Of a stretch of DNA of 64,000 bases, positions 1-64,000 are shown piece after piece (the first letter of the stretch is position 1; every line of letters starts with the position of its first letter). Below the pieces are notes generated by a model. That model saw only the letters and a program-made list of their open reading frames with translations, ran no database searches and was not told the origin of the DNA. The translations under genes and the position numbers were made by a program. Location of the stretch: the NCBI GenBank assembly GCA_023898465.1, contig CP060223.1:96001-160000 (forward strand), in the 5' to 3' direction. Source of the DNA: Candidatus Nomurabacteria bacterium. GTDB lineage: Bacteria; Patescibacteriota; Patescibacteriia; HK-STAS-PATE-3.

Positions 1-728
1 TACTACGCCGCAAAGGCGTGGTCAGCATCGTGGTGTTATTGGCTCTGGCGATGAGCTACGGCGTGCTCTTAACTCAACCTTTTCTTTATCAGGCACGTGT
101 GGAGCTGCTTATTATTCAGCAGCAGTCAGAGAATCAAGATTTACTCTCTGCACTTCGCGCCACTGAACAGGTTGGTAAAGGCTTAGTTGATGTTATTAGC
201 ACCAGTTCATTCTTTGATAAGGTGCTGGCAACCGACTTTCCAATTACTGATGATTTCGGCACAAATCCGGAAGAGCGTCGCTTAGCTTGGCAAAAAACTG
301 CCCATGCATCTATTTCTCAGCAATCTGGAATCTTAACAGTCACCGTGCTGCACAAGAATAAAGAGCAGGCAGCGGTGATTGCCCGCGGCGTGGCGCAAGT
401 ACTTACCACCGAGAGTCAAGAGTTTCACGGTAAGGCAAATATCATTGTGAAGGTAGTAGATGATGTCTATACCAAGCAATGGCCTGTGCAACCAAACATT
501 CTTGGTACTACCGTAGCCGCGCTTTTCTTTGGCATCATTGCCGGTGTTGGAATTGTCGCCCTCCTTCCTTTGCCAAAAGCAAAAGAAGCCGCGCCAGCAA
601 TTCGTCGTACTGAAAATGATATGAGTGGAGCAGCGCCAAGTGCGCGAAAGACTTTGCATGAAATACGTATGAAGTCGACTCCGCCTCCGAGCCTACCGGG
701 CATCGATGAAGAGGAAGACGATCTCTAA
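1..728 (+). CDS. Polysaccharide chain-length determinant (Wzz/PCP-like) membrane protein, 5'-partial
   Basis: The reading frame is open to the window edge (frame 3), and the listed start at 18 is GTG. Two hydrophobic segments (VVSIVVLLALAMSYGVLL near the N-terminus, TTVAALFFGIIAGVGIVALL near the C-terminus) flank a soluble domain, as in Wzz-type proteins. The call rests on architecture only. Confidence 0.45.
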   Translation, partial: LRRKGVVSIVVLLALAMSYGVLLTQPFLYQARVELLIIQQQSENQDLLSALRATEQVGKGLVDVISTSSFFDKVLATDFPITDDFGTNPEERRLAWQKTAHASISQQSGILTVTVLHKNKEQAAVIARGVAQVLTTESQEFHGKANIIVKVVDDVYTKQWPVQPNILGTTVAALFFGIIAGVGIVALLPLPKAKEAAPAIRRTENDMSGAAPSARKTLHEIRMKSTPPPSLPGIDEEEDDL

Positions 729-746
729 CACGTCGTGCATTCTCAA

Positions 747-768
747 GGGATGGAAGAGCTTCCATCCC
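747..768 (+). terminator. Hairpin after the Wzz-like ORF (no T-run)
   Basis: A perfect 9-bp stem GGGATGGAA/TTCCATCCC with a 4-nt loop starts 19 nt after the stop codon. There is no U-tract, so terminator function is uncertain. It coincides with the left edge of the GC-rich island. Confidence 0.3.
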
Positions 769-861
769 GGAATGAGTGCGAGACCCGTACTCTGAACGTT
801 GACAATTGAACGTATCAGGACTGGTTCCTGCATACGACGAGATAAACTTGGAGGTTTCCGT

Positions 862-2085
862 ATGCGCTGTTTGACCATGGCGTTGTGCCTTTGGCTCATC
901 TTCGTGGCCAATGCGGCGCATGCAGGTGAGTATCAGAATCTCCGACCCGGTCCGCCGGTGTTGGAGCTGGGTGCGTTTTTCGCATCAACCTTTCCCGAAG
1001 CTCTACCACAGCTGCCAGCTGGCACGGTGGTAGCACACTTCCCGTGTCCGGTGCCGGCGACATTCGTGTTTGCCGATCGGAGTCTCCGCACCTACTCACT
1101 TCCGAGTGAGGCAAAGGTGGTGGCGACGGAGCTGCGTCGGGACGATGGTGGAGCGTACTACCAGTTGCTCTATCTCCTCTCGAATAAGCAGGCGAGCTAC
1201 GCGGAGCGATTCGCGTATCCGATCTGGCTGAATAGCGATCCGGTCTACGTCCCCAACAACACCAAACTCTTGGTATTGGAACGTGGTCCCGAGCAAGCGA
1301 CGGTTGTCACTTCTGCTCCTGTGACTGCGACACCGCAGCAGCAGGGTGAAGCGATCAAGACGACGCCGGTGGTGAGAAACACGCCCGTGTCCTCTGCGCC
1401 ATCGACTGGACGGGTTGAGGGTGAGCACATCATCCATCACCCCTTCATTCGCGGGCAGCTTGATTTGAGGACGGAGTTCCTCGGTGTGAAACCCGAGAAC
1501 ATCTTCACTCATCAAGTGATTCCATCGCTTTGGCTGAACCAACACCTTGGTTTGACCGGACGTTGGGAGCGGCACGAAGCGAAGGATCTCGATCCATCGC
1601 AGGGCTGGGGAGTCGGGCTCTGTTACCGGACAGCTCCTATACATCGATTGTCGGTCGAGTACGCTCGATTGACATTTGGTGAGATGAGTTCGTCCGGGCA
1701 AAGCATTCAGCTCGTGCATTTCGAATCCAGGCTACAAACCTGGTTCCTGCATCACGAGTTGGAAGCAGAGCAGCGGGATAACGACGCGAAGGAAGTTTGG
1801 ACTCGACTACGGTCGGGGCTTGCTTTCCAAGTCGGCTATCGTAGCCGGCTGCAGATGGGCGGAGAGTTAGCTAACCTGAACTACGAACTCGTAGCACAGG
1901 ACGGCTACTACTACGTGTCTGCACTTGGGACGCGCTTCAATCGATCTCACTACGGAGCATTTGCCAGCTTGGATACCCATCTGGGTGATCACTTCCCACT
2001 ACGACTTCTGGTCGGCGGCGGGAAGGGCAGTGTTCCAGAATGGAACTACATCAATGCCGAGCTGAGACTCGGAGTTGATTTCTGA
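862..2085 (+). CDS. Exported protein with C-terminal beta-barrel-like domain ending in Phe (barrel paralog 1)
   Basis: I moved the start to ATG 862 (GGAGG 7 nt upstream), which gives the signal peptide MRCLTMALCLWLIFVANAAHA. An N-terminal domain of about 150 aa is followed by a T/P/S-rich linker and about 220 aa ending ...LLVGGGKGSVPEWNYINAELRLGVDF. It is homologous to 4011..5207. Confidence 0.7.
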   Translation: MRCLTMALCLWLIFVANAAHAGEYQNLRPGPPVLELGAFFASTFPEALPQLPAGTVVAHFPCPVPATFVFADRSLRTYSLPSEAKVVATELRRDDGGAYYQLLYLLSNKQASYAERFAYPIWLNSDPVYVPNNTKLLVLERGPEQATVVTSAPVTATPQQQGEAIKTTPVVRNTPVSSAPSTGRVEGEHIIHHPFIRGQLDLRTEFLGVKPENIFTHQVIPSLWLNQHLGLTGRWERHEAKDLDPSQGWGVGLCYRTAPIHRLSVEYARLTFGEMSSSGQSIQLVHFESRLQTWFLHHELEAEQRDNDAKEVWTRLRSGLAFQVGYRSRLQMGGELANLNYELVAQDGYYYVSALGTRFNRSHYGAFASLDTHLGDHFPLRLLVGGGKGSVPEWNYINAELRLGVDF

Positions 2086-2335
2086 TGTACGAATCCTGGC
2101 CACTTGGTCAGTACTCATAACTCGTCGGGTGGTCAGGAGATCCGTAAGGATTTCTACAAAAGGACCTAAGGGTCCGCGACCTGTGCCGAACGCACACGGA
2201 GGACAACATGCGAAAGCGTGCTCCGCCGACTATCTGATGAGCTTGTGTAACTGACCATGCCCCAATCAACTTGTTTGGGGCTAGGGATTAACCTGCCCCG
2301 ACAACAAAAAATTGGGGCAAGCCAAGGAGGAAGCC

Positions 2336-3625
2336 TTGTTCAAGCTTCGCATCAGCGCGATCTTCGCGCTTCTCATCCTTCTGGGTGCCGGTCTCTATGG
2401 CTGCGCTCAGGAGCCCATCGTGTTCCAGCCCGATCAGGATGTGCCGACCGATCAGCTGCCGGGCGATGGCACAGCCACGCTCAGTCTGCAGATCGGCGGC
2501 GTACCGGCCCAGCACAATGGAGGCGCTTCGAGTGCTTTCATGGTGACCAATACGGTGCAGGTGATCGGCAACATCTTCCTCACCGGTGACCGACTGGACA
2601 CCGAGTGGAAGATGCAGAACTGGAGCAGCGGCGATGTCCAAATCCAGACCATGAACGGTCGTTGGTATTCGGTCGCTCCTTCGGTCGACGGCAACGTCCA
2701 GATCACCAACTTCCTCATCAACGACATCCAGCCGCAGCATTTCGTGCAGCTGGATGAGATGAAGGGGATCTTCGCCCAGGTCAAGCTGTTGCCGGATTCG
2801 TCTGGCTTCCAGTTGTATCAGCTCGAAGACAACCGGGATCAGCTGATGACGGTGCACTACCGAGTCTACGATCCTGCCCCGGCTGACTTCCAGGGACTCC
2901 AGATCGTGGGAACTTCCACGAACTGGAATCAGATGTATCCGGAGGCGATCTACAGCTCCGACTACGGTATCTGGGAGTGGTGGGGTCCGGCGTTGAAGGC
3001 GAGCGGCAACAAGGTCGCTTTCCGGATTCGCGGAAGTGGGGCTCTGCCGACCTCGTATTTGATCACTGCCCAAGGCGAAGTGAACGGTACGCCGGTTGGT
3101 GAAGAGGTCCAGCTCGACTGTACGGAGTTGGTGGAGAACGTGAATACGTACTTCGCCAGCACGACCTGGTTCACCGACCGCGGTTGGTTGGCTGGGAAGC
3201 GAGTCTACCGACTCATCATCCACGAAGATGGTGGTATCGAACAGGGATGCGGAGGCATCCCGATTCAGACGACCATCTCGATCACGAACAACCGCATTCC
3301 GCAGGATCACCACCTGATGTGTGTCTACGACGGCTACAACGACAATCAGCCGTTCGAGATTCCTCGGGTGAGCGGCAAGTGGGAAACCACGCAGATCACG
3401 CTCCATTCTGGTCCGGCGGCTCTGTCGGTCTGGGATACGAGTGACGGAGACAAGCCGATCATCACCACGGTGAAGATCGGCAGCCAGGAAGTGAAGCACC
3501 TCGAAGTGTTTCAGGATCCTGGTTCGGAGCCGACGGTTCACTTCACCTTCGTCCTTGGCGAGGGTCCGACCCTGCAACAGGGGACGGACAATCGCACTGG
3601 TACGATCGGAGGAGAGAACTACTAA
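2336..3625 (+). CDS. Lipoprotein, unknown family (lipoprotein paralog 1)
   Basis: The ORF-track start is TTG 2312. The in-frame TTG at 2336 has AAGGAGG (2324-2330) 5 nt upstream and gives FKLRISAIFALLILLGAGLYG|C (lipobox L-Y-G-C). The segment LQIVGTSTNWNQMYPE...FRIRG loosely recalls E-set/CBM-type glycan-binding domains (unverified). The C-terminus ...QGTDNRTGTIGGENY resembles that of 5222..6385. Confidence 0.7.
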   Translation: MFKLRISAIFALLILLGAGLYGCAQEPIVFQPDQDVPTDQLPGDGTATLSLQIGGVPAQHNGGASSAFMVTNTVQVIGNIFLTGDRLDTEWKMQNWSSGDVQIQTMNGRWYSVAPSVDGNVQITNFLINDIQPQHFVQLDEMKGIFAQVKLLPDSSGFQLYQLEDNRDQLMTVHYRVYDPAPADFQGLQIVGTSTNWNQMYPEAIYSSDYGIWEWWGPALKASGNKVAFRIRGSGALPTSYLITAQGEVNGTPVGEEVQLDCTELVENVNTYFASTTWFTDRGWLAGKRVYRLIIHEDGGIEQGCGGIPIQTTISITNNRIPQDHHLMCVYDGYNDNQPFEIPRVSGKWETTQITLHSGPAALSVWDTSDGDKPIITTVKIGSQEVKHLEVFQDPGSEPTVHFTFVLGEGPTLQQGTDNRTGTIGGENY

Positions 3626-3662
3626 TCGCCAGCCCTGGGAACGCTGACGATTGCACATTCTT

Positions 3663-3712
3663 GCCCCGCCCGCTACAACACTTTGTGTTGAAGCGCGGCG
3701 GGGCTTTCTTTT
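3663..3712 (+). terminator. Rho-independent terminator (island junction 1)
   Basis: The GC stem GCCCCGCCCGCT ... AGCGCGGCGGGGC is followed by TTTCTTTT. Confidence 0.8.
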
Positions 3713-3781
3713 ACCTTGGCAGGATGGAAATGTAACTAGTCTTCAAGTTCTGATGTTTGTTGAAGCAATGTTTCGTAGGGC

Positions 3782-3811
3782 TTGACAAAATAGCACTTTT
3801 CCTGCTAAAGT
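3782..3811 (+). promoter_or_regulatory. Sigma70-like promoter (TTGACA-18-TAAAGT)
   Basis: cTTGACAAAATAGCAC... lies 70 nt after the terminator. It has the same cTTGACAAAAT opening as the promoter at 7944. Confidence 0.5.
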
Positions 3812-4010
3812 TCGCCGTTAACCAATGCGTAAAACCATCTAAAAAACGAACATTTTTACCACAACGACCTTAGTCGTTTGTGCTACTTATGGACATGAAT
3901 GGCTTGAGAAATGCCTAGCATTCCTCAACCGATTCTGGACCGGAAGTACTGCAGTAATTGTCATTCTTTGACAATTGAATTCAGAAGTCATTCTCACAGA
4001 GGAGGGTCTC

Positions 4011-5207
4011 ATGCGGACCTGGTATGTGGTTCTTGCGCTACTGGCGCTCGTCTCCTTTGGGTCCGCTCGGGCCCAGGTCATCGAAATCCCGATCGACTAC
4101 GTCGCGACGGATTCGGTGATTGCGAACTGGCCGCATCTCAACATCGGGGGCAACCCGGTGTACAAGAGCGGCTACCCGGCTGATTCCTTGGCAGTACATG
4201 CTGCTCGGGACGGCTGGTTCAAGACGACCTTCAACTTTCCCGTCGGGATCTACTGTCTCGATAAGGATGGGAAGATCATCAAGGGACGTGTCGAACCCGG
4301 ACAAACCATGAAGAATGGTGCCCGGGCCGATACGCTGATCGTGTCTATTCTAGCTGAGACGCCGGAGCAGACGCTGTATCAGATCCACGTTATTCAGGCG
4401 TGCGGTAACCCCGTGCTCTGGTCAGGCGTCGGTGTGTTGAAAGCACCGAAGCCGACTGGCCCACTGCCGCCGCCAACCCTGACTGTTCCGAAGCCCCCAG
4501 CACCACCTCCCATTGCGGAGACGGAGCCGCCGATCGTAGTAGAGCCTGAAAAACACTTCAGGCTACCGATCGATGGTTGGGCTGGAGTGGCAGGAAGTAA
4601 GTCACTCGAGTCCAAGGCTTGGTCGCTCTTCGAGGGCGTCTACATCGACTTTCCGTTGATCGTGGACAAGCTCACGTTCAAGTTTGGGGCGGCAACGTCT
4701 CAGGCAAACTACGAGAAGCTCCGTGGTCGGACGAGTTACCGAGGTGTTGGCGGCGATATGAGTCGCTGGCAAGTCGGCCTCTTCTACCGGCCTTGGGACA
4801 ACATCCAGGTTACCGGCCTGATTGGTCAGCAGTATGACCATAAGGCTGGCGACTGGCAGGATGGCGTCCAGCTGGAAGGAGTGCTGGGTTTCCCCATCGG
4901 TCGCTGGTGGAACGATGAGGATGTCAGCTACGGCACTACGACCAAAGCACTTTGGTTCCGCACTCGACATGCCTACAAGCTGTCGGGTGAAGGAATGCAT
5001 TGGTGGTCGATCGGCGGCGAGTTTGTCTATGACTCGTTCATGGACAACGATGGTCGATTCTACACTTCGCGCGTTCACGTATTTGGGAAGCGAGAGTTTC
5101 CCGGATTCTGGAATCGCGAGGCTGTCTTCATCTTCGGTGGCGGAAGAGGGAGTAAAGACGAGGCTTGGGGCCTCATAGCAGAACTAGGGCAGCGGCTCTG
5201 GTTCTAG
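4011..5207 (+). CDS. Exported protein with C-terminal beta-barrel-like domain ending in Phe (barrel paralog 2)
   Basis: ATG 4011 follows AGGAGG. The signal peptide is MRTWYVVLALLALVSFGSARA. A Pro-rich linker (PKPTGPLPPPTLTVPKPPAPPP) precedes a C-terminus ending ...FIFGGGRGSKDEAWGLIAELGQRLWF, which aligns with the C-terminus of 862..2085. Confidence 0.7.
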   Translation: MRTWYVVLALLALVSFGSARAQVIEIPIDYVATDSVIANWPHLNIGGNPVYKSGYPADSLAVHAARDGWFKTTFNFPVGIYCLDKDGKIIKGRVEPGQTMKNGARADTLIVSILAETPEQTLYQIHVIQACGNPVLWSGVGVLKAPKPTGPLPPPTLTVPKPPAPPPIAETEPPIVVEPEKHFRLPIDGWAGVAGSKSLESKAWSLFEGVYIDFPLIVDKLTFKFGAATSQANYEKLRGRTSYRGVGGDMSRWQVGLFYRPWDNIQVTGLIGQQYDHKAGDWQDGVQLEGVLGFPIGRWWNDEDVSYGTTTKALWFRTRHAYKLSGEGMHWWSIGGEFVYDSFMDNDGRFYTSRVHVFGKREFPGFWNREAVFIFGGGRGSKDEAWGLIAELGQRLWF

Positions 5208-5221
5208 AAGGGAGATTCCTG

Positions 5222-6385
5222 ATGCGTTTTCTCCGTTTCATGGCCGCTGCGCTGTTGCTGCTCGGTGCCTTCGGGTGCCAGAAGCTCCCCAGCGAGCCGA
5301 TCGACACCGGTGGCAGTCAGCCGCCGCAGGAGTACAACGGACCTGAGTCTGGTCTCGCGCTCAACTTCGAGCGTGGCGCCGGACAATACGAATTCGTTTC
5401 CGACATGTTCATCCATCAGGGTGGCGTGACGGATTGGGCGACTGTAACAGTCAACCCGGATAACTTCTTCCTCACCACCTACGCTGGACACTGGTATAGC
5501 GACATGCTGACCAGGGACGGTGTGCCGGTGCTGGGAGACTACACTCTGGCCGGTTCGACTCCGTCCAACTACTGGATGGATGAGAACCGCGGTGTTTTCG
5601 CGAGCCACATGGTTCTCGTCAGCGACGCTGACAGTGCCTGGGTCTGGCAGTGGCCCTCCAATGCCAGCCAGTTGGTCGACCTCGACATCGAGGTGCTCAA
5701 CTGGTCATCGGCAACGGATCTTGGCGTGGTCGGTACGCCGACGTGTTACGTCGTGCACCCGGCCATGTTGAACCACTTGCATGACAACGTCTACGGACGC
5801 TCGCTACGCCTCCTGCCCGGTGATGCCAAAATCGCTGTGATGGATATGTACGAGCGAGTTGGTCTGGGTGATGCAGTCACGGTCCGTATCAACGGCACCG
5901 AGCTGGTCGCCTACGTCGATGACTTCACGCATGACAACCAGCCGACGGTACATCGTTACTTCCGCTTTCACGTGAACGCGGATGGGACGGTGAGCTCGAT
6001 CGGTACTGAGAACCGATTCTCGTATGGGAACACGGTCTCGGTCAGCAATTCCAATATCGATCCCAGCGCTACGGTGTATCTCAACGGCACAGGCCTCACC
6101 AACGGTGAGATGATGCCGATGACCTATGTCGGCAGCTGGACCTGGCAGCTCACCGGTCTCACGACCTGGGTGGGCGAGCAGGATTTGAGGGTGAGTATGG
6201 AAGACGGGACTGGTGTGTTTCGTACCGTTCGCTTGAACGGAACGGAGTTGCACCACCTGGCTGCCGTGCCGCTCGACCCGGATCCTCCGATCCAGGTCTT
6301 CCGATGCACGCCCATGCATGACCACACGGTGATGCAGGGCGAGGACAACCGGGCCGCTGACATCGGCATGGAGACCGGCGGATGA
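5222..6385 (+). CDS. Lipoprotein, unknown family (lipoprotein paralog 2)
   Basis: ATG 5222 has GGGAG upstream. The signal is MRFLRFMAAALLLLGAFG|C (lipobox). The C-terminus ...MQGEDNRAADIGMETGG resembles that of 2336..3625. Confidence 0.7.
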   Translation: MRFLRFMAAALLLLGAFGCQKLPSEPIDTGGSQPPQEYNGPESGLALNFERGAGQYEFVSDMFIHQGGVTDWATVTVNPDNFFLTTYAGHWYSDMLTRDGVPVLGDYTLAGSTPSNYWMDENRGVFASHMVLVSDADSAWVWQWPSNASQLVDLDIEVLNWSSATDLGVVGTPTCYVVHPAMLNHLHDNVYGRSLRLLPGDAKIAVMDMYERVGLGDAVTVRINGTELVAYVDDFTHDNQPTVHRYFRFHVNADGTVSSIGTENRFSYGNTVSVSNSNIDPSATVYLNGTGLTNGEMMPMTYVGSWTWQLTGLTTWVGEQDLRVSMEDGTGVFRTVRLNGTELHHLAAVPLDPDPPIQVFRCTPMHDHTVMQGEDNRAADIGMETGG

Positions 6386-7869
6386 GCGAAGAAGGTGATG
6401 CGACAAGTCGTGAGGTGCCTCCCCAAGTAAGAGAGGTACTTCGCCAAATGCAACGAGTCGCGAAGAGAGATCGCAAAAAGAAGGCGAAGCATCGAGCCCG
6501 CAGAGAGGAACGGAAAAAACAGGCAAAGGCAAGAGTGAAAGCTCGAACGGGTGAGCAGTCAACAGGTTCTCCAAGGAAAGGAGATGAACCTCGTCGTCCT
6601 GTTCCGCCGCCTCAGCCTGCACCAAGTGCTTCGCCGTCCTACGCATCTCTACTGGGAGATAAGCTTGGGGGAATTCCTCAAGTAAGACGAAATCCGAAGA
6701 GAGCAGAAACAAACCTGGGAGGCTCGCCGAGCTTCCCCCAAGATGAGGAGGGTCATGTAATGCCCGAGGTGTCCATGCGCGAAGAAGGAGGATCGAGGAA
6801 GCTTTTGATTGCCACTGTGGCGATCTTGTGCGTCCTCTTGGTCGGGGTGCTGATCTACACGCATCCCTGGAGTCCTCAGCAAGGTCTGACGGAGACCGAG
6901 GTGTCGGATATGATCAGGGAGTTCGCTGATCAGATGCCGGCTCCGGTCGCTGAAATCCCCGATGACGTGGTACGCAAGGGTGACCTTGCTTCGATGCAGC
7001 CGGCGGCGATCACTCTCAGCGCTTTCGACGAGACCTATCTCGATACGCTGTGGGCGACGGTCAAGGATCCGGTGACCGGGAAGATCGACTCGACGATGGT
7101 CGTGAAGACCCGGACGAGGAATCCCATCACTGATTTGCAGAAGGACGTGAAGAGTACCAATGCCGAGGCTCGTGCAGCCAAGGTTGCGGCACGGAATGCG
7201 GAGAAGCGTCTCAAGGAGACGCCGACCCAATTCGCCGTGACCGTGCCTTCGACTTCCACATCGACTTCGCTTCACCAGCCTGGTGGAGTGCAGTTGGGTG
7301 GTACCACGACCACGACGGCGCCTGTGCAGATGACGACTCGAACGAGTACGCAAGCCGGGCTGGTGGCTGGTACGATCGGAGGTGGTTCGCCGCCCCCGCC
7401 GCCGGCTAGCAACGTCGCTGTGTCCATGACTACCACGATGGTTCCGGCCGGTGAACAGGTGATGGGTGGGGACGGCTTGATGAAGCAGGGTCCGGCCGTT
7501 GCCTTTGTCTACAACGGTCAGACCTACGTTCGTCGGGATCTGGTGCAGCGCAACAAGTACGGCGACCCGATCAACCCCAGTCGAGCTGACCAGAACTTCT
7601 ACGTGATGGCCGGCGAGCAGGGGATGAACTGGAAGCTCGTCAATCCGGCCAAGCAGAAGATGACGGTCCAGGGCGACTATTTGGTCTGGCCTGGCGTGAT
7701 CAAAGGTCCTTTCCAGGTCGGCTGGGTGGATCCGAACGACCCGGCCTACATGCCTGAAAGTGGCGTAGTCTGGGCTCCGATCGCTGAGTTCTACTCCGGC
7801 TACGACGGGACCTTCTGTCGTGACCCCGACTATCAGTTGAGGGCTGTGGCGATCCAGCAGATGCCGTAG
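6382..7869 (+). CDS. Single-pass membrane protein with highly basic N-terminus and C-terminal domain shared with 8047..9225
   Basis: The ATG overlaps the upstream stop (ATGA). The N-terminal ~130 aa are Lys/Arg/Pro-rich (KKKAKHRARREERKKQAKARVKAR). There is one TM segment, LLIATVAILCVLLVGVLIY. A conserved C-terminal domain spans 7465-7866. Confidence 0.65.
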   Translation: MSEEGDATSREVPPQVREVLRQMQRVAKRDRKKKAKHRARREERKKQAKARVKARTGEQSTGSPRKGDEPRRPVPPPQPAPSASPSYASLLGDKLGGIPQVRRNPKRAETNLGGSPSFPQDEEGHVMPEVSMREEGGSRKLLIATVAILCVLLVGVLIYTHPWSPQQGLTETEVSDMIREFADQMPAPVAEIPDDVVRKGDLASMQPAAITLSAFDETYLDTLWATVKDPVTGKIDSTMVVKTRTRNPITDLQKDVKSTNAEARAAKVAARNAEKRLKETPTQFAVTVPSTSTSTSLHQPGGVQLGGTTTTTAPVQMTTRTSTQAGLVAGTIGGGSPPPPPASNVAVSMTTTMVPAGEQVMGGDGLMKQGPAVAFVYNGQTYVRRDLVQRNKYGDPINPSRADQNFYVMAGEQGMNWKLVNPAKQKMTVQGDYLVWPGVIKGPFQVGWVDPNDPAYMPESGVVWAPIAEFYSGYDGTFCRDPDYQLRAVAIQQMP

Positions 7870-7897
7870 TCCGCGACTGCAACGTTCTTTACTTCAA

Positions 7898-7936
7898 CCC
7901 CCGCTATATCTACGGATGTAGCGGGGCTTTCTTTTT
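7898..7936 (+). terminator. Rho-independent terminator (island junction 2)
   Basis: The stem CCCCCGCTA ... TAGCGGGG is followed by CTTTCTTTTT. Confidence 0.8.
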
Positions 7937-7943
7937 ACTATGC

Positions 7944-7972
7944 TTGACAAAATGCCAAAAATAGCATACTAT
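7944..7972 (+). promoter_or_regulatory. Sigma70-like promoter (TTGACA-17-TACTAT)
   Basis: cTTGACAAAATGCC... sits immediately after the terminator. Confidence 0.55.
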
Positions 7973-8046
7973 AGCCGGTTCTTTTTGCACCTCACAATCT
8001 AGTTACACAAGCGAGAGACACTACACATCCCAACCGGGAGGACTAC

Positions 8047-9225
8047 ATGCTCCAACGTTTCTTTGCGTGGTCTTTGCTGGCGCTCTTCGCCTTCGGCTGT
8101 GCCGGAGGTAGTGCCACGCTGAAGCAGCATCAGCAGCCCGTCGGGCAGGTCTACGTGGGCGACTGCGTGCCGTCGGATGGCATTCATCCGACTGGCTACC
8201 TTCGCCTGACCAAGCCGCCGGAGGACTTCAACTCGATGCTGTCGATGTGGCACGCTGTTCAGGCCGAGGGTTCATCCGAGCCCTCGAAGATCGAGGTCGA
8301 CTACATCCGGGTCTACGCCCACGTAGCCGGCCGCGATTCACTGCTCGACAGCGACGAGTACAACGACATGATCGGGGACGGAGGTCTCTATCTTCGTCAT
8401 CCCTCGTGGTTCTACAACGATGACCATACGAGTCTGCCCTGCGAGTTCGACATGGTCAACGGTTACTTGGTCTTGCGACCGAGCGACTACCCGGATCGAG
8501 TCTTTCACTGGTGGAATTCCTACCATCCAGCGGAGGATGTCTGGCGTGTCACTATTCCGGCCGGTGCTACCAACTGCTGGGCAGAGACTCGGATTCGGAT
8601 TACGGGTCCAGCCTATGTCCAGGGCGGCATTGACTACTGGCGTTCACTCACTGCTCCGTACGGCGGCGTCGAAGTGAACAACCGGGAAGCCTGCATGTCC
8701 AACTGGACTTGCTCGGCTGATCCGGGTTGGCAGACCATCGTGGTTGGTAAGGACAAGCCGCAGGGCGACAGCGCTGTGGTCGATGCCGATGAGAACGGGA
8801 AACCGAAAGTCGTCCAGGCTCCGGTCTACGATCCTTTCGAGAGCAAGGCCGACGGTCTCCTCAAGAAAGGCGCTGCTGTCTGTTTTGTACAAGACGGACG
8901 CACCTACTTCCCGAAGGAGATCGTGGCGACGAACAAGTACAGCGATCCGGCTCGCCCCAAGAATGGCAAGTACTACTTGCTGGGCGGGGTGAAGCCATGG
9001 GCTATCGCCGGCGACGATCAAGAGCTCCGGGAAAACGGGGATTACCTCTACTATCCCGGCGTGGTCGACAAGGTGTGTCAGGTGGGCTGGGAGGATCCGG
9101 CCGACGCTTCGGCCGATCCGTCCGGAACCGTATGGAGCGCTTCAGCGGAACTTTTCTCGGGTCGCCCGGGATCAGTTTCGAAGAACGGTCAGTACGGCTA
9201 CCTGCCAGTCAATCTCTCCAACTAG
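8047..9225 (+). CDS. Lipoprotein with jelly-roll-like N-domain and shared C-terminal domain
   Basis: ATG 8047 has GGGAGG 5 nt upstream. The signal is MLQRFFAWSLLALFAFG|C (lipobox). ...IEVDYIRVY... recalls lectin/GH16-type jelly rolls (unverified). The C-terminal domain at 8848-9222 is homologous to 7465-7866. Confidence 0.7.
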   Translation: MLQRFFAWSLLALFAFGCAGGSATLKQHQQPVGQVYVGDCVPSDGIHPTGYLRLTKPPEDFNSMLSMWHAVQAEGSSEPSKIEVDYIRVYAHVAGRDSLLDSDEYNDMIGDGGLYLRHPSWFYNDDHTSLPCEFDMVNGYLVLRPSDYPDRVFHWWNSYHPAEDVWRVTIPAGATNCWAETRIRITGPAYVQGGIDYWRSLTAPYGGVEVNNREACMSNWTCSADPGWQTIVVGKDKPQGDSAVVDADENGKPKVVQAPVYDPFESKADGLLKKGAAVCFVQDGRTYFPKEIVATNKYSDPARPKNGKYYLLGGVKPWAIAGDDQELRENGDYLYYPGVVDKVCQVGWEDPADASADPSGTVWSASAELFSGRPGSVSKNGQYGYLPVNLSN

Positions 9226-9240
9226 GAGAAGGTGATTCAC

Positions 9241-9274
9241 CCCGGTGCATGCAATGCGTGCGCCGGGTTTTCTT
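9241..9274 (+). terminator. Rho-independent terminator (island right edge)
   Basis: The stem CCCGGTGCATGC / GCGTGCGCCGGG (with G-U pairs) is followed by TTTTCTT. Confidence 0.7.
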
Positions 9275-9275
9275 A

Positions 9276-9304
9276 TTGACCATGGGCAATATTTTTGCTA
9301 TAGT
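9276..9304 (+). promoter_or_regulatory. Sigma70-like promoter (TTGACC-17-TATAGT)
   Basis: The promoter directly abuts the terminator and lies 30 nt upstream of ATG 9335. Confidence 0.55.
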
Positions 9305-9334
9305 CGCCTGTTCACTTTCTTTTACTGAGTTGTA

Positions 9335-11107
9335 ATGTTACGCAATATTCTTGTCATTCTCGGACTCGCCATTTCACTCACCAGCTTCACGCCAAAGCAG
9401 GAGAGTCGCGATGGCGTGTATGCGTTTACCACGCCTCCTTTAAGTATTGGTCAAGGAGTGGTGGTGACAAATGATGGCATTGTGATTGGCGATGGCGTGA
9501 CTGATTCCCGGCAAGGAATACAGGAGCTGCTTAGTGGTGATGACTTGGAACATTTTCTTGACCAAAGCTCTCAGCAGTTTGATGCCGTAGAGCTGCGTAT
9601 CTGGACATGGTTCCTGGGTCAAAACGATTTTACTATTGGCACGGTGAATAATTTCCTTGCCCGTGCTCATGCCCACGGCTTGCAAGTGTACTTAAATACT
9701 TGGGAATATCCTGGCACACATCCCGACCTTCTGCCTGCTGAGTATCAGGCATATAAACTTGCTGACACCGGACAACGCGTGCCGGCCCTAGTGAATGATG
9801 GACAAATCAGCGCGCAGCACATTGATAAAGCAAACCCCGCTGCACTGGAATGGATGAGTGGGCAACTGCGGAGTGCGCTGACTTCTTTTGACGTTTTCGA
9901 TGGATACCTCATTGTTGAGGATAGGGTTTCCGATTGGGTGCATGGGTCTTTCCCACAGTATGTACGTTATTGGGATTCACCGACCTATTCCGATGCAGCG
10001 CTTGATTCATTTCAACATTATCTCCTACTGCATGGTCAGGATGCAACACAGCGATTCCCAGTGGATCGTCCGGAGTTAGTTTCTCAATTCACCCAGTATG
10101 TTCCTTCAGCCCCAGAAAGTGCTTTATGGAAGTATTGGTATCAATGGCGCTTTGAACTTTTTGCTGACTATGTGGAGAGTCTGAGTAATGCGGTGAAGTC
10201 AGTGCAAAGGGTGCCAGTGCTTTACATGCCTTGGCAACGTGTGGTGGATGAATTTGATTACGCCTACGCTGATGATTGGTCAGCCAATCGTTGGGATGTT
10301 GGATACGGTCCGGGCAATCCCGAGAATGCCATCTTCGGCGTCTCGCTTCACACCCTGGCAAAACGCGGATCAATTGATGCCTACGTGCATGAATTTGGAG
10401 AGGATGGTACGCATGAGCTCTGGCCAATGTCTTTTAATGCGCTGCAGTTAGAAAAAGCCAAAATTGCTTTGTCAGATTCTTATGTTACCCTAGGCAGCTT
10501 TATTCAATTTTTTAATTACGAAGGTAGAGAAATAGTTTCCCCTGAACTACTTCAAGATGCCTTAGCCATCGGACGGCAAAACGAGGCAAAGATTTTTGTA
10601 GCTTACGATGTTGCCACACTGTATGATCGTTCAGGTCGCTATGATGCACATACCTCAGCGCTTTGGCAGCAAGCAAGAACACATGCATATGCCATTGATG
10701 AAGAGGAAATCCGAAACGCAAGTCAGCTAGCGCCAGCGCAGGTTTTTGCTCGAAAATTACCTGAACAGATTCCAGAAGGAGTGGCCGCCTGGACTGCCGA
10801 TGATGGGTATGTGTATGTGCGGACCGAGGCTCTGCCCGGTAACGGACCATACTATGTCGTATACGATCACTGGAATGCACCACTACTTGATGCGCAGCAC
10901 CTTATGGAATACTATCCAGAGCATGGTTTAGTCGCTATACATGCTGATGGGTTAAAAGGCGCTGCTTTTCAAATCATTACTCCGGGACCGCAGGGTAGCG
11001 TCGCGTGGTCAGAAATTCGTGAACAGCTTTGTGAGCTGGGGTATCAAGGGATCGTATGTAGCCCAAATAGTTGGCTTTATCAACCAGTGGGGCTTCATTC
11101 CATGTAG
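9335..11107 (+). CDS. Exported or anchored 590-aa protein, family not recognised
   Basis: This is a long ORF in host-like composition. The N-terminus is hydrophobic (MLRNILVILGLAISLTS). It is possibly glycosidase-like, but I could not verify that. Confidence 0.6.
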   Translation: MLRNILVILGLAISLTSFTPKQESRDGVYAFTTPPLSIGQGVVVTNDGIVIGDGVTDSRQGIQELLSGDDLEHFLDQSSQQFDAVELRIWTWFLGQNDFTIGTVNNFLARAHAHGLQVYLNTWEYPGTHPDLLPAEYQAYKLADTGQRVPALVNDGQISAQHIDKANPAALEWMSGQLRSALTSFDVFDGYLIVEDRVSDWVHGSFPQYVRYWDSPTYSDAALDSFQHYLLLHGQDATQRFPVDRPELVSQFTQYVPSAPESALWKYWYQWRFELFADYVESLSNAVKSVQRVPVLYMPWQRVVDEFDYAYADDWSANRWDVGYGPGNPENAIFGVSLHTLAKRGSIDAYVHEFGEDGTHELWPMSFNALQLEKAKIALSDSYVTLGSFIQFFNYEGREIVSPELLQDALAIGRQNEAKIFVAYDVATLYDRSGRYDAHTSALWQQARTHAYAIDEEEIRNASQLAPAQVFARKLPEQIPEGVAAWTADDGYVYVRTEALPGNGPYYVVYDHWNAPLLDAQHLMEYYPEHGLVAIHADGLKGAAFQIITPGPQGSVAWSEIREQLCELGYQGIVCSPNSWLYQPVGLHSM

Positions 11108-11135
11108 GGAGTTCTTTGTCAGAGGAGGAGTGAAT

Positions 11136-11600
11136 ATGCAGTGGAGGTTGTGGATCTACGTGTTGGCTTGCGTACTGTGCGCATCGCAGTCTGCGTACGG
11201 TCAGTCTGAGCAATTCCAGCCAATGTACAGCATAGCGCCAGAGTATCCACTTTCAGCGTGGATTGCTGGTGAGTCTGGGTCGGTGATGGTGGGAATGCAG
11301 ATTGACCCGGTCGGCCGTGTGGAGGAGGTCTGGGTTCAGTCTTCAACAAGCTCGTTGTTTGAGCGGTATGCGCTCGAGGCGGCGAAGCAGTGGGTTTTTG
11401 TACCGATCATGCCCATGGTGGATCTGATCGACGCGGTGGATGGCGTTATGGTCTTGCGTAGAATTCCGGAGCTTGAAACAGCGAGTTACCTGGAAACACA
11501 TCCGGGAATCATTGACAGTCTCGTCTACGAGTGGACGGAAAAACAGGACCAACCGTCCCCGGTCCGTAGCGTCAGTATCCCTTTCAATTTCAACCACTAA
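11136..11600 (+). CDS. TonB C-terminal-domain-like exported protein
   Basis: I moved the start to ATG 11136 (AGAGGAGGAG upstream). The signal peptide is MQWRLWIYVLACVLCASQSAYG. PEYPLSAWIAGESGSVMVGMQIDPVGRVEEVWVQSSTSSLFERYALEAAKQWVFVP matches the TonB_C pattern (P.YP..A...G.eG.V.v.f.id..G.v......SS....ld.aAl.A...w.F.P). Confidence 0.6.
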   Translation: MQWRLWIYVLACVLCASQSAYGQSEQFQPMYSIAPEYPLSAWIAGESGSVMVGMQIDPVGRVEEVWVQSSTSSLFERYALEAAKQWVFVPIMPMVDLIDAVDGVMVLRRIPELETASYLETHPGIIDSLVYEWTEKQDQPSPVRSVSIPFNFNH

Positions 11601-11634
11601 GTACGAGCCGCTTATCCTCTGGGTAGGCGGCTTT

Positions 11635-11832
11635 CTATATATTCAAATCAAGCGATTGAATCAAGACAGGCAGAAGAAGCAGTACGCCAATCAAGGGGAG
11701 TAAGAATAAGAGAAGGTTGGCAACTAAGGACCATAGGAAATATTTCCGCGTTTTTTCTGTTGACTGATAGATGGCCTTGAGTAAAGCATCTTGATCATCA
11801 AGTCGTTTTTTTAGTTCGTCGTCCATATGCAT
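11635..11832 (-). CDS. Small membrane protein
   Basis: This 65-aa ORF has a C-terminal TM segment (LLLFLLPLIGVLLLLPVLI). Its start abuts the stop of the upstream gene. Confidence 0.45.
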   Translation of the reverse strand: MHMDDELKKRLDDQDALLKAIYQSTEKTRKYFLWSLVANLLLFLLPLIGVLLLLPVLIQSLDLNI

Positions 11833-12221
11833 TAACTTAAGAAATCAAGGTAAATGCCAATAAGAATGGCCAGTGTTGAAGAGGTAAATATGACAATATA
11901 GTTCCAGCGTTCTTTCGATGAGCCAAGCGTTGTAAAGATATAACGCATTGCAGATCGCTCTTCCTCTGATAGGTTATCAAGTGATTGAATACGTTCAGCG
12001 AGCTTATATTCAGCAATGACACGCGCTCTTTTTTTCGCAACTTGGTAACGATGCAAAAAATAGAGCACAAAACCGACCGTACCAAAATACCAGACCACTT
12101 GCACCCAAACTGTTCCGATATTGTTCAGTACAATAATACTGCGATAGGCGATGGTGGCAAGTATGCCTATCCAAAAAAAGAGTAAGCGAAGTCCTGCCGA
12201 ATGAGGTTTCAAGGTTTCCAT
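11832..12221 (-). CDS. Membrane protein (129 aa)
   Basis: There are three hydrophobic segments. It is tightly packed with the flavodoxin gene. Confidence 0.5.
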   Translation of the reverse strand: METLKPHSAGLRLLFFWIGILATIAYRSIIVLNNIGTVWVQVVWYFGTVGFVLYFLHRYQVAKKRARVIAEYKLAERIQSLDNLSEEERSAMRYIFTTLGSSKERWNYIVIFTSSTLAILIGIYLDFLS

Positions 12222-12700
12222 TACTTGCTGTTTGCTTTATCTAGTACATGTGTAGCCCAGGCCTGTACACGCTGACGATTTTTATCCAAATCGTAGAAAT
12301 AATGAAGCAGCCGAAGTGTTGCGCCTATCTTTTTTCCACCTACATCAGTAACCAATTTTTCGAGGTGGTCAGCAGCCGCGCAAGTTTCTTGATACGATTC
12401 GTCACCTAATCCGTAGACAGCAAAATTTTGCTTATGCAAGGAGACGCCATGAAGTTTTTCAACCAGTTCCCGCATATGTTGTTGCAGTTGACCTTCTAGA
12501 CGTTTACCATCTTCAGTAATATGTTCCCAGGTACAGGAGCCTAGGAAAACAAAATCCGGCTGGCGAAGCTCCTCTGCTTGTACAGAATCGGCCCGGCGGA
12601 TATGTACGGTGTGTCCAGCTTCTTGCCAGACTGATGCGATTTGTTTGGCCACGTCCAGCGTGCCGCCGGAATTCGTGCCATAGACAATGAAAACCTCCAT
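12221..12700 (-). CDS. Flavodoxin
   Basis: I trimmed the start to ATG 12700 because the ORF-track start at 12919 reads through tRNA-Asn. MEVFIVYGTNSGGT is the flavodoxin FMN-phosphate loop. At 159 aa the size fits. Confidence 0.75.
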   Translation of the reverse strand: MEVFIVYGTNSGGTLDVAKQIASVWQEAGHTVHIRRADSVQAEELRQPDFVFLGSCTWEHITEDGKRLEGQLQQHMRELVEKLHGVSLHKQNFAVYGLGDESYQETCAAADHLEKLVTDVGGKKIGATLRLLHYFYDLDKNRQRVQAWATHVLDKANSK

Positions 12701-12792
12701 ATATATATAGTGTACGGTATTTTCTCGCATTCGGCTACTGTAGGATGTTGTAAAAAAGAAAAAGAACGGACACATAGCCCATTCTTTTTCTT

Positions 12793-12867
12793 TGGCTCCG
12801 GGGACAGGGATCGAACCTGCGACCAAGTGGTTAACAGCCACCTGCTCTACCACTGAGCTACCCCGGA
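12793..12867 (-). tRNA. tRNA-Asn(GTT)
   Basis: Read on the minus strand: TCCGGGGTAGCTCAGTGGTAGAGCAGGTGGCTGTTAACCACTTGGTCGCAGGTTCGATCCCTGTCCCCGGAGCCA. It forms a full cloverleaf with anticodon loop CTGTTAA and an encoded CCA. Confidence 0.95.
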
Positions 12868-13047
12868 ATACACCCACTTGAACGAAGCCTAGTGTAGCGT
12901 GCTCAGCCTTTCTTGGCAACTATAGGCTTGAAAGAATAAGGCATTGACAAATGTATCATATATAGTATGATGGAATTGCTTGTTAGCTCTTTGCATCAAC
13001 GAGACACGTTGTTCGGCAAAGCTGACATCTAGAAAAAGGAGTATGAG

Positions 13048-13230
13048 ATGAGTGAAGGTAGCTCTGGGGGCGGACTCGCTTCTTTGTTGGGCCTTCTTTT
13101 CGGCGCTCTGATTTGGCAAGGACTTGCTGAGCGAACGCACGCGAAGGACAAGCCGCCGCCCGTTCAGAAGCCTGAACCTGCACCAGCCCCAGCACCGCGT
13201 CCAGTCATTCCGTTTCGGGAGCACAAGTAA
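13048..13230 (+). CDS. Small membrane protein with Pro-rich tail (60 aa)
   Basis: It has its own promoter (TTGACA 12944 - 16 nt - TATGAT), an AAAGGAG RBS, the TM segment LASLLGLLFGALIW, and a strong terminator directly downstream. Confidence 0.55.
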   Translation: MSEGSSGGGLASLLGLLFGALIWQGLAERTHAKDKPPPVQKPEPAPAPAPRPVIPFREHK

Positions 13231-13258
13231 CCAAGGGGTAGGGAATGCGTGTCTTATC

Positions 13259-13296
13259 AAAGATCCGTCACAGGGATATGACGGATCTTTTCTTTT
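13259..13296 (+). terminator. Rho-independent terminator
   Basis: AAAGATCCGTCA-cagggata-TGACGGATCTTT is followed by a T-run. Confidence 0.85.
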
Positions 13297-13347
13297 ACAC
13301 AAAACGGAGCCCGTGAGCTCCGCTTTGCCTTCGCCTGAGTATTGCGA

Positions 13348-14580
13348 CTAGTAATCTTTGAGTTTACGCATGCCTTCATGTGACTGGATTTTTTCCAGTG
13401 CCTTAGCTTCAATCTGTCGGATACGCTCACGGGTCACGCCAAATTCCTGACCCACTTCCTCCAGGGTATGTGCGACACCGTCAGTTAGTCCGAAACGCAT
13501 CTCCAGGATTTTTTGCTCGCGAGGTTGTAGCTCGCGAATGATTTGCTGCACGTGATCTTTCAGTAGTTGCATCGCTGCAACACGATCCGGCGAAACCGAT
13601 TTCACATCTTCAATGAAATCGCCCAGGGTTGAGTCTTCGTCACCTTCACCCACGGAAGTTTCCAAGGAGACAGTGTCTTGGCTGATTTTGATGATTTGGT
13701 GAATTTTCTCAACCGGTTCACCCATTTCCGCGGCGATTTCTTCTGGCAGTGGTTCACGACCCAGATCTTGGATAAGCTGCCGTTCAATCTGCTGGAATTT
13801 ATTAATCGTTTCAACCATGTGTACCGGGATGCGGATAGTTCTTGATTGATCAGCGAGAGCGCGAGTAATGGCTTGGCGAATCCACCAAGTAGCATAGGTA
13901 GAGAATTTATATCCTTTACGATAATCGAATTTCTCTACTGCGCGGAAGAGTCCAATGTTACCCTCCTGAATGAGGTCAAGCAGAGAAAGTGATCGACCAG
14001 TAAACTTCTTCGCAATGGACACGACGAGACGTAGGTTTGCTTCAACCAAGCGACGGTGCGCTTCTTGCTCACCTCGTTCTTTACGTTTTGCTAAAGCCAC
14101 CTCTTCTTCAGTGGTTAACAAAGGCACCTTGCCGATTTCTCGAAGGTACATCTGGATAGAGTCGTTGGAGATATCACCCAGGTCGAAGTGTCGTTCCTCA
14201 GTGCTGAGGCCAATTTTTTCTCGAATGCTGGATTGATCGTCGTTGAGATTGAGAATGCTTTCTCCAGTTTCCACCACACTGATGCCTTGCATCTCGAAGC
14301 GATCAAGGAGCGTATCGTAGTAGTCCAGATACTCTTCTAATTCAGGTAGGGCAAAAAGAATCTCCGTTTCAGTTACAAAACCGCGAATACGTCCCTTGTG
14401 CACAAGCTGGTCTACTGCTGCAGCATCTGGTTCAATCGGCGCCTTAGCTTTTGCGCGTGGCTTCGTAGTGGTCTTTGCTTTGCCTGTAGTTTTTTTCTTT
14501 GCTACCGCTTTTGTGCTCTTTACTTTTTTTGTTTTTTTTACACTTTTGGTCGACTTCTTGGCAGGAGACTTTTTCTTCAT
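13348..14580 (-). CDS. rpoD: RNA polymerase sigma factor RpoD (sigma70) with Lys-rich N-terminal tail
   Basis: [21 protein letters not shown] and [23 protein letters not shown] are region 2-4 signatures. The gene lies downstream of dnaG. Confidence 0.95.
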
Positions 14581-14623
14581 ACGTAAAAAGTTGCGCTAGA
14601 GAGTGAGAAATGAGAGCGATGTC

Positions 14624-16411
14624 TTATTCAGACAAGGCGTTGCGGCGAGCGCTTAGCTCACTAAATTGTTCGAGCAAGTGCTGTACCTGCTCCTGATTTT
14701 GCTCTGTCTCTGCCTGACGAAGGGCTGCTTGGACTGTTGCGATGGACTGCTCGATGCTTCGTTTGAGGAGGAAATGTGCGCAAGTGCGCAGCTCTTTTGA
14801 GAGCTCTCCAGTTTGGCGTCCATCAAAATATTGTGCAGCGAATAATTGAAGCTGCGGAATCTCAGAAGCGAGTTCCGGTGCTCGGCGTGTTATTTCGCGT
14901 TGCAAATCGTCAAGACTGACAGAGTGGTTACTAGTATACTGATCTCGTAGTATCTTGTAAAGGGTGTGATAGGGGGGGTGAAGCAGCTCAGCCTGGAAGT
15001 CCGCTGGCAGCGAGTCAAGGAATTCTAGCTGATGGATGAGTAGGGCGGCGAGAAGTTGACTGACCTGCCAATGGCGACCTTGGCGTGGTTGCGCTACTTG
15101 CGCGGGATTTACTGTGCTTGCTTTTGGTCGAGGCGTTTTTCCTTTTTGCATTTGTTCTCGTAGCAACTCCTCATTCACCTGGACGGCCTGCGCAAGTTTC
15201 GAGAGATAGTGACTCTGCTCAACGGGATTTGCCACCATGGTAAGTAAAGGAAGGAGATTTTTTACTGCCTTCTTTTTATCATCAACCTTTGTCAGATCAA
15301 GCGGGGCAAAAGTGCTGCGAAGCGCATAGTCGAGATAAGGCTCTGCTTTTGCCACTGCCTCGGGCCAAGCTTTTGGATCTTGTCGAATTAATTCATCCGG
15401 GTCTTTGCCGCTTGGTACGCTGATGACCTTAATGGTAAATTCTTGCTGCAAGGCTAGCTCAATACCGCGACGGGTAGCTGATTGTCCGGCCATGTCAGTA
15501 TCAAAGCCGATGAGGAGAGTATCAGTGAAGCGTCGGATAAGCTTCAATTGATCAGTGGTAAGCGCTGTTCCACTAGCAGCGATCGCCTGCGTGACGCCAA
15601 CGCGATGTGAGGCAATCACGTCCAGATAGCCTTCCACAACAATTGCATAACCAGCACTTCGGATTGACTGCTTCGCCAGATGCAGGCCATAGAGCACTGT
15701 GCTTTTGTTATACACGTCGCTTTGCGGGGAGTTCACATACTTTGCCGCATCCTCAGGTGCTGGCGGCATTACGCGACCACCAAAGCCAATCACATTGCCG
15801 TGCACATCAGCAATTGGAAACATGAGTCGGTTGCGGAAGCGGTCATAATAGCGAGCGCTACCTTCTTTTTGCTGGAGTAGGCCAGCTCGGGCCATGTCGA
15901 GGTCCTTGATATTTTTTTTGGCTAAAGCGTTTTTTACATTTTCCCAGCCCTCTGGCGCAAAGCCGATTTGGAAGTTTTCAATGTCCTCGCTCGTAATACT
16001 CCTCTGCTCTATATACTGCCGCGCCGAGGCTGCTTCTTTCGCCCGCAGGAGGACTTGGTGATAAAAACGAGACGCAGTAGCCAGGATATCCAGCAGGTGC
16101 GTTCGTTGATCTTGCAGTTTGGGGTCAAAGCGAGGAATCTCGACATTGGCCTTCTTTGCCAGCAGGCGGAGTGTCTCAGGGAAGTCCATACCTTCCATCT
16201 CTTGGATAAAGGTAAAGAGATCACCACCTTTACCACAGCCAAAGCAGTGCCAGATGCCATTTGCTCGATCCACCATAAAGGAAGGTGTCTTTTCATGGTG
16301 AATAGGACACAGAGCCTTATGATACTTCCCGGATGGTTTGAGCGTGACGTACTCGCCAATCAGCTCAACCAGGTCCAGACGCTGCTTAATTTCATCGGTG
16401 ACTTGGGCCAT
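14624..16411 (-). CDS. dnaG: DNA primase DnaG
   Basis: The zinc finger CPIHHEKTPSFMVDRANGIWHCFGCGKGGD and the TOPRIM motif VVEGYLDV are present. The gene forms a dnaG-rpoD pair. Confidence 0.95.
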   Translation of the reverse strand: MAQVTDEIKQRLDLVELIGEYVTLKPSGKYHKALCPIHHEKTPSFMVDRANGIWHCFGCGKGGDLFTFIQEMEGMDFPETLRLLAKKANVEIPRFDPKLQDQRTHLLDILATASRFYHQVLLRAKEAASARQYIEQRSITSEDIENFQIGFAPEGWENVKNALAKKNIKDLDMARAGLLQQKEGSARYYDRFRNRLMFPIADVHGNVIGFGGRVMPPAPEDAAKYVNSPQSDVYNKSTVLYGLHLAKQSIRSAGYAIVVEGYLDVIASHRVGVTQAIAASGTALTTDQLKLIRRFTDTLLIGFDTDMAGQSATRRGIELALQQEFTIKVISVPSGKDPDELIRQDPKAWPEAVAKAEPYLDYALRSTFAPLDLTKVDDKKKAVKNLLPLLTMVANPVEQSHYLSKLAQAVQVNEELLREQMQKGKTPRPKASTVNPAQVAQPRQGRHWQVSQLLAALLIHQLEFLDSLPADFQAELLHPPYHTLYKILRDQYTSNHSVSLDDLQREITRRAPELASEIPQLQLFAAQYFDGRQTGELSKELRTCAHFLLKRSIEQSIATVQAALRQAETEQNQEQVQHLLEQFSELSARRNALSE

Positions 16412-16499
16412 ACCTGCATTCTGTCTTAGCTGAGCAAAAAGAACAAGTCAAGCTTCCTTGACAGCAGGGTGATGCTACAGTAGGCTCTGAATACGCACA

Positions 16500-16700
16500 T
16501 TAGTATCTCACTTCATAGATGAGGAACTCCGGTGAAAATCCGGGGCACTGCCGGTACGGTATCCTACCTTCGCTAAAGCTATGGTGGGGAGCCCGATACT
16601 CAGCTATGTTGTTTCAATCGTTCTTCCTCCGAGCAGAGGACAAGGCGTGCAAGTGCACTGTGCGTTATGACTTCTGCTCGAAACAGAAGTTTTATTCTTA
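16500..16700 (+). promoter_or_regulatory. Cobalamin (B12) riboswitch with terminator expression platform
   Basis: GAGGAACTCCGGTGAAAATCCGGGGCACTGCCGGTACGGTA matches the cobalamin aptamer core (compare AGGGAA..GGTG.GAA.TCC...GC...CGGTA). The B12-box-like AGCCCGATACTCAGC is at 16590-16604. The hairpin ACTTCTG-ctcgaaa-CAGAAGT plus TTTATTCTT is at 16670-16699. A weak promoter, TTGACA 16458 - 17 nt - TAGGCT, lies upstream. The downstream gene is DUF4430-like. Confidence 0.7.
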
Positions 16701-16712
16701 TCTCAAAAAAGT

Positions 16713-17555
16713 ATGCGAGTATTTCAGGTATTCTTGTTTGTCCTCATGATGAGTTTCAGTTTGCCCGTAGTGGCGCAGACGAGCGCTCCTCAAGTAAATG
16801 TAAGAGTTGAATCCGCGGATTCCACCTTGTTCAATAGTTCGGTGCTGGTCGACGCCTGTACGGTGACTGATACCAGTGGAGATGTGCATGAGTATGCTGC
16901 TGGCGCAGGAGTTTGTGCAATGGTGGCAGCGGCCGATCAAGCGGGAATCAGCTACAGTTTTCAAAATTTTGATTTTGGTCTTTTGTTGGCTGCGGTGAAT
17001 GGTGTAGATAATGGAACTGATGAAAACTGGATCTATTGGGTGAATGATAAGGCGGCAACAGTTGGGATGACAGACTATGTATTGCAAGAAGGTGATGAGT
17101 TTCTATTAGCGTACGTGCCCTGGACTGCCTCACCACTTCGCTTAACGCTTGAAGAAAGTGCAACACAGGCAGGTGAAGCTATCGCGCGGGTGACTGCGTA
17201 TTCGATTGATGATGATGCTTTTCTCCCAGTCGATGGAGCAAAGGTGAAGGTAGGAGAAGTCGAGGGTGTAAGCAACGCAGCTGGTGAAGTAACCCTGCGA
17301 GCAAGTGCAGCTGGTCGCTATATGGTGCAAGCGGAAAAAGAAGGATATGTCCGCAGCACTATGCAAGATTTTCATCCAGAGGATGTTGCGACAGATGCCG
17401 AATCTGATGAAGAAGGTGTAGTGGTGCTCAGCTCAGCCGATGCTACGGCCTCAGAGTCTGATCAATTCTCTACTACGCAAAGAACCGTGCTTTGGTTAGC
17501 CGGAATCGGCGTCCTACTTGCCTTTAGTATTGGCTTTTTCCGTCGAAACGGATAA
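16713..17555 (+). CDS. Exported DUF4430-like (transcobalamin-beta-domain-like) protein with C-terminal membrane anchor
   Basis: The signal peptide is MRVFQVFLFVLMMSFSLPVVAQT. FGLLLAAVNGVDNGTDENWIYWVNDKAATVGMTDYVLQEGDEFLLAY fits the DUF4430 signature. A carboxypeptidase-regulatory-like segment and the C-terminal TM segment VLWLAGIGVLLAFSIGFF follow. Confidence 0.65.
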   Translation: MRVFQVFLFVLMMSFSLPVVAQTSAPQVNVRVESADSTLFNSSVLVDACTVTDTSGDVHEYAAGAGVCAMVAAADQAGISYSFQNFDFGLLLAAVNGVDNGTDENWIYWVNDKAATVGMTDYVLQEGDEFLLAYVPWTASPLRLTLEESATQAGEAIARVTAYSIDDDAFLPVDGAKVKVGEVEGVSNAAGEVTLRASAAGRYMVQAEKEGYVRSTMQDFHPEDVATDAESDEEGVVVLSSADATASESDQFSTTQRTVLWLAGIGVLLAFSIGFFRRNG

Positions 17556-17600
17556 GGGTTTGGTCAGGGCAGTATCAACTTGATATACTGATACTGCCCT

Positions 17601-18599
17601 ATGACCACCTTATCAAAAAACGAACAGGGGATACTCGCCACCTTGGCATATTTTGATGTATTTGATTATCCTTTGCGTGAAGAGGAAATACTGCGCTGGT
17701 TTTACGTCACCTCTCCAAGCGAGCATTGGGAAAAGTCGACCGTCCAAGAAACCCTACGACACAGTCAGGCTTTGTCCGAGTATATTGAGCAGCGTGAGGG
17801 TTGGTATACCTTAAAACATCGAGGTCAGCTCATTGAACGTCGAGTTCAGCGAAGGAGGATAAGTATGCGAAAATGGCGAATCGCTCGTTTTGCTACTCGC
17901 TTGCTTCGGGTTATTCCTTTTATTCGCATGGTGGCGGTTTGCAACACGCTGGCTTTAAATAATGCCAGAGAAGAGAGTGACATTGATTTTTTCATTATTG
18001 CGCGTCAGGGTCGTATGTGGACCATGCGTTTCCTCACAACGACCCTGCTTGATTTTGCTCGCATACGGCGCAAGGGCGCGGCGATTAAGGATAAAATTTG
18101 TCTGAGTTTCTATGTAACTGACGCGGCTATGAATTTGGAGCCTTTGCGTTTGCAGCCGGTTGACCCGCACTTTGTGTATTGGGCTGATCAGTTTGTCCTG
18201 TTGTATGACACTGCCGCAGTGTTTCAGGACTACCAGCAGGCGAATGTCTGGGGCAAGCAATATTTGCCCTTTGCCTTTTCTCAGTCTTCCCAGCCACAGA
18301 TACGAGATACCTTATTGACCAGCATGATGAAGCAAAGCGCGGAGTGGATTTTAGGTGGGCGTATTGGCGATTGGTTTGAGAAGTTCTTCCGTCGCATTCA
18401 GCTGCGCAAGATGGATCGGAATGTGCATAGCCGAGCATGGGAGAATGACAGTCAGGTGATTATCTCTGACAACATCCTCAAATTTCATGAGCAAGATCGA
18501 CGCGAAGAATATCGCCGTCTTTTTGAAGGCCGCTTATGGGAAATTTTGCGCAAGCCACGACCCGTAGTAGGGGAAGAGCATAGACCGCCTTTGGAGTGA
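17601..18599 (+). CDS. Hypothetical protein (332 aa)
   Basis: This is a long ORF. ESDIDFFIIARQG is reminiscent of a nucleotidyltransferase-fold motif, but I do not recognise the family. Confidence 0.55.
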   Translation: MTTLSKNEQGILATLAYFDVFDYPLREEEILRWFYVTSPSEHWEKSTVQETLRHSQALSEYIEQREGWYTLKHRGQLIERRVQRRRISMRKWRIARFATRLLRVIPFIRMVAVCNTLALNNAREESDIDFFIIARQGRMWTMRFLTTTLLDFARIRRKGAAIKDKICLSFYVTDAAMNLEPLRLQPVDPHFVYWADQFVLLYDTAAVFQDYQQANVWGKQYLPFAFSQSSQPQIRDTLLTSMMKQSAEWILGGRIGDWFEKFFRRIQLRKMDRNVHSRAWENDSQVIISDNILKFHEQDRREEYRRLFEGRLWEILRKPRPVVGEEHRPPLE

Positions 18600-18619
18600 G
18601 TTTTCAATTATCTCTTAAC

Positions 18620-18648
18620 TTGACAGGGATTTTGCTTTTTCTTATACT
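18620..18648 (+). promoter_or_regulatory. groESL promoter (TTGACA-17-TATACT)
   Basis: This is a near-consensus sigma70 promoter directly upstream of CIRCE. Confidence 0.75.
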
Positions 18649-18661
18649 GCGAACGCAGTAT

Positions 18662-18688
18662 TTAGCACTCTATAAATTTGAGTGCTAA
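18662..18688 (+). promoter_or_regulatory. CIRCE operator (HrcA binding site)
   Basis: TTAGCACTC-N9-GAGTGCTAA is a perfect match to the CIRCE inverted repeat. It lies upstream of groES. Confidence 0.9.
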
Positions 18689-18734
18689 TTTACTCCCTTA
18701 GATACTTATCTCATTAGTAATACCGTAATCTACT

Positions 18735-19010
18735 ATGCAATTACGTCCTCTCGGAGATCGGATTGTAGTGAAGCCTTCCACCGAGGAAGAAGTCACTAAG
18801 TCCGGTATTGTCTTACCTGACACTGTTGAAAAAGAAAAAAAGGAGCAAGGTGAAATCGTTGCCATTGGCAGCGGTGAAAAAATTCAAAAGCTCGGCCTCA
18901 AAGTTGGTGATATGGTCGTCTTTGGTAAATATGCCGGAGATGAATTCGAGCATGAAGATGTCGAATACAAAATCCTCAAGGAAGAGGATGTCTTAGCCGT
19001 ACTAGAATAA
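18735..19010 (+). CDS. groES: Co-chaperonin GroES
   Basis: MQLRPLGDRIVVKP... gives a 91-aa protein immediately upstream of groEL. Confidence 0.95.
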   Translation: MQLRPLGDRIVVKPSTEEEVTKSGIVLPDTVEKEKKEQGEIVAIGSGEKIQKLGLKVGDMVVFGKYAGDEFEHEDVEYKILKEEDVLAVLE

Positions 19011-20678
<1,668 letters not shown>

Positions 20679-20703
20679 TTTTGCTCTGACGAATTGAATA
20701 GAC

Positions 20704-20740
20704 ATAGGCGAGGATGATCATCCTCGCCTATGTTGTATTT
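20704..20740 (+). terminator. Putative terminator after groEL
   Basis: There is a perfect 14-nt palindrome, ATAGGCGAGGATGA/TCATCCTCGCCTAT. The downstream T-tract (GTTGTATTT) is weak. Confidence 0.55.
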
Positions 20741-20786
20741 ACTCCTTCAAGCACTTCACGCTATACTGCAAGTGAAGCGGGGAAGT

Positions 20787-21266
20787 ATGGAACAAGCAAC
20801 ATCACAAAATACATCCGAGCAAGAAGTCTACGTAGCTGGTCTACGTTTGAGTGATTATTGGCGTATGGCTAGATGGCCAGTAGCCGCCGCAACGCTTGTG
20901 AACGCGGCGCTTCTCGCTGCCCAGCAGCCCTGGCCTTATCTCTGGGGAATAAATGTCCTAAGCTTTCTAGGTTTAGCCTATTGGCTGCAGCTAAAAAAGC
21001 GTCTTACTTTTGGCAGCGCCAGTGCGATGGGAATTGTCGCTGGTCTCAGTTTAGGTTTCTTTGTTGCGATATTCCGCTTAGTGATTGAGCGACACGCCTA
21101 CCTCTTCTTCAATCTGATTACCGAGCCGCTACTCACCGCGGCTGGCGGCTTTCTTTTTTCTACGCTACTCTATAGTCTCTTACATCGGAAGCCAAAAAAA
21201 CCGGCCACCGATGTCAAAATGCGAAAGGAGGTGAAAACGAATGAGCGAACCAATGACCAAGAATAA
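20787..21266 (+). CDS. Membrane protein (159 aa)
   Basis: I moved the start to ATG 20787 because the upstream part of the ORF overlaps the groEL terminator. There are four hydrophobic segments. Confidence 0.5.
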   Translation: MEQATSQNTSEQEVYVAGLRLSDYWRMARWPVAAATLVNAALLAAQQPWPYLWGINVLSFLGLAYWLQLKKRLTFGSASAMGIVAGLSLGFFVAIFRLVIERHAYLFFNLITEPLLTAAGGFLFSTLLYSLLHRKPKKPATDVKMRKEVKTNERTNDQE

Positions 21267-21540
21267 TAATGACGACCGACTGCTTGCTTTAGCTTCGTAT
21301 GTTTGGATACTCAGCGTGTTGATCTTATTGTTGAAGAAGGACAGTGACTTTGTACGTTTTCATGCGCGACAGGGTTTTGTTCTCTTTATTATCTCAGTAA
21401 TCTGCTCCATCTTGGCAATTTTCTGGTGGGTGAATCTTATTGTCGCCGTGATGGCGTTAATAGGTATGTACAAGGCCTACCAAGGCGAGAAATGGAAAAT
21501 GCCTTTAGTTGGCATGTTAGCAGAAAAAATAAATTTCTAA
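21241..21540 (+). CDS. DUF4870-like small membrane protein
   Basis: DRLLALASYVWILSVLILLLKKDSDFVRFHARQGFVLFI fits the DUF4870 pattern. Confidence 0.55.
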   Translation: MSEPMTKNNNDDRLLALASYVWILSVLILLLKKDSDFVRFHARQGFVLFIISVICSILAIFWWVNLIVAVMALIGMYKAYQGEKWKMPLVGMLAEKINF

Positions 21541-21687
21541 CCCAAGCTTTATCAAGGCAATCAGCGTCCTTATCGATTCTCTGTGTGCGTAGAATCGTTC
21601 GGGGCGCTTTGGGTTTGACTCCGTTGTTGCTCAAGCGATTTTCGCGTATACTAAGCATGTTTCTACTATTGAGATTATTAGGGGACT

Positions 21688-24099
21688 ATGGCACAACGCG
21701 CAAAAGAACACATCCTTTGGTTCAACCAGGTAAGTAATAAGGACGTAGGATTAGTTGGAGGCAAGAATGCAAGCTTGGGTGAAATGTATCGTCGTTTAAC
21801 CAAGAAGGGCGTGTATGTGCCAAATGGCTTCGCTATCACGGCTGAGGCCTACCAGCATTTTATTACCAAGGGCGGCATTAAGAAGGAAATTCGCCGCATT
21901 TTAAAGACCCTCAATACGCGAGATACTCGTAACTTGATGGCGCACGGTGAAAAAGTGCGTGCACTGTTACTAAAGACTCCAATGCCAGCTGACCTGGAGG
22001 AGGAGATTAAGCTAGCCTATGACAAGCTTTCGAAGGAGTTTGGGACGGCTAACGTGGATGTCGCCGTCCGTTCGTCGGCAACAGCTGAGGATTTGCCTGA
22101 TGCTTCTTTCGCTGGCCAACAAGAGACCTATTTGAATATTCGAGGTCATGAGGCTTTACTCGATGCCTGCCGCAAAGGTTTTGCCTCACTCTTCACTAAC
22201 CGTGCAATTTCTTATCGCGAAGATAAGGGCTTTGATCACTTCAAAATCTCCCTTTCCCTTGGCGTGCAAAAGATGGTCCGATCTGACTTGTCATCCTCTG
22301 GTGTGATGTTCTCGATTGATACCGAGTCTGGTTTCCGCGATGCTGTATTGGTCAGCGGTTCCTACGGTCTAGGTGAAAACATTGTCCAGGGCGCTGTGAC
22401 GCCAGATGAGTGGTATGTATTTAAGCCAACCCTAGCTCAAGGCTATCAGGCGATTATCTCCCGCAAGTTGGGCGATAAGAAGATTAAAATGATCTACACA
22501 AAGGATTTGAAAAATCCAACTAAGAATGTTCCTGTTCCAACGGTAGATCGTCCAAAATATTGTTTAACAGATAAAGAAGTCACGCAGTTGGCAAAGTGGG
22601 CCGTGCTCATTGAAAAGCACTATAAGAAGCCAATGGATATGGAGTGGGCTAAGGATGGTCAGACTGGTCAGCTCTATATTGTGCAGGCTCGACCGGAAAC
22701 GGTTATGAGTCAGCGTGATACCAGCGTGCTTGAGGAATACAGCATTGGCAAGCGTGGCCGTGTCCTAAGCGAAGGTACGAGCGTCGGCAGTAAGATCGGC
22801 GTGGGTAAAGTACGAGTCATTAAGGATGTTTCCCAAATTCACAGCTTCAAAGCCGGCGAGGTTTTGGTAACGCGCATGACAGATCCGGACTGGGAACCAA
22901 TTATGAAAATCGCCAGCGCGATTGTTACTGAAGAGGGTGGACGCACTTCGCACGCGGCAATTGTTTCTCGTGAGTTAGGTTTACCAGCTGTGGTTGGTAC
23001 AGGAAACGCCACCAAGAAGCTGAAGACCGGCCAAATGGTCACGATAAGCTGTGCGGAAGGTGAGCGTGGATATATTTACGCTGGCAAGCTTCCTTTCACG
23101 GTGAATACAACCAATTTGAAGAATCTCAAAAAGCCAAAGACCAAGATACAAATTATCTTTGGTACGCCGGAATTCGCCTTCCAGACCTCGCAGATTCCAA
23201 ACGATGGCGTGGGGTTGGCTCGTGAAGAAGTAATCACTGCTTCACACATTCAGGTCCACCCGCTTGCTTTGATTCACTTTGCGAAATTGAAGGACCAAGA
23301 GGCAAAGAAGAAAATTGAAGCGCTGACCGTAGGCTACGACAACAAGAAGCAATACTACGTTGATACTTTGGCGCAAGGTATTGCCATGATTGCGGCAGCC
23401 TTTTATCCCAAAGAAGTTATTCTACGTTTGGCTGACTTCCGATCAAACGAATATGCTGAGTTAATCGGTGGGCATGAATTTGAGCCGGAGGAGCGTAACC
23501 CGATGATTGGTTGGCGCGGCGCTTCCCGCTACTATGATCCAAAATACCGACCAGCCTTTGATCTGGAGTGTAAGGCAATTAAAAAAGTGCGTGATGAGAT
23601 GGGTCTGAAAAACCTCAAGATCATGGTGCCGTTCTGCCGTACCGTAGAAGAGGGTAAAAAGGTTATCGCTATTTTGAAGGAGAATGGCCTGGTCCAGCAC
23701 AAAGATGGTTTGGAAATCTTCGTCATGTGTGAAATTCCTTCCAACGTTGTTTTAGCTGATAAGTTTGCTGATATCTTTGATGGCTTCTCCATTGGTTCGA
23801 ACGACCTGACGCAGTTAACTCTAGGACTCGACCGTGACTCCGCCCTGATTGCGCACGTGGGGAATGAAAACAACGAGGCAGTGCATCGACTCCTCGCTCA
23901 GGTGATTGAAGTAGCGAAGCGCCGTAAGAAAAAGATCGGTATTTGCGGACAAGGTCCATCAGACTATCCGCAGCTAGCTCGCTTCCTGGTTGAGCAAGGT
24001 ATTGATGCGCTCTCGATTAACCCTGATACGGTTTTGAAGACCATGGTTGATATAACAAAGTTTGAGAAGCGCAAACGCGGGAAGCGCCGTAAGAAGTAA
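21688..24099 (+). CDS. ppsA: Phosphoenolpyruvate synthase
   Basis: The protein is 803 aa. It has an ATP-grasp N-domain, the phosphohistidine motif GGRTSHAAIVSRELGLPAVVG, and a PEP-utilising C-terminal TIM domain. Confidence 0.9.
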   Translation: MAQRAKEHILWFNQVSNKDVGLVGGKNASLGEMYRRLTKKGVYVPNGFAITAEAYQHFITKGGIKKEIRRILKTLNTRDTRNLMAHGEKVRALLLKTPMPADLEEEIKLAYDKLSKEFGTANVDVAVRSSATAEDLPDASFAGQQETYLNIRGHEALLDACRKGFASLFTNRAISYREDKGFDHFKISLSLGVQKMVRSDLSSSGVMFSIDTESGFRDAVLVSGSYGLGENIVQGAVTPDEWYVFKPTLAQGYQAIISRKLGDKKIKMIYTKDLKNPTKNVPVPTVDRPKYCLTDKEVTQLAKWAVLIEKHYKKPMDMEWAKDGQTGQLYIVQARPETVMSQRDTSVLEEYSIGKRGRVLSEGTSVGSKIGVGKVRVIKDVSQIHSFKAGEVLVTRMTDPDWEPIMKIASAIVTEEGGRTSHAAIVSRELGLPAVVGTGNATKKLKTGQMVTISCAEGERGYIYAGKLPFTVNTTNLKNLKKPKTKIQIIFGTPEFAFQTSQIPNDGVGLAREEVITASHIQVHPLALIHFAKLKDQEAKKKIEALTVGYDNKKQYYVDTLAQGIAMIAAAFYPKEVILRLADFRSNEYAELIGGHEFEPEERNPMIGWRGASRYYDPKYRPAFDLECKAIKKVRDEMGLKNLKIMVPFCRTVEEGKKVIAILKENGLVQHKDGLEIFVMCEIPSNVVLADKFADIFDGFSIGSNDLTQLTLGLDRDSALIAHVGNENNEAVHRLLAQVIEVAKRRKKKIGICGQGPSDYPQLARFLVEQGIDALSINPDTVLKTMVDITKFEKRKRGKRRKK

Positions 24100-24104
24100 G
24101 GGTT

Positions 24105-24809
24105 ATGCCAACTCAATCTGAACATATTCATGAGCGATACGGGGATGACTCGTATCGCTCAGTGGAATTACGAAACCCGGAAGAACTTCGAGAGTTTGCA
24201 TTAGCATTTCGTCAGTACTACGGTAAGTCTATAGCGGATGTGACACAGGAAGAGAAAGAGGTAGATGCTTTGACTGAGCGTTTACTTGAGCAGCAAAAGG
24301 ATTCGGCGGCGAGTGTGCGTTTCTATGGTATGCGATACGGCACGAAGTTGGTTGCTACTGGACGCTTAAAAGTGAGCACTGATCCAAGTACTGGAGAGCG
24401 AGTTGCTTTACTTTCGCATTTGTCAGTTGATCCAGATCATCGTGGCAAAAAAATAAGCACTCGATTAAGTGTTGAACGTATTGCAGAAGCGCAGCACCTA
24501 GGGGCAAGTCGTATCCTGGCTCATGTAGCGCAGCATAATGTTGCCTCACTAAGCTTGAAGCTGCGTGAAGGATTTCAGGTGACCGGATTTGTCTATTATG
24601 ATGCAGCGAAGCAGCACGGTCGTTTTGAGCTATCGCAAAACCTTCCCAGCAATAAGGCCGGCTCAGTTTCATTTGAACAACGTGAAGTGTTGCTGAGCGA
24701 CACAAAAACGCTTGATGAGCTATTACACTCGGACTGGGTGGGGATTGCGCTTAGGGGCACTAGAGAGGAACCAAGCCTGGAGATTCGCAAACATCTCTCT
24801 TCCCAATAG
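24105..24809 (+). CDS. GNAT-family acetyltransferase-like protein
   Basis: LSHLSVDPDHRGKKISTRLSVERIAEAQHLGASRI resembles GNAT motif A. Confidence 0.55.
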   Translation: MPTQSEHIHERYGDDSYRSVELRNPEELREFALAFRQYYGKSIADVTQEEKEVDALTERLLEQQKDSAASVRFYGMRYGTKLVATGRLKVSTDPSTGERVALLSHLSVDPDHRGKKISTRLSVERIAEAQHLGASRILAHVAQHNVASLSLKLREGFQVTGFVYYDAAKQHGRFELSQNLPSNKAGSVSFEQREVLLSDTKTLDELLHSDWVGIALRGTREEPSLEIRKHLSSQ

Positions 24810-24812
24810 ATA

Positions 24813-24902
24813 TGGCGGAGAGGGGGAGATTCGAACTCCCGAAGGGCTTTCACCCTTACTTGCTTTCCAAGCAAGCGCACTAGGCCACTATGCGACCTCT
24901 CC
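24813..24902 (-). tRNA. tRNA-Ser(GGA)
   Basis: Read on the minus strand: GGAGAGGTCGCATAGTGGCCTAGTGCGCTTGCTTGGAAAGCAAGTAAGGGTGAAAGCCCTTCGGGAGTTCGAATCTCCCCCTCTCCGCCA. It has a long variable arm, anticodon loop TTGGAAA and an encoded CCA. Confidence 0.95.
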
Positions 24903-25168
24903 ACGAATTATTTTTTTCTTATCGTGCCGTTCAGTAAGGCGTGAAATTGCACACCGCCTTTGTATTTCTTTATTCTTAACTCTGCTTTTCGTGCCTCGCT
25001 CCTTGTTCCATACTTTTCCGCATATATTATTTCCAGGGAACTCCAGACTTCGTTGATCGAACACGAGACGCATTGTGCTCAATTATTCTTGTGGATATAT
25101 TTTCACAATGGCCTATATAATACCTTCCTGTTTTTTCGCTTTGTAGAATATATGTTATAAACATACAT

Positions 25169-25242
25169 TTTGCTTTCTGCCGCGGAGCGGCATCCCGCCC
25201 CGCGGGACAAGCAAGCGCACTAGGCCACTATGCGACCTCTCC
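25169..25242 (-). pseudogene. tRNA-Ser(GGA) 5'-half fragment interrupted in the anticodon by a 30-nt GC-rich palindromic insert
   Basis: 25208-25242 is identical (35 nt) to 24868-24902, tRNA positions 1 to the first anticodon base. Next comes TCCCGCGGGGCGGGATGCCGCTCCGCGGCA (25178-25207). Then GAAAGCAAA (25169-25177) compares with GAAAGCAAG in the intact gene. There is no variable arm, T arm or 3' acceptor. Confidence 0.8.
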
Positions 25243-25267
25243 AGGTTGCGTGATTTGTAACGGGACA

Positions 25268-25296
25268 ATCCTAGCGAAAAATTACCTATTTGGCAA
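25268..25296 (-). promoter_or_regulatory. Candidate promoter (TTGCCA-17-TAGGAT) upstream of the tRNA-Ser fragment
   Basis: On the minus strand, TTGCCA and TAGGAT are separated by a 17-nt spacer. The -10 element ends 25 nt before the fragment's 5' end. Confidence 0.4.
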
Positions 25297-25346
25297 GGCG
25301 AAAATACAGAGTAAAATTCGACAAACAGGTCCCGCTCGGCTAGGAT

Positions 25347-25922
25347 ATGGATATGCGCGTAGAAGCAAGTCCAGAAACCCAGGTAGTAAAAAAGAAAAAA
25401 GGGAGCTGGCGGAAACTCGTCCTTTCGCTCTTTGTGTTGACCGCTCTAGTAGTAATCGTGCAGCAAGCTTTTGACACTTCCACATCCTCAAGCGAAACAG
25501 ACACTCAGGAGCAAAACGTCTTAGGTGAGAGTACGAGTCAACCCGAAAATACTGTTCGAGTACGTTTGAGTGAGGAAGAATTGAATAACCGTTTACAAGA
25601 ACAGATTGGACAGAGTAGTCAGGGAAATACTTTAGCTGATGCACATATAGAGATCCAAGACAGCCTCGGCATTTTACGTATGCGCTGGGAGGGAGGACAA
25701 ACTCTCGAAGCGCAAATTGTGGTAGGTGATTCTCAAAAGGAATTAGTTGTACGTAATGCGAGAGTTGAGGGTGCCGGAATTCTCAATAGCGTTTTTGAAA
25801 CGCTGGCCAAAAGTACGATTGATCAAGCATTGAAGATTATTACCAATAAGCAGGGAGATCGATTGGTTTCTCTGGCGATGGTGGATGGTGCACTTCACGC
25901 GTATTATCGCTTAGCACAATAA
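25347..25922 (+). CDS. Membrane-anchored hypothetical protein
   Basis: The protein is 191 aa with the N-terminal TM segment LVLSLFVLTALVVIV. I do not recognise the family. Confidence 0.5.
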   Translation: MDMRVEASPETQVVKKKKGSWRKLVLSLFVLTALVVIVQQAFDTSTSSSETDTQEQNVLGESTSQPENTVRVRLSEEELNNRLQEQIGQSSQGNTLADAHIEIQDSLGILRMRWEGGQTLEAQIVVGDSQKELVVRNARVEGAGILNSVFETLAKSTIDQALKIITNKQGDRLVSLAMVDGALHAYYRLAQ

Positions 25923-26185
25923 TGCCTCGCACATTGCCGAAGGACGTGTTGCTAGAAATCCCCGGTGTAGGAAAAAGTATTGCAAAGGATTTACACGAAT
26001 TAAACATCCATAAGGTAGAAGATTTGCGCCGGCAAAACCCGGAACAACTTTATGAAAACCTGCAGCGTCAGCAAGGAGCGCCAATTGATCGTTGTATACT
26101 CTATGTATTTCGTTGTGCAGTGTATTACGCGAGTCATACTCGTCACGATGTAGAAAAATTGAAATGGTGGAATTGGAAAGATTAA
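25922..26185 (+). CDS. Helix-hairpin-helix domain protein (Cdd1/pathogenicity-locus-like)
   Basis: LLEIPGVGKSIAKDLHELNIHKVEDLRRQNPEQLYENL fits an HhH motif. The protein is 87 aa. Confidence 0.45.
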   Translation: MPRTLPKDVLLEIPGVGKSIAKDLHELNIHKVEDLRRQNPEQLYENLQRQQGAPIDRCILYVFRCAVYYASHTRHDVEKLKWWNWKD

Positions 26186-26189
26186 AAAT

Positions 26190-27395
26190 ATGTGGAAGCA
26201 TTCATTTATAGTTATCCTTACCTGCCTCTTCTTCCTTTTCGGTGTAGGTTTTGCAATACAAACTTCTACCTTTAACGCCCCAGATGAGCGAGGGCATTAT
26301 TTATATGTGCAATACGTGCATGAGACCGGGTTATTGCCGGTGCTCTCGGCTGATTCACCAAATAAGGAGGCGCATCAACCACCCTTGTACTATTGGCTGA
26401 GTCAGCCAGTCTTTTCTTTGACCCAGCATTGGTCAGAGCGGGCGCAGGTACTAGCACTTCGTTTTTGGTCGCTTATACTCAGTAGTGGTGTGGTCTTGCT
26501 GACCTATGCGGCAATTCGCCGACTCCTCCCAACCCGTCGACTCCTTGCCTACCTCGCCACGGTTTTTGTGGCCCTAAATCCTCAGTTTCTTTTCATGAGC
26601 AGCGTGATTAATAATGATGCGCTCACAAATCTTCTGGGTGCAGCATGGGTCTTTGCCATTGTTTTTCTTTTTACGCGACAAAGTGTTTTATTAAAAAAAT
26701 CTACCAATGTTTGGATGGTGCTTTTAGCTGCGGCAATGTTTCTCACAAAAGCATCACTCTGGCCATTAGTCGCGCTTCTTGGTCTTGTGCATTTTTTCCG
26801 AGTGCCCATCTCAGAGCGTAAACGTGTAGCGTTGTATTGGATACCCGCCCTTCTGATTATGCTTTGGTGGCTGACTCGAAATACTCTTATCTACGGTGAT
26901 CCGACGGTACATCAAGTGCAGCATGATTTGTGGTATGCTGAGCAGCATCGAAATTTTCTTAGCCCTTCAGGTGTATGGCAGTGGCTAGTTACCCTGGTTG
27001 AAAGTTTTTGGGCGAGATTTGCCTATTTTAATATTGCCCTGCCTGGGATTTTTTATCTTTTTATCAAGCTAGGTCTCATGATGGGGGCGATTGGTTTTCT
27101 GCGCTACACCTTCCAGCATTGGAGTGAAAAATGGCAGCCTCGAATGCAAGCGATCTGGATACTTTGTTTGGGCGCGCTGAGTGTTTTTGTCGGTGTGTTC
27201 TGGTATAGCTTGAGTTTTTATCAGCCACAAGGGCGTTATCTCTTTGCTGTCCTGCCCGTTTTTAGTGCGCTGCTTAGTCTGGGTCTCCTGGTATGGTTGC
27301 CAAAAAAACTTCAATGGTTAGTATTTGCTCTTATCGTTGTTGCTCTCGTCCTGGCTGATGTGAAGAGCTATGCATTGCTCAGTAAGTACGGATAA
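26190..27395 (+). CDS. GT-C-fold glycosyltransferase-like polytopic membrane protein (ArnT/PMT-like)
   Basis: There are many TM helices and an N-terminal loop motif (APDERGHY...HQPPLYYW) typical of the GT39/83 families. Confidence 0.55.
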   Translation: MWKHSFIVILTCLFFLFGVGFAIQTSTFNAPDERGHYLYVQYVHETGLLPVLSADSPNKEAHQPPLYYWLSQPVFSLTQHWSERAQVLALRFWSLILSSGVVLLTYAAIRRLLPTRRLLAYLATVFVALNPQFLFMSSVINNDALTNLLGAAWVFAIVFLFTRQSVLLKKSTNVWMVLLAAAMFLTKASLWPLVALLGLVHFFRVPISERKRVALYWIPALLIMLWWLTRNTLIYGDPTVHQVQHDLWYAEQHRNFLSPSGVWQWLVTLVESFWARFAYFNIALPGIFYLFIKLGLMMGAIGFLRYTFQHWSEKWQPRMQAIWILCLGALSVFVGVFWYSLSFYQPQGRYLFAVLPVFSALLSLGLLVWLPKKLQWLVFALIVVALVLADVKSYALLSKYG

Positions 27396-27423
27396 ACTTC
27401 GAAACCTCAATACCGAAATACTA

Positions 27424-27520
27424 AGCAAATTCTAAATAAGAACTTCAAAATACGCCAAATTACTTTGGGAAGCATGTTTAGATATAGTTTTTGTTTCGAG
27501 ATTCGAACTTAGAATTTAGG
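27424..27520. repeat. AT-rich intergenic element with 9-bp terminal inverted repeat (copy 1)
   Basis: AAATTCTAA (27427-27435) pairs with TTAGAATTT (27509-27517). The element shares AAATAAGAAcTTcAAAAtacg and TTTGTTT..GA.TTCGA words with 48961-49055. It lies between convergent genes. Confidence 0.35.
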
Positions 27521-27525
27521 AATTA

Positions 27526-28725
27526 TTATTCGCATTCCGGATCGTCGTAGCGATGTACGATTCCATGAATAACTTGTCCCAGCATGAGTAGGCTAAGTGC
27601 GAGAAGGAAGAAAGTGGCACCAAGTCGTGGAGCAAAAGTTCCTACGAGGATAATAAGCAGTGCGCCACCAAAGCGAATGCCGCGATCGCTTTTTTTATGC
27701 TCAACATCGTGTTGGTCAGGCACCAGAGTCAGCTCTAGTAAGCCATTAAAGAGGAGAGTAATAGCTGCTCCGCCACAGAGGAGCCATATGATTTCGCTGC
27801 GCAGGAGATTAGCCCCATTTGCAATGATGGCTAACATGGCAGCTCCAATTGCGCCAGTGCCGATATGCAAGGGCAAATGTCCATAGCCCCAAGCTGCCTT
27901 AACCCATTCGTTCTGTCTCACTCGGCGTACCGGTATGGTATTGAAGTAGAGCCACCATAATCCAAATGCGAGTAACATTCCTAGACCGCCAATGAGGAGA
28001 GAGTGAGTAGTCATAACAGGAAGGTCAGCAATTTTTTCTGCTGTTGCGATAATGGTCTCACCTAGGACAATAATCACTAATAAACCAAAACGTTCAGGTA
28101 GATGAGAGTTGCTGAAGCGTGGAAGCTTGCTTTGCTCTCCAAAGGTAAGCGCTGGAGTAAACAGGTCGATAGCGAGTCCAAGTCCTCGTAATATAAGTTG
28201 GAGTGGGGCTGGGACAAAGAGTGAAATGGTCCACAGGATAACTGAGGTGCTGAAGCCAATGGAATAGATACCGGTAGTTTTTCGGATTTCTGGATTATGA
28301 TATCCGCCCCGTATCCAAAGGAAGATGAGTACAAGTCGGGCAAGAATATATGAGACCCCGAAGCCAAATGCGGTACTATCGAGTCCATCGCGTGCAAATA
28401 TTGCCAATCCAGCGATCGGCAGCATCATCAGGAAGGTCAGGAGCTTGTGACTCACATCGTCTGTCTCAAAGCGATCGTTGTAGAGCGTGTGTCCAATCCA
28501 AACCCACCAGATTGGGATAAAGAGTAAAACAAAGCGAAGTACGCCGCTCCAGTCTGGCTGGTCAGCGAGAGCATGGATAAGCTCTCTGATTGCCGCAACA
28601 AAAACAAGGTCAAAAAATAGCTCTAATCACGTTGCTCGACGCTCTTGATTTTCATCTTCATCACGCCGTAAAACCGGATGTTGCCACCAGTGTTTGTGAG
28701 GATTCCATTCGTGTCCCGTATGCAT
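27526..28725 (-). pseudogene. LtrA-like (low temperature requirement A family) membrane protein with in-frame TGA at codon 33
   Basis: From ATG 28725 the frame reads MHTGHEWNPHKHWWQHPVLRRDEDENQERRAT-TGA(28627-28629)-LELFFDLVFVAAIRELI... and continues in the same frame into ORF 27526..28455. ELFFDLVFV is the LtrA N-terminal signature. A promoter-like ATGACA-17-TACAAT lies just upstream. Confidence 0.6.
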
Positions 28726-28807
28726 TGCGCGCCGATTGTAGCACATATTTTTAAGCTTGTCATGGCTGGCCTGAGCGATAAAAATGTGTTAAAGTTGTGA
28801 TGAAAAT

Positions 28808-29194
28808 ATGCCACGAGTCATTCATTTTGAAATTCATGCCAGTGATCCAGAACGAGCTGCGCAGTTTTATGCACGCGTTTTTGATTGGGATATACAGAAG
28901 TGGGATGGTCCAGAAGAGTACTGGCTAGTAAACACCGGTGCAGATACGCAAGCCGGTATCAATGGCGCAATTTTTAGGCGTCAGGGTGAATTAAGCCAGC
29001 ATGATGCGGTGATCGCCTTTGTGTGTACTATTGATGTGCCGAATGTTGATGCGTATATAGAGAAAGTGAAGCAACATGGTGGACATGTCGAATTGCAAAA
29101 AATGGCCGTGCCCGGAGTGGGCTGGATGGCATATTGCAAAGACACCGAAGGAAATATTTTTGGGATGATGCAAGCTGACCCGGAGGCAGTTTAA
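28808..29194 (+). CDS. VOC (glyoxalase/bleomycin-resistance) family protein
   Basis: MPRVIHFEIHASDPERAAQFYARVFDW... gives 128 aa with a typical VOC fold pattern. Confidence 0.7.
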   Translation: MPRVIHFEIHASDPERAAQFYARVFDWDIQKWDGPEEYWLVNTGADTQAGINGAIFRRQGELSQHDAVIAFVCTIDVPNVDAYIEKVKQHGGHVELQKMAVPGVGWMAYCKDTEGNIFGMMQADPEAV

Positions 29195-29195
29195 G

Positions 29196-29659
29196 ATGCA
29201 ACACGAACTACTCGATATTATCAATGAAGAGGACGAGGTAATAGGCCAAGCAACTCGGCAAGAGTTGTATGATAAGGGCCTTACTTGTCGCATCGTGCAT
29301 GTGTTTGTGCAAAATAGCCAAGGCCAGTTTGCCATTCAGAAACGCAGTGAAGTGGTGAGCTTTCTCCCGGGCCACTGGAGCTCCTCGGCCAGTGGACATG
29401 TCAAAAAAGGCGAGTCATATGACGAAGCGGCTGCACGTGAACTGCAAGAAGAGTTAGGCATTGAAGCACCTTTAGAAAATGCCTTAACAACTTGGTACAC
29501 CGTGCCAGACCGAAATATCCGCCGTCGTATTGGCGTTTACCTTGCTAAGCACGAGGGACCTTTTGAGCTTGAGGCAATTGAAGTGGCTGAAGTTGTTTGG
29601 CATGAGCCTGAAGAAGTCTTAGCAATGGCCAAGAAAGGCGAGCCATTCCAACCGGAATT
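29196..29659 (+). repeat. Direct repeat, copy 1 (464 nt) of the Nudix gene
   Basis: It aligns with 30597-31061. It starts at the ATG and ends at ...GAGCCATTCCAACC(G/A)GAATT. Confidence 0.9.
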
Positions 29660-29774
29660 GGCAATTAGGAAATCATATTCACCCTATCGAAAGAGTATCT
29701 GGTCATTACATTGCTTTATTGCTCGTAATTGTCAGAAGGCAGGCGAACCACAATTGGACGGGGGAGAAAAATAG
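29196..29774 (+). CDS. Nudix hydrolase (copy 1, intact Nudix box, C-terminus replaced by insert-derived sequence)
   Basis: The Nudix box GHVKKGESYDEAAARELQEELGI fits GX5EX7REUXEEXGU. Homology with copy 2 ends at 29659, and the last ~38 codons read into the AT-rich insert. Confidence 0.75.
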   Translation: MQHELLDIINEEDEVIGQATRQELYDKGLTCRIVHVFVQNSQGQFAIQKRSEVVSFLPGHWSSSASGHVKKGESYDEAAARELQEELGIEAPLENALTTWYTVPDRNIRRRIGVYLAKHEGPFELEAIEVAEVVWHEPEEVLAMAKKGEPFQPELAIRKSYSPYRKSIWSLHCFIARNCQKAGEPQLDGGEK

Positions 29775-30596
29775 AAGACCAGCTTATTACTTTTGAAGAC
29801 TTCTCGCGTGTAATGATTATGTTTACTGAGCGCGAGACTTGTTCCAGGTTTTACCAGATGCGACTGGATCCACAGAAGAAGAAAGAATTCTATAAGATTC
29901 TTTTAATACCTAAAATGGAAGAATCCGGAAATATTAAAATATTCGGCATGGATTGGCTGAAATTTGCACGATCTTTTAATTTTCACTTGCAGGGGCTGGG
30001 TGTGATGTTATTTTACAATCAAAAACTCATAAAGATAAACGATTGAATATTGATTTTTATCTCCATCAATTCTTTTTAACATTAAACATTCATTAGAGTT
30101 GTTTGTAAAAATGACAATGGAGATATTAGATCAAAAAGTTAAAAGACAACACAATACATTAAGCAATTTAATAATAGTCGAAGGTGTTATAAGGAAGTTG
30201 GATAATATCGTTTGTAGATATTTGGCTTCAAAGCAGACTAAGTAAATCAAAAGGTAAGTATGATACGTATTATCTAGACACATGGAGGAACGGATGGAGG
30301 GAAATTCGAGTGATGGTGGAGTACTACAGCAATTTAAACTTTTGAAAGATCGTGGACTTTCTCAAAAATTATTAAAAGATACTGAGAACACCTTATTTCG
30401 ATATCCTGATTCCAGCATGATAAAGAAGTTGAAGTATAATGAGGTTTTTGCAAAAATTAATATTCTTGACGTTAAAAACTTTAAGAAAGACGTTAATAAT
30501 TCCGGAACACTATTTACAGATCTTTTTCTCATACTTTTATTTTTTCGATACGAGATAGTCGAAGGTGTTGATTAGAGAGTTATTATATAAATATGT
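29660..30596. other. AT-rich 937-bp segment inserted between the Nudix repeats
   Basis: The composition drops abruptly to strongly AT-rich. The segment is bounded exactly by the two repeat copies. No terminal inverted repeats or recombinase gene were seen. Confidence 0.6.
30282..30575 (+). CDS. Hypothetical 97-aa ORF inside the AT-rich insert
   Basis: An uninterrupted ORF in very AT-rich DNA is unusual in itself. GGAGGA precedes the second in-frame ATG (30294). I recognise no family. Confidence 0.3.
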   Translation: MEERMEGNSSDGGVLQQFKLLKDRGLSQKLLKDTENTLFRYPDSSMIKKLKYNEVFAKINILDVKNFKKDVNNSGTLFTDLFLILLFFRYEIVEGVD

Positions 30597-31110
30597 ATGC
30601 AACATGAACTACTCGATATTATCAACGAAAGGACGAAATGTCAGGCCAAACAACTCGGCAAGAGTTGTATGATAAGGAGCCTTACTTGTCGTATCGTGCA
30701 TGTGTTTGTGCAAAATAGCCAAGGCCAGTTTGCCATTCAGAAACGCAGTGAAGTGGTGAGAGCTTTCTCCCGGGCCACTGGAGCTCCTCGGCCAGTGGAC
30801 AGTCAAAAAGGCGAGTCATATGACGATGCGGCTGCACGTGGAGTGCAAGAAAGAGCTAGGCATTGAAGCACCTTTAGAAAATGCCTTAACAACTTGGTAC
30901 ACCGTGCCAGATCGAGATATTCGTCGTCGTATTGGTGTTTATCTTGCCAAGCACGAGGGACCATTTGAGCTTGAGGCAATTGAAGTGGCCGAAGTTGTTT
31001 GGCATAAGCCCGAAGAAGTCTTAGCAATGGCTAAGAAAGGTGAGCCATTCCAACCAGAATTTCTCGACATGTTTAAGCTTGTTATTGAGAGGGACACCAA
31101 TGAAAATTAA
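30597..31110 (+). pseudogene. Nudix hydrolase copy 2, frameshifted 5' half with native 3' end
   Basis: It is the same gene as 29196. It carries several indels relative to copy 1 (for example aagggcctt versus aaggagcctt, and ggacatgtcaaaaaagg versus ggacagtcaaaaagg) that destroy the Nudix box. From ELGIEAP onward the frame is intact through the native end ...FLDMFKLVIERDTNEN. Confidence 0.8.
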
Positions 31111-31750
31111 AAAGTATCTTCATTCCTGTCTCCTCATTGAAGAAAATGGAAAGCGCTTGTTGATTGATCCGGGCAAGTTTTCTTTTGGAGATGAGGGGAT
31201 AAAAGCTGAAGAAGTAGGTGCAGTGGATGCAATACTAATCACGCACGAACATCAGGATCATTACTTTCCCGAAGCACTACGCGCTTTTAAAAACCTAGGC
31301 GATTGCGAGATTATCACCCATGCAGCAATTGGTAAGCTGCTTGATGAGGAAGGAATCGCTCATACACTTCTACAGGATGGTGAAGAAAGGGAGGTGGTTG
31401 GTTTTCATGTAAAGGGCTTTGCACGAAGTCACGGTCCTCTACCTTTACCTGTGCCAGACAACTTTGCATATCTTATTAATAGTAGATTATTGCATCCAGG
31501 TGATTCCTATGAGGCAAGTGATATTAGCTGCGAAGTGCTCGCCTTACCAGTCGTCGCGCCCTGGGCCAAGCTGACCGAAACAGTGGAATATGCAAAAGCG
31601 GTTGGCGCAAAAACAGTTATTCCAATTCACGACGCCTTTCTCAAAGACTTTATGCGTCACGGCGTGTACTACAATGTAGCAAAGATGAAGCTTGAGGAGC
31701 AGCATATTGCTTTTCAGGTTTTAGAAAGCGGCGACGAATTCGAGATCTAA
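31100..31750 (+). CDS. MBL-fold metallo-hydrolase
   Basis: I moved the start to ATG 31100 (MKIKKYLHSCLLIE). ITHEHQDH is the HxHxDH motif. Confidence 0.75.
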   Translation: MKIKKYLHSCLLIEENGKRLLIDPGKFSFGDEGIKAEEVGAVDAILITHEHQDHYFPEALRAFKNLGDCEIITHAAIGKLLDEEGIAHTLLQDGEEREVVGFHVKGFARSHGPLPLPVPDNFAYLINSRLLHPGDSYEASDISCEVLALPVVAPWAKLTETVEYAKAVGAKTVIPIHDAFLKDFMRHGVYYNVAKMKLEEQHIAFQVLESGDEFEI

Positions 31751-32042
31751 AATGAGTTAAAAAGACGGCAGTTGAGACAAGCCCAACTGCCGCGTGGACG
31801 CCTTCTCTGTGTTTCAGAGATGGTGTGGACCTGTTTGGTCCAACTCGACTGTAGTACAGTTGAGGGGATTTGTATAGCGGCATTTTTATTAGAAAAAGTC
31901 CCATACCACACTGGAATGTAAGGTATCTTTTTAAGCGGGACAGGAAACGCTGACATTTTTGCTTGACGACTTCCTTCTTAAGGAGTATGTAAAGAAGGCT
32001 AGTTTTTTGTTCTTTGCATTTCAGAGTAACAGGAGGTTGGGG

Positions 32043-32369
32043 ATGCATATATGTGGGGTACGTCCGGCAGCTCAAGTTGTGAGAGAGGCTCCTGGAGCAC
32101 GAGTGCCTGTTGGTCGGAGCGTTTACTACTATTCTCAGCTGAAAGTAGCGGCGCTTTCCTTGGATCCAGGTGCTATGGTCAAGGTTGGTGATGTGATCGA
32201 ATTCGAGGCGAGCAGGAGACGAAGGTTGTGTATTGTGGTTGGAGAAATGGAGGTCAACGGAAGACGTGTCGAGGAAGTTTCAGGCCCTTGCGAGGTCGGT
32301 GTCCAGGTCGGAAGGTGGATTCGCTGGGGTCAGCATCCGATTTACCGTATCGATGCTCCCTCCGCATGA
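32043..32369 (+). CDS. Small GC-rich ORF, EF-Tu-domain-2-like beta-barrel pattern (108 aa)
   Basis: ATG 32043 is preceded by AGGAGG (32031-32036). KVGDVIEFE...IVVGEMEVNGRRVEEVSGPCEVGVQV resembles translation-factor domain 2 barrels (unverified). A terminator-like hairpin plus T-run follows at about 32380-32410. Confidence 0.4.
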   Translation: MHICGVRPAAQVVREAPGARVPVGRSVYYYSQLKVAALSLDPGAMVKVGDVIEFEASRRRRLCIVVGEMEVNGRRVEEVSGPCEVGVQVGRWIRWGQHPIYRIDAPSA

Positions 32370-32446
32370 AGCGCGTACGAGCCGTCAGCATTTTGTTGGC
32401 GGCTTTTTCATTGACTAAGCTTAGGGAAAACTGCTAGCGTGCACAT

Positions 32447-34192
32447 ATGGAAATTTTCTTTCGTGCCCTCAAACAATACAAAAAGATTGCTATTAGCGCG
32501 CTTGTGCTTGCAGCTATTAATCAGGTTTTTTCCTTACTTGATCCCCAGATATTCAGAATCCTAGTTGATCGCTATGCCAGTCGACCAGAGGAATATAGTT
32601 CACCTGACTTTTTCCGAGGAGCTTTCCTGTGGGCGCTCGGCATTATCGGCGTTGCGTTTATTTCTCTAGTCGCGAGAAGCTTCCAGGATTATTACGTCAA
32701 TGTTATTAGTCAGAGAGTAAGTACCAATCTTTACGCACAGAGTGTAGGATATGCCTTTGCATTGCCTTTTGCCGTGTTTGAGGACCAGCGTTCCGGTGAG
32801 CTGCTTCAAAAGATGCAGAAGGCAAAGACCGACATTGAAAAGGTGATTCGTAGTTTTGTAAATGTGGTTTTCTTGTCAGTCATCGGAATGCTCTTTGTAC
32901 TTGTCTATGCCTTTTTTGTGCATTGGCTGGTTGGTTTGGTCTATACGCTCATTATTCCGACGATTGCTTTCTCTGTGTTAACGCTTAGTCGTCGTATTAA
33001 GAAGGCGCAGTCAGCTATTGTGACAGAGACCGCCGCATTATCTGGGTCCACCACGGAAACATTGCGCAATGTTGAGTTAGTAAAGAGCTTGGGATTGGAA
33101 GAGCAAGAAGTGAGTCGATTGAATCAAGTGAATGATCGCATTCTTGATTTGGAGCTTAAAAAAGTGCGCCTCGTCCGAGCGCTGAGTTTTGTGCAAGGCA
33201 CTTTATTGAATGCTTTACGATCCGGACTCATCCTGCTTATGCTTTGGCTTATCTACCAAGGCAACATTTCCATTGGCGAATTTCTAAGTTTATTTATTTA
33301 TTCCTTCTTTGTATTTCAACCGTTGACTGAGCTTGGCACTGTTATAACTGATTTCCAAGAAGCTCGGGCCAGCAGTGAAAAGCTGCAGGAGATTCTAGCC
33401 ATGCCCGAGGCGCCTAAGCCCGAGCAGCCGGTTTCACTGAATGCGCTGCAGTCAATTATTTTTGACAATGTAGTATTTCAATATCAATCTAATAGCGTGA
33501 GTTCAGTCGAGCATATTCACGCGGAGGTTCACTCGGGTGAAACCATTGCTTTTGTCGGTCCGTCTGGCTCGGGTAAGACGACGCTCATGAAATTAGTCTT
33601 GGGTTTATACCAACCAAGCCAAGGACAACTTCGTTATAATGATATACCCGGATCGGCTATTCAGATTGATGAGCTGCGGAAGAAAATTGGTTTTGTCGGG
33701 CAGGAGACGCAACTTTTTGCCGGGACCATCCGTGAGAATTTGCAGTTTGTCCAGCCCGAGGCTGATGAGGTTACGTGTTTGGAGGCGCTTAAAAAAGCCG
33801 CGGCCATGAATATTATTGAGCGAGGCAAGCAAGGGCTAGACACAAAGATCGGCGAAGGTGGTTTGAAACTTTCCGGTGGCGAGCGTCAACGTCTAGCCAT
33901 TGCACGGGCACTGTTGCGTAATCCAGAGCTCCTCATTTTTGATGAAGCTACCAGCAGCCTTGATTCCCTGACTGAAAAAGAAATCACCCAGACTATCCAG
34001 GAGCTCGGAAAAGAAAATAATCAGCGCATGACTTTATTGATTGCGCATCGACTCTCAACAGTTGCTCACGCTGATCGCATTTATGTTTTAGAGAAGGGGA
34101 AGATTGTTGAGCAGGGTAAGCATGAGGAATTGGTCCAAGCTGGCGGATTGTATGCAGCGTTGTGGCGTCAGCAAAGCGGCGCGACTGAATAA
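32447..34192 (+). CDS. ABC transporter, fused permease/ATPase (exporter type)
   Basis: An N-terminal domain of six TM helices is followed by Walker A GPSGSGKTT, the signature LSGGERQR and Walker B LLIFDEATSSLD. Confidence 0.9.
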   Translation: MEIFFRALKQYKKIAISALVLAAINQVFSLLDPQIFRILVDRYASRPEEYSSPDFFRGAFLWALGIIGVAFISLVARSFQDYYVNVISQRVSTNLYAQSVGYAFALPFAVFEDQRSGELLQKMQKAKTDIEKVIRSFVNVVFLSVIGMLFVLVYAFFVHWLVGLVYTLIIPTIAFSVLTLSRRIKKAQSAIVTETAALSGSTTETLRNVELVKSLGLEEQEVSRLNQVNDRILDLELKKVRLVRALSFVQGTLLNALRSGLILLMLWLIYQGNISIGEFLSLFIYSFFVFQPLTELGTVITDFQEARASSEKLQEILAMPEAPKPEQPVSLNALQSIIFDNVVFQYQSNSVSSVEHIHAEVHSGETIAFVGPSGSGKTTLMKLVLGLYQPSQGQLRYNDIPGSAIQIDELRKKIGFVGQETQLFAGTIRENLQFVQPEADEVTCLEALKKAAAMNIIERGKQGLDTKIGEGGLKLSGGERQRLAIARALLRNPELLIFDEATSSLDSLTEKEITQTIQELGKENNQRMTLLIAHRLSTVAHADRIYVLEKGKIVEQGKHEELVQAGGLYAALWRQQSGATE

Positions 34193-34314
34193 GCTTGCCT
34201 CACTATAGGTATCTTGCTAGGCTCTAGATACCGTTCTTTCGTATTGAGTGATGATCAGCTCAGATTCTGGCTTTCTTCCCCGAGCCGTTCAGAGTCAGCT
34301 TATCATTACTCATA

Positions 34315-34387
34315 CCGCGCAGTCTCAACTTGCACCTCCTCATGCGGCTCCCGCCCATGTCGCAAGAACCAGACTGCGCGGTTTTTT
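34315..34387 (+). repeat. Terminator-like extended hairpin with CCGCGCAG/CTGCGCGG arms (copy 1)
   Basis: CCGCGCAGTCT (34315-34325) pairs perfectly with AGACTGCGCGG (34371-34381) and is followed by TTTTTT. The inner CTTGC/GCAAG pairing extends the rod. Confidence 0.5.
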
Positions 34388-34686
34388 CATACACCAAAGA
34401 AGAAGAGGCGGCTGAATCTAGGAGATCCAGCCGCCGAGAGAAGCTCGCACAGATCTGCGCGAGCGCCATTGTTCCCCGTACGTAGGGGAGTTAGGCGCTA
34501 TTGCAGAACCGACGAGCCAGTTTCGGGATCTTCATCGTGCGTCTCCTTGTGGATTGCATCGAGTCTTGTCCCTCGCTTTTGTTCAGAGAACGCAAGCGGT
34601 AGTGCCTAAGGTACACTGCATAAAAGTAGGTGTCAAGTGTGGGTGTGTTTCTTGACTACACCTCTTTTTTCAACTAGAGTAGCACA

Positions 34687-34855
34687 GCACATTAATCAAC
34701 GTGGGACTGCGTCATGGTGGAACGGGTGTTGAGTCCACTGCCGCCAGCTCAGCGCCTTGTTACGCAGTCCCACCCCTTTCCCGCCGCGCAGCTTGTTGTG
34801 AGTCTACCTACCGACACGCTCCTTAGACTCATGACACTGCGCGGCTTTTTCTTTT
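34687..34855 (+). ncRNA. Candidate structured small RNA or 5' leader
   Basis: The promoter is TTGACT (34652) - 17 nt - TAGAGT (34675-34680). A perfect 12-bp helix pairs GTGGGACTGCGT (34701-34712) with ACGCAGTCCCAC (34762-34773). A terminator hairpin follows: CCGCGCAG (34784-34791) ... TGAGTCTA/TAGACTCA ... CTGCGCGG (34837-34844) plus a T-run. I recognise no known RNA family. Confidence 0.4.
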
Positions 34856-34907
34856 CCACTTGAATTATTGCGTCGGAGTGCTATACCAAAAGAGTTAGGA
34901 AAACATT

Positions 34908-35975
34908 ATGCGCCAAGTACTACTTCTCCTCACTTTGATTTTATTATGTACAGGAGGATTGTATCTAGCGAATACTGCGCAAGCCCAGGAAAAGCCCGAG
35001 CTGTTGTTTTTTTACGGCCAAGGTTGTCCGCACTGCGCTGTAGTTGAGCAATATATTGAGGATGAAAATCTTGACGAGCGTTTTCGTATTATAGCGAAAG
35101 AGGTGTATGGAGACCCGGAAAATGCTCGCGACCTTACCCAGCAGTTTCAAGTTTTTCACGTGCCAGAGTCAAAGCAAGGAGTTCCCTTTATGGTGCTTGG
35201 GGCTAAATATTATGTTGGGGACGTGTATATTATTGAGGCAATAGAAAACTATGCGGATTCGGAAATTATTCATACCGAAGCGCCGAATGTTGCTGAAGAG
35301 CAAGGAGACGATCAGCTTCATTTTTTTCCGGTAGTTGGCGCCGCCTTGGTTGATGCTATCAATCCATGCGCTTTTGCTGTTCTGATTATTCTTATGGCTA
35401 CAGTGATTGCCTCGCAAGACAGGCGACGAGCCTTGCTGGCTGGCTTAAGTTTTTCTTTCGCTATATTCCTTTCATATTTGGCAATGGGCTTTGGTCTGTA
35501 TTCAGCAATTGCCGCAGCCAGTGCGACGACTTGGGTCACAAAGCTGGCCGCCGGGATGGCAATCTTGCTCGGGTTATTCAATCTCAAAGATGCGCTTTGG
35601 TATGGAAAAGGTGTGTTGATGGAAGTGCCAATGTCATGGCGACCTCGGATGAAAAAATTAATTCGCTCAGTCACGCATCCGCTGAGCGCCTTTGGAGCAG
35701 GCATTTTGGTAAGCTTATTTCTCTTACCCTGCACCTCTGGTCCCTACATTGTTATTATTGGTATGTTGAGCTCTACGGAATCAATAAACGCGGCAGTCCT
35801 TTGGTTGATACTCTACAATGTTATTTTTATCTTACCGATGTTGGGATTAACCTTAGCAGTATATTTCGGATTACAACCGAGTCGGCTTGAAGAAATACGG
35901 CAAAGTCGCCTGCGCCTACTTCATGCCATTGCCGGAATCATTTTACTAAGCTTAGGTTTGTATTTGTTGTTGTAG
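34908..35975 (+). CDS. Thioredoxin-like domain fused to CcdA/DsbD-type thiol-disulfide transporter
   Basis: A signal/TM segment is followed by FFYGQGCPHCAVV (CPHC). The polytopic domain carries DAINPCAFAVLI and LLPCTSGPY, the conserved Cys motifs of the CcdA/DsbD family. Confidence 0.75.
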   Translation: MRQVLLLLTLILLCTGGLYLANTAQAQEKPELLFFYGQGCPHCAVVEQYIEDENLDERFRIIAKEVYGDPENARDLTQQFQVFHVPESKQGVPFMVLGAKYYVGDVYIIEAIENYADSEIIHTEAPNVAEEQGDDQLHFFPVVGAALVDAINPCAFAVLIILMATVIASQDRRRALLAGLSFSFAIFLSYLAMGFGLYSAIAAASATTWVTKLAAGMAILLGLFNLKDALWYGKGVLMEVPMSWRPRMKKLIRSVTHPLSAFGAGILVSLFLLPCTSGPYIVIIGMLSSTESINAAVLWLILYNVIFILPMLGLTLAVYFGLQPSRLEEIRQSRLRLLHAIAGIILLSLGLYLLL

Positions 35976-36023
35976 ATAAACCAAAACCGACCTGAGCGGC
36001 CGGCTTTAGTTTTGACGCGAGAC

Positions 36024-36203
36024 TTAGTAGAGCCCAGCCAAATGGAGCAGGAGGATGAAGACTCCGATAGAGATCAGAAAGAGTCCGAGCCCCGTGGCTG
36101 ATCCCCAACTGTACCAGGAGCCCCAGGCGCGCCAGGGGAGTTGCGGGTAAGCCTCTCGGTAGCGCTTCCAGTCCTCGAGTTGCTCTTCTTGTTTTTTATC
36201 CAT
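36024..36203 (-). CDS. Small Trp-rich membrane protein
   Basis: The ORF-track start is TTG 36212, and the first ATG is at 36203. The C-terminal TM segment is GLGLFLISIGVFILLLHLAGL. There is no clear RBS. Confidence 0.35.
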   Translation of the reverse strand: MDKKQEEQLEDWKRYREAYPQLPWRAWGSWYSWGSATGLGLFLISIGVFILLLHLAGLY

Positions 36204-36393
36204 AGTTGCCAATGTTTGCTTGATAAGTCGACCTTTGGCAACCCATCTGTGCGGAATGATGTGCCCGTCTGTATGTTCAGGGTTGGAGAACGCGGGCGTG
36301 GTGTCAGTTCGCGCATTCGGAGTATAGCGGATGGCAATATTCTGTCAAAAAAGGATAGTAGCGCAGAAGGGGAAATAAGGCTATGCTTCAATC

Positions 36394-37086
36394 ATGAGCT
36401 ACTATGCTGAGCAAAAAAAGGCTTTTGAAAGGGTAGAAAATGCTGTAAAAAAAGGAAAGGCAGAAGGATCGGTAGTTGACCCGGTACAAGACTATGTTCA
36501 GGATAAGCGCTTATCGCTTACGAGCTTGAGTTTTTTGCCTCCGGCAGTGCAGCAAAAAATCTATCATACACTCATTATTCCGCTTCAGGTGGTAGACTCG
36601 CAGCAGGCGTATTTTGAAGCACGTAGTCTCCATGTCACGGTGCAAAATATTCGGACAGTCGCTGATCCGCCTCTGTATACTTCAGCTGACATAGAAAAAG
36701 CACGCGAGATATTTCATAACATAGTTCCTAAATACCCATTGCTAAAATGTCGACTTGAAGGTTTAAATATCTTTCCTGCAAGCGTTGCGATCCGTGCATT
36801 CGTGAGCGAGGAGTTTCGGGATCTGGTGCTTGAGCTGCGCGAAGCTCTACGACGTAATGGTGTGCCAGATAATAAAGTGTATGCTTCTGGAAATGTTATT
36901 TTTGGTAATGTTACTTTTGTTCGTTTTACGACTACTCCTAACAAGGATTTTTTTGCCAAAGTCGAGGAGTTAAAAGAGTGTTCATTTGGCGAAGTGCATT
37001 TAGAAAAAGTTTCCCTCATGGAGGTCAATGCGCTGTGTCATCCGAGCAGTATGCGGGTCATTGATACTTATTCTTTCCAGAAATAA
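36394..37086 (+). CDS. Hypothetical protein, possibly 2H-phosphoesterase-like
   Basis: The protein is 230 aa. One HxTx motif (LHVTVQ) is present, but I could not find a second canonical HxTx. Confidence 0.45.
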   Translation: MSYYAEQKKAFERVENAVKKGKAEGSVVDPVQDYVQDKRLSLTSLSFLPPAVQQKIYHTLIIPLQVVDSQQAYFEARSLHVTVQNIRTVADPPLYTSADIEKAREIFHNIVPKYPLLKCRLEGLNIFPASVAIRAFVSEEFRDLVLELREALRRNGVPDNKVYASGNVIFGNVTFVRFTTTPNKDFFAKVEELKECSFGEVHLEKVSLMEVNALCHPSSMRVIDTYSFQK

Positions 37087-37090
37087 ATAC

Positions 37091-37624
37091 ATGCTATATA
37101 TCACATACTTTGTTCATGGCACCACAACTGACAATGAGCATGATCTTTGTATGGGTTGGGCGCCGGGTCAACTGTCTGAATTAGGGAAGCGGCAAGCAAA
37201 AGATCTTGGAGAGCAGGTTGACGCGTCACAGTTTGCAGTCATGTTTTGTTCTGATTTGCAACGGGCAGTTGATTCAGCTGAGCTAGGTTTTGGAGGGATG
37301 TTGAAGATAATTCAAGATCAGCGTTTGCGTGAATGCAACTATGGTGACTTAACACAGAGGTCTGAGGATCTTGTGGACTACGCCAAGCATATTGCAGAAC
37401 CATTTCCAAATGGTGAGAGCTTACATGACGTTGAGCAGCGGATGCGGGAATTTTTAGAAATGCTTAACACTGGCTATGCAGATAAACATGTGGCCCTTAT
37501 GGCCCACAAGGCACCTCAACTTGCGCTCGAAGTGCTCCTGAATGGAAAAACGTGGGAGCAAGCGATTACGGAAGACTGGCGTAAAAAGAAAGCTTGGCAA
37601 CCGGGGTGGAGCTATTTGTTTTAG
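37091..37624 (+). CDS. Histidine phosphatase (PGAM-like) family protein
   Basis: I moved the start to ATG 37091. YITYFVHGTTTDNE has VHG where RHG is canonical. SDLQRAVDSAE and the distal ALMAHKAP fit the family pattern. Confidence 0.5.
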   Translation: MLYITYFVHGTTTDNEHDLCMGWAPGQLSELGKRQAKDLGEQVDASQFAVMFCSDLQRAVDSAELGFGGMLKIIQDQRLRECNYGDLTQRSEDLVDYAKHIAEPFPNGESLHDVEQRMREFLEMLNTGYADKHVALMAHKAPQLALEVLLNGKTWEQAITEDWRKKKAWQPGWSYLF

Positions 37625-37672
37625 TTGCTATTTTTTTCATAGAGCGCATAATAACATAAGGAGGAAAATTAT

Positions 37673-38026
37673 ATGGAAAAAATATTTGGGGTCGACCCGA
37701 AAAGTAAGTTCACAGCAGAAGATGTTCGAGACGCTATTGTGGAGTGTTTCTATCAAGCCCATAAAGAGGTGGCTGAGAAGCAATTCCAATTTGCAGGCGA
37801 GGATTTTGGTGAAGAAGCATTGAAGAAGATGACCTCTAATTTCACTGAAGGCATAGTACGCCGCGCGTTTACAGAAACAAGTGGTGACTTTTCCCAGCCT
37901 ACTAAGGCATCTCTACAGAAGGCCATAGATTATATGAAGGAGTTTGCTATGGAATTTCGCACTAAGGAAATTATTGACGCGAATTATCAACAGATTAAAA
38001 GCTTGATAGACGGGTTGTCGGAGTAG
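37673..38026 (+). CDS. Hypothetical protein (117 aa)
   Basis: There is a strong AAGGAGG RBS. I recognise no family. Confidence 0.55.
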   Translation: MEKIFGVDPKSKFTAEDVRDAIVECFYQAHKEVAEKQFQFAGEDFGEEALKKMTSNFTEGIVRRAFTETSGDFSQPTKASLQKAIDYMKEFAMEFRTKEIIDANYQQIKSLIDGLSE

Positions 38027-38091
38027 CCTTGGGAGCTTGCGAAAAAAGGAAAAACAAGTATACTTCGCATACGTAGTGTTCTGATTTTGCT

Positions 38092-39075
38092 ATGCCATAT
38101 TTTTTCCGTGGACCATTTCTCATAATGATTGCGGCTATGCTGTGGGCCTTAGACGGTTTACTGCGCTCACAGCTTACTGCGTCAATTCCCTCCACCGCCA
38201 TTGTTTTTTATGAGCACCTGGTAGGCTTTGTCCTTCTTCTCCCTTTTTTCTGGAGAGCTCTACCTAAAGTAAAAACATTGCATCGAGCTGATTGGTTTCG
38301 ACTCATTTTACTTACCATAGTGAGTAGTGTGCTTGGCACTATTCTTTTTACCGAGGCATTTGCCCGGAGCGCTGTTTCTTATGACTTCATCACTCCAACC
38401 TTACTGCAAAAACTCCAACCAGTTTTTGTGGTGCTACTCTCAGCTATTCTCTTACGCGAGCGAGTGACATGGCGTTTCATTGGTTTAGCCATACTCGCTT
38501 TAGTAGGTAGCTATATGGTTACTTTTGGATCCGAATCTGTTTCGCTAAGCTGGAGCGGTAAAGAGATAGTGTTTCTCTTATCTATCGGCGCTGCCTTAGC
38601 CTGGGGATCGGGTACTATTTTGAGCAAGAAGATTTTAGAGAAGCTTTCATTTAGCGAGGCGACTTCCTTGCGTTTCTTATTAGCCATTCCTATTAGTGCT
38701 ATCGCGATGCTAACACTTAATCATGGCTATAGTCCGGTGGAAATTTCCGGGGCTTCTTGGCTCCGCTTCGTCGCTATTGGTTTGACTACTGGAGCAGCGG
38801 CGATTCTTATCTACTACCGTGGCTTGCGAATTACACCAGCGAAAGTCTCCACTTTTGCTGAGTTGATGTTTCCCGTCACAAGTATTCTCATAGCCGTGAC
38901 AGCGCTTAATCCCTTTGGCGCGCCGCAGCCCATTAGCTTTGGCCAGGGCCTAGGTATTCTTATCCTCATCGTTTCCATTTTACTTATTGGAACGAGTGAG
39001 CTACCCGCGCCTAAAGTAAAAGAGAGTGAAGCATATGAAGGAGCTACCCAGTCCGAGCCAGTATCTACAACATAA
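38092..39075 (+). CDS. EamA/DMT-family transporter
   Basis: There are ten hydrophobic helices in two EamA-like halves. Confidence 0.7.
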   Translation: MPYFFRGPFLIMIAAMLWALDGLLRSQLTASIPSTAIVFYEHLVGFVLLLPFFWRALPKVKTLHRADWFRLILLTIVSSVLGTILFTEAFARSAVSYDFITPTLLQKLQPVFVVLLSAILLRERVTWRFIGLAILALVGSYMVTFGSESVSLSWSGKEIVFLLSIGAALAWGSGTILSKKILEKLSFSEATSLRFLLAIPISAIAMLTLNHGYSPVEISGASWLRFVAIGLTTGAAAILIYYRGLRITPAKVSTFAELMFPVTSILIAVTALNPFGAPQPISFGQGLGILILIVSILLIGTSELPAPKVKESEAYEGATQSEPVSTT

Positions 39076-40078
39076 ACTTGAAACCTGCGGTCAGTATACA
39101 TTGACCGAGTCTGATCACGCTCTTCTCAAAGAAAAAGGCATGGAGGAGTTTTTGTACGCAAAACTTACTTCCAAGAAATTTCGGAAGTGGAGAATAACTC
39201 AAAAAGCAGAAGACCGCATCCGTAATGCACTTTCTGTCACGGTGCCAAAGAATAAGCCACTACAGTTACGTTTTCCCTTTGGGGCATATAAACTTTGGCG
39301 CTTGCCATCAAGTCCAGAAGTGGACTGGGCTGAGTTTTTTACCTTGGCGTATTTCTCAGAGTTCCTCGCACCAATTTTAGCCGCATATCAACCGGGGGTG
39401 GAGTTGTATTTTTCTTCAGATGAGGTAATTGTCGAACCTATGAACAATGTATCTCGAGAAGAAACAGATGCATACCAAGAATCATTCAGGCGTTTGTTGG
39501 CAGAATTTAAAAAGTATTGGCCAAATAATTTCATTGTTGATATTCGACCTGTGCGCAATCTCTATAACAATGCAGAAGAAATTTTCAATGAAGCTCAGCA
39601 AATGATTCCGATAATTGAAGAAAGATATGCGGCCATGTCAAAAGAGGAAGTCGCTTCTGCTGAAAAAACCTCAGCCATGAATATTCGCTGGGATGGAGTT
39701 CAGGATTGGCAGAAGCTTACTGAGGATGAAAAGAAGGAAAAAATTCACTACGGCACAATATTACACGATGCCTATTGCGCGATTAGCAAACGACAACAAT
39801 TCATGCGTAGTGACGATACGATTTTACTTTTTGTAAATAGACAAGTTTCTGATGGTATTCCACTAGGTAGCACTAAGAATTCAATTGCGAAGTTTTGGCC
39901 GGGCTACGGAGTGTTGGAACAAAAAGAAGCAGGCTATATAGAGAGAGTGCTGACCCCGCAACAACTTACTTCATTGCAGCATGAGAAAGCTCAAATTGAA
40001 GCAATCGATTGGCTGCCAATGAAAAACTTTCACGAGATCCAAGTGTATCCTGAGCTGAATTTTACGCTTACTAAATAG
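39035..40078 (+). CDS. Conserved hypothetical protein, tandem paralog A
   Basis: The ORF-track start is GTG 39026. ATG 39035 gives MKELPSPSQYLQ..., colinear with paralog B (MSHFSPSQYLQ...). The pair is homologous throughout. I do not recognise the family. Confidence 0.7.
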   Translation: MKELPSPSQYLQHKLETCGQYTLTESDHALLKEKGMEEFLYAKLTSKKFRKWRITQKAEDRIRNALSVTVPKNKPLQLRFPFGAYKLWRLPSSPEVDWAEFFTLAYFSEFLAPILAAYQPGVELYFSSDEVIVEPMNNVSREETDAYQESFRRLLAEFKKYWPNNFIVDIRPVRNLYNNAEEIFNEAQQMIPIIEERYAAMSKEEVASAEKTSAMNIRWDGVQDWQKLTEDEKKEKIHYGTILHDAYCAISKRQQFMRSDDTILLFVNRQVSDGIPLGSTKNSIAKFWPGYGVLEQKEAGYIERVLTPQQLTSLQHEKAQIEAIDWLPMKNFHEIQVYPELNFTLTK

Positions 40079-40140
40079 TTCTAGACAGGATCCATCAGAA
40101 CACTTAGTATGCACTAGGAGAACTTTCTTATTGCAGTCGT

Positions 40141-41181
40141 ATGTCACATTTTAGTCCGAGTCAGTATTTACAACATAGACTCGAAAGTTGTGGTCACTAC
40201 GAGTTGACCGCGTCAGACCATGTTCTACTCAAAGAAAAAGGCATGGAAGAGTTCTTGTACGCCAAGCTTACTTCCAAGAAATTTCGGAAGTGGAGAATTC
40301 AAGAAAGTTACCAAAAAGAGATTCGTGAACAGATTCGCTATTGTGTAGAAAAAAATATTCCAATAGAGCCAACTTGGTTTTTTGGTGGATATAAATTATG
40401 GAGCTTACCCGGCTCGCCTGAACCAAACTGGGCTGAGTTTTTTACTATCGCATATTTTCTACAATTTATTTCTCCAATCGCGGCGGCTTATTCTCCCGGT
40501 GTGACTTTCAAATTTTGGGTTGCTCATGCTTCAATTATGCTGCAGCAAAGCAATATACCCATTAAAGAGTGTATAAAATATAGAGAGGAATTTAATCGAT
40601 TGCTTTCCTTTTTTAGAAAGTACCTTCCCTCAAATATTGTTGTAGAGCTTCATGACTATTCTGAACTTTATCCAGATCAAAACGAATACGAGCAAGAATT
40701 AGAGCAATGTATCCTAAATACAGAAAGAAAATATCACGAAGAATGGACTGAGGATAGAAAAAGAATTAAGAGAACAACTTCAGAATTAAATATACAGTGG
40801 TCTGGAGCAGAGGATTGGACCAAGTTGGGTGAAAGTGAAAGAGAAGAAAAGATTTTTCGTGGACCATTGGTTCATGATGGGTATTGTGCTTTATCAAGAG
40901 TGAACGAAGCATTACGCGGGTCAGGTAAACTTGACTTGAGTGCTACGCCTTTGCCTTCAGGATCAATTCCAGTTGGCACAAGTGCAAGTTCCGTGACTAA
41001 ATTCTGGACCGGAGTTGGTGTGCTTGAAAAACATGATAGTCGCTATGTGGAGCGAATTTTATCCCCTCAGCAATGGAATGCTGTTCAGGGTCTATCTGTT
41101 CAAATTGAAGCAATCGATTGGCTGCCAATGAAAAACTTTCACGAGATCCAAGTGTATCCTGAGCTGAATTTTTCTCGCTAG
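40141..41181 (+). CDS. Conserved hypothetical protein, tandem paralog B
   Basis: The protein is 346 aa. It shares GxYKLWxLPxSPEPxWAEFFTxAYF, AAYxPGV, HDxYCAxS and KFWxGxGVLE with paralog A. Confidence 0.7.
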   Translation: MSHFSPSQYLQHRLESCGHYELTASDHVLLKEKGMEEFLYAKLTSKKFRKWRIQESYQKEIREQIRYCVEKNIPIEPTWFFGGYKLWSLPGSPEPNWAEFFTIAYFLQFISPIAAAYSPGVTFKFWVAHASIMLQQSNIPIKECIKYREEFNRLLSFFRKYLPSNIVVELHDYSELYPDQNEYEQELEQCILNTERKYHEEWTEDRKRIKRTTSELNIQWSGAEDWTKLGESEREEKIFRGPLVHDGYCALSRVNEALRGSGKLDLSATPLPSGSIPVGTSASSVTKFWTGVGVLEKHDSRYVERILSPQQWNAVQGLSVQIEAIDWLPMKNFHEIQVYPELNFSR

Positions 41182-41237
41182 ATAAGACTGGACAATTTTA
41201 TCCTCTCTACGTACTATGCAAGTAGTCCGTCTTCAGA

Positions 41238-41966
41238 ATGGCTGTACACAATATTAAGGGGCATAGCATGTTTTCTCGTAATATCTTGATCGCCCTTTCT
41301 CAACCTGAGGATGGGGACATGCGGGCGCAAGCGTCCGATGGAAACGGCCTAGAACGCCGTAGGATTTTTTTGGAGTCCGAGGGCTTTAGGTCTGATCAGG
41401 CTGTCTACGCTGGACTTGATCATGGCACGAATGTGATTGCAGTCCGCGGGACAGACGCTGGTCAAACTGTTCCAGACGTGGACGGTTTAGTAACGAACGA
41501 AGCAGGTCTAGTCCTGGGTCTGACCGTAGCTGATTGTTTGCCAGTTTATTTGTATGACCCAAGGACCGAGGCGATTGGACTCCTCCATGCCGGGTGGCGC
41601 GGCTTGGAGCAAGGTGTGCTGAGGCAGGGGATTGAACGAATGCAGCAAAGCTTCCGAGTGCACCCAGAGGATGTATTCGCAGCAATTGGTCCGAGTATCC
41701 GATCCTGCCACTATCAAGTAGGCGAGGAAGTGGCGAGACGATTTCGGGCACGCTATTCACTAGCTTTGGAACAGCGGGGACTCGAAACAAGACTGGATCT
41801 TACCAGGGTTGCTCGTATGCAGCTCGGTGAGGTAGGAGTCATTGCGCGTCACATCGAGGTTCATCCTCATTGCACCTACTGTCGGCCGGGTTTGTACTTT
41901 TCTCGTCGGAGGCAGGGCACAGGCTTTGGTCTGATGCTTGCTACAATCGCACGCTTACCAAGTTAG
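41238..41966 (+). CDS. pgeF: YfiH/PgeF-family (DUF152, purine nucleoside phosphorylase/laccase-domain) protein
   Basis: VADCLPVYLYD and LLHAGWRGL are hallmark motifs. An alternative start is ATG 41268. Confidence 0.8.
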   Translation: MAVHNIKGHSMFSRNILIALSQPEDGDMRAQASDGNGLERRRIFLESEGFRSDQAVYAGLDHGTNVIAVRGTDAGQTVPDVDGLVTNEAGLVLGLTVADCLPVYLYDPRTEAIGLLHAGWRGLEQGVLRQGIERMQQSFRVHPEDVFAAIGPSIRSCHYQVGEEVARRFRARYSLALEQRGLETRLDLTRVARMQLGEVGVIARHIEVHPHCTYCRPGLYFSRRRQGTGFGLMLATIARLPS

Positions 41967-41977
41967 TCCACCTCAGG

Positions 41978-42005
41978 TAAAAGCAATCCTTCGGGATTGC
42001 TTTTC
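41978..42005 (+). terminator. Rho-independent terminator
   Basis: AAAAGCAATCC-ttcg-GGATTGCTTTT. Confidence 0.8.
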
Positions 42006-42188
42006 GCTAATCCTAGCAGAATTTTTTTGGCGTCTTTTCCATTTTGCTCTTTTATTTTTGCACTCTCTTGACAAAGTTTCGTACCGTAGAGGGGCTGTGG
42101 ATGATTTTACCCCTATAAACATTGGCGGAAATTAACTTTTCGGTTATACTATCTCAAGAACTTTCGATAATTAATTTAAGGAGATGCT

Positions 42189-42470
42189 ATGGCAAAAATG
42201 ACCAAATCTCAACTCCTCACCATGTTGGCTGAAAAGAGCAACATGTCAAAGAAGGATGTTGGCGAGTTTCTCGACATGCTGGCCCAGATGGCCTATGACG
42301 AGACCAAGCGAAATGGCGAGTTTACCCTCCCAGGTCTTGGTAAGCTGGTGAAGAAGCACCGTGCTGCTCGTTCCGGTCGTAACCCTGCTACTGGCGAAAC
42401 GATCCAGATCCCGGCCAAGACCGTGGTGAAGTTCCGTGTTGCCAAGGCAGCCAAAGAAGCAATTCTGTAA
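42189..42470 (+). CDS. hup: HU/IHF-family DNA-binding protein
   Basis: SGRNPATGETIQIPAKTVVKF is the HU arm motif. The protein is 93 aa with an AAGGAG RBS. Confidence 0.9.
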   Translation: MAKMTKSQLLTMLAEKSNMSKKDVGEFLDMLAQMAYDETKRNGEFTLPGLGKLVKKHRAARSGRNPATGETIQIPAKTVVKFRVAKAAKEAIL

Positions 42471-42496
42471 TTTCAACAAGATAGTTTCTGATCAAG

Positions 42497-42515
42497 ATCC
42501 CCGCGAGGGGATTTT
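42497..42515 (+). terminator. Rho-independent terminator after hup
   Basis: ATCCCC-gcga-GGGGAT is followed by TTT. Confidence 0.65.
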
Positions 42516-42532
42516 GGTTATGTAGAATAAAC

Positions 42533-42561
42533 TTGATACAAAGGAATTTTTGTGGTATACT
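42533..42561 (+). promoter_or_regulatory. Sigma70 promoter (TTGATA-17-TATACT, TG-extended)
   Basis: The spacing is good, and a TGn lies immediately 5' of the -10 element. Confidence 0.6.
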
Positions 42562-42659
42562 TTATGTGAAATAAAAATATGCGGGGGATTTGCAGCTAAC
42601 AATCAAAACTTCCGAACTCACCAAATGGTGGGGTTTTCGTTCTGTGATAGTAATTTTTT

Positions 42660-44894
42660 ATGCCAAATAAATCATTAAAAAAATCTATGCCAAGTACAAA
42701 AGGATCACGCACGGAGGAGGTTGGAGTAAAGACTCGCACTCGAGTTGATACCGCATTTGGTTTGTTGTTGATAGGTGGAGCACTTAGCGTTGGTATGTTT
42801 GCCTTTTTCTTCTTTAGCCAGGGATTCTCAAAGGAAGCTACTTCATTTGGCAATAAGGTGAACGAGCAACATCGCGCATCAAGCCTTTGGCCACATGTGA
42901 GAACGGCGATTCACTTCAATCATCGGCCTGTAAATAGCACAACAGAGGCAAATTTCTTAGCCACGCACTTTGACTATTATGTTGGTCAAGTCGGTACTTA
43001 TGCAAATTATTTACGTCAGGTTAATCCAAACATCAATCTGGCCTTTATGCGCAGCGTACGAGCTATTAACAGCGTGCCGGAATTAGAAACTTGGCTGGCA
43101 GATCATCCTGAATATGATGAGGAAGAATTTTTCTTGCACTACACCCAAGATACCTTGGTTGGACCTAGTGGAAATCAGATTCTCGTAAAGGGTTGGCGAG
43201 AGGAGTGCTCACCAAATTGTGAGCCAGCCGCAACGGCAACTACACGTGAAGAGAGTCGAGTGCCAGATTCTGGTGAGTTTGCCCGGGGTTGGTATGTGCC
43301 AAATCCAAACTATGAAGGTCTGCCTGTTTTTCAAGCTGACATGCTTGCTTTGCGACAAAGTTGGTACGGAATTGATGGCACTTTCTTTGATTGGTGTGCT
43401 GGAGCATCTGTACAAAGCGAGAATCACCTGAGTCGCACTGCTGAGTATGCCGACATAGATGATTCAGATAATTTTCGCCATCCTTTTGTAGGTGATTCAA
43501 TCGCTATCATGGATAAGGTTTTGGATCGCTATAACGAGGAATATGCCGATCAGTATGGATCAATTGATTGGATTCCTTGTAACACGGTAGCTGGATATTG
43601 GACCTATGATCACGGCAACATTGAAAACAATGACTACCGAGACGCTTTACTTGCCAGCGAGTCAAACAGCGAGTTTTTCTGGGAAGTGTGGATGCAATAT
43701 AATGATACTTATCCACTTACCTCAGGGCCAAGTCGAGATGTGCATTTGAAGTATCTCAAAGATACCATTGCGCTATCAAACCAGAAACAAACTGGACTCG
43801 AATTGGTTGCCCTGGGTGATCAGGCTAGCGATCGAACAAACACCTTCTTACTCGGCTTAGCGTATCTCGTCCAAACACCTGATCGCTCGGTAGTGTCATA
43901 TCGACTTGATGTGCCAGCTCATAATTCAGATGAGCATCTACAAAATTGGGCCTGGTTACCACAGTTAGCTTACGACATTGGCCAACCTGCTCAGAACCCA
44001 GCTGGTATTCGAGATGTCTTTGGCAATCAAAACACCAGTGAATTCTATGAATGGGCGACCGGAGCTGATCCGGGAAATTCAGGACATACCTATTCGATTT
44101 ATGCTCGACAATACGAGAATGCATTGGTGCTTACCAAAATGCGTCAGGCTCGTGAGGATGCTTGGGGAGATGCAACCGCGACCACGCATGAGCTTGATCA
44201 GCCATATCGAGTCTTACGGGCAGATGGAAGTGTAGGAGATGAAGTGAGTCAAGTTACTTTGCGTGATAACGAAGCAGTTATCCTCATTCGTACAGAAGCT
44301 CCATTAATCCAAAATGTGCAGACCGACCGTGTCTGGAGCACCCGAGCTTTAATTAGCGCTAAGGTGCAGGACGCACAATCAGTTGTTGTGCAGTACGGTA
44401 AGACCACCCAGTATGGCAATGAACTGGTTTTGAAGCGCTCACGGGTTGATGGTACTTACTCCGTCAATATTAATCGCCTCACTCAAGGCACGCTCTATCA
44501 CTATCGAATAAAGGCAACGGGTCAAAACGGCGCGACAGTGTATTCAAACGATTACAACTTCCGCACGCTGCAGAATTCCTTATCTTTGAAAGATGTTATT
44601 CATGTTTTACGAGATGATGGGACCATCGATGTCACCGTGGAATCGCCAAATGCGGATTTAGTCCAGCTGACGTATAACTCAAAGAAAACACCAAACGTTA
44701 CTGTTACCCTTGAGGAAGCGAGTGAGGGCGTCTTCACCACAACACTTTCTGGATTATTGCCTAATGAGCAATATACCTACAAGGTGCTCACACAACAGGG
44801 AAAAACAAAAGCGTATGCCTCGGGCAGTTTTACCCCTCGGAAGATAGATGAAGATATGTTCCCCAGCATCACACGCACGACAGTAGAAGAATAA
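42660..44894 (+). CDS. Membrane-anchored 744-aa extracellular protein with two C-terminal FN3-like domains
   Basis: The N-terminal TM segment is FGLLLIGGALSVGMFAFFFF. VQYGKTTQYGNE...GTLYHYRIKATG... fits an FN3/PAP-N-type domain pattern. I do not recognise the catalytic-looking central domain. Confidence 0.6.
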   Translation: MPNKSLKKSMPSTKGSRTEEVGVKTRTRVDTAFGLLLIGGALSVGMFAFFFFSQGFSKEATSFGNKVNEQHRASSLWPHVRTAIHFNHRPVNSTTEANFLATHFDYYVGQVGTYANYLRQVNPNINLAFMRSVRAINSVPELETWLADHPEYDEEEFFLHYTQDTLVGPSGNQILVKGWREECSPNCEPAATATTREESRVPDSGEFARGWYVPNPNYEGLPVFQADMLALRQSWYGIDGTFFDWCAGASVQSENHLSRTAEYADIDDSDNFRHPFVGDSIAIMDKVLDRYNEEYADQYGSIDWIPCNTVAGYWTYDHGNIENNDYRDALLASESNSEFFWEVWMQYNDTYPLTSGPSRDVHLKYLKDTIALSNQKQTGLELVALGDQASDRTNTFLLGLAYLVQTPDRSVVSYRLDVPAHNSDEHLQNWAWLPQLAYDIGQPAQNPAGIRDVFGNQNTSEFYEWATGADPGNSGHTYSIYARQYENALVLTKMRQAREDAWGDATATTHELDQPYRVLRADGSVGDEVSQVTLRDNEAVILIRTEAPLIQNVQTDRVWSTRALISAKVQDAQSVVVQYGKTTQYGNELVLKRSRVDGTYSVNINRLTQGTLYHYRIKATGQNGATVYSNDYNFRTLQNSLSLKDVIHVLRDDGTIDVTVESPNADLVQLTYNSKKTPNVTVTLEEASEGVFTTTLSGLLPNEQYTYKVLTQQGKTKAYASGSFTPRKIDEDMFPSITRTTVEE

Positions 44895-44901
44895 GCTAAT
44901 C

Positions 44902-44934
44902 AAAAAAACGCCTCGGTCATCCGGGGCGTTTTTC
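44902..44934. terminator. Bidirectional terminator between convergent genes
   Basis: AAAAAACGCCTCGG-tcat-CCGGGGCGTTTTT has an A-run on the 5' side and a T-run on the 3' side. Confidence 0.8.
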
Positions 44935-44937
44935 GTA

Positions 44938-45465
44938 TCAAACTTTGGGAAGAATGCGTAGAGCGAGTAATACTAAACCTAGACTCAGACTTACAAAAAG
45001 CAATTGATCAATGAACCCACCAGTACGAATCCGCAGCATTTTTGGTGGACGCACCCGTAACTTCCATGGATAAAAAAGTGGAATGCCTGATGGCGTAACT
45101 CCATCAAGAAGTAGGTGGCTTGCATATCCTATGGCAACCGCAATGATGATAGCAATGGGTGGCTGCCAGAGGCTTGTCAGCGCGATAACTATGCCGAGGG
45201 CGAGAAGTGAATGCAGTAGGCCACGATGACCAAAAAGCGCATGGAGGAGCATTCCAAGAGGTCGCAAAAGTGGCAGACGTGGTCCTCGTCGACCAAGCTG
45301 AATACTGCTTTGTTGGAGCATTGAATTCGAGGCATCGAGATCAGGCAGGAGTGCGGCCACCCCTCCTATCAGCGTAATGAGAGCGACCTCCTGGCCAGGA
45401 AGGCTTGCAGCAAAAGTCCAGGCCGCTGCATTCGCGCCAGCTAAGAAGTGCGTTTTACCGGTCAT
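44938..45465 (-). CDS. Membrane-bound metal-dependent hydrolase-like protein (DUF457/YdjM-like)
   Basis: MTGKTHFLAGA..., DLD and HRGLLHS lie within a polytopic membrane protein. Confidence 0.5.
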   Translation of the reverse strand: MTGKTHFLAGANAAAWTFAASLPGQEVALITLIGGVAALLPDLDASNSMLQQSSIQLGRRGPRLPLLRPLGMLLHALFGHRGLLHSLLALGIVIALTSLWQPPIAIIIAVAIGYASHLLLDGVTPSGIPLFYPWKLRVRPPKMLRIRTGGFIDQLLFVSLSLGLVLLALRILPKV

Positions 45466-45467
45466 AC

Positions 45468-46412
45468 TTATTCGTGAGAAAGATTGTTGAGGTAACTCAC
45501 GGCTGAGAGGGCGGCGGCAACTCCTTGACCAACTGCCACGCCGATTTGCTTGTACGGAGTATTTGTTACATCACCAGCAGCAAAAATGCCAGGCACGCTT
45601 GTTTTCGCAGCCATGTCGGTGATAATCTCTCCGGCCTTATTTTTCTCAATATCCTGGATAAAGTCAGCATTAGGAATAGTGCCGATGTGAATAAAGACGC
45701 CATCAGCCTCAACGGTTTTTTCCTCACCACTTGCACTGTCTGTATAGCGTACACTTTTTACCTGAGCGTCACCTTCAATTGCCTGAGTAAGTGCGTTATA
45801 GCGAATATCTACATTTTGACATTTACTAAGCTTATCAATGAGGACTTGCTCACCTTTAAAGTGGTCGTTCTTATTAATAACAGTAACCTGACTGGCTAGT
45901 TCGCTCATCATCAGTCCTGACTCAAGGGCTGAGTTGCCGCCGCCAATAGTTACGACGCGCTTACCTTTAAACAGTGGGCCATCGCAGGTGGTGCAATAGG
46001 TTACCCCTTTGCCGCGCAGTTCAGTTTCACCTGCCACACCGAGATGCCGTGGATGAGCTCCTGTGGCAATAATAATTGCTTTGACTTGCCACTGAGCTGG
46101 GCCCTGTAGAGTGTCTGCTTCAACTAGGAATCCTTTATCCTGTTTTTGGATGGATTTCACTGTCACGCCTTCTTGTACAGGAATATTGTTATGCTGCAGC
46201 TGTTTACGAAATTGTTCAGTCAGAGTGAATCCGTCTGTCGAAGGGAATCCGGTATAGTTTTCAATCTCGCCACTAGTAAAAACCTCACCGCCAATATCCA
46301 AACTGACATGAGTGAATTTTAGAGAACGTCGAGCAGCATAGACTGCCGCGGTCACGCCGGCGGCTGATCCGCCAATAATCAAAAGGTCGCTTTGGGTTGG
46401 GGTTGAGCTCAT
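45468..46412 (-). CDS. trxB: Thioredoxin reductase
   Basis: The FAD motif IIGGSAAG, the redox-active CTTC within VTYCTTCDG, and the NADPH motif GGGNSA are all present. Confidence 0.9.
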   Translation of the reverse strand: MSSTPTQSDLLIIGGSAAGVTAAVYAARRSLKFTHVSLDIGGEVFTSGEIENYTGFPSTDGFTLTEQFRKQLQHNNIPVQEGVTVKSIQKQDKGFLVEADTLQGPAQWQVKAIIIATGAHPRHLGVAGETELRGKGVTYCTTCDGPLFKGKRVVTIGGGNSALESGLMMSELASQVTVINKNDHFKGEQVLIDKLSKCQNVDIRYNALTQAIEGDAQVKSVRYTDSASGEEKTVEADGVFIHIGTIPNADFIQDIEKNKAGEIITDMAAKTSVPGIFAAGDVTNTPYKQIGVAVGQGVAAALSAVSYLNNLSHE

Positions 46413-46558
46413 ACAGGGTAAAACTAAGGAATGAAGCAGTAGGAGTATAGCAGATACTTCCCACCTAATCGAGCGAAAGCAGCACTTTCACTAGTAAAGT
46501 AAGGCTTTTTCTGCTATACTACTTATATCAATCATTGATTTTAAAGGTAAGGAACGAT

Positions 46559-46918
46559 ATGGACAGCGCAACTCTTGAACAAATCAAAGCCAAATTATTG
46601 CAACAAAAGGAGCAGCTACAATCTGAGTTACAGCGAGAATCTTCGCCAACTCCGGATGAGGTAGATGGTCGCACCGCATCTTTCCCTGACTATGGCGATC
46701 ATGATGATGAAAACGCCTCTGAGGTAGCAGATTATGCGACCAATATGCAGGTGGAGGAAAACCGGGAGGAATTGCTTGCTTCGATAGAAAAAAGCTTGAC
46801 CGAAATTGAGCAGGGTAGCTATGGGAAGTGTCAGAGCTGCGGCAAAGAAATTGCAGCTGAACGGCTCTTAGCAAATCCAACCGCGCAAACGTGTCTGAGC
46901 TGCGCCAATCAAGCTTAA
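46559..46918 (+). CDS. DksA/TraR-family C4 zinc-finger protein
   Basis: I moved the start to ATG 46559. A coiled-coil N-terminal region is followed by CQSCGKEIAAERLLANPTAQTCLSC. Confidence 0.75.
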   Translation: MDSATLEQIKAKLLQQKEQLQSELQRESSPTPDEVDGRTASFPDYGDHDDENASEVADYATNMQVEENREELLASIEKSLTEIEQGSYGKCQSCGKEIAAERLLANPTAQTCLSCANQA

Positions 46919-47376
46919 GTCTCTTTAGCAGCACACATCGGTTTAGCATAGTACTAGGCCTTTGCCTTTTGGTGCTTGATCGTTTTTTTAAAGCCCTAGT
47001 GCTGCATGGGTTTACTTGGCCAAACCCTGATGCTTGGTTAAGTATTGGATATTATCCAAATCCAAATTTTTTTGCAGATACTAATTTAGCTTACCCGCTC
47101 ATCATTGGTATTACCACAGTTGTTCTCTTGTTCGTCATTGGACTATTTGTGTATGGCATACGCTATCGTTATCCAGGGATTGTGGCAGCTGGTGTGTGGA
47201 TTATTCTGGGAGGAATGAGCAATTTTTGGGATCGACTCAAGTATCAGCACGTGCTTGATTATGTTGGTGTCGCACATTGGCCGGTATTTAACATTGCCGA
47301 TATCCTTATTTTTATCGGCGTGATTTGGTATGGTGTGATTATCCTACGTAGTTGGAAAAGTCAGGGGATGCGTTGA
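46891..47376 (+). CDS. lspA: Lipoprotein signal peptidase (signal peptidase II)
   Basis: GGMSNFWDRL...LDYV...WPVFNIADILIFIGV matches the LspA motifs. The start is GTG and overlaps the upstream gene by 28 nt, so it is uncertain. Confidence 0.8.
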   Translation: MSELRQSSLSLFSSTHRFSIVLGLCLLVLDRFFKALVLHGFTWPNPDAWLSIGYYPNPNFFADTNLAYPLIIGITTVVLLFVIGLFVYGIRYRYPGIVAAGVWIILGGMSNFWDRLKYQHVLDYVGVAHWPVFNIADILIFIGVIWYGVIILRSWKSQGMR

Positions 47377-47442
47377 CATCCTCGCCAAGTTAAGGTTAAT
47401 GTATAGACAGACAAGACGGTGGCGCAAAAAGGCCATCGTATT

Positions 47443-48957
47443 ATGTTTCAGAGGATTCGTAGCGCCGCGGTCTATGGTTTAGACGCAGAGTTGGTTGAGG
47501 TAGAAGCGTATATTGCGGCAGGGTTGCCGAAATTTTTAGTTGTGGGCTTGCCTGATGCCGCGGTGCAGGAAGCTCGTGAGCGAGTCCGATCAGCAATACT
47601 GAGCTCGGGTTTTGATTTTCCCAATCATCATGTGATTGTGAATTTGGCGCCGGCTGATATGCGTAAGGCAGGACCGGCCTATGATTTACCGATTGCTCTG
47701 GCTATTCTCTTAGCCTCAGGTCAGATTCCAGCACCTGAGGGTGAGTTGTGCTTTATAGGTGAGCTTGCGCTGGATGGTAGTCTCCGCTCAGTACGAGGCG
47801 CTTTACCGATTGCTGAACATATATCTCGCTCAGGTATTCGTGAATTGTTTTTACCAGCTTGTAATGCCCGAGAGGCATCAATCATCTCCGGTTTTGCTAT
47901 CCGGCCGGTTACAACACTTCAAGACATTGTCGCACATATTCGTGGACAAAAAGAGCTTCCGGTACTACGCGAGCATCTCGACTTTGCTCAGATTCGGAGT
48001 GAAGAAAGTTTCCCAGTTGACTTTAGTGAAATACGCGGTCAGCAATTTGGTAAACGAGCCCTAGAGGTCGCGGCAGCCGGCGGCCACAATGTGCTCTTCA
48101 CCGGTCCACCAGGGTCTGGAAAAACTATGTTGGCCCGCGCTTTACCGAGCATCCTCCCGCCCTTAGAATTTACCGAAGCACTGGAAGTAACCAAGCTCTA
48201 TAGCGTTGCCGGATTACTCGACGAAAAAGAGCCGCTCAAAATTACCCGGCCATTTCGCCAACCGCATCATACGGCTTCCTCAGCAGCAATTGTAGGTGGA
48301 GGGAGGATTCCTAAGCCCGGTGAGATTTCCTTAGCGCATCGGGGAGTGTTATTTCTTGACGAGTTGCCTGAATTTCCTCGACCCGTTTTAGAAACTTTGC
48401 GACAGCCCCTAGAAGAAGGTCGAGTTACTATTGCACGTGTTTCAGCGACCTTACAATATCCAGCTGCACATATCTTCTTAGCAGCTCGTAATCCTTGTCC
48501 CTGCGGTTTTGCCGGTGATCCTGAGCGTGCGTGTACTTGTCATCCTAGTGCTCGTGTACGATATGCCAAGAGAATTTCCGGCCCATTACTCGATAGGATA
48601 GATTTGCACGTGACTATTCCCCGCTTACCAGTTGAGGAGCTTCTCCACACTGAAAAAGGTGAGTCATCGTCAATTATTCGTTCGAGGGTAATAAATGCCC
48701 GGAAACGGCAGCTTCATCGGGCTGCGCGCACGCAGGTACAAACAAACAGTGAGCTTCGAAACCGACAGCTAGAAAAGCTCGTGCAGGTAGATGCAGATGC
48801 TCGCGCTTTACTTGAAACGGCGGTACAGCGTTTCCAACTATCAGCTCGGGCTTATTACCGCCTCTTAAAAGTAGCACTCACCATTGCAGATTTAGCCAGC
48901 AGTGATGAAATAAAAAGTGAACACGTAGCAGAAGCGGTGCAATATAGAGGAAATTAA
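47443..48957 (+). CDS. YifB/ComM-family Mg-chelatase-like ATPase
   Basis: I moved the start to ATG 47443, which is colinear with YifB N-termini. A Lon-like N-domain is followed by Walker A GPPGSGKT and GVLFLDEL. Confidence 0.85.
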   Translation: MFQRIRSAAVYGLDAELVEVEAYIAAGLPKFLVVGLPDAAVQEARERVRSAILSSGFDFPNHHVIVNLAPADMRKAGPAYDLPIALAILLASGQIPAPEGELCFIGELALDGSLRSVRGALPIAEHISRSGIRELFLPACNAREASIISGFAIRPVTTLQDIVAHIRGQKELPVLREHLDFAQIRSEESFPVDFSEIRGQQFGKRALEVAAAGGHNVLFTGPPGSGKTMLARALPSILPPLEFTEALEVTKLYSVAGLLDEKEPLKITRPFRQPHHTASSAAIVGGGRIPKPGEISLAHRGVLFLDELPEFPRPVLETLRQPLEEGRVTIARVSATLQYPAAHIFLAARNPCPCGFAGDPERACTCHPSARVRYAKRISGPLLDRIDLHVTIPRLPVEELLHTEKGESSSIIRSRVINARKRQLHRAARTQVQTNSELRNRQLEKLVQVDADARALLETAVQRFQLSARAYYRLLKVALTIADLASSDEIKSEHVAEAVQYRGN

Positions 48958-48960
48958 ATG

Positions 48961-49055
48961 AGAAATAAGAATTTACAAATGCGAAACAAGCACTAATGAC
49001 ACAATCACTAAATTCAAAACTCCTATTTGTTTAGGAATTCGATTTTCTTATTTAG
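48961..49055. repeat. AT-rich intergenic element with 9-bp terminal inverted repeat (copy 2)
   Basis: AAATAAGAA (48963-48971) pairs with TTCTTATTT (49045-49053). The element is related to 27424-27520. It lies between convergent genes. Confidence 0.35.
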
Positions 49056-49058
49056 AGC

Positions 49059-50402
49059 TTAGAAGTAGTTGAACGGATTGGTGCGTCGGCCGTTTACCCA
49101 GACTTCGAAGTGCAGGTGGTCGCCAGTACACCAGCCAGTACAACCGGAAATGCCGATAGTTTCGCCCTTGCTCACTGTTTGGCCTACGCTGACATAGGAC
49201 TTGCTTAGGTGAGCATAGAGGGTTTGCAGACCATTACCGTGGTCGATGATGATGTTATTGCCGTAGCCAGTTCCCCAGTTTGTGCGGACAACTCGTCCTC
49301 CATCTGATGCATAAATAGGTGAGGTGCGAGTATGAATATCAATACCGGTGTGACGTGCGCTATAACCCTGGTTAATTTTGTGACTGACCGTAGGCCAGAA
49401 CATTCCAGCACCAACGTTGGTGGCGGAGGCTGGTCGAGGACCACTGCTGACGCTGCTGGCAACTTGAGTGGAACTAACAGTTGTTTTAGGCGCTGGAGGA
49501 GGTTCAATTTTACCGCCCGGAATGATGAGTTGCTGCCCAACTTCAATAGCACTTGCATCAGCCAATTGGTTAAACTCTAGGATATCATCAGCGTTTGCTT
49601 CGTACTTCTTTGCGAGCGATGCAATGGTATCGCCGCTTTGTACTGAGTGGACAACACCGCTGACCGGAGGGATTTTTAATGTTTGACCAGGCTTAATGAC
49701 TGAGGAGTCGTTAAGGTTATTTGCCCAGAGGAGCGTGTTGGTGCTGACAGAAAATTGTGAGGCAATGATACTGATAGTATCGCCACCCTCAACGACATAT
49801 TCACGGACCTGGTCGCGGGGCACTCCTAATTCGCTGGTGCTTGGGATATTTGCCTTGGCTAGCGCTTCACCACTTCCTTCATTTCGGGCGATAGCTAAGA
49901 GCTGACGCTGCTGTTCAGATTCCTCGGTATTTCGATGATAGCGGTCAATTGCTCCGTCGCGGGTGATTGAGCTCAGTGCAGAATTCGGCGCCACCACCGC
50001 GTACTCGACATATTCTTCGTCAGTTTCTTGATTATGCAGAATAGTATTTACTAAAGTGCCACTGGCAAAGTCTTCAATAGCGGCTTCTCGAGCTAATACA
50101 TTATTAGTAAGTACTCCGAAGATTACGACAATAACGACCACGTGAAGCAAATAGCGCGTGGTGATTGGATACCACCATGAGGACTTACTTCCGGCAAGAG
50201 ATTTCTCAAGCCGTTGGGTTACACGTAAATATTGTCGATAGATTGGAACTGCCAATACCATAAAGGTGGCATTCCAAAACCACGCCAGAGGTTTAAAAAT
50301 TCCGTAGATAACAATAAGCACGACCAACTTCCAAAGATAGCGGACGAGATGGTAGACGCCAAAAGCTAATTTGAGTACCTGCGATTTGAGCTGTAAACTC
50401 AC
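49059..50402 (-). CDS. LysM-domain M23 peptidase (murein endopeptidase-like)
   Basis: The start is GTG. An N-terminal TM region is followed by two LysM repeats (YVVEGGDTISIIASQFSV..., HSVQSGDTIASLAKKYEA...). The M23 motifs HTGIDI and GDHLHFEV are present. Confidence 0.9.
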   Translation of the reverse strand: MSLQLKSQVLKLAFGVYHLVRYLWKLVVLIVIYGIFKPLAWFWNATFMVLAVPIYRQYLRVTQRLEKSLAGSKSSWWYPITTRYLLHVVVIVVIFGVLTNNVLAREAAIEDFASGTLVNTILHNQETDEEYVEYAVVAPNSALSSITRDGAIDRYHRNTEESEQQRQLLAIARNEGSGEALAKANIPSTSELGVPRDQVREYVVEGGDTISIIASQFSVSTNTLLWANNLNDSSVIKPGQTLKIPPVSGVVHSVQSGDTIASLAKKYEANADDILEFNQLADASAIEVGQQLIIPGGKIEPPPAPKTTVSSTQVASSVSSGPRPASATNVGAGMFWPTVSHKINQGYSARHTGIDIHTRTSPIYASDGGRVVRTNWGTGYGNNIIIDHGNGLQTLYAHLSKSYVSVGQTVSKGETIGISGCTGWCTGDHLHFEVWVNGRRTNPFNYF

Positions 50403-50613
50403 GCGGGGCCTATGTGCCGATCCAGTGTCGACTTGCTTGCAACCGTTTTTTTTCTGCGCAAGGATTAAGGGAACAGCTTACGGGAAAACGCAAAGAACTA
50501 TACCAGTCTAGGCAATAACTGTCAATCGTATATCGTATGACCTTTTTCCTAAGTTTAGCAGCCGTACTATATAGTTGCGAAAACAGGGGATTTTCAGGTA
50601 GACTGAGCCTAGT

Positions 50614-53600
50614 ATGAGTATGAAAAACGTTGTACCGGAAGGGGAATACAACCCAGCAAGTATTGAAGCAAAATGGCAGGAGCACTGGAACAAAAAACCA
50701 GATCAGGCTAAGGATTTTGCGCATGATCCAAAGCGCTATCTTCTCATTGAATTTCCTTACCCCTCAGGTGATGGACTGCATGTGGGGCATGTGCGAAGCT
50801 ATGCCGCTCTCGATGTGTTGGCGCGTTATTCTCGCTTAAAGGGTTTTAATGTGCTTTACCCCATCGGCTGGGATGCTTTTGGTTTACCCACCGAGAATTA
50901 TGCGATTAAGACTGGCGTACACCCACGTGTTGCGACTGATAAGAATATTGCCACCTTTCGCCGCCAGCTTAAGGCGCTAGGCCTTTCATTTGATTGGTCT
51001 CGAGAAGTGGATACAACAGATCCAAAATACTATCGATGGACACAGTGGATTTTTTTGCAGTTCTATAAGGCAGGCTTAGCCTATCAGGCAGAGATTCCTA
51101 TTAACTGGTGTCCAAAAGATAAAATCGGTTTGGCCAATGAAGAAGTGGTTGATGGCAAATGCGAACGCTGCGGCACTGAAGTAACGCGTAAAATGCAAAA
51201 GCAGTGGATGTTAAAAATCACCGCCTATGCAGATCGCTTACTACGTGATCTCGATACAGTTGAGTACGTTGAAAAAATTAAAACACAGCAGAAAAACTGG
51301 ATAGGTAAGAGCGAGGGTGCTGAAATATCTTTTCAAATAGCTAGTAAGGAGTCGCAAAAACCTCGCTTCGTACTTCTCCATGGTTTTCAGGGCTCAGCTA
51401 AAGGTAACTTTTTCCCATGGCTAAAAGATGAGTTGGTCGCAAAGGGCTATGAGGTGGAAGTACCTGAATTACCAAACAGCGCTCATCCGACTGAAGAGGA
51501 ACAGGTAAGTTATGTACTTGAACATTGTCGCTTTGATGAAAACACCATCGTGTTTGGTCATTCGCTTGGTACAGTCGTGGCCATGAAGGTTATAGAAAAG
51601 CTTCCCACAAAAGTAGCTGGCTTGGTTATGGCCGGTGGATTTACCCAGGCTGATTTTTCTGATCACGATCGACCATTCCGCGATACCTTTACATGGAATT
51701 TTGATTTCCAGGCGATTCGAGATAAAGCAGGTTTTATAAAAGTGCTACATGACGTGCATGATGATGCCGTGCCCGAGGGAGCTGGAGAGGCTTTAGCAAA
51801 AGCGCTCGAAGTGCCGTGCTACAAGGTGACCGCAAATGAAGAGCATTTCTGCGCAAAGCAAGAGCCTTATCTATTAGCGCATCTCATGCCAAACACACTT
51901 TTGGTTGGTACGCAAAATCAGGCAAAGGTGGAAATGCTTCGACGAGCATTGGCCCCTTACCCAAATATTCACCTCATCAGTTTAAGTGATATTGGTAAGG
52001 TCGATGATCAGGCTTTAGTAGAGGGCGATGACTTTCGTGCTAATGCAAAAATGAAAGCAGATTTTTATCACCGAGCCACAGGTTTACCAACCATATCGAC
52101 GGATCATATTCTTTGGATAGAGAAATGGCCTGAGGATAATGGCTTCATTACGCATATTCGCAAATTAGCAAATCCGAAATCTGGACGAGCAACAGATGAA
52201 GAACTAGCAGAATGGATAAAAAAATTTATCGATAAAAATGGTGAGTCGCGTACAGCCTTTCATTATGCTATTGGTTATGCCGATGAGAAGGGAGTGCAGG
52301 GCTTTGTGAGTATTCAGCGCGAATACATGTTGAAGGCTAATCCGGCTAAAGCACGATGGGAAGGCTATGCGGTCGGTGCATTTTTGCGTGACCCCGTGAC
52401 TGATGCGTATCGAGAAGAGATGCCCGCAGAGATCGCTTTTGATCGCTTCTTCGCCACAGTGCGCAATGAAATTGTGCCGCAGGTTTTCGATATGAGCACC
52501 TTGACGGTCTTTACCACACGACCCGATACCATCTTCGGTGTCACGTATATGGTTGTAGCCCCTGAACATGAACTCCTTGCCAAGTATCAATCACACATTA
52601 CAAATTGGGATGAAGTTCAAAAGTATGTGCGAGAGGCCGCCAAGAAATCCGATATGGAGCGGACCGAGTTGGCCAAAGAAAAAAGTGGCGTTGAGCTCAA
52701 AGGTATTCAGGCAGTAAATCCGGCAAATGGTGAAGTAATCCCGATTTGGGTAGCTGACTATGTGCTGAGTTCTTATGGCACCGGAGCGATAATGGCTGTG
52801 CCGGCGCATGATCAGCGAGACAATGAGTTTGCAAAAAAGTACTCCCTGCAAATAAGAGAAGTAGTAAGAGGTTTTAATCGTGTAGGAGAGAAAAAAGATA
52901 TTGTATATTCTGGCGAGGGGGTCCTAGTAAATTCTCAGGACTTTGATGGAGAAAAAAGCGAAGACGCAAAAAAGAACATTGTAAGGTGGTTAGAAGAAAA
53001 AGGACTCGGTCATTCAGCAGTCAATTTTAAACTTCGCGACTGGGTATTTTCACGTCAGCACTACTGGGGCGAGCCGATTCCGATTATTCATTGTCCTAAG
53101 TGCGGAGCTGTTCCAGTGCCGGAGAAAGACCTACCAGTGGAATTGCCTCATGTAGAAAAATACCAACCCACTAATACTGGGGCTTCACCATTAGCTGCGA
53201 TCGAGGATTGGGTGCAGGTGAAATGTCCGAAGTGTAAGGGCGAAGCGAGTCGAGAAACCGACACCATGCCGAATTGGGCCGGGAGCTCGTGGTATTTCCT
53301 GCGCTATTCGGATCCGCACAATAGTAAAGCCTTTGCTGATAAGAAAAAGCTAGAGTATTGGCTGCCGGTGGATATTTACAATGGTGGCAATGAGCACACC
53401 ACCCTCCATTTACTCTACTCGCGTTTCTGGCATAAGTTTTTATTTGATCAGGGCTTGGTACCAACTCCAGAACCATACCAGCATCGTCATTCGCATGGGA
53501 TTGTGTTAGCTGAGGATAATCGCAAGATGTCAAAGAGTTGGGGGAACGTGGTCAATCCGGATGATTATGTGCAGGAGTACGGTGCAGATAGCGTGCGCAT

Positions 53601-54198
53601 GTACGAGTTATTTATGGGACCATTTGAGGATATGATTCCGTGGTCAACCAAGGGTATCGTGGGTGTGCATCGCTTCTTAAATCGTGTGTGGGAACTTTAT
53701 CGTAAAGTTACAGAAGAGACGGCCCAAGTAACAGAAGAGAGGGACATTCACAAAGCTGTGAAAAAGGTTGGGGAAGACCTCGAGGCTTTTCGTTTCAACA
53801 CCGCGGTGAGCACTTTGATGGAATATTTTAATCACTTCCGTGATGAAGTGCAGCAGGGTAGGCTCGATAAAGAAGCAGCAGAAAAGTTTCTCGTGATCCT
53901 TTTCCCATTTGCGCCGCACCTTGCCTCAGAGCTCTGGGAGCAGTTAGGAAAGAAGAGCGATATTCGCGAACAATCATGGCCAAACTTTGATCCAAACGCT
54001 TTACAAGCGGAGACCGTCACGATCGGTGTGCAGATTAATGGCAAAGTGCGCGCCTCCATAAGCCTTTCACCAGAAGCAAGCGAAGCAGAAGCGCTGGAGC
54101 TAGCCTTAGCCGAAGAAAATATTCAACGCTATCTTCAAAAGGGACAGCCCAAGAAGGTTATTTATCGTGCAGGAAAAATTCTCAATCTGATCGCCTGA
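50614..54198 (+). CDS. leuS: Leucyl-tRNA synthetase with ~387-aa two-domain insertion before CP1
   Basis: HIGH (HVGH), KMSKS, the Zn-knuckle CPKD...CERCG, the CP1 start TTRPDT and AHDQRDNEFA are all present. At 1194 aa it is far longer than E. coli LeuRS (860 aa). Confidence 0.95.
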   Translation: MSMKNVVPEGEYNPASIEAKWQEHWNKKPDQAKDFAHDPKRYLLIEFPYPSGDGLHVGHVRSYAALDVLARYSRLKGFNVLYPIGWDAFGLPTENYAIKTGVHPRVATDKNIATFRRQLKALGLSFDWSREVDTTDPKYYRWTQWIFLQFYKAGLAYQAEIPINWCPKDKIGLANEEVVDGKCERCGTEVTRKMQKQWMLKITAYADRLLRDLDTVEYVEKIKTQQKNWIGKSEGAEISFQIASKESQKPRFVLLHGFQGSAKGNFFPWLKDELVAKGYEVEVPELPNSAHPTEEEQVSYVLEHCRFDENTIVFGHSLGTVVAMKVIEKLPTKVAGLVMAGGFTQADFSDHDRPFRDTFTWNFDFQAIRDKAGFIKVLHDVHDDAVPEGAGEALAKALEVPCYKVTANEEHFCAKQEPYLLAHLMPNTLLVGTQNQAKVEMLRRALAPYPNIHLISLSDIGKVDDQALVEGDDFRANAKMKADFYHRATGLPTISTDHILWIEKWPEDNGFITHIRKLANPKSGRATDEELAEWIKKFIDKNGESRTAFHYAIGYADEKGVQGFVSIQREYMLKANPAKARWEGYAVGAFLRDPVTDAYREEMPAEIAFDRFFATVRNEIVPQVFDMSTLTVFTTRPDTIFGVTYMVVAPEHELLAKYQSHITNWDEVQKYVREAAKKSDMERTELAKEKSGVELKGIQAVNPANGEVIPIWVADYVLSSYGTGAIMAVPAHDQRDNEFAKKYSLQIREVVRGFNRVGEKKDIVYSGEGVLVNSQDFDGEKSEDAKKNIVRWLEEKGLGHSAVNFKLRDWVFSRQHYWGEPIPIIHCPKCGAVPVPEKDLPVELPHVEKYQPTNTGASPLAAIEDWVQVKCPKCKGEASRETDTMPNWAGSSWYFLRYSDPHNSKAFADKKKLEYWLPVDIYNGGNEHTTLHLLYSRFWHKFLFDQGLVPTPEPYQHRHSHGIVLAEDNRKMSKSWGNVVNPDDYVQEYGADSVRMYELFMGPFEDMIPWSTKGIVGVHRFLNRVWELYRKVTEETAQVTEERDIHKAVKKVGEDLEAFRFNTAVSTLMEYFNHFRDEVQQGRLDKEAAEKFLVILFPFAPHLASELWEQLGKKSDIREQSWPNFDPNALQAETVTIGVQINGKVRASISLSPEASEAEALELALAEENIQRYLQKGQPKKVIYRAGKILNLIA

Positions 54199-55385
54199 TG
54201 TCACATCATTTTCCACATACGCAAAGTTTAGAGTATTCGCTTCGACGAGAAGTGACCGAAATTTATCTCAGCGTGACAATCAAGCACTTTGGCTTGGCGC
54301 TTTTGTCAGTCTTCGAGGTCATTTATCTTTTCGAGTGGTTTGGATCTTCTCTAGCTTTATTGCTCTTATTCTACGGCATGAATTATGTGCTGCACGCGCT
54401 TTTTACTCCTTTTGCTGCCATGCTCGTAAATCGGATTGGCGTGAAAAAGAGTATCCTCCTGGCCAATCCATTTATTATACTGTTTTTCGTTTCATTACTT
54501 TTTCTACCTAGCTGGCCCTGGTTAATTATTCCTGCATTACTCAGTATCGCGATTTATCACGCGATTTTTTGGTTGGCCTTTCACATTGATTTTTCGCGAT
54601 TTGCCAATCCAGAGCACCGAGGTCGGCAGACGAGCATGCTCCTTGCTATACCAATGATTGCGCACGCCATTGGGCCTTTGCTCGGGGGCTTTCTTATTAC
54701 AGAGTTCGGCTTCTCAGTGCTTTTTCTCGTTGTCATTATTTGTTTAGGAGTTTCCGTTCTTCCGCTTTTCTTTTCTCGAGAGGTACATGAGCCATTTCAC
54801 TTACACTGGCGACAGACTTTTCACTACGCTTTTTCTTTTCGTCATTGGCGCCGGAATCTTGTTTTTATAGGCGATGGCATTAGCGGAAAGATTAGCGTTG
54901 TTGTGTGGCCGGTTTTTCTTTTTCTCGCCATTACAAATTTTGTTGACTTAGGTGTTATTAATTCCGTAGCCTTTTTACTCACGCTATTGATGGGTTTATA
55001 TATTGGACATTTGACTGATTCGCCACGTCGCCGAGTGGTTTTGACTCTTGGGGCAATTTTTACTTCCTTTGGCTGGCTTGCCCGAATTTTACTCAAAACA
55101 CCTTGGCAACTTTTTGCCTTTGACGCATATGGTCGGGTTTCTCGCCGGATCATTGATGTACCCTATAATGCACTTTTTTATAAAAGCGCCTATGAACATG
55201 GCGAAAATAAAGCAGCTTTTATTGCTTCCTACGAAATAGTAACAAATCTTTTCGGTGGATTTTTCCTTATTCTCCTCGCGGCATTAGCAAATATGGTGGA
55301 TCCCTTTATTGCCGCTTTTGTTACCGCTGGTATTTTTACGGCCTTTTTCCCAATTATGCCTGACAGTAATAAGAAGGAAAAATAA
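54198..55385 (+). CDS. MFS-like polytopic transporter
   Basis: There are about 11-12 hydrophobic helices. The ATG overlaps the leuS stop (TGATG). Confidence 0.55.
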   Translation: MSHHFPHTQSLEYSLRREVTEIYLSVTIKHFGLALLSVFEVIYLFEWFGSSLALLLLFYGMNYVLHALFTPFAAMLVNRIGVKKSILLANPFIILFFVSLLFLPSWPWLIIPALLSIAIYHAIFWLAFHIDFSRFANPEHRGRQTSMLLAIPMIAHAIGPLLGGFLITEFGFSVLFLVVIICLGVSVLPLFFSREVHEPFHLHWRQTFHYAFSFRHWRRNLVFIGDGISGKISVVVWPVFLFLAITNFVDLGVINSVAFLLTLLMGLYIGHLTDSPRRRVVLTLGAIFTSFGWLARILLKTPWQLFAFDAYGRVSRRIIDVPYNALFYKSAYEHGENKAAFIASYEIVTNLFGGFFLILLAALANMVDPFIAAFVTAGIFTAFFPIMPDSNKKEK

Positions 55386-55999
55386 TGCGACGCTTGCTAA
55401 TCCATGACCCAGAAGCATTATCTACTGCTGTTCGTGCGCTCAAAAACGGACAACTTATTATCTATCCTACTGACACTGCCTATGCTATTGGCGCAGATGC
55501 GACAAATGCGGCGGCTGTCCGGGCAGTCCAACAAGTGAAACAGCGTAGCGAGGCAAAACCACTTCCATTAATTGCTGCTGATAGTGCCCAAGTTGCTCAG
55601 GTGGCTATTTTACACCCTGATGAAGAGCTGCTGGCGAAGAAACATTGGCCCGGTCCGCTCAGCCTCTTACTTGACCGGAAAGGTGGATTACCAGAAGAAG
55701 TCACGTTAGGCCTGCCAAAAGTAGCCATTCGAGTACCACATATGCCGTTTGCTCGTGAGTTAGCCTTGCGACTCGGTCATCCAGTTGTGGCAACTTCAGC
55801 AAATATGGCTGGCATGGGCCCAAAGTATGATCCTGATGAGGTGCTGCATGAGCTAGTAAATAATAACCACAGCCCGGTCGTACTGATAGACGGAGGAGTA
55901 TTAGCAGAAGTACCGCCCTCAACCATTGCGGAGTGCCATAACGGAGAAGTGAAGATACATCGTCAGGGGCCAATTGTGATCCCGGGCGCCACAATATGA
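55385..55999 (+). CDS. tsaC: L-threonylcarbamoyladenylate synthase (YrdC/Sua5 domain)
   Basis: IIYPTDTAYAIGADA and ATSAN are YrdC-domain motifs. The protein is 204 aa. Confidence 0.85.
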   Translation: MRRLLIHDPEALSTAVRALKNGQLIIYPTDTAYAIGADATNAAAVRAVQQVKQRSEAKPLPLIAADSAQVAQVAILHPDEELLAKKHWPGPLSLLLDRKGGLPEEVTLGLPKVAIRVPHMPFARELALRLGHPVVATSANMAGMGPKYDPDEVLHELVNNNHSPVVLIDGGVLAEVPPSTIAECHNGEVKIHRQGPIVIPGATI

Positions 56000-56823
56000 G
56001 CGTGTATTCGCCAACTCAGTTGCAAGCCCTTTGCCGTCAATTTGGCATACGGCCTCAGCGACGTCGCGGGCAAAACTTTGTTATTGATCAACATTTGATT
56101 GATCGTATGCTGCAAGCGGCTGAAATAGACTCCGAGCATCCGATATTAGAAATTGGGCCGGGTTTTGGCGTTTTAACAGAAGCATTAGTGCAAAAAGCGT
56201 CTCAGGTAATAGCAATTGAACTAGAAAAAAAGCTAGCTGAACATTTGCAAAAGCGTTTTTCTTCCCAAAAAAATTTGACCATAGTGCAGAATGATTTTCG
56301 TTTTACTGATCTTGCTGCGCTGGGTCTCCAAGAGGCGGCATATGATGTAGTGGCTAATTTGCCGTATCAAATAACCTCCTTAGTTATTCGGCGTTTATGT
56401 AGCACGCATCCTCGTCCACGTCGTATCACCCTGCTCGTGCAAAAAGAAGTAGCTGAAAGGATTATTGCGCCATCAGGAGAGGCAAGCACGTTAAGTATTG
56501 CGGTGGCTTTTTATGCTCAGGCAAAGCTGGTCAGAACCGTTTCTCCGGCAGCTTTTTGGCCGCGGCCTCAGGTGAAATCAGCTATTCTGCGTCTTGATTT
56601 GCATAGTACCATTCCAAATGTTGACGAAAAACGCTTTTTCTCCATTGTGCGTTCGGCCTTTCAAGGTAAGCGCAAAAAATTGCGCAATTCACTTGCTTCA
56701 GTACTCGGAGTTGAACCAATAAAAGTCGAGGAAATATTGAGAAAACAGGGTATAAATCCAGAAGTACGAGCTCAAGATCTCTCACTTGAGAACTGGTTGA
56801 CAATCGCACAAGAAAAGCTTTGA
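55996..56823 (+). CDS. rsmA: 16S rRNA (adenine1518/1519-N6)-dimethyltransferase
   Basis: RRGQNFV, the SAM motif EIGPGFGVLT, and ANLPYQITS are present. Confidence 0.9.
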   Translation: MSVYSPTQLQALCRQFGIRPQRRRGQNFVIDQHLIDRMLQAAEIDSEHPILEIGPGFGVLTEALVQKASQVIAIELEKKLAEHLQKRFSSQKNLTIVQNDFRFTDLAALGLQEAAYDVVANLPYQITSLVIRRLCSTHPRPRRITLLVQKEVAERIIAPSGEASTLSIAVAFYAQAKLVRTVSPAAFWPRPQVKSAILRLDLHSTIPNVDEKRFFSIVRSAFQGKRKKLRNSLASVLGVEPIKVEEILRKQGINPEVRAQDLSLENWLTIAQEKL

Positions 56824-56839
56824 CGTAGCGGGACGAAAG

Positions 56840-56848
56840 TGCTATAAT
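56840..56848 (+). promoter_or_regulatory. Extended -10 promoter element (TGCTATAAT)
   Basis: A TGn plus perfect TATAAT lies 17 nt after the rsmA stop and about 40 nt upstream of the next ORF. Confidence 0.5.
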
Positions 56849-56886
56849 GATGGGGATTTCAAAAGGATTTTTTTCACTACACGATT

Positions 56887-57759
56887 TTGGCTTTTCAGGG
56901 GGAACAACCAGGGGAGAATGACAATACAAAGCTTTTCAATAATGCCCCAGAGCAAGGTAATCAGGTTCCGCCTGAGCAAAGTGGCTCGCGGGGCTTTTTT
57001 ATTGCGTTAATTTCCTTTGGCGCAGTTGGGCTTTTGCTCGGAATTGTGAGCTTGGCAAAGAATATTCAGTCACCTTTTGTACCAAATGCCAACCTCATTG
57101 CGGTGCAGCAGGACACCAATCAAGAAAACATCTCTGATTTGCAGCAAAGAGACACGGATGGAGATGGGTTAAGTGATTACGAAGAACTTTATCAATACAA
57201 CACTAGCCCGTATTTAGCTGATTCTGACTCGGATACCATTGATGATAAGAAAGAAATCGAGAGTGGAAACGATCCGAATTGTCCAAGTGGCCAGGATTGT
57301 ACCGGATTAGGCGTAAATACAAACACGAGTACAGTTGACGATGCATTGGGGCTTACTAATAGCTCCACCAATACATCCGCGACAAATACCAGTACGAGCA
57401 CGAGTGCGGTTGATATGGCACAGTTGCGTGAAGTGTTAAAGGCCTCGGGTGCTCCTGCCTACGTCGTGGATTCAACCGATGATGCTACTTTGCTTGAGCT
57501 TTACAACGAATTAGTAGCTGAGCAGGGTGGTGACTCGCTTGATACCAACTCGACAGATACAAATGCGAGTAACACGTCGACTGTTGATGACGCTACCACC
57601 TTACAACTTCTGCAAAGCTTATCAGCCAGCGAGATACGCGCACTTCTCATTCAAAGTGGCGTTGATCAATCATTAATCGATCAAGTAGACGATTCTGAGC
57701 TGCAGCAAATATTCCTTGATGCAGTGCAATCCGAGTTTTCCTCTGACTCCTCATCATGA
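56887..57759 (+). CDS. Membrane-anchored protein with thrombospondin-type-3-like Ca-binding repeats and S/T/N-rich tail
   Basis: The start is TTG (uncertain). The TM segment is FFIALISFGAVGLLLGIVSL. DTDGDGLSDYEE and DSDSDTIDDKKE are TSP3-like aspartate repeats. Confidence 0.6.
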   Translation: MAFQGEQPGENDNTKLFNNAPEQGNQVPPEQSGSRGFFIALISFGAVGLLLGIVSLAKNIQSPFVPNANLIAVQQDTNQENISDLQQRDTDGDGLSDYEELYQYNTSPYLADSDSDTIDDKKEIESGNDPNCPSGQDCTGLGVNTNTSTVDDALGLTNSSTNTSATNTSTSTSAVDMAQLREVLKASGAPAYVVDSTDDATLLELYNELVAEQGGDSLDTNSTDTNASNTSTVDDATTLQLLQSLSASEIRALLIQSGVDQSLIDQVDDSELQQIFLDAVQSEFSSDSSS

Positions 57760-60700
57760 TTCTGCCTTCTGAGCAATCAAAGAAGAAAAAGAGCGTGCGA
57801 GCAATCGCTAGTTTTCTGTTGCCAATGGTTTTACTGGTGACAGTGTTGGGAGTTGCCTTACCACGAGAAAGCAAAGCTCAAATTGGCGCAGTTGGCAGTT
57901 TGGCGGGATTTATTTGGAAGGAAGTAAAAGATTCAGCCCGTTATATTGCCACGCAGGCAAAAGCTGCTTTTGAAAAAGCTCAGGATACCAGTTACGCCAT
58001 TGCGTTTAAGAATAGCTTACGAGTTTTCTTAGGTAAGGTGGCAGAAGATACCGCCGTGTGGGTTTCCAGTGCCGGGACGGGCCAAAAGCCGCTCTTCATC
58101 ACTGATCCGCATTATTGGCGAAATTTGACCGATGCGGCTGGCGGCGACTTTTTGGATTCTATTTCCAAAGATGTTTTTGGAGTAAGTCTGTGTGAGCCGC
58201 TCGATGTGCAAAAGAAGGTTCAACTAGAAATTGCCACCCGCAATCTTATCAATCCTTTAAACGTGTGTGAGAACAGTTGTAACACGACATACAACAATAC
58301 AGCCGAGCAGCTAGGGAACATGAAATCGTATCTTGATCTTCAAGAACGTAAATCACAAGCAAGTCCGAATGCGCTTACCTATTGTCCTGATGAAGAGTTT
58401 CTGCTTGGCATTAGCACTCCAGACAATCCGAATGATCCCTCAACCTATGGCACACAGATGTCAGAGCTTGAGTGTTTTCAACTCATCTCAAACAACTACA
58501 ATCGTCGAAGGCAGCAGGCGACTTCAGAATTGACCTCATGTTTGCAAGATTGTAATCGCGGATCTCGTAAGTCATCCTGTACCGCAACCGCAGTATGGGG
58601 AAACATTCGAGACATTCAGGATTTCTCAGTAGAATTTCAAACTTACTTTAAGCCTGAGCAAAATGATATTGGTCAGATTCTTACCCTTTTCGGCTTGACT
58701 CAGCAAGCAGAAGAAGAGGCGAAGATTGCCGAAGAGACAATTCAGAATAGTAAGTTAGGCGCGGTAACTTCAACGCTTCGTACAGACATCCTTACCCCGG
58801 CCAGCTTGGTAGAAGAAAAAGCAGCCCAGCCTATTCGAGAGTCTTCAACAATTGATACTACGCAAACCGGATCCTTACTCGCTGATGTGGGTAATATTTT
58901 TGCGAACACCTTAACGCAGCGTTTAATGGAGAGATTCTTCCGCAGTAAGTGTGGATTAAATCCAAGCGCATGCGAGGGCCCAGGCCAAACAGACTCCAAA
59001 CTCGGCTCCTTACTCTTTAGCACACGGACTCCAAGCGGTCTGGCAGCTGCGCGACTCCAGTTCGCCAGCTTAGCTCGAATCGATTACACAACAGGAGATC
59101 CAGGTCGTTCACAAATAGCAGTATCAAATCAATTAGAAGCGCAAGGTATAATTAATTCCGGTTTCCGACAGGCTATTGATGAGCACATGACAGTGCGAGA
59201 AGCGTTGAACGCCGGCTTGCTAAATGCCAGCGCAACCTTTGGCTACGACGAAACAGACAATGAAGCGGAAAATGGAATTCCATACCGCTCCATCCTTTAT
59301 CTGCGTAAATATCGAGTCGTCCCTGTTGGCTGGGAGTTGGCCGCTGTGTATATCGGTTCAGATGCAGATAGACAGTCACATGGCTTAGGCGAACTCGTCG
59401 ACCTCTATGATTGGTGTGGACAGGACGCTGCACATGGTTTACCAAATCCAGATGATCCAGAGACACCATTGCCTTCACCATTCTGCGGATTGGTTGACCC
59501 GAGTTGGGTATTAAAAGCTCCTGACACGTACTGTCGACGTCAGGGCGCTGGTGATGAAATTATCCAACGTCGCTATGTGTGTGACACTGATACCAATGGC
59601 GATGGTCGAATTAATTGTAGCCTGAGCGATTTGGGTGGAGGGGATATTGGCTCCTGGATTATTTCACGAAATCAAGATACCTGCGTTGATGAGCCTAGCT
59701 GTGTGGCCGAAGATAGTGATGGGAATTGTCTCGCCTATGGATATTGCTATGAAGAAAAGCCGATTTGGCGTTTCGGCGGTGAAACCTGTAACGGGTACTA
59801 TGCTTCTTGTCGATCTTATACAAATTCAAGTGGCATTCAACTCGCTTACTTAAAAGATACCCTTGATGAGGGCGATTGTAATCCAGAGAATGCCGGTTGT
59901 CGCGCGTACTGCAGCGATGGCGAATACAATGCCGTAAATCAGACCTGGAGTTGTCGCTCTGATTCAGGTGATACTATATACTTTGATCGGGACGCGAGCT
60001 CATGTCCAGATGGTGCGGTTGGATGTACTGAATTAATTCGCACCGAAGCTGGATCAAACGTTTTAGCAAACGCTGGATTTGAATACTATACAGGTACCAG
60101 CGATGACGGCACTCGAGATACTTTTGGCTTCTGCAGTAATAATGGCGCTGCCTGTCAAACCAATGGAGACTGTGGACTCGGGGCAAGTTGTGAAGGTTGG
60201 AAAACTGATAACGGTGCCGTCCAACTACAAGCAGTCAGCGATGATGTGAGTGGCGTTGGTTCACCAGACACCATTGCAGTGCAAATGAGCGCCGGGGTTG
60301 GCAAGCTCATTCACGAAGCTGATGCCTATCAAGATTTGAGCGGCATGCAGATGACTTTCTCATACTACGCAAAAGCGCTTGGAGCAAGTTGTAGCGGCAC
60401 CTTTGGCGTACAAAGCGCTGATGCAATTTATGTGCCAGCCGCTGATGAAGAGGGTAGCGCTGAGTACACCGATCTCTGGCAGCAATATGCTGGAGTCTTC
60501 ACCTTCCCAGAATCAGCTTATACTAAGAGTAAGGTGCAGGCGTACATAAATAATCCGGGCTGCGGTATTTTGGTTGACTCAGCTAAATTAGAATTTAGTG
60601 CTGCGCAAACAGTGTACTCGGATTATCAGACGGTGAATGAAATTTCCATGCAAGTTCCACAGACCACTCTGCTGTCCAACGGAGACTTCAGCTTAGATGA

Positions 60701-63700
60701 TGGAACTGACTTCTTTAGCTACCCAGCCCCAGTTGATGGAGATAACTCTACCGCAGATGACAATATTCCAGACGGCTGGACACCACGAGCAGTAGGAAGT
60801 ATCGCAATTGATCGCACGCAAGGCCACTTTGATGATGAATCACTTCGGATTGACGCTAGTGGAGTGCGTAGCTATGCGGGCCAGCTTGTTCCAGTTGAAC
60901 AAGGTAAAACCTATGAAGTGAGCGGTTGGGTAAAGAGTCAATTGACTCCAAGTGGTGGTGATACTCCATTTGGCGCACTCATGACCGAATGTGTGTACAG
61001 TGCCAGCCATCCAAATGCTTACGAAACATTTAATCCTTCGGCTGATGAGCCAAGCGAGTGTCTCTTGTCTAACTTCGAAACCTACATTCGTCCTTCAGTT
61101 GAAGACGGTAACAATTATTATGTAACAACTGGGACGAGCGACTGGACTTATCTCCGCTATACCGTGACCGCAAATAATCCTGATATCGGCTTTATGCGAG
61201 TTGCTTGTACAAATGTGTCTCAGGATACAGGAGGCATTCAAGCTGATGGTTCTGGTACGGTTTGGTGTGATGATGTGAAGGTGGTGGAAACTCCACTAAG
61301 TTGTGACCGCGAAGAAGTTGGTTGTCAAAAATATCGACCAGTTGGGGCTGGTGATGCCGTAAATGGCGTAGTGCGTTCCAGCGACATTTGTCCGCTTGAT
61401 CAGGTTGGTTGCCGCCAATTCCGTGAAATGCCGATTGAACATGTGCCTCAGCGTGATGGCATTGATCCAGTCTACATTATTGAAAGTTCGGGAAACCAAT
61501 GTACAGCTGCCAGTGTGGGTTGTGAGGAATACACTAACCTTGACCTGGGTGAGTCAGGCGGAGAAGCCTTAGCGTACTTCTCACAAATTAAACAGTGTGT
61601 GAAGCCGACAGATCCAAACGCAGGTAACTTCTATACTTGGGAAGGTAGCGAACAAGCTGGTTATAACCTTCGTGCATACAAACTTCTCACGAGTAATGTT
61701 GATCAAGGTCCATGTACAAATCTTTCGGTCGGTACAACTACCAGCGATCCAATCTGTGAAGACGATAGCAATCCAATCGCTGAGTGTAGTGTGGATGACC
61801 TAGGCGTGAACCCTGATTGTACTGAATACTTTAACGATTCCGGCGAAGTCTTTTATCGCTTGAAGAGTCGAACAGTCACCGTCTCCAATGATTGTCACCC
61901 ATTCCGTAATTCAATTGACGCAGCTGCAGGTGAGGATAGTGTGTATCACGTGATTCCGAGCGAAGCAGTCACTTGTTCCGCCGCTGCAGCTGGTTGTCGT
62001 CAGTACAAGGGAACAACTGCAGATAGTAGCCGTACCGTCTACAATGAGAATTTTGAAAACGGCTCGGTGAACGGTTGGAGTGGGGGCGTGACCTATTCAA
62101 ATGAGTCAGTTAACTTAGGCGGTCACTCCATGCGCACGAGCGACGACACTCTTTTCTCAATCGATCTCTCAAACACCATTACTAACGGCCGAACCTACAG
62201 TATTCAGTTCTCCTATAAGGCTCGGCAGACCGGTGACCTAGCCTTTCAAATTCGCGATGAGCTAGGCGAGAGCTTTGGCAGCACGGTAGCTATTCGGCCG
62301 GGTGAAGAATGGGCGCAGTATGAGCTCGGACCAGTCTTTGTGAATTCAACCGGCGACCCGACCGAGTTTATCTTAGAATTTACCACTCCTTCAAGCCTAC
62401 CAGGCGGGTGGATCGATAATATTAAATTACGCGAATCAGTTGACAGTATTTATCGTATCAAGGGTACGACCTCGTCCTGTGATCCAGCAAATGCCGGATG
62501 TCGCCTCTATGTTGATAGCGCAAATAGCCCGGTGGCAGTTACCTCATTTAGTCATCTCTGCTCTGATCGGGCAGTCGGCTGTGAGGCAATGACAGTGACG
62601 CAAAATTCAGATTATCCTTTTGTGCAGGATGTACAAGATAATCCTGATAAGTTTATTCAAGGTGATCTGACTCTCGCGTATGTAAACTCCTCAAGCGCTT
62701 ATTGTCGGGCAGAGTACCAGGGCTGTACTGAGTATGGCGTTGCTTCCTATGATCAAAATAATGAAGTACTTGCATGGTCAAGCACGAATTTGATTAATGA
62801 TCCAGACACTTATCCGGTAGCACTTTGTCATCCGAGTCAGAATCGCTGTGAAGAGTACACCGAGAGTATTAGTGGCAGTAAGGCCTATTTCCGCGATCCA
62901 GGCAATCAAACCTGTGAATATCGTGAATCAGCTGCCTATGCTGGATTATTAGTAGACGGTTGGTTTATCACGGGCACAAATGAGCCATGTCCATCACAGT
63001 CGTTGACTTGCTTCGGCGGCACTCTGGCTGGTGAACCGTGTATGACGTCGGATCAGCAGCAAGCTTGTCTAAACAATAATGGCTACTGTATCGCCTATCC
63101 ATTAGACGGAGAAGTGAAAGAGGTAAATCTTATCTGTGGTTCAACCTGTTCAACTGGTGGATCAGTTGGTCAGGCTTGTGTGAATAATGGTCAATGCTCG
63201 AATGTGTGTGTAGGCGGCACGAATGCTGGTGCATCTTGTCTACGCAATGATGATTGTGGTGGAGGTGGTACCTGTGAGATAGGGCAGTGCGGTGATGGTG
63301 GTGTGCGGCCTTTCTGTGATGGTCGTCAAACCGGATCAACTCGACAAGATCAGGAAAATTGTTTGGCTGATGATGGGCTCTGTACGGCCATTCCTCAGGT
63401 AGGTCAGCCAGGGCGAACCTGTCAGGGTGGTCCAAACGACGGCCTGTCTTGTGCCAATGATGCATACTGTTCCAGTGTTTGTGCTGGTGGTACAAATGCT
63501 GATAACGCTTGCTTTAACGATAGCGATTGTCCAGGGAGTACCTGTGGCGTGGAAGCGAGTTGTGCAAATTACTGGGTTGGCACCTGCGAGCCGGCCGCTG
63601 CGGGATGTACGGAATTCCGTGACCCTCTTGATCCGCCGCAACAAGGAGCCTATCCAAATGGTTGTCAGGTGAATTGTACGCTGGCCACTGACCGTAATGA

Positions 63701-63896
63701 TAATCTCATTGAGGTAGATGCTGAGTGTCGACCTGGCTCAACAGCAGCGTCACAACCTGGCTGTCAGCCTTACTACATCTTGCGGCAAAGTATTACTTCG
63801 CAAGTTTCCGAATGTAATTCAACTATTGATTTCACTACCGGGTGTCAGCCATTCTATGACACCGCTAATCCAAATGCTAATTTTATAGGGGGTTAA
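57756..63896 (+). CDS. Giant (2046 aa) Cys-rich surface protein with three CBM/jelly-roll-like modules
   Basis: The ATG overlaps the upstream stop (ATGA). The N-terminal TM segment is AIASFLLPMVLLVTVLGVAL. There are at least 12 copies of a GC-x-x-[YF] motif. The jelly-roll-like modules lie at about 60055-60600, 60669-61292 and 62040-62440. A duplicated C-terminal Cys module lies at about 63195-63275 and 63468-63546. Confidence 0.85.
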   Translation: MILPSEQSKKKKSVRAIASFLLPMVLLVTVLGVALPRESKAQIGAVGSLAGFIWKEVKDSARYIATQAKAAFEKAQDTSYAIAFKNSLRVFLGKVAEDTAVWVSSAGTGQKPLFITDPHYWRNLTDAAGGDFLDSISKDVFGVSLCEPLDVQKKVQLEIATRNLINPLNVCENSCNTTYNNTAEQLGNMKSYLDLQERKSQASPNALTYCPDEEFLLGISTPDNPNDPSTYGTQMSELECFQLISNNYNRRRQQATSELTSCLQDCNRGSRKSSCTATAVWGNIRDIQDFSVEFQTYFKPEQNDIGQILTLFGLTQQAEEEAKIAEETIQNSKLGAVTSTLRTDILTPASLVEEKAAQPIRESSTIDTTQTGSLLADVGNIFANTLTQRLMERFFRSKCGLNPSACEGPGQTDSKLGSLLFSTRTPSGLAAARLQFASLARIDYTTGDPGRSQIAVSNQLEAQGIINSGFRQAIDEHMTVREALNAGLLNASATFGYDETDNEAENGIPYRSILYLRKYRVVPVGWELAAVYIGSDADRQSHGLGELVDLYDWCGQDAAHGLPNPDDPETPLPSPFCGLVDPSWVLKAPDTYCRRQGAGDEIIQRRYVCDTDTNGDGRINCSLSDLGGGDIGSWIISRNQDTCVDEPSCVAEDSDGNCLAYGYCYEEKPIWRFGGETCNGYYASCRSYTNSSGIQLAYLKDTLDEGDCNPENAGCRAYCSDGEYNAVNQTWSCRSDSGDTIYFDRDASSCPDGAVGCTELIRTEAGSNVLANAGFEYYTGTSDDGTRDTFGFCSNNGAACQTNGDCGLGASCEGWKTDNGAVQLQAVSDDVSGVGSPDTIAVQMSAGVGKLIHEADAYQDLSGMQMTFSYYAKALGASCSGTFGVQSADAIYVPAADEEGSAEYTDLWQQYAGVFTFPESAYTKSKVQAYINNPGCGILVDSAKLEFSAAQTVYSDYQTVNEISMQVPQTTLLSNGDFSLDDGTDFFSYPAPVDGDNSTADDNIPDGWTPRAVGSIAIDRTQGHFDDESLRIDASGVRSYAGQLVPVEQGKTYEVSGWVKSQLTPSGGDTPFGALMTECVYSASHPNAYETFNPSADEPSECLLSNFETYIRPSVEDGNNYYVTTGTSDWTYLRYTVTANNPDIGFMRVACTNVSQDTGGIQADGSGTVWCDDVKVVETPLSCDREEVGCQKYRPVGAGDAVNGVVRSSDICPLDQVGCRQFREMPIEHVPQRDGIDPVYIIESSGNQCTAASVGCEEYTNLDLGESGGEALAYFSQIKQCVKPTDPNAGNFYTWEGSEQAGYNLRAYKLLTSNVDQGPCTNLSVGTTTSDPICEDDSNPIAECSVDDLGVNPDCTEYFNDSGEVFYRLKSRTVTVSNDCHPFRNSIDAAAGEDSVYHVIPSEAVTCSAAAAGCRQYKGTTADSSRTVYNENFENGSVNGWSGGVTYSNESVNLGGHSMRTSDDTLFSIDLSNTITNGRTYSIQFSYKARQTGDLAFQIRDELGESFGSTVAIRPGEEWAQYELGPVFVNSTGDPTEFILEFTTPSSLPGGWIDNIKLRESVDSIYRIKGTTSSCDPANAGCRLYVDSANSPVAVTSFSHLCSDRAVGCEAMTVTQNSDYPFVQDVQDNPDKFIQGDLTLAYVNSSSAYCRAEYQGCTEYGVASYDQNNEVLAWSSTNLINDPDTYPVALCHPSQNRCEEYTESISGSKAYFRDPGNQTCEYRESAAYAGLLVDGWFITGTNEPCPSQSLTCFGGTLAGEPCMTSDQQQACLNNNGYCIAYPLDGEVKEVNLICGSTCSTGGSVGQACVNNGQCSNVCVGGTNAGASCLRNDDCGGGGTCEIGQCGDGGVRPFCDGRQTGSTRQDQENCLADDGLCTAIPQVGQPGRTCQGGPNDGLSCANDAYCSSVCAGGTNADNACFNDSDCPGSTCGVEASCANYWVGTCEPAAAGCTEFRDPLDPPQQGAYPNGCQVNCTLATDRNDNLIEVDAECRPGSTAASQPGCQPYYILRQSITSQVSECNSTIDFTTGCQPFYDTANPNANFIGG

Positions 63897-63897
63897 T

Positions 63898-64000
63898 ATG
63901 CATAATGCGCAGAAAGGAATTTTTACTCGATTCTCGATAAGCTTGGTTGCGGTTGCTACCCTCGCATTATTTGGAATTATAGGGTGGAGTGCGCCTACGC
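63898..64000 (+). CDS. Membrane-anchored protein, 3'-partial
   Basis: The ATG lies 1 nt after the giant gene's stop. MHNAQKGIFTRFSISLVAVATLALFGIIGW is an N-terminal TM segment. The ORF runs off the window. Confidence 0.45.
   Translation, partial: MHNAQKGIFTRFSISLVAVATLALFGIIGWSAPT

What the first reader, a model, noticed from the sequence alone, without database searches (positions are those of the whole stretch)
56840..64000. Surface operon: TSP3-repeat anchor protein, 2046-aa Cys-rich giant protein with CBM-like modules, and a further anchored protein
**Operon layout.** An extended -10 promoter (TGCTATAAT, 56840-56848) precedes three translationally coupled genes. The stop/start junctions are ATGA at 57756 and a 1-nt gap at 63897.

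**Giant protein features:**
- An N-terminal TM anchor.
- A ~550-aa largely helical region.
- A Cys-rich body with at least a dozen copies of a short GC-x-x-[YF] motif: AAGCRQYKG, NAGCRLYVD, EVGCQKYRP, QVGCRQFRE, SVGCEEYTN, YQGCTEYGV, AAGCTEFRD, QPGCQPYYI, TTGCQPFYD, NAGCRAYCS, QNRCEEYTE and NPDCTEYFN.
- Three jelly-roll/CBM-like modules opening with NAGFEYY, SNGDFSLDDG and NFENGSVNGWSGG.
- A duplicated C-terminal module, CSNVCVGGTNAGASCLRNDDCGGGGTC / CSSVCAGGTNADNACFNDSDCPGSTC.

**Upstream protein.** It has Ca-binding thrombospondin-type-3-like repeats.

**Interpretation.** This looks like a large disulfide-stabilised adhesin or glycan-binding apparatus. I do not recognise the repeat type.
Basis: partly seen in the sequence, partly recalled or inferred. 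Interest (0 to 1): 0.6.

Follow-up and report, generated by a model that had tools for sequence, protein, structure and literature searches.

The report
Giant secreted adhesin heading Patescibacterial T4SS
The flagged genes are the first genes of a roughly 32-kb type IV secretion system operon in an ultra-small (Patescibacteria/CPR) bacterium, encoding a calcium-binding membrane protein and a 2046-residue secreted protein with conserved cysteine pairs and lectin-like modules that probably makes the machine's contact with the host cell; I found no published description of this component.

Summary
A near-consensus promoter (56820-56848) precedes a 290-aa TSP3-repeat membrane protein. It is translationally coupled to an intact 2046-aa, 93-Cys protein ("G1"), which is followed by a third gene that runs off the window.

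Three things change the picture.

1. This is not a three-gene surface operon. It is the 5' end of a 17-gene, co-directional type IV secretion system (T4SS) operon. The remaining genes, read from the same organism's contig, are two more giant secreted proteins, a VirB6-like protein, PrgI/VirB3, a TraC-like protein, VirB4, two VirB2-pilin-domain proteins, an SLT hydrolase, a DsbA-like oxidoreductase and RadA.
2. The "TM anchor" of G1 is probably a cleavable Sec signal peptide. The P-x-x-A-x-A motif is conserved across homologues.
3. The repeat is a C-x6-C unit ending in GCxx[YF]. The scaffold pairs are invariant in the family. These units flank three CBM4/22-like jelly rolls, which evolve fastest.

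G1's N-terminal domain defines about 990 sequence clusters of giant proteins. Every named one is from Patescibacteria, and all nine fetched loci with readable flanks lie between the TSP3 gene and virB6.

Best reading: G1 is a disulfide-stabilised, glycan-binding host-contact module of the Patescibacterial T4SS. This rests on gene context, not experiment. It is a new variant of a known kind.

The parts
56820..56848 (+). Sigma-70-type promoter: -35 TTGACG (overlapping the ksgA stop), 17-nt spacer, TG-extended -10 TATAAT.
   Evidence: 11 of 12 consensus positions, the only such site in 54-64 kb. Sequence read.
56887..57759 (+). TSP3-repeat membrane protein (290 aa, TTG start). It has one TM helix at aa 38-56 (nt 56998-57054). 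Two Ca-binding DxDxDGxxDxxE loops lie at aa 89-123 (nt 57151-57255), followed by NCPSGQDCTG. An N/T/S-rich linker and two helical repeats complete the protein. It is the proposed membrane tether for G1.
   Evidence: TSP3_bac, E 1.8e-5, 24.9 bits. (MtsD thrombospondin-3 model, E 6.8e-6). (motifs invariant in two homologues). (single TM). (weak EF-hand loop matches). It sits directly upstream of G1 in L003, L005, L043 and L044, and upstream on the same strand within the fetched flank in seven further loci.
57756..63896 (+). G1: a 2046-aa secreted giant protein with 93 Cys. Its start overlaps the TSP3 gene's stop (ATGA).
   Evidence: The identical protein appears in two read-set assemblies and an NCBI MAG.
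57756..57878 (+). G1 signal peptide (aa 1-41): KKKK n-region, 20-aa h-region, then PRESKA|Q.
   Evidence: a P-x-x-A-x-A|[QF] motif follows the hydrophobic segment in most of 45 homologues. A41 is invariant in A5. No signal-peptide predictor was run.
57879..59465 (+). G1 N-terminal 'head' domain (aa 42-570). It is mostly helical and is the family-defining part. Its conserved motifs are AFKNxLRVFLGKxAEDTAxW, SAGTGQKPLFxTDPxY and YRxxPVGWELAA. No known fold or family was found for it.
   Evidence: helices; pLDDT mostly 40-90. (conservation). (988 clusters at E<=1e-3). (no PDB match outside the jelly rolls).
59466..60050 (+). Cys-rich scaffold 1 (aa 571-765), holding 16 Cys, 13 of them conserved in at least 90% of 31 family members. 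C-x6-C units lie at 678/685, 708/715 and 750/757.
   Evidence: Mean identity to distant members is 49%. Predicted with low confidence.
60051..60650 (+). Jelly roll 1 (aa 766-965), CBM4-like. It opens with NAGFEYY.
60651..61295 (+). Jelly roll 2 (aa 966-1180). It opens with SNGDFSLDDG. It is a lineage-specific insertion found only in the closest relatives.
   Evidence: no alignment in most homologues. (gapped in 95% of distant members). (beta-sandwich strands).
61296..62030 (+). Cys-rich scaffold 2 (aa 1181-1425). It is a beta-rich domain with invariant C-x6-C units at 1183/1190, 1212/1219, 1249/1256 and 1407/1414.
   Evidence: pLDDT above 90; a short helical turn at each C-x6-C between strands.. 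Mean identity to distant members is 47%.
62031..62450 (+). Jelly roll 3 (aa 1426-1565), CBM_4_9/CBM22-like. It opens with NFENGSVNGWSGG.
   Evidence: PF02018, E 3.1e-13, aa 1427-1547. (4xup/4xuo, E 1.7e-7, target TM-score 0.70)..
62451..63035 (+). Cys-rich scaffold 3 (aa 1566-1760), with invariant C-x6-C units at 1575/1582, 1602/1609, 1650/1657 and 1691/1698.
63036..63584 (+). Gly/Cys-rich variable region (aa 1761-1943). It contains the duplicated module CxGGxNxxxxCxNDxxC (1814-1840 and 1905-1930).
   Evidence: strings located; these Cys are conserved in only 3-35% of members. (pLDDT below 50 in places).
63585..63893 (+). Conserved C-terminal Cys domain (aa 1944-2046). All 8 of its Cys are invariant, and the protein ends ...NPNANFIGG. 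It has no TM segment and no LPXTG motif.
63898..64000 (+). 5' end of G2. The full protein is 1523 aa in the same organism, with a Sec signal and Big_7, fn3 and Pur_ac_phosph_N Ig-like domains. It starts 1 nt after the G1 stop.
49059..50402 (-). LysM x2 + Peptidase_M23 protein. It is possibly associated with the system as a cell-wall remodelling enzyme, and it is syntenic with the operon in distant relatives. Its membership is not established.
   Evidence: M23, E 3.3e-31; LysM, E 3.5e-25. (same position in L003 and L005). PMC12102498 reports M23/LysM domains in Patescibacterial VirB1-type proteins.

Best explanation
The TSP3 protein and G1 are the extracellular host-contact module of a Patescibacterial type IV secretion system (T4SS) related to the conjugation machinery of single-membrane (monoderm) bacteria.

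**Shown**
- Both genes sit behind a single strong promoter at the head of a 17-gene co-directional array. Most neighbouring genes are separated by 17 nt or less or overlap; the two largest gaps are 65 and 166 nt.
- In the same organism the array continues: G2, G3, VirB6-like, three unassigned proteins, PrgI/VirB3, TraC-like, VirB4, a ~190-aa TM protein (a relative's equivalent gives a weak VirB8 hit), a VirB2-pilin-domain protein, a beta-propeller-like protein, a membrane-anchored DsbA-like oxidoreductase, a pilin-domain+SLT hydrolase, and RadA.
- The TSP3 gene, then G1, then virB6 order persists in relatives whose G1 is only 29-38% identical, including lineages where G1 is the only giant protein.

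**Inferred mechanism**
1. G1 is exported by Sec and its signal peptide is cleaved.
2. Outside the membrane, the operon's own DsbA oxidises its roughly 26 conserved cysteine pairs. Many of these are C-x6-C units, each modelled as a short turn between two strands in the confidently predicted scaffold region.
3. The result would be a stiff scaffold from which two or three CBM4/22-type jelly rolls project.
4. The conserved N-terminal head docks G1 to the machine, either through the TSP3 protein's Ca-binding ectodomain or through the large VirB6-like protein.
5. The fast-evolving jelly rolls bind glycans on the host cell envelope. This holds the secretion channel against the host, as mating-pair-stabilising adhesins do in conjugation.
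For: **Operon membership in the same organism**
- L001 and L045 are overlapping stretches of one contig.
- Their Pfam assignments are:

| Protein | Pfam family | E-value |
|---|---|---|
| VirB6-like | TrbL | 4.2e-5 (23.8 bits; cut-off 25.9) |
| pilin-domain protein | T4SS_pilin | 2.8e-10 |
| DsbA-like | Thioredoxin_4 | 2e-29 |
| DsbA-like | DSBA | 2e-17 |
| pilin-domain + hydrolase | SLT | 3.4e-15 |

- The organism's VirB4 (P0213) is 87% identical to that of L007. The L007 protein scores E 1.4e-30 against P-loop_TraG.

**Conservation of order**
- A G1 homologue lies upstream of the VirB6-like gene on the same strand in 16 of 19 species-level loci that have at least 8 kb of upstream sequence.
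- Compact versions exist in L043 and L044, where G1 abuts or nearly abuts virB6.
- The operon tail with DsbA is conserved in 4 of 4 G1-bearing genomes checked.

**Export**
- The signal-peptidase motif is conserved.
- There is no other TM segment.

**Disulfides**
- 52 of 93 Cys are conserved in at least 90% of members.
- All C-x6-C pairs in the scaffold regions are invariant.

**Lectin modules**
- Searches support the CBM fold.
- The jelly rolls are the least conserved parts: 27-29% identity against 47-49% for the scaffolds, and jelly roll 2 is absent from 95% of distant members. This is as expected for specificity determinants.

**Literature**
- The Patescibacterial T4SS is essential for epibiotic growth in one cultured species, and its role is unknown (PMC10633639, PMC11665869).
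- KsgA is reported as frequent near virB4, and 'no adhesins ... were detected' (PMC12102498).
- F-like T4SSs offer a precedent: they pair Cys-rich contact proteins (TraN, 20 conserved Cys) with operon-encoded thioredoxin-fold enzymes (PMC7555446).
Against: - Everything functional rests on gene context and fold; there is no experiment.
- Conserved synteny here is not in itself proof of linkage. The unrelated housekeeping genes LeuRS-MFS-Sua5-KsgA are conserved in the same order just upstream.
- The head domain has no recognisable fold and was predicted with low confidence, so the docking step is a guess.
- Glycan-binding residues of the jelly rolls were not examined.
- No G1-like giant is listed in the gene table of the one experimentally studied Patescibacterial T4SS cluster, that of Southlakia (largest protein 1113 aa; no sequence comparison was run).
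- No G1 homologue was detected in 3 of 19 loci, so it is not universal.
- G1 has no evident means of staying on the cell.
Confidence: 0.55

Rival explanations
1. G1 (with G2, G3 and the TSP3 protein) is a general surface coat or adhesin of the cell, comparable to an S-layer or an attachment protein. On this view it merely sits next to the T4SS genes in a part of the chromosome whose gene order is frozen, and it works independently of secretion.
For: - Housekeeping genes upstream (LeuRS, MFS, Sua5, KsgA) are just as syntenic.
- Large Cys-rich extracellular proteins have been noted in other CPR genomes without a T4SS link (PMC4736985).
- The window holds another Ig-domain surface protein elsewhere, at 42660-44894.
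- No G1-like giant is listed in the gene table of the Southlakia T4SS cluster.
Against: - A single strong promoter precedes the TSP3 gene, and nothing comparable lies inside 56.8-64 kb.
- Overlaps of 4 nt and gaps of 1 nt continue through to virB6 and beyond.
- All nine fetched G1-family loci with readable flanks sit at this position, whereas a generic adhesin would be expected to move or duplicate.
- A DsbA lies inside the same array in 4 of 4 genomes.
Confidence: 0.2
2. G1 is an enzyme. Its conserved N-terminal head would be a new glycan- or peptidoglycan-cleaving domain, targeted by the CBM modules. It would open the host's (or the cell's own) wall for the T4SS, a VirB1-like role.
For: - CBM4/9/22 modules are usually appended to glycoside hydrolases; all the top structural matches are such appendages.
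- The head domain carries near-invariant acidic or polar motifs (AEDTA, TDP, GWELAA).
Against: - No hydrolase family matched in Pfam, NCBIfam or PDB.
- The operon already encodes an SLT, or in a relative an M15-type hydrolase, fused to a pilin domain.
- A LysM-M23 peptidase lies nearby.
- The head is predicted to be a helical bundle of low confidence, with no recognisable catalytic fold.
Confidence: 0.08
3. G1 is a secreted toxin or effector. It would be released to act on the host cell, its jelly rolls serving as receptor-binding domains as in Cry, Vip3 and binary toxins.
For: - G1 has a signal peptide and no anchor.
Against: - Those matches cover only the generic jelly-roll fold shared with CBMs, at 8-13% identity and with target TM-scores of 0.10-0.25 for the whole toxins.
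- No pore-forming or enzymatic toxin domain was detected.
- Export by Sec makes G1 an unlikely T4SS substrate.
- Core conservation and a fixed position at the head of the machine's operon are atypical of effectors, which vary and scatter.
Confidence: 0.07
4. G1 is a greatly enlarged homologue of VirB5/TrbJ, the minor pilin and tip adhesin of Gram-negative T4SSs. It would sit at the tip of a filament built from the operon's VirB2-pilin-domain proteins.
For: - In some family members the mature N-terminus reads AQ[FW]xV[ST]DP..L.QL.
- N-terminal fragments gave weak hits to three models:

| Model | E-value(s) |
|---|---|
| DUF4141 | 5.6e-5, 1.1e-3 |
| TrbJ | 0.0098, 0.048 |
| VirB5 | 0.064 |

- The operon does encode T4SS_pilin domains.
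Against: - Profile-profile comparison of the 46-sequence G1 N-terminal alignment with seven VirB5 proteins taken from plasmid records gave probability below 1% and E 0.09-0.62.
- The window's own protein gives no such hit.
- All hits are below the models' cut-offs and cover a signal peptide plus a few residues.
Confidence: 0.05

Closest known systems
Patescibacterial T4SS (MPF-FATA-related), described in Southlakia epibionticum (Wang et al. 2023, PMC10633639) and surveyed by Quinonero-Coronel et al. 2025 (PMC12102498)
   Same: - The core is the same: VirB6-like, PrgI/VirB3, TraC/TrsD-like, VirB4, VirB8-like, VirB2-type pilin domains and cell-wall hydrolases.
- It is chromosomal, with no relaxase seen in the fetched stretch.
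- KsgA lies next to it, and RadA/RecG lie at its end, as the survey reports for several classes.
   Different: - The published descriptions list no TSP3 protein, no giant Cys-rich CBM protein and no DsbA. The survey states that no adhesins were detected, and its supplements held as text do not contain TSP3 or CBM_4_9.
- The Southlakia cluster has six small pilins and no protein over 1113 aa in its gene table.
- Here the pilin domains sit in 377-396-aa proteins, and three giant secreted proteins head the operon.
F-like conjugative T4SS contact proteins TraN, TraU and TraH with the thioredoxin-fold proteins TrbB and TraF
   Same: - A T4SS operon encodes Cys-rich extracytoplasmic contact proteins and its own disulfide catalyst.
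- TraN has 20 conserved Cys and stabilises mating pairs (PMC7555446).
   Different: - There is no sequence relationship.
- TraN is a ~600-aa outer-membrane protein of diderm bacteria.
- G1 is a 2046-aa Sec-secreted protein of a monoderm-type cell, with CBM modules.
- The enzyme here is DsbA-like with a TM anchor, not DsbC-like.
PrgA/PrgB/PrgC surface proteins of the Enterococcus pCF10 T4SS (from my own knowledge of the system; PrgB is mentioned in PMC12102498)
   Same: Surface adhesin genes are placed at the 5' end of a monoderm T4SS operon, upstream of the channel genes prgH (VirB6), prgI (VirB3) and prgJ (VirB4).
   Different: - G1 has no LPXTG anchor, no PrgB-type polymer-adhesin or Ig domains, and no similarity detected to these proteins.
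- The PrgB profile found nothing in Patescibacteria.
CBM4/CBM9/CBM16/CBM22 carbohydrate-binding modules (Pfam PF02018)
   Same: - Jelly rolls 1 and 3 score above the Pfam cut-off.
- They superpose on CBM22, CBM4 and CBM16 structures.
   Different: - Here the modules are embedded in a non-enzymatic Cys-rich scaffold, not appended to a glycoside hydrolase.
- Ligand and binding residues are unknown.
Large Cys-rich extracellular proteins of Peribacteria (Anantharaman et al. 2016, PMC4736985)
   Same: - These are large proteins (average 1655 aa; most with a predicted signal peptide) in a CPR lineage, with 7% Cys.
- They were proposed to give rigidity or attachment.
   Different: - They are a different lineage and were described as a 14-gene cluster with no T4SS link.
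- Homology to G1 was not tested here.

Membership tests
Pfam CBM_4_9 (PF02018), carbohydrate-binding modules 4/9/16/22 | Sequence score above the curated gathering threshold. | tested here: met
   The window protein scores 50.7 bits against a cut-off of 25.9, E 3.1e-13, over two stretches. 18 of 21 family members match.
Pfam CBM_4_9 (PF02018), carbohydrate-binding modules 4/9/16/22 | Beta-jelly-roll fold superposable on solved CBMs. | tested here: met
Pfam CBM_4_9 (PF02018), carbohydrate-binding modules 4/9/16/22 | Binding of a carbohydrate ligand. | not testable with these tools
It needs a binding assay.
Bacterial TSP3 repeat (PF18884) | Sequence score above the gathering threshold. | tested here: inconclusive
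   The window protein scores 24.9 bits against a cut-off of 25. The homologue in L043 scores 25.8 bits. The NCBIfam MtsD thrombospondin-3 model gives E 6.8e-6.
Bacterial TSP3 repeat (PF18884) | Acidic Ca-binding loop DxDxDGxxDxxE, repeated. | tested here: met
   The loops are DTDGDGLSDYEE (aa 89-100) and DSDSDTIDDKKE (aa 112-123). The acidic positions are invariant in the three-sequence alignment A4. Calcium binding itself was not tested.
Type IV secretion system operon (monoderm MPF-FATA-like, Patescibacterial clade) | A VirB4 ATPase with VirB3/PrgI and VirB6/TrbL in the same co-directional cluster as the genes in question. | tested here: met
   The same contig as the window's genes carries TrbL (E 4.2e-5, 23.8 bits against a cut-off of 25.9), PrgI, a TraC-like protein and VirB4 (P0213). 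In the relative L007, PrgI gives E 1e-8 and P-loop_TraG gives E 1.4e-30.
Type IV secretion system operon (monoderm MPF-FATA-like, Patescibacterial clade) | G1 and the TSP3 protein are physical or functional parts of the machine. | not testable with these tools
   Only gene order supports it: 16 of 19 loci and compact clusters. It needs interaction or genetic data.
VirB5/TrbJ minor pilin family | Homology of the post-signal helical domain to VirB5/TrbJ. | tested here: not met
   hhalign of the G1 N-terminal alignment against seven VirB5 sequences gave probability below 1%, E 0.09-0.62. Only sub-threshold hits to the first ~40 residues appear in a few members.
PrgB-type Gram-positive T4SS adhesins | A C-terminal LPXTG sortase signal and polymer-adhesin or Ig-like domains. 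| tested here: not met
   The C-terminus reads ...NPNANFIGG, with no LPXTG and no TM segment. There are no Pfam hits other than CBM_4_9.
Myxococcus cysteine-rich repeat and other catalogued Cys-rich repeats | A match to a curated repeat model. | tested here: not met
   NCBIfam gave no family for G1 at E<=0.1. Pfam gave only CBM_4_9 at E<=1.
Sec-dependent secreted protein with a signal peptidase I site | An n-region, h-region and A-x-A cleavage motif, and no further TM segment. | tested here: met
   The sequence reads KKKK / 20 hydrophobic residues / PRESKA|Q. The motif recurs in most of 45 homologues. There is a single hydrophobic segment. This was judged by inspection; no dedicated predictor was available.

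The most novel reading that the evidence does not exclude
In a large part of the Patescibacteria, the T4SS that these cells need for life on a host is built around an undescribed extracellular assembly. That assembly is a Ca-binding membrane tether plus one to three giant secreted proteins whose conserved cysteines would be oxidised by the operon's own DsbA. The G1 family (about 990 sequence clusters) would be the host-recognition element of the assembly. Its swappable CBM modules would set host range, and its conserved head would plug into the VirB6/pilin-domain channel. This architecture has no counterpart in described T4SSs.
Probability: 0.25. Interest if true: 0.8.

Novelty: new variant of a known kind. 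Interest (0 to 1): 0.62.

Why it matters
Patescibacteria make up a large share of bacterial diversity, and the cultured ones live attached to host cells. In the one genetically tractable species the T4SS is essential, yet a 2024 perspective calls its role 'completely unknown' (PMC11665869). A 2025 genomic survey found no adhesins associated with it (PMC12102498).

This locus offers concrete candidates for the missing host-contact part in other lineages:
- a conserved family of giant secreted proteins with no Pfam model for its head or its repeat;
- a TSP3-repeat partner;
- an operon-encoded DsbA.

These give testable handles: recombinant CBM modules for glycan arrays, antibodies for tomography, and module phylogenies to predict hosts. 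They also add a Cys-stapled scaffold repeat (C-x6-C ending in GCxx[YF]) that could be turned into a family model for annotation.

Tried and rejected
1. **VirB5/TrbJ homology of the G1 N-terminus.** The lead came from sub-threshold DUF4141, TrbJ and VirB5 hits in three relatives. I fetched seven real VirB5 sequences from plasmid records. Profile-profile comparison gave probability below 1%, so I rejected it as homology.
2. **Sequence search of G1 and of a 31-member family profile against all PDB chains.** Only CBM4 and CBM22 modules matched.
4. **A 'pilin-less variant' of the T4SS.** I entertained this after seeing the relative L007, which ends just after VirB4. I withdrew it when the organism's own contig showed two T4SS_pilin-domain genes further downstream.
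5. **A protein search with the N-terminal 256 aa of the organism's VirB6-like protein**, meant to reach its contig. It returned only fragments. The VirB4 route worked instead.
6. **Shared repeats among G1, G2 and G3.** BLASTP found no meaningful similarity. The C-x6-C...GCxx[YF] unit is specific to G1: there are 0 C-x6-C copies in G2 and 8 in G3, none of which has the GCxx[YF] ending.
7. **Foreign origin of the locus.** GC content of G1 is 0.477 against 0.479 for the window, and the synteny is deep, so there is no sign of recent transfer.
8. **Rfam scan of the window.** It found only two tRNAs, far from the locus.

Full report
**What is in the window**

- ksgA ends at 56823.
- A sigma-70-type promoter, TTGACG-17 nt-TG-TATAAT, lies at 56820-56848. 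It matches 11 of 12 consensus positions and is the only site of that quality in 54-64 kb.
- A 290-aa protein is encoded at 56887-57759, with a TTG start.
- A 2046-aa protein, here called G1, is encoded at 57756-63896. Its ATG overlaps the preceding stop (ATGA).
- A third gene starts at 63898, one base after the G1 stop, and runs off the window.
- GC content of G1 (0.477) equals that of the window (0.479).
- The identical G1 protein is called in two independent read-set assemblies and in an NCBI metagenome-assembled genome named Candidatus Nomurabacteria, on a 1.08-Mb contig. The long ORF is therefore not an assembly accident.

**The features of the giant protein**

*Cysteines and the repeat.*
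- G1 has 93 Cys (4.5%).
- Strict GCxx[YFW] occurs 10 times, against 0.77 expected from shuffling the protein.
- The motif is better described as a C-x6-C unit. There are 17 copies, against 4.1 expected and a maximum of 11 in 2000 shuffles.
- In most of the conserved copies the context is Y-x-[IV]-x(4-6)-[ST]-C-x4-[AV]-G-C-x-x-[YF].

*Conservation.*
- In a 31-member family alignment at 35-61% identity, 52 of the 93 Cys are conserved in at least 90% of sequences.
- Every C-x6-C pair in the scaffold regions is invariant as a pair.

*Structure prediction.*
- AlphaFold models were built on a 46-sequence alignment.
- They predict aa 1181-1620 with pLDDT above 90. In that stretch each C-x6-C is a short helical turn between two strands.
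- The N-terminal 550 residues are predicted helical, but with low to moderate confidence.

*Jelly rolls.*
- Three beta-sandwich modules open at NAGFEYY (aa 772), SNGDFSLDDG (aa 974) and NFENGSVNGWSGG (aa 1432).
- They are CBM-like by sequence: Pfam CBM_4_9 scores 50.7 bits against a cut-off of 25.9. The family profile matches CBM4 and CBM22 chains at E about 6e-6.
- No Pfam or NCBIfam model covers the head domain or the Cys repeat.

*Signal peptide.*
- Most of the 45 homologues have a basic n-region and a ~20-residue hydrophobic stretch, followed by P-x-x-A-x-A just before [QF]. This is a signal peptidase I site.
- In the window protein the site reads PRESKA|QIG.
- G1 has no other hydrophobic segment and no LPXTG motif.
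- It is therefore most likely secreted and cleaved.

**The upstream protein**

- It has one TM helix at aa 38-56.
- Two acidic DxDxDGxxDxxE loops lie at aa 89-123, followed by NCPSGQDCTG.
- An N/T/S-rich linker and two similar helical segments follow.
- The loops are invariant in two homologues of 36-40% identity.
- Pfam TSP3_bac scores 24.9 bits against a cut-off of 25. A relative passes at 25.8 bits.
- An NCBIfam thrombospondin-3 model gives E 6.8e-6.
- A profile finds weak EF-hand loop matches in PDB.
- 'Ca-binding TSP3-like repeats' is therefore a fair description, although calcium binding itself was not tested.

**What the locus really is**

*The same organism's contig.* The contig that carries the identical G1 continues beyond the window (Pfam assignments). 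The genes that follow G1, in order, are:

| Gene product | Size (aa) | Assignment |
|---|---|---|
| G2 | 1523 | Sec signal; Big_7, fn3 and Pur_ac_phosph_N Ig-like domains |
| G3 | 1548 | Sec signal; 81 Cys |
| VirB6-like | 1072 | TrbL, E 4.2e-5 (23.8 bits, below the 25.9-bit cut-off) |
| three unassigned proteins | 467, 93, 445 | none |
| PrgI/VirB3 | 170 | PrgI |
| TraC-like | 233 | TraC-like |
| VirB4 | 659 | 87% identical to the L007 protein, which gives P-loop_TraG E 1.4e-30 |
| TM protein | 192 | none here; the equivalent in a relative gives a weak VirB8 hit, E 0.004 |
| pilin-domain protein | 377 | T4SS_pilin, E 2.8e-10 |
| beta-propeller-like | 416 | weak beta-propeller hits |
| DsbA-like, membrane-anchored | 211 | CEFC active site; Thioredoxin_4 E 2e-29; DSBA E 2e-17 |
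| pilin-domain + hydrolase | 396 | T4SS_pilin E 1.3e-8; SLT E 3.4e-15 |
| RadA | 447 | RadA-type domains |

- RecG follows on the opposite strand.
- Most gaps are 17 nt or less or are overlaps; the two largest are 65 and 166 nt.
- This type is described for Patescibacteria as related to monoderm conjugation systems (PMC12102498; PMC10633639).

*Agreement with the survey.* KsgA next to virB4, and RadA/RecG nearby, are both features that the survey reports.

**How firmly G1 belongs to it**

*Species-level loci.*
- Twenty-nine loci were fetched with the VirB6-like N-terminus and compared by tblastn.
- Of the 19 with at least 8 kb of upstream sequence, 16 have a G1 homologue upstream on the same strand.
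- p459b-PrgI-TraC-like-VirB4 follows downstream in nearly all loci that extend that far.

*Distant members.*
- In members whose G1 is only 29-31% identical, the cluster is compact.
- L043 reads KsgA, TSP3 protein, G1 (2691 aa), a 165-aa protein, TrbL_3, two proteins, PrgI, TraC-like, VirB4.
- L044 reads KsgA, two small proteins, TSP3 protein, G1 (3116 aa), then directly a 1374-aa protein in the virB6 position (no Pfam hit), one protein, PrgI, TraC-like, VirB4.
- So the TSP3 protein and G1 are recurrent core neighbours, whereas G2 and G3 are additions in some lineages.

*The DsbA tail.* The operon tail runs pilin-domain protein, beta-propeller-like protein, DsbA, a second pilin-domain protein fused to a cell-wall hydrolase (absent in one genome), RadA. 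It is conserved in all four G1-bearing genomes I checked.

*Size of the family.*
- A full HMMER scan with G1 aa 42-640 against 1.84 billion representative proteins found 988 clusters at E<=1e-3 and 293 at E<=1e-30.
- Most of the listed hits are proteins of 1600-4500 aa with the match near their N-terminus.
- Every one that carries a source name is from Patescibacteria.

*Which parts evolve fastest.*

| Region | Mean identity to distant members |
|---|---|
| Cys scaffolds 1 and 2 | 47-49% |
| Head domain | 39% |
| Jelly rolls 1 and 3 | 27-29% |
| Jelly roll 2 | absent from 95% of them |

**Most likely mechanism**

*Shown:*
- co-directional, tightly packed operon membership;
- a Sec signal;
- conserved cysteine pairs;
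- CBM folds;
- a DsbA encoded in the operon.

*Inferred:*
1. G1 is exported by Sec.
2. It is oxidised outside the membrane by the operon's DsbA into a stiff, multi-domain scaffold.
3. Its conserved head docks to the machine, through the TSP3 tether and/or the large VirB6-like protein.
4. Its fast-evolving lectin-like modules bind envelope glycans of the host cell, holding the channel against the host.

The closest functional precedent is the F-like T4SS, where Cys-rich contact proteins such as TraN (20 conserved Cys) are served by operon-encoded thioredoxin-fold proteins (PMC7555446). The placement of adhesin genes ahead of the channel genes recalls prgA-C of pCF10; that comparison rests on my own knowledge. 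I put 0.55 on this reading.

**Caveats and rivals**

*Caveats.*
- Synteny alone is weak evidence in these genomes. The unrelated LeuRS-MFS-Sua5-KsgA block just upstream is equally conserved.
- No G1-like giant is listed in the gene table of the experimentally studied Southlakia cluster. No sequence comparison was run against it.
- Three of 19 loci lack a detectable G1.
- The head domain's fold is unknown.

*Rivals.*
- An independent surface coat or adhesin: 0.2.
- A new CBM-targeted lytic enzyme: 0.08. The operon already has SLT or M15 hydrolases.
- A secreted toxin: 0.07. The similarity to Cry and Vip3 toxins covers only the generic jelly roll.
- An enlarged VirB5 homologue: 0.05. This was suggested by sub-threshold DUF4141, TrbJ and VirB5 hits in a few relatives, but was not supported by profile-profile comparison with seven real VirB5 sequences (probability below 1%).

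**Novelty**

The T4SS of Patescibacteria is known. What I could not find in the searchable literature is this module: the G1 family, its TSP3 partner and the operon DsbA.
- The 2025 survey says no adhesins were detected. Its main text does not mention giant or large proteins or carbohydrate binding, and its supplements held as text do not contain TSP3 or CBM_4_9.
- Further full-text searches found nothing.
- Large Cys-rich extracellular proteins have been remarked on in another CPR lineage, without a T4SS link (PMC4736985).

I therefore class the finding as a new variant of a known kind, of moderate-to-high interest. It supplies concrete candidates for how an essential machine of unknown function touches its host.

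Noticed in passing
window 50614-54198 (+); also L044:1-2883: The leucyl-tRNA synthetase here is 1194 aa, against 815-864 aa in syntenic relatives. It carries an inserted alpha/beta-hydrolase domain at aa ~250-450 (Abhydrolase_1, E 3.6e-9; Ser_hydrolase, E 2e-7), plus about 170 further unassigned residues before the editing domain. In another lineage the LeuRS at the same position carries a NUDIX domain instead.
   Followed up: partly
L045:14993-15628 (same organism, about 27 kb downstream of the window's end): A membrane-anchored DsbA-like protein (211 aa, CEFC active site) is encoded inside the T4SS operon. It is conserved there in 4 of 4 genomes checked. It is a more direct candidate for oxidising G1 and G3 than the window's thioredoxin and TrxB genes.
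   Followed up: yes
TrxB is clear (Pyr_redox_2, E 1.6e-43).
   Followed up: partly
window 49059-50402 (-): A LysM x2 + Peptidase_M23 protein keeps the same position, upstream of LeuRS, in relatives whose G1 is 31-38% identical. It may be a cell-wall enzyme working with the T4SS. The 2025 survey notes M23/LysM domains in VirB1-type proteins.
   Followed up: partly
L001:12565-17211 (G3) and L001:7986-12557 (G2): G3 is also very Cys-rich (81 Cys in 1548 aa) but uses different Cys modules and has no GCxx[YF] unit. G2 is built of Ig-like domains (Big_7, fn3, Pur_ac_phosph_N). Both have Sec signals. Neither is present in all lineages.
   Followed up: partly
L045:12598-13731 and 15625-16815; L047:16279-17493: The VirB2-type pilin domains of this T4SS sit in unusually large proteins (377-424 aa). 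One is fused to a cell-wall hydrolase, which is SLT in the window's organism and Peptidase_M15/VanY in a relative.
   Followed up: partly
relatives P0038, P0040, P0042 and P0043 (N-termini): In some G1-family members the mature N-terminus reads AQ[FW]xV[ST]DP..L.QL, like VirB5/TrbJ proteins. Fragments of P0038 and P0043 gave sub-threshold hits to DUF4141, TrbJ and VirB5 models; P0040 gave none and P0042 was not scanned. The window protein lacks this motif, and the domain-level comparison was negative.
   Followed up: yes
window 42660-44894 (+): A 744-aa protein has C-terminal Ig-like and CBM_48-like matches. It is another probable surface protein, unconnected to the operon.
   Followed up: no
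several G1-family members (P0037, P0043, P0039, P0041, P0059, P0084, P0136): Longer family members (2300-4000 aa) carry extra modules: Dockerin_1, PA14, and a vWA domain according to a source name. The C-terminal half of the family seems to be a platform for swapping binding modules.
   Followed up: no
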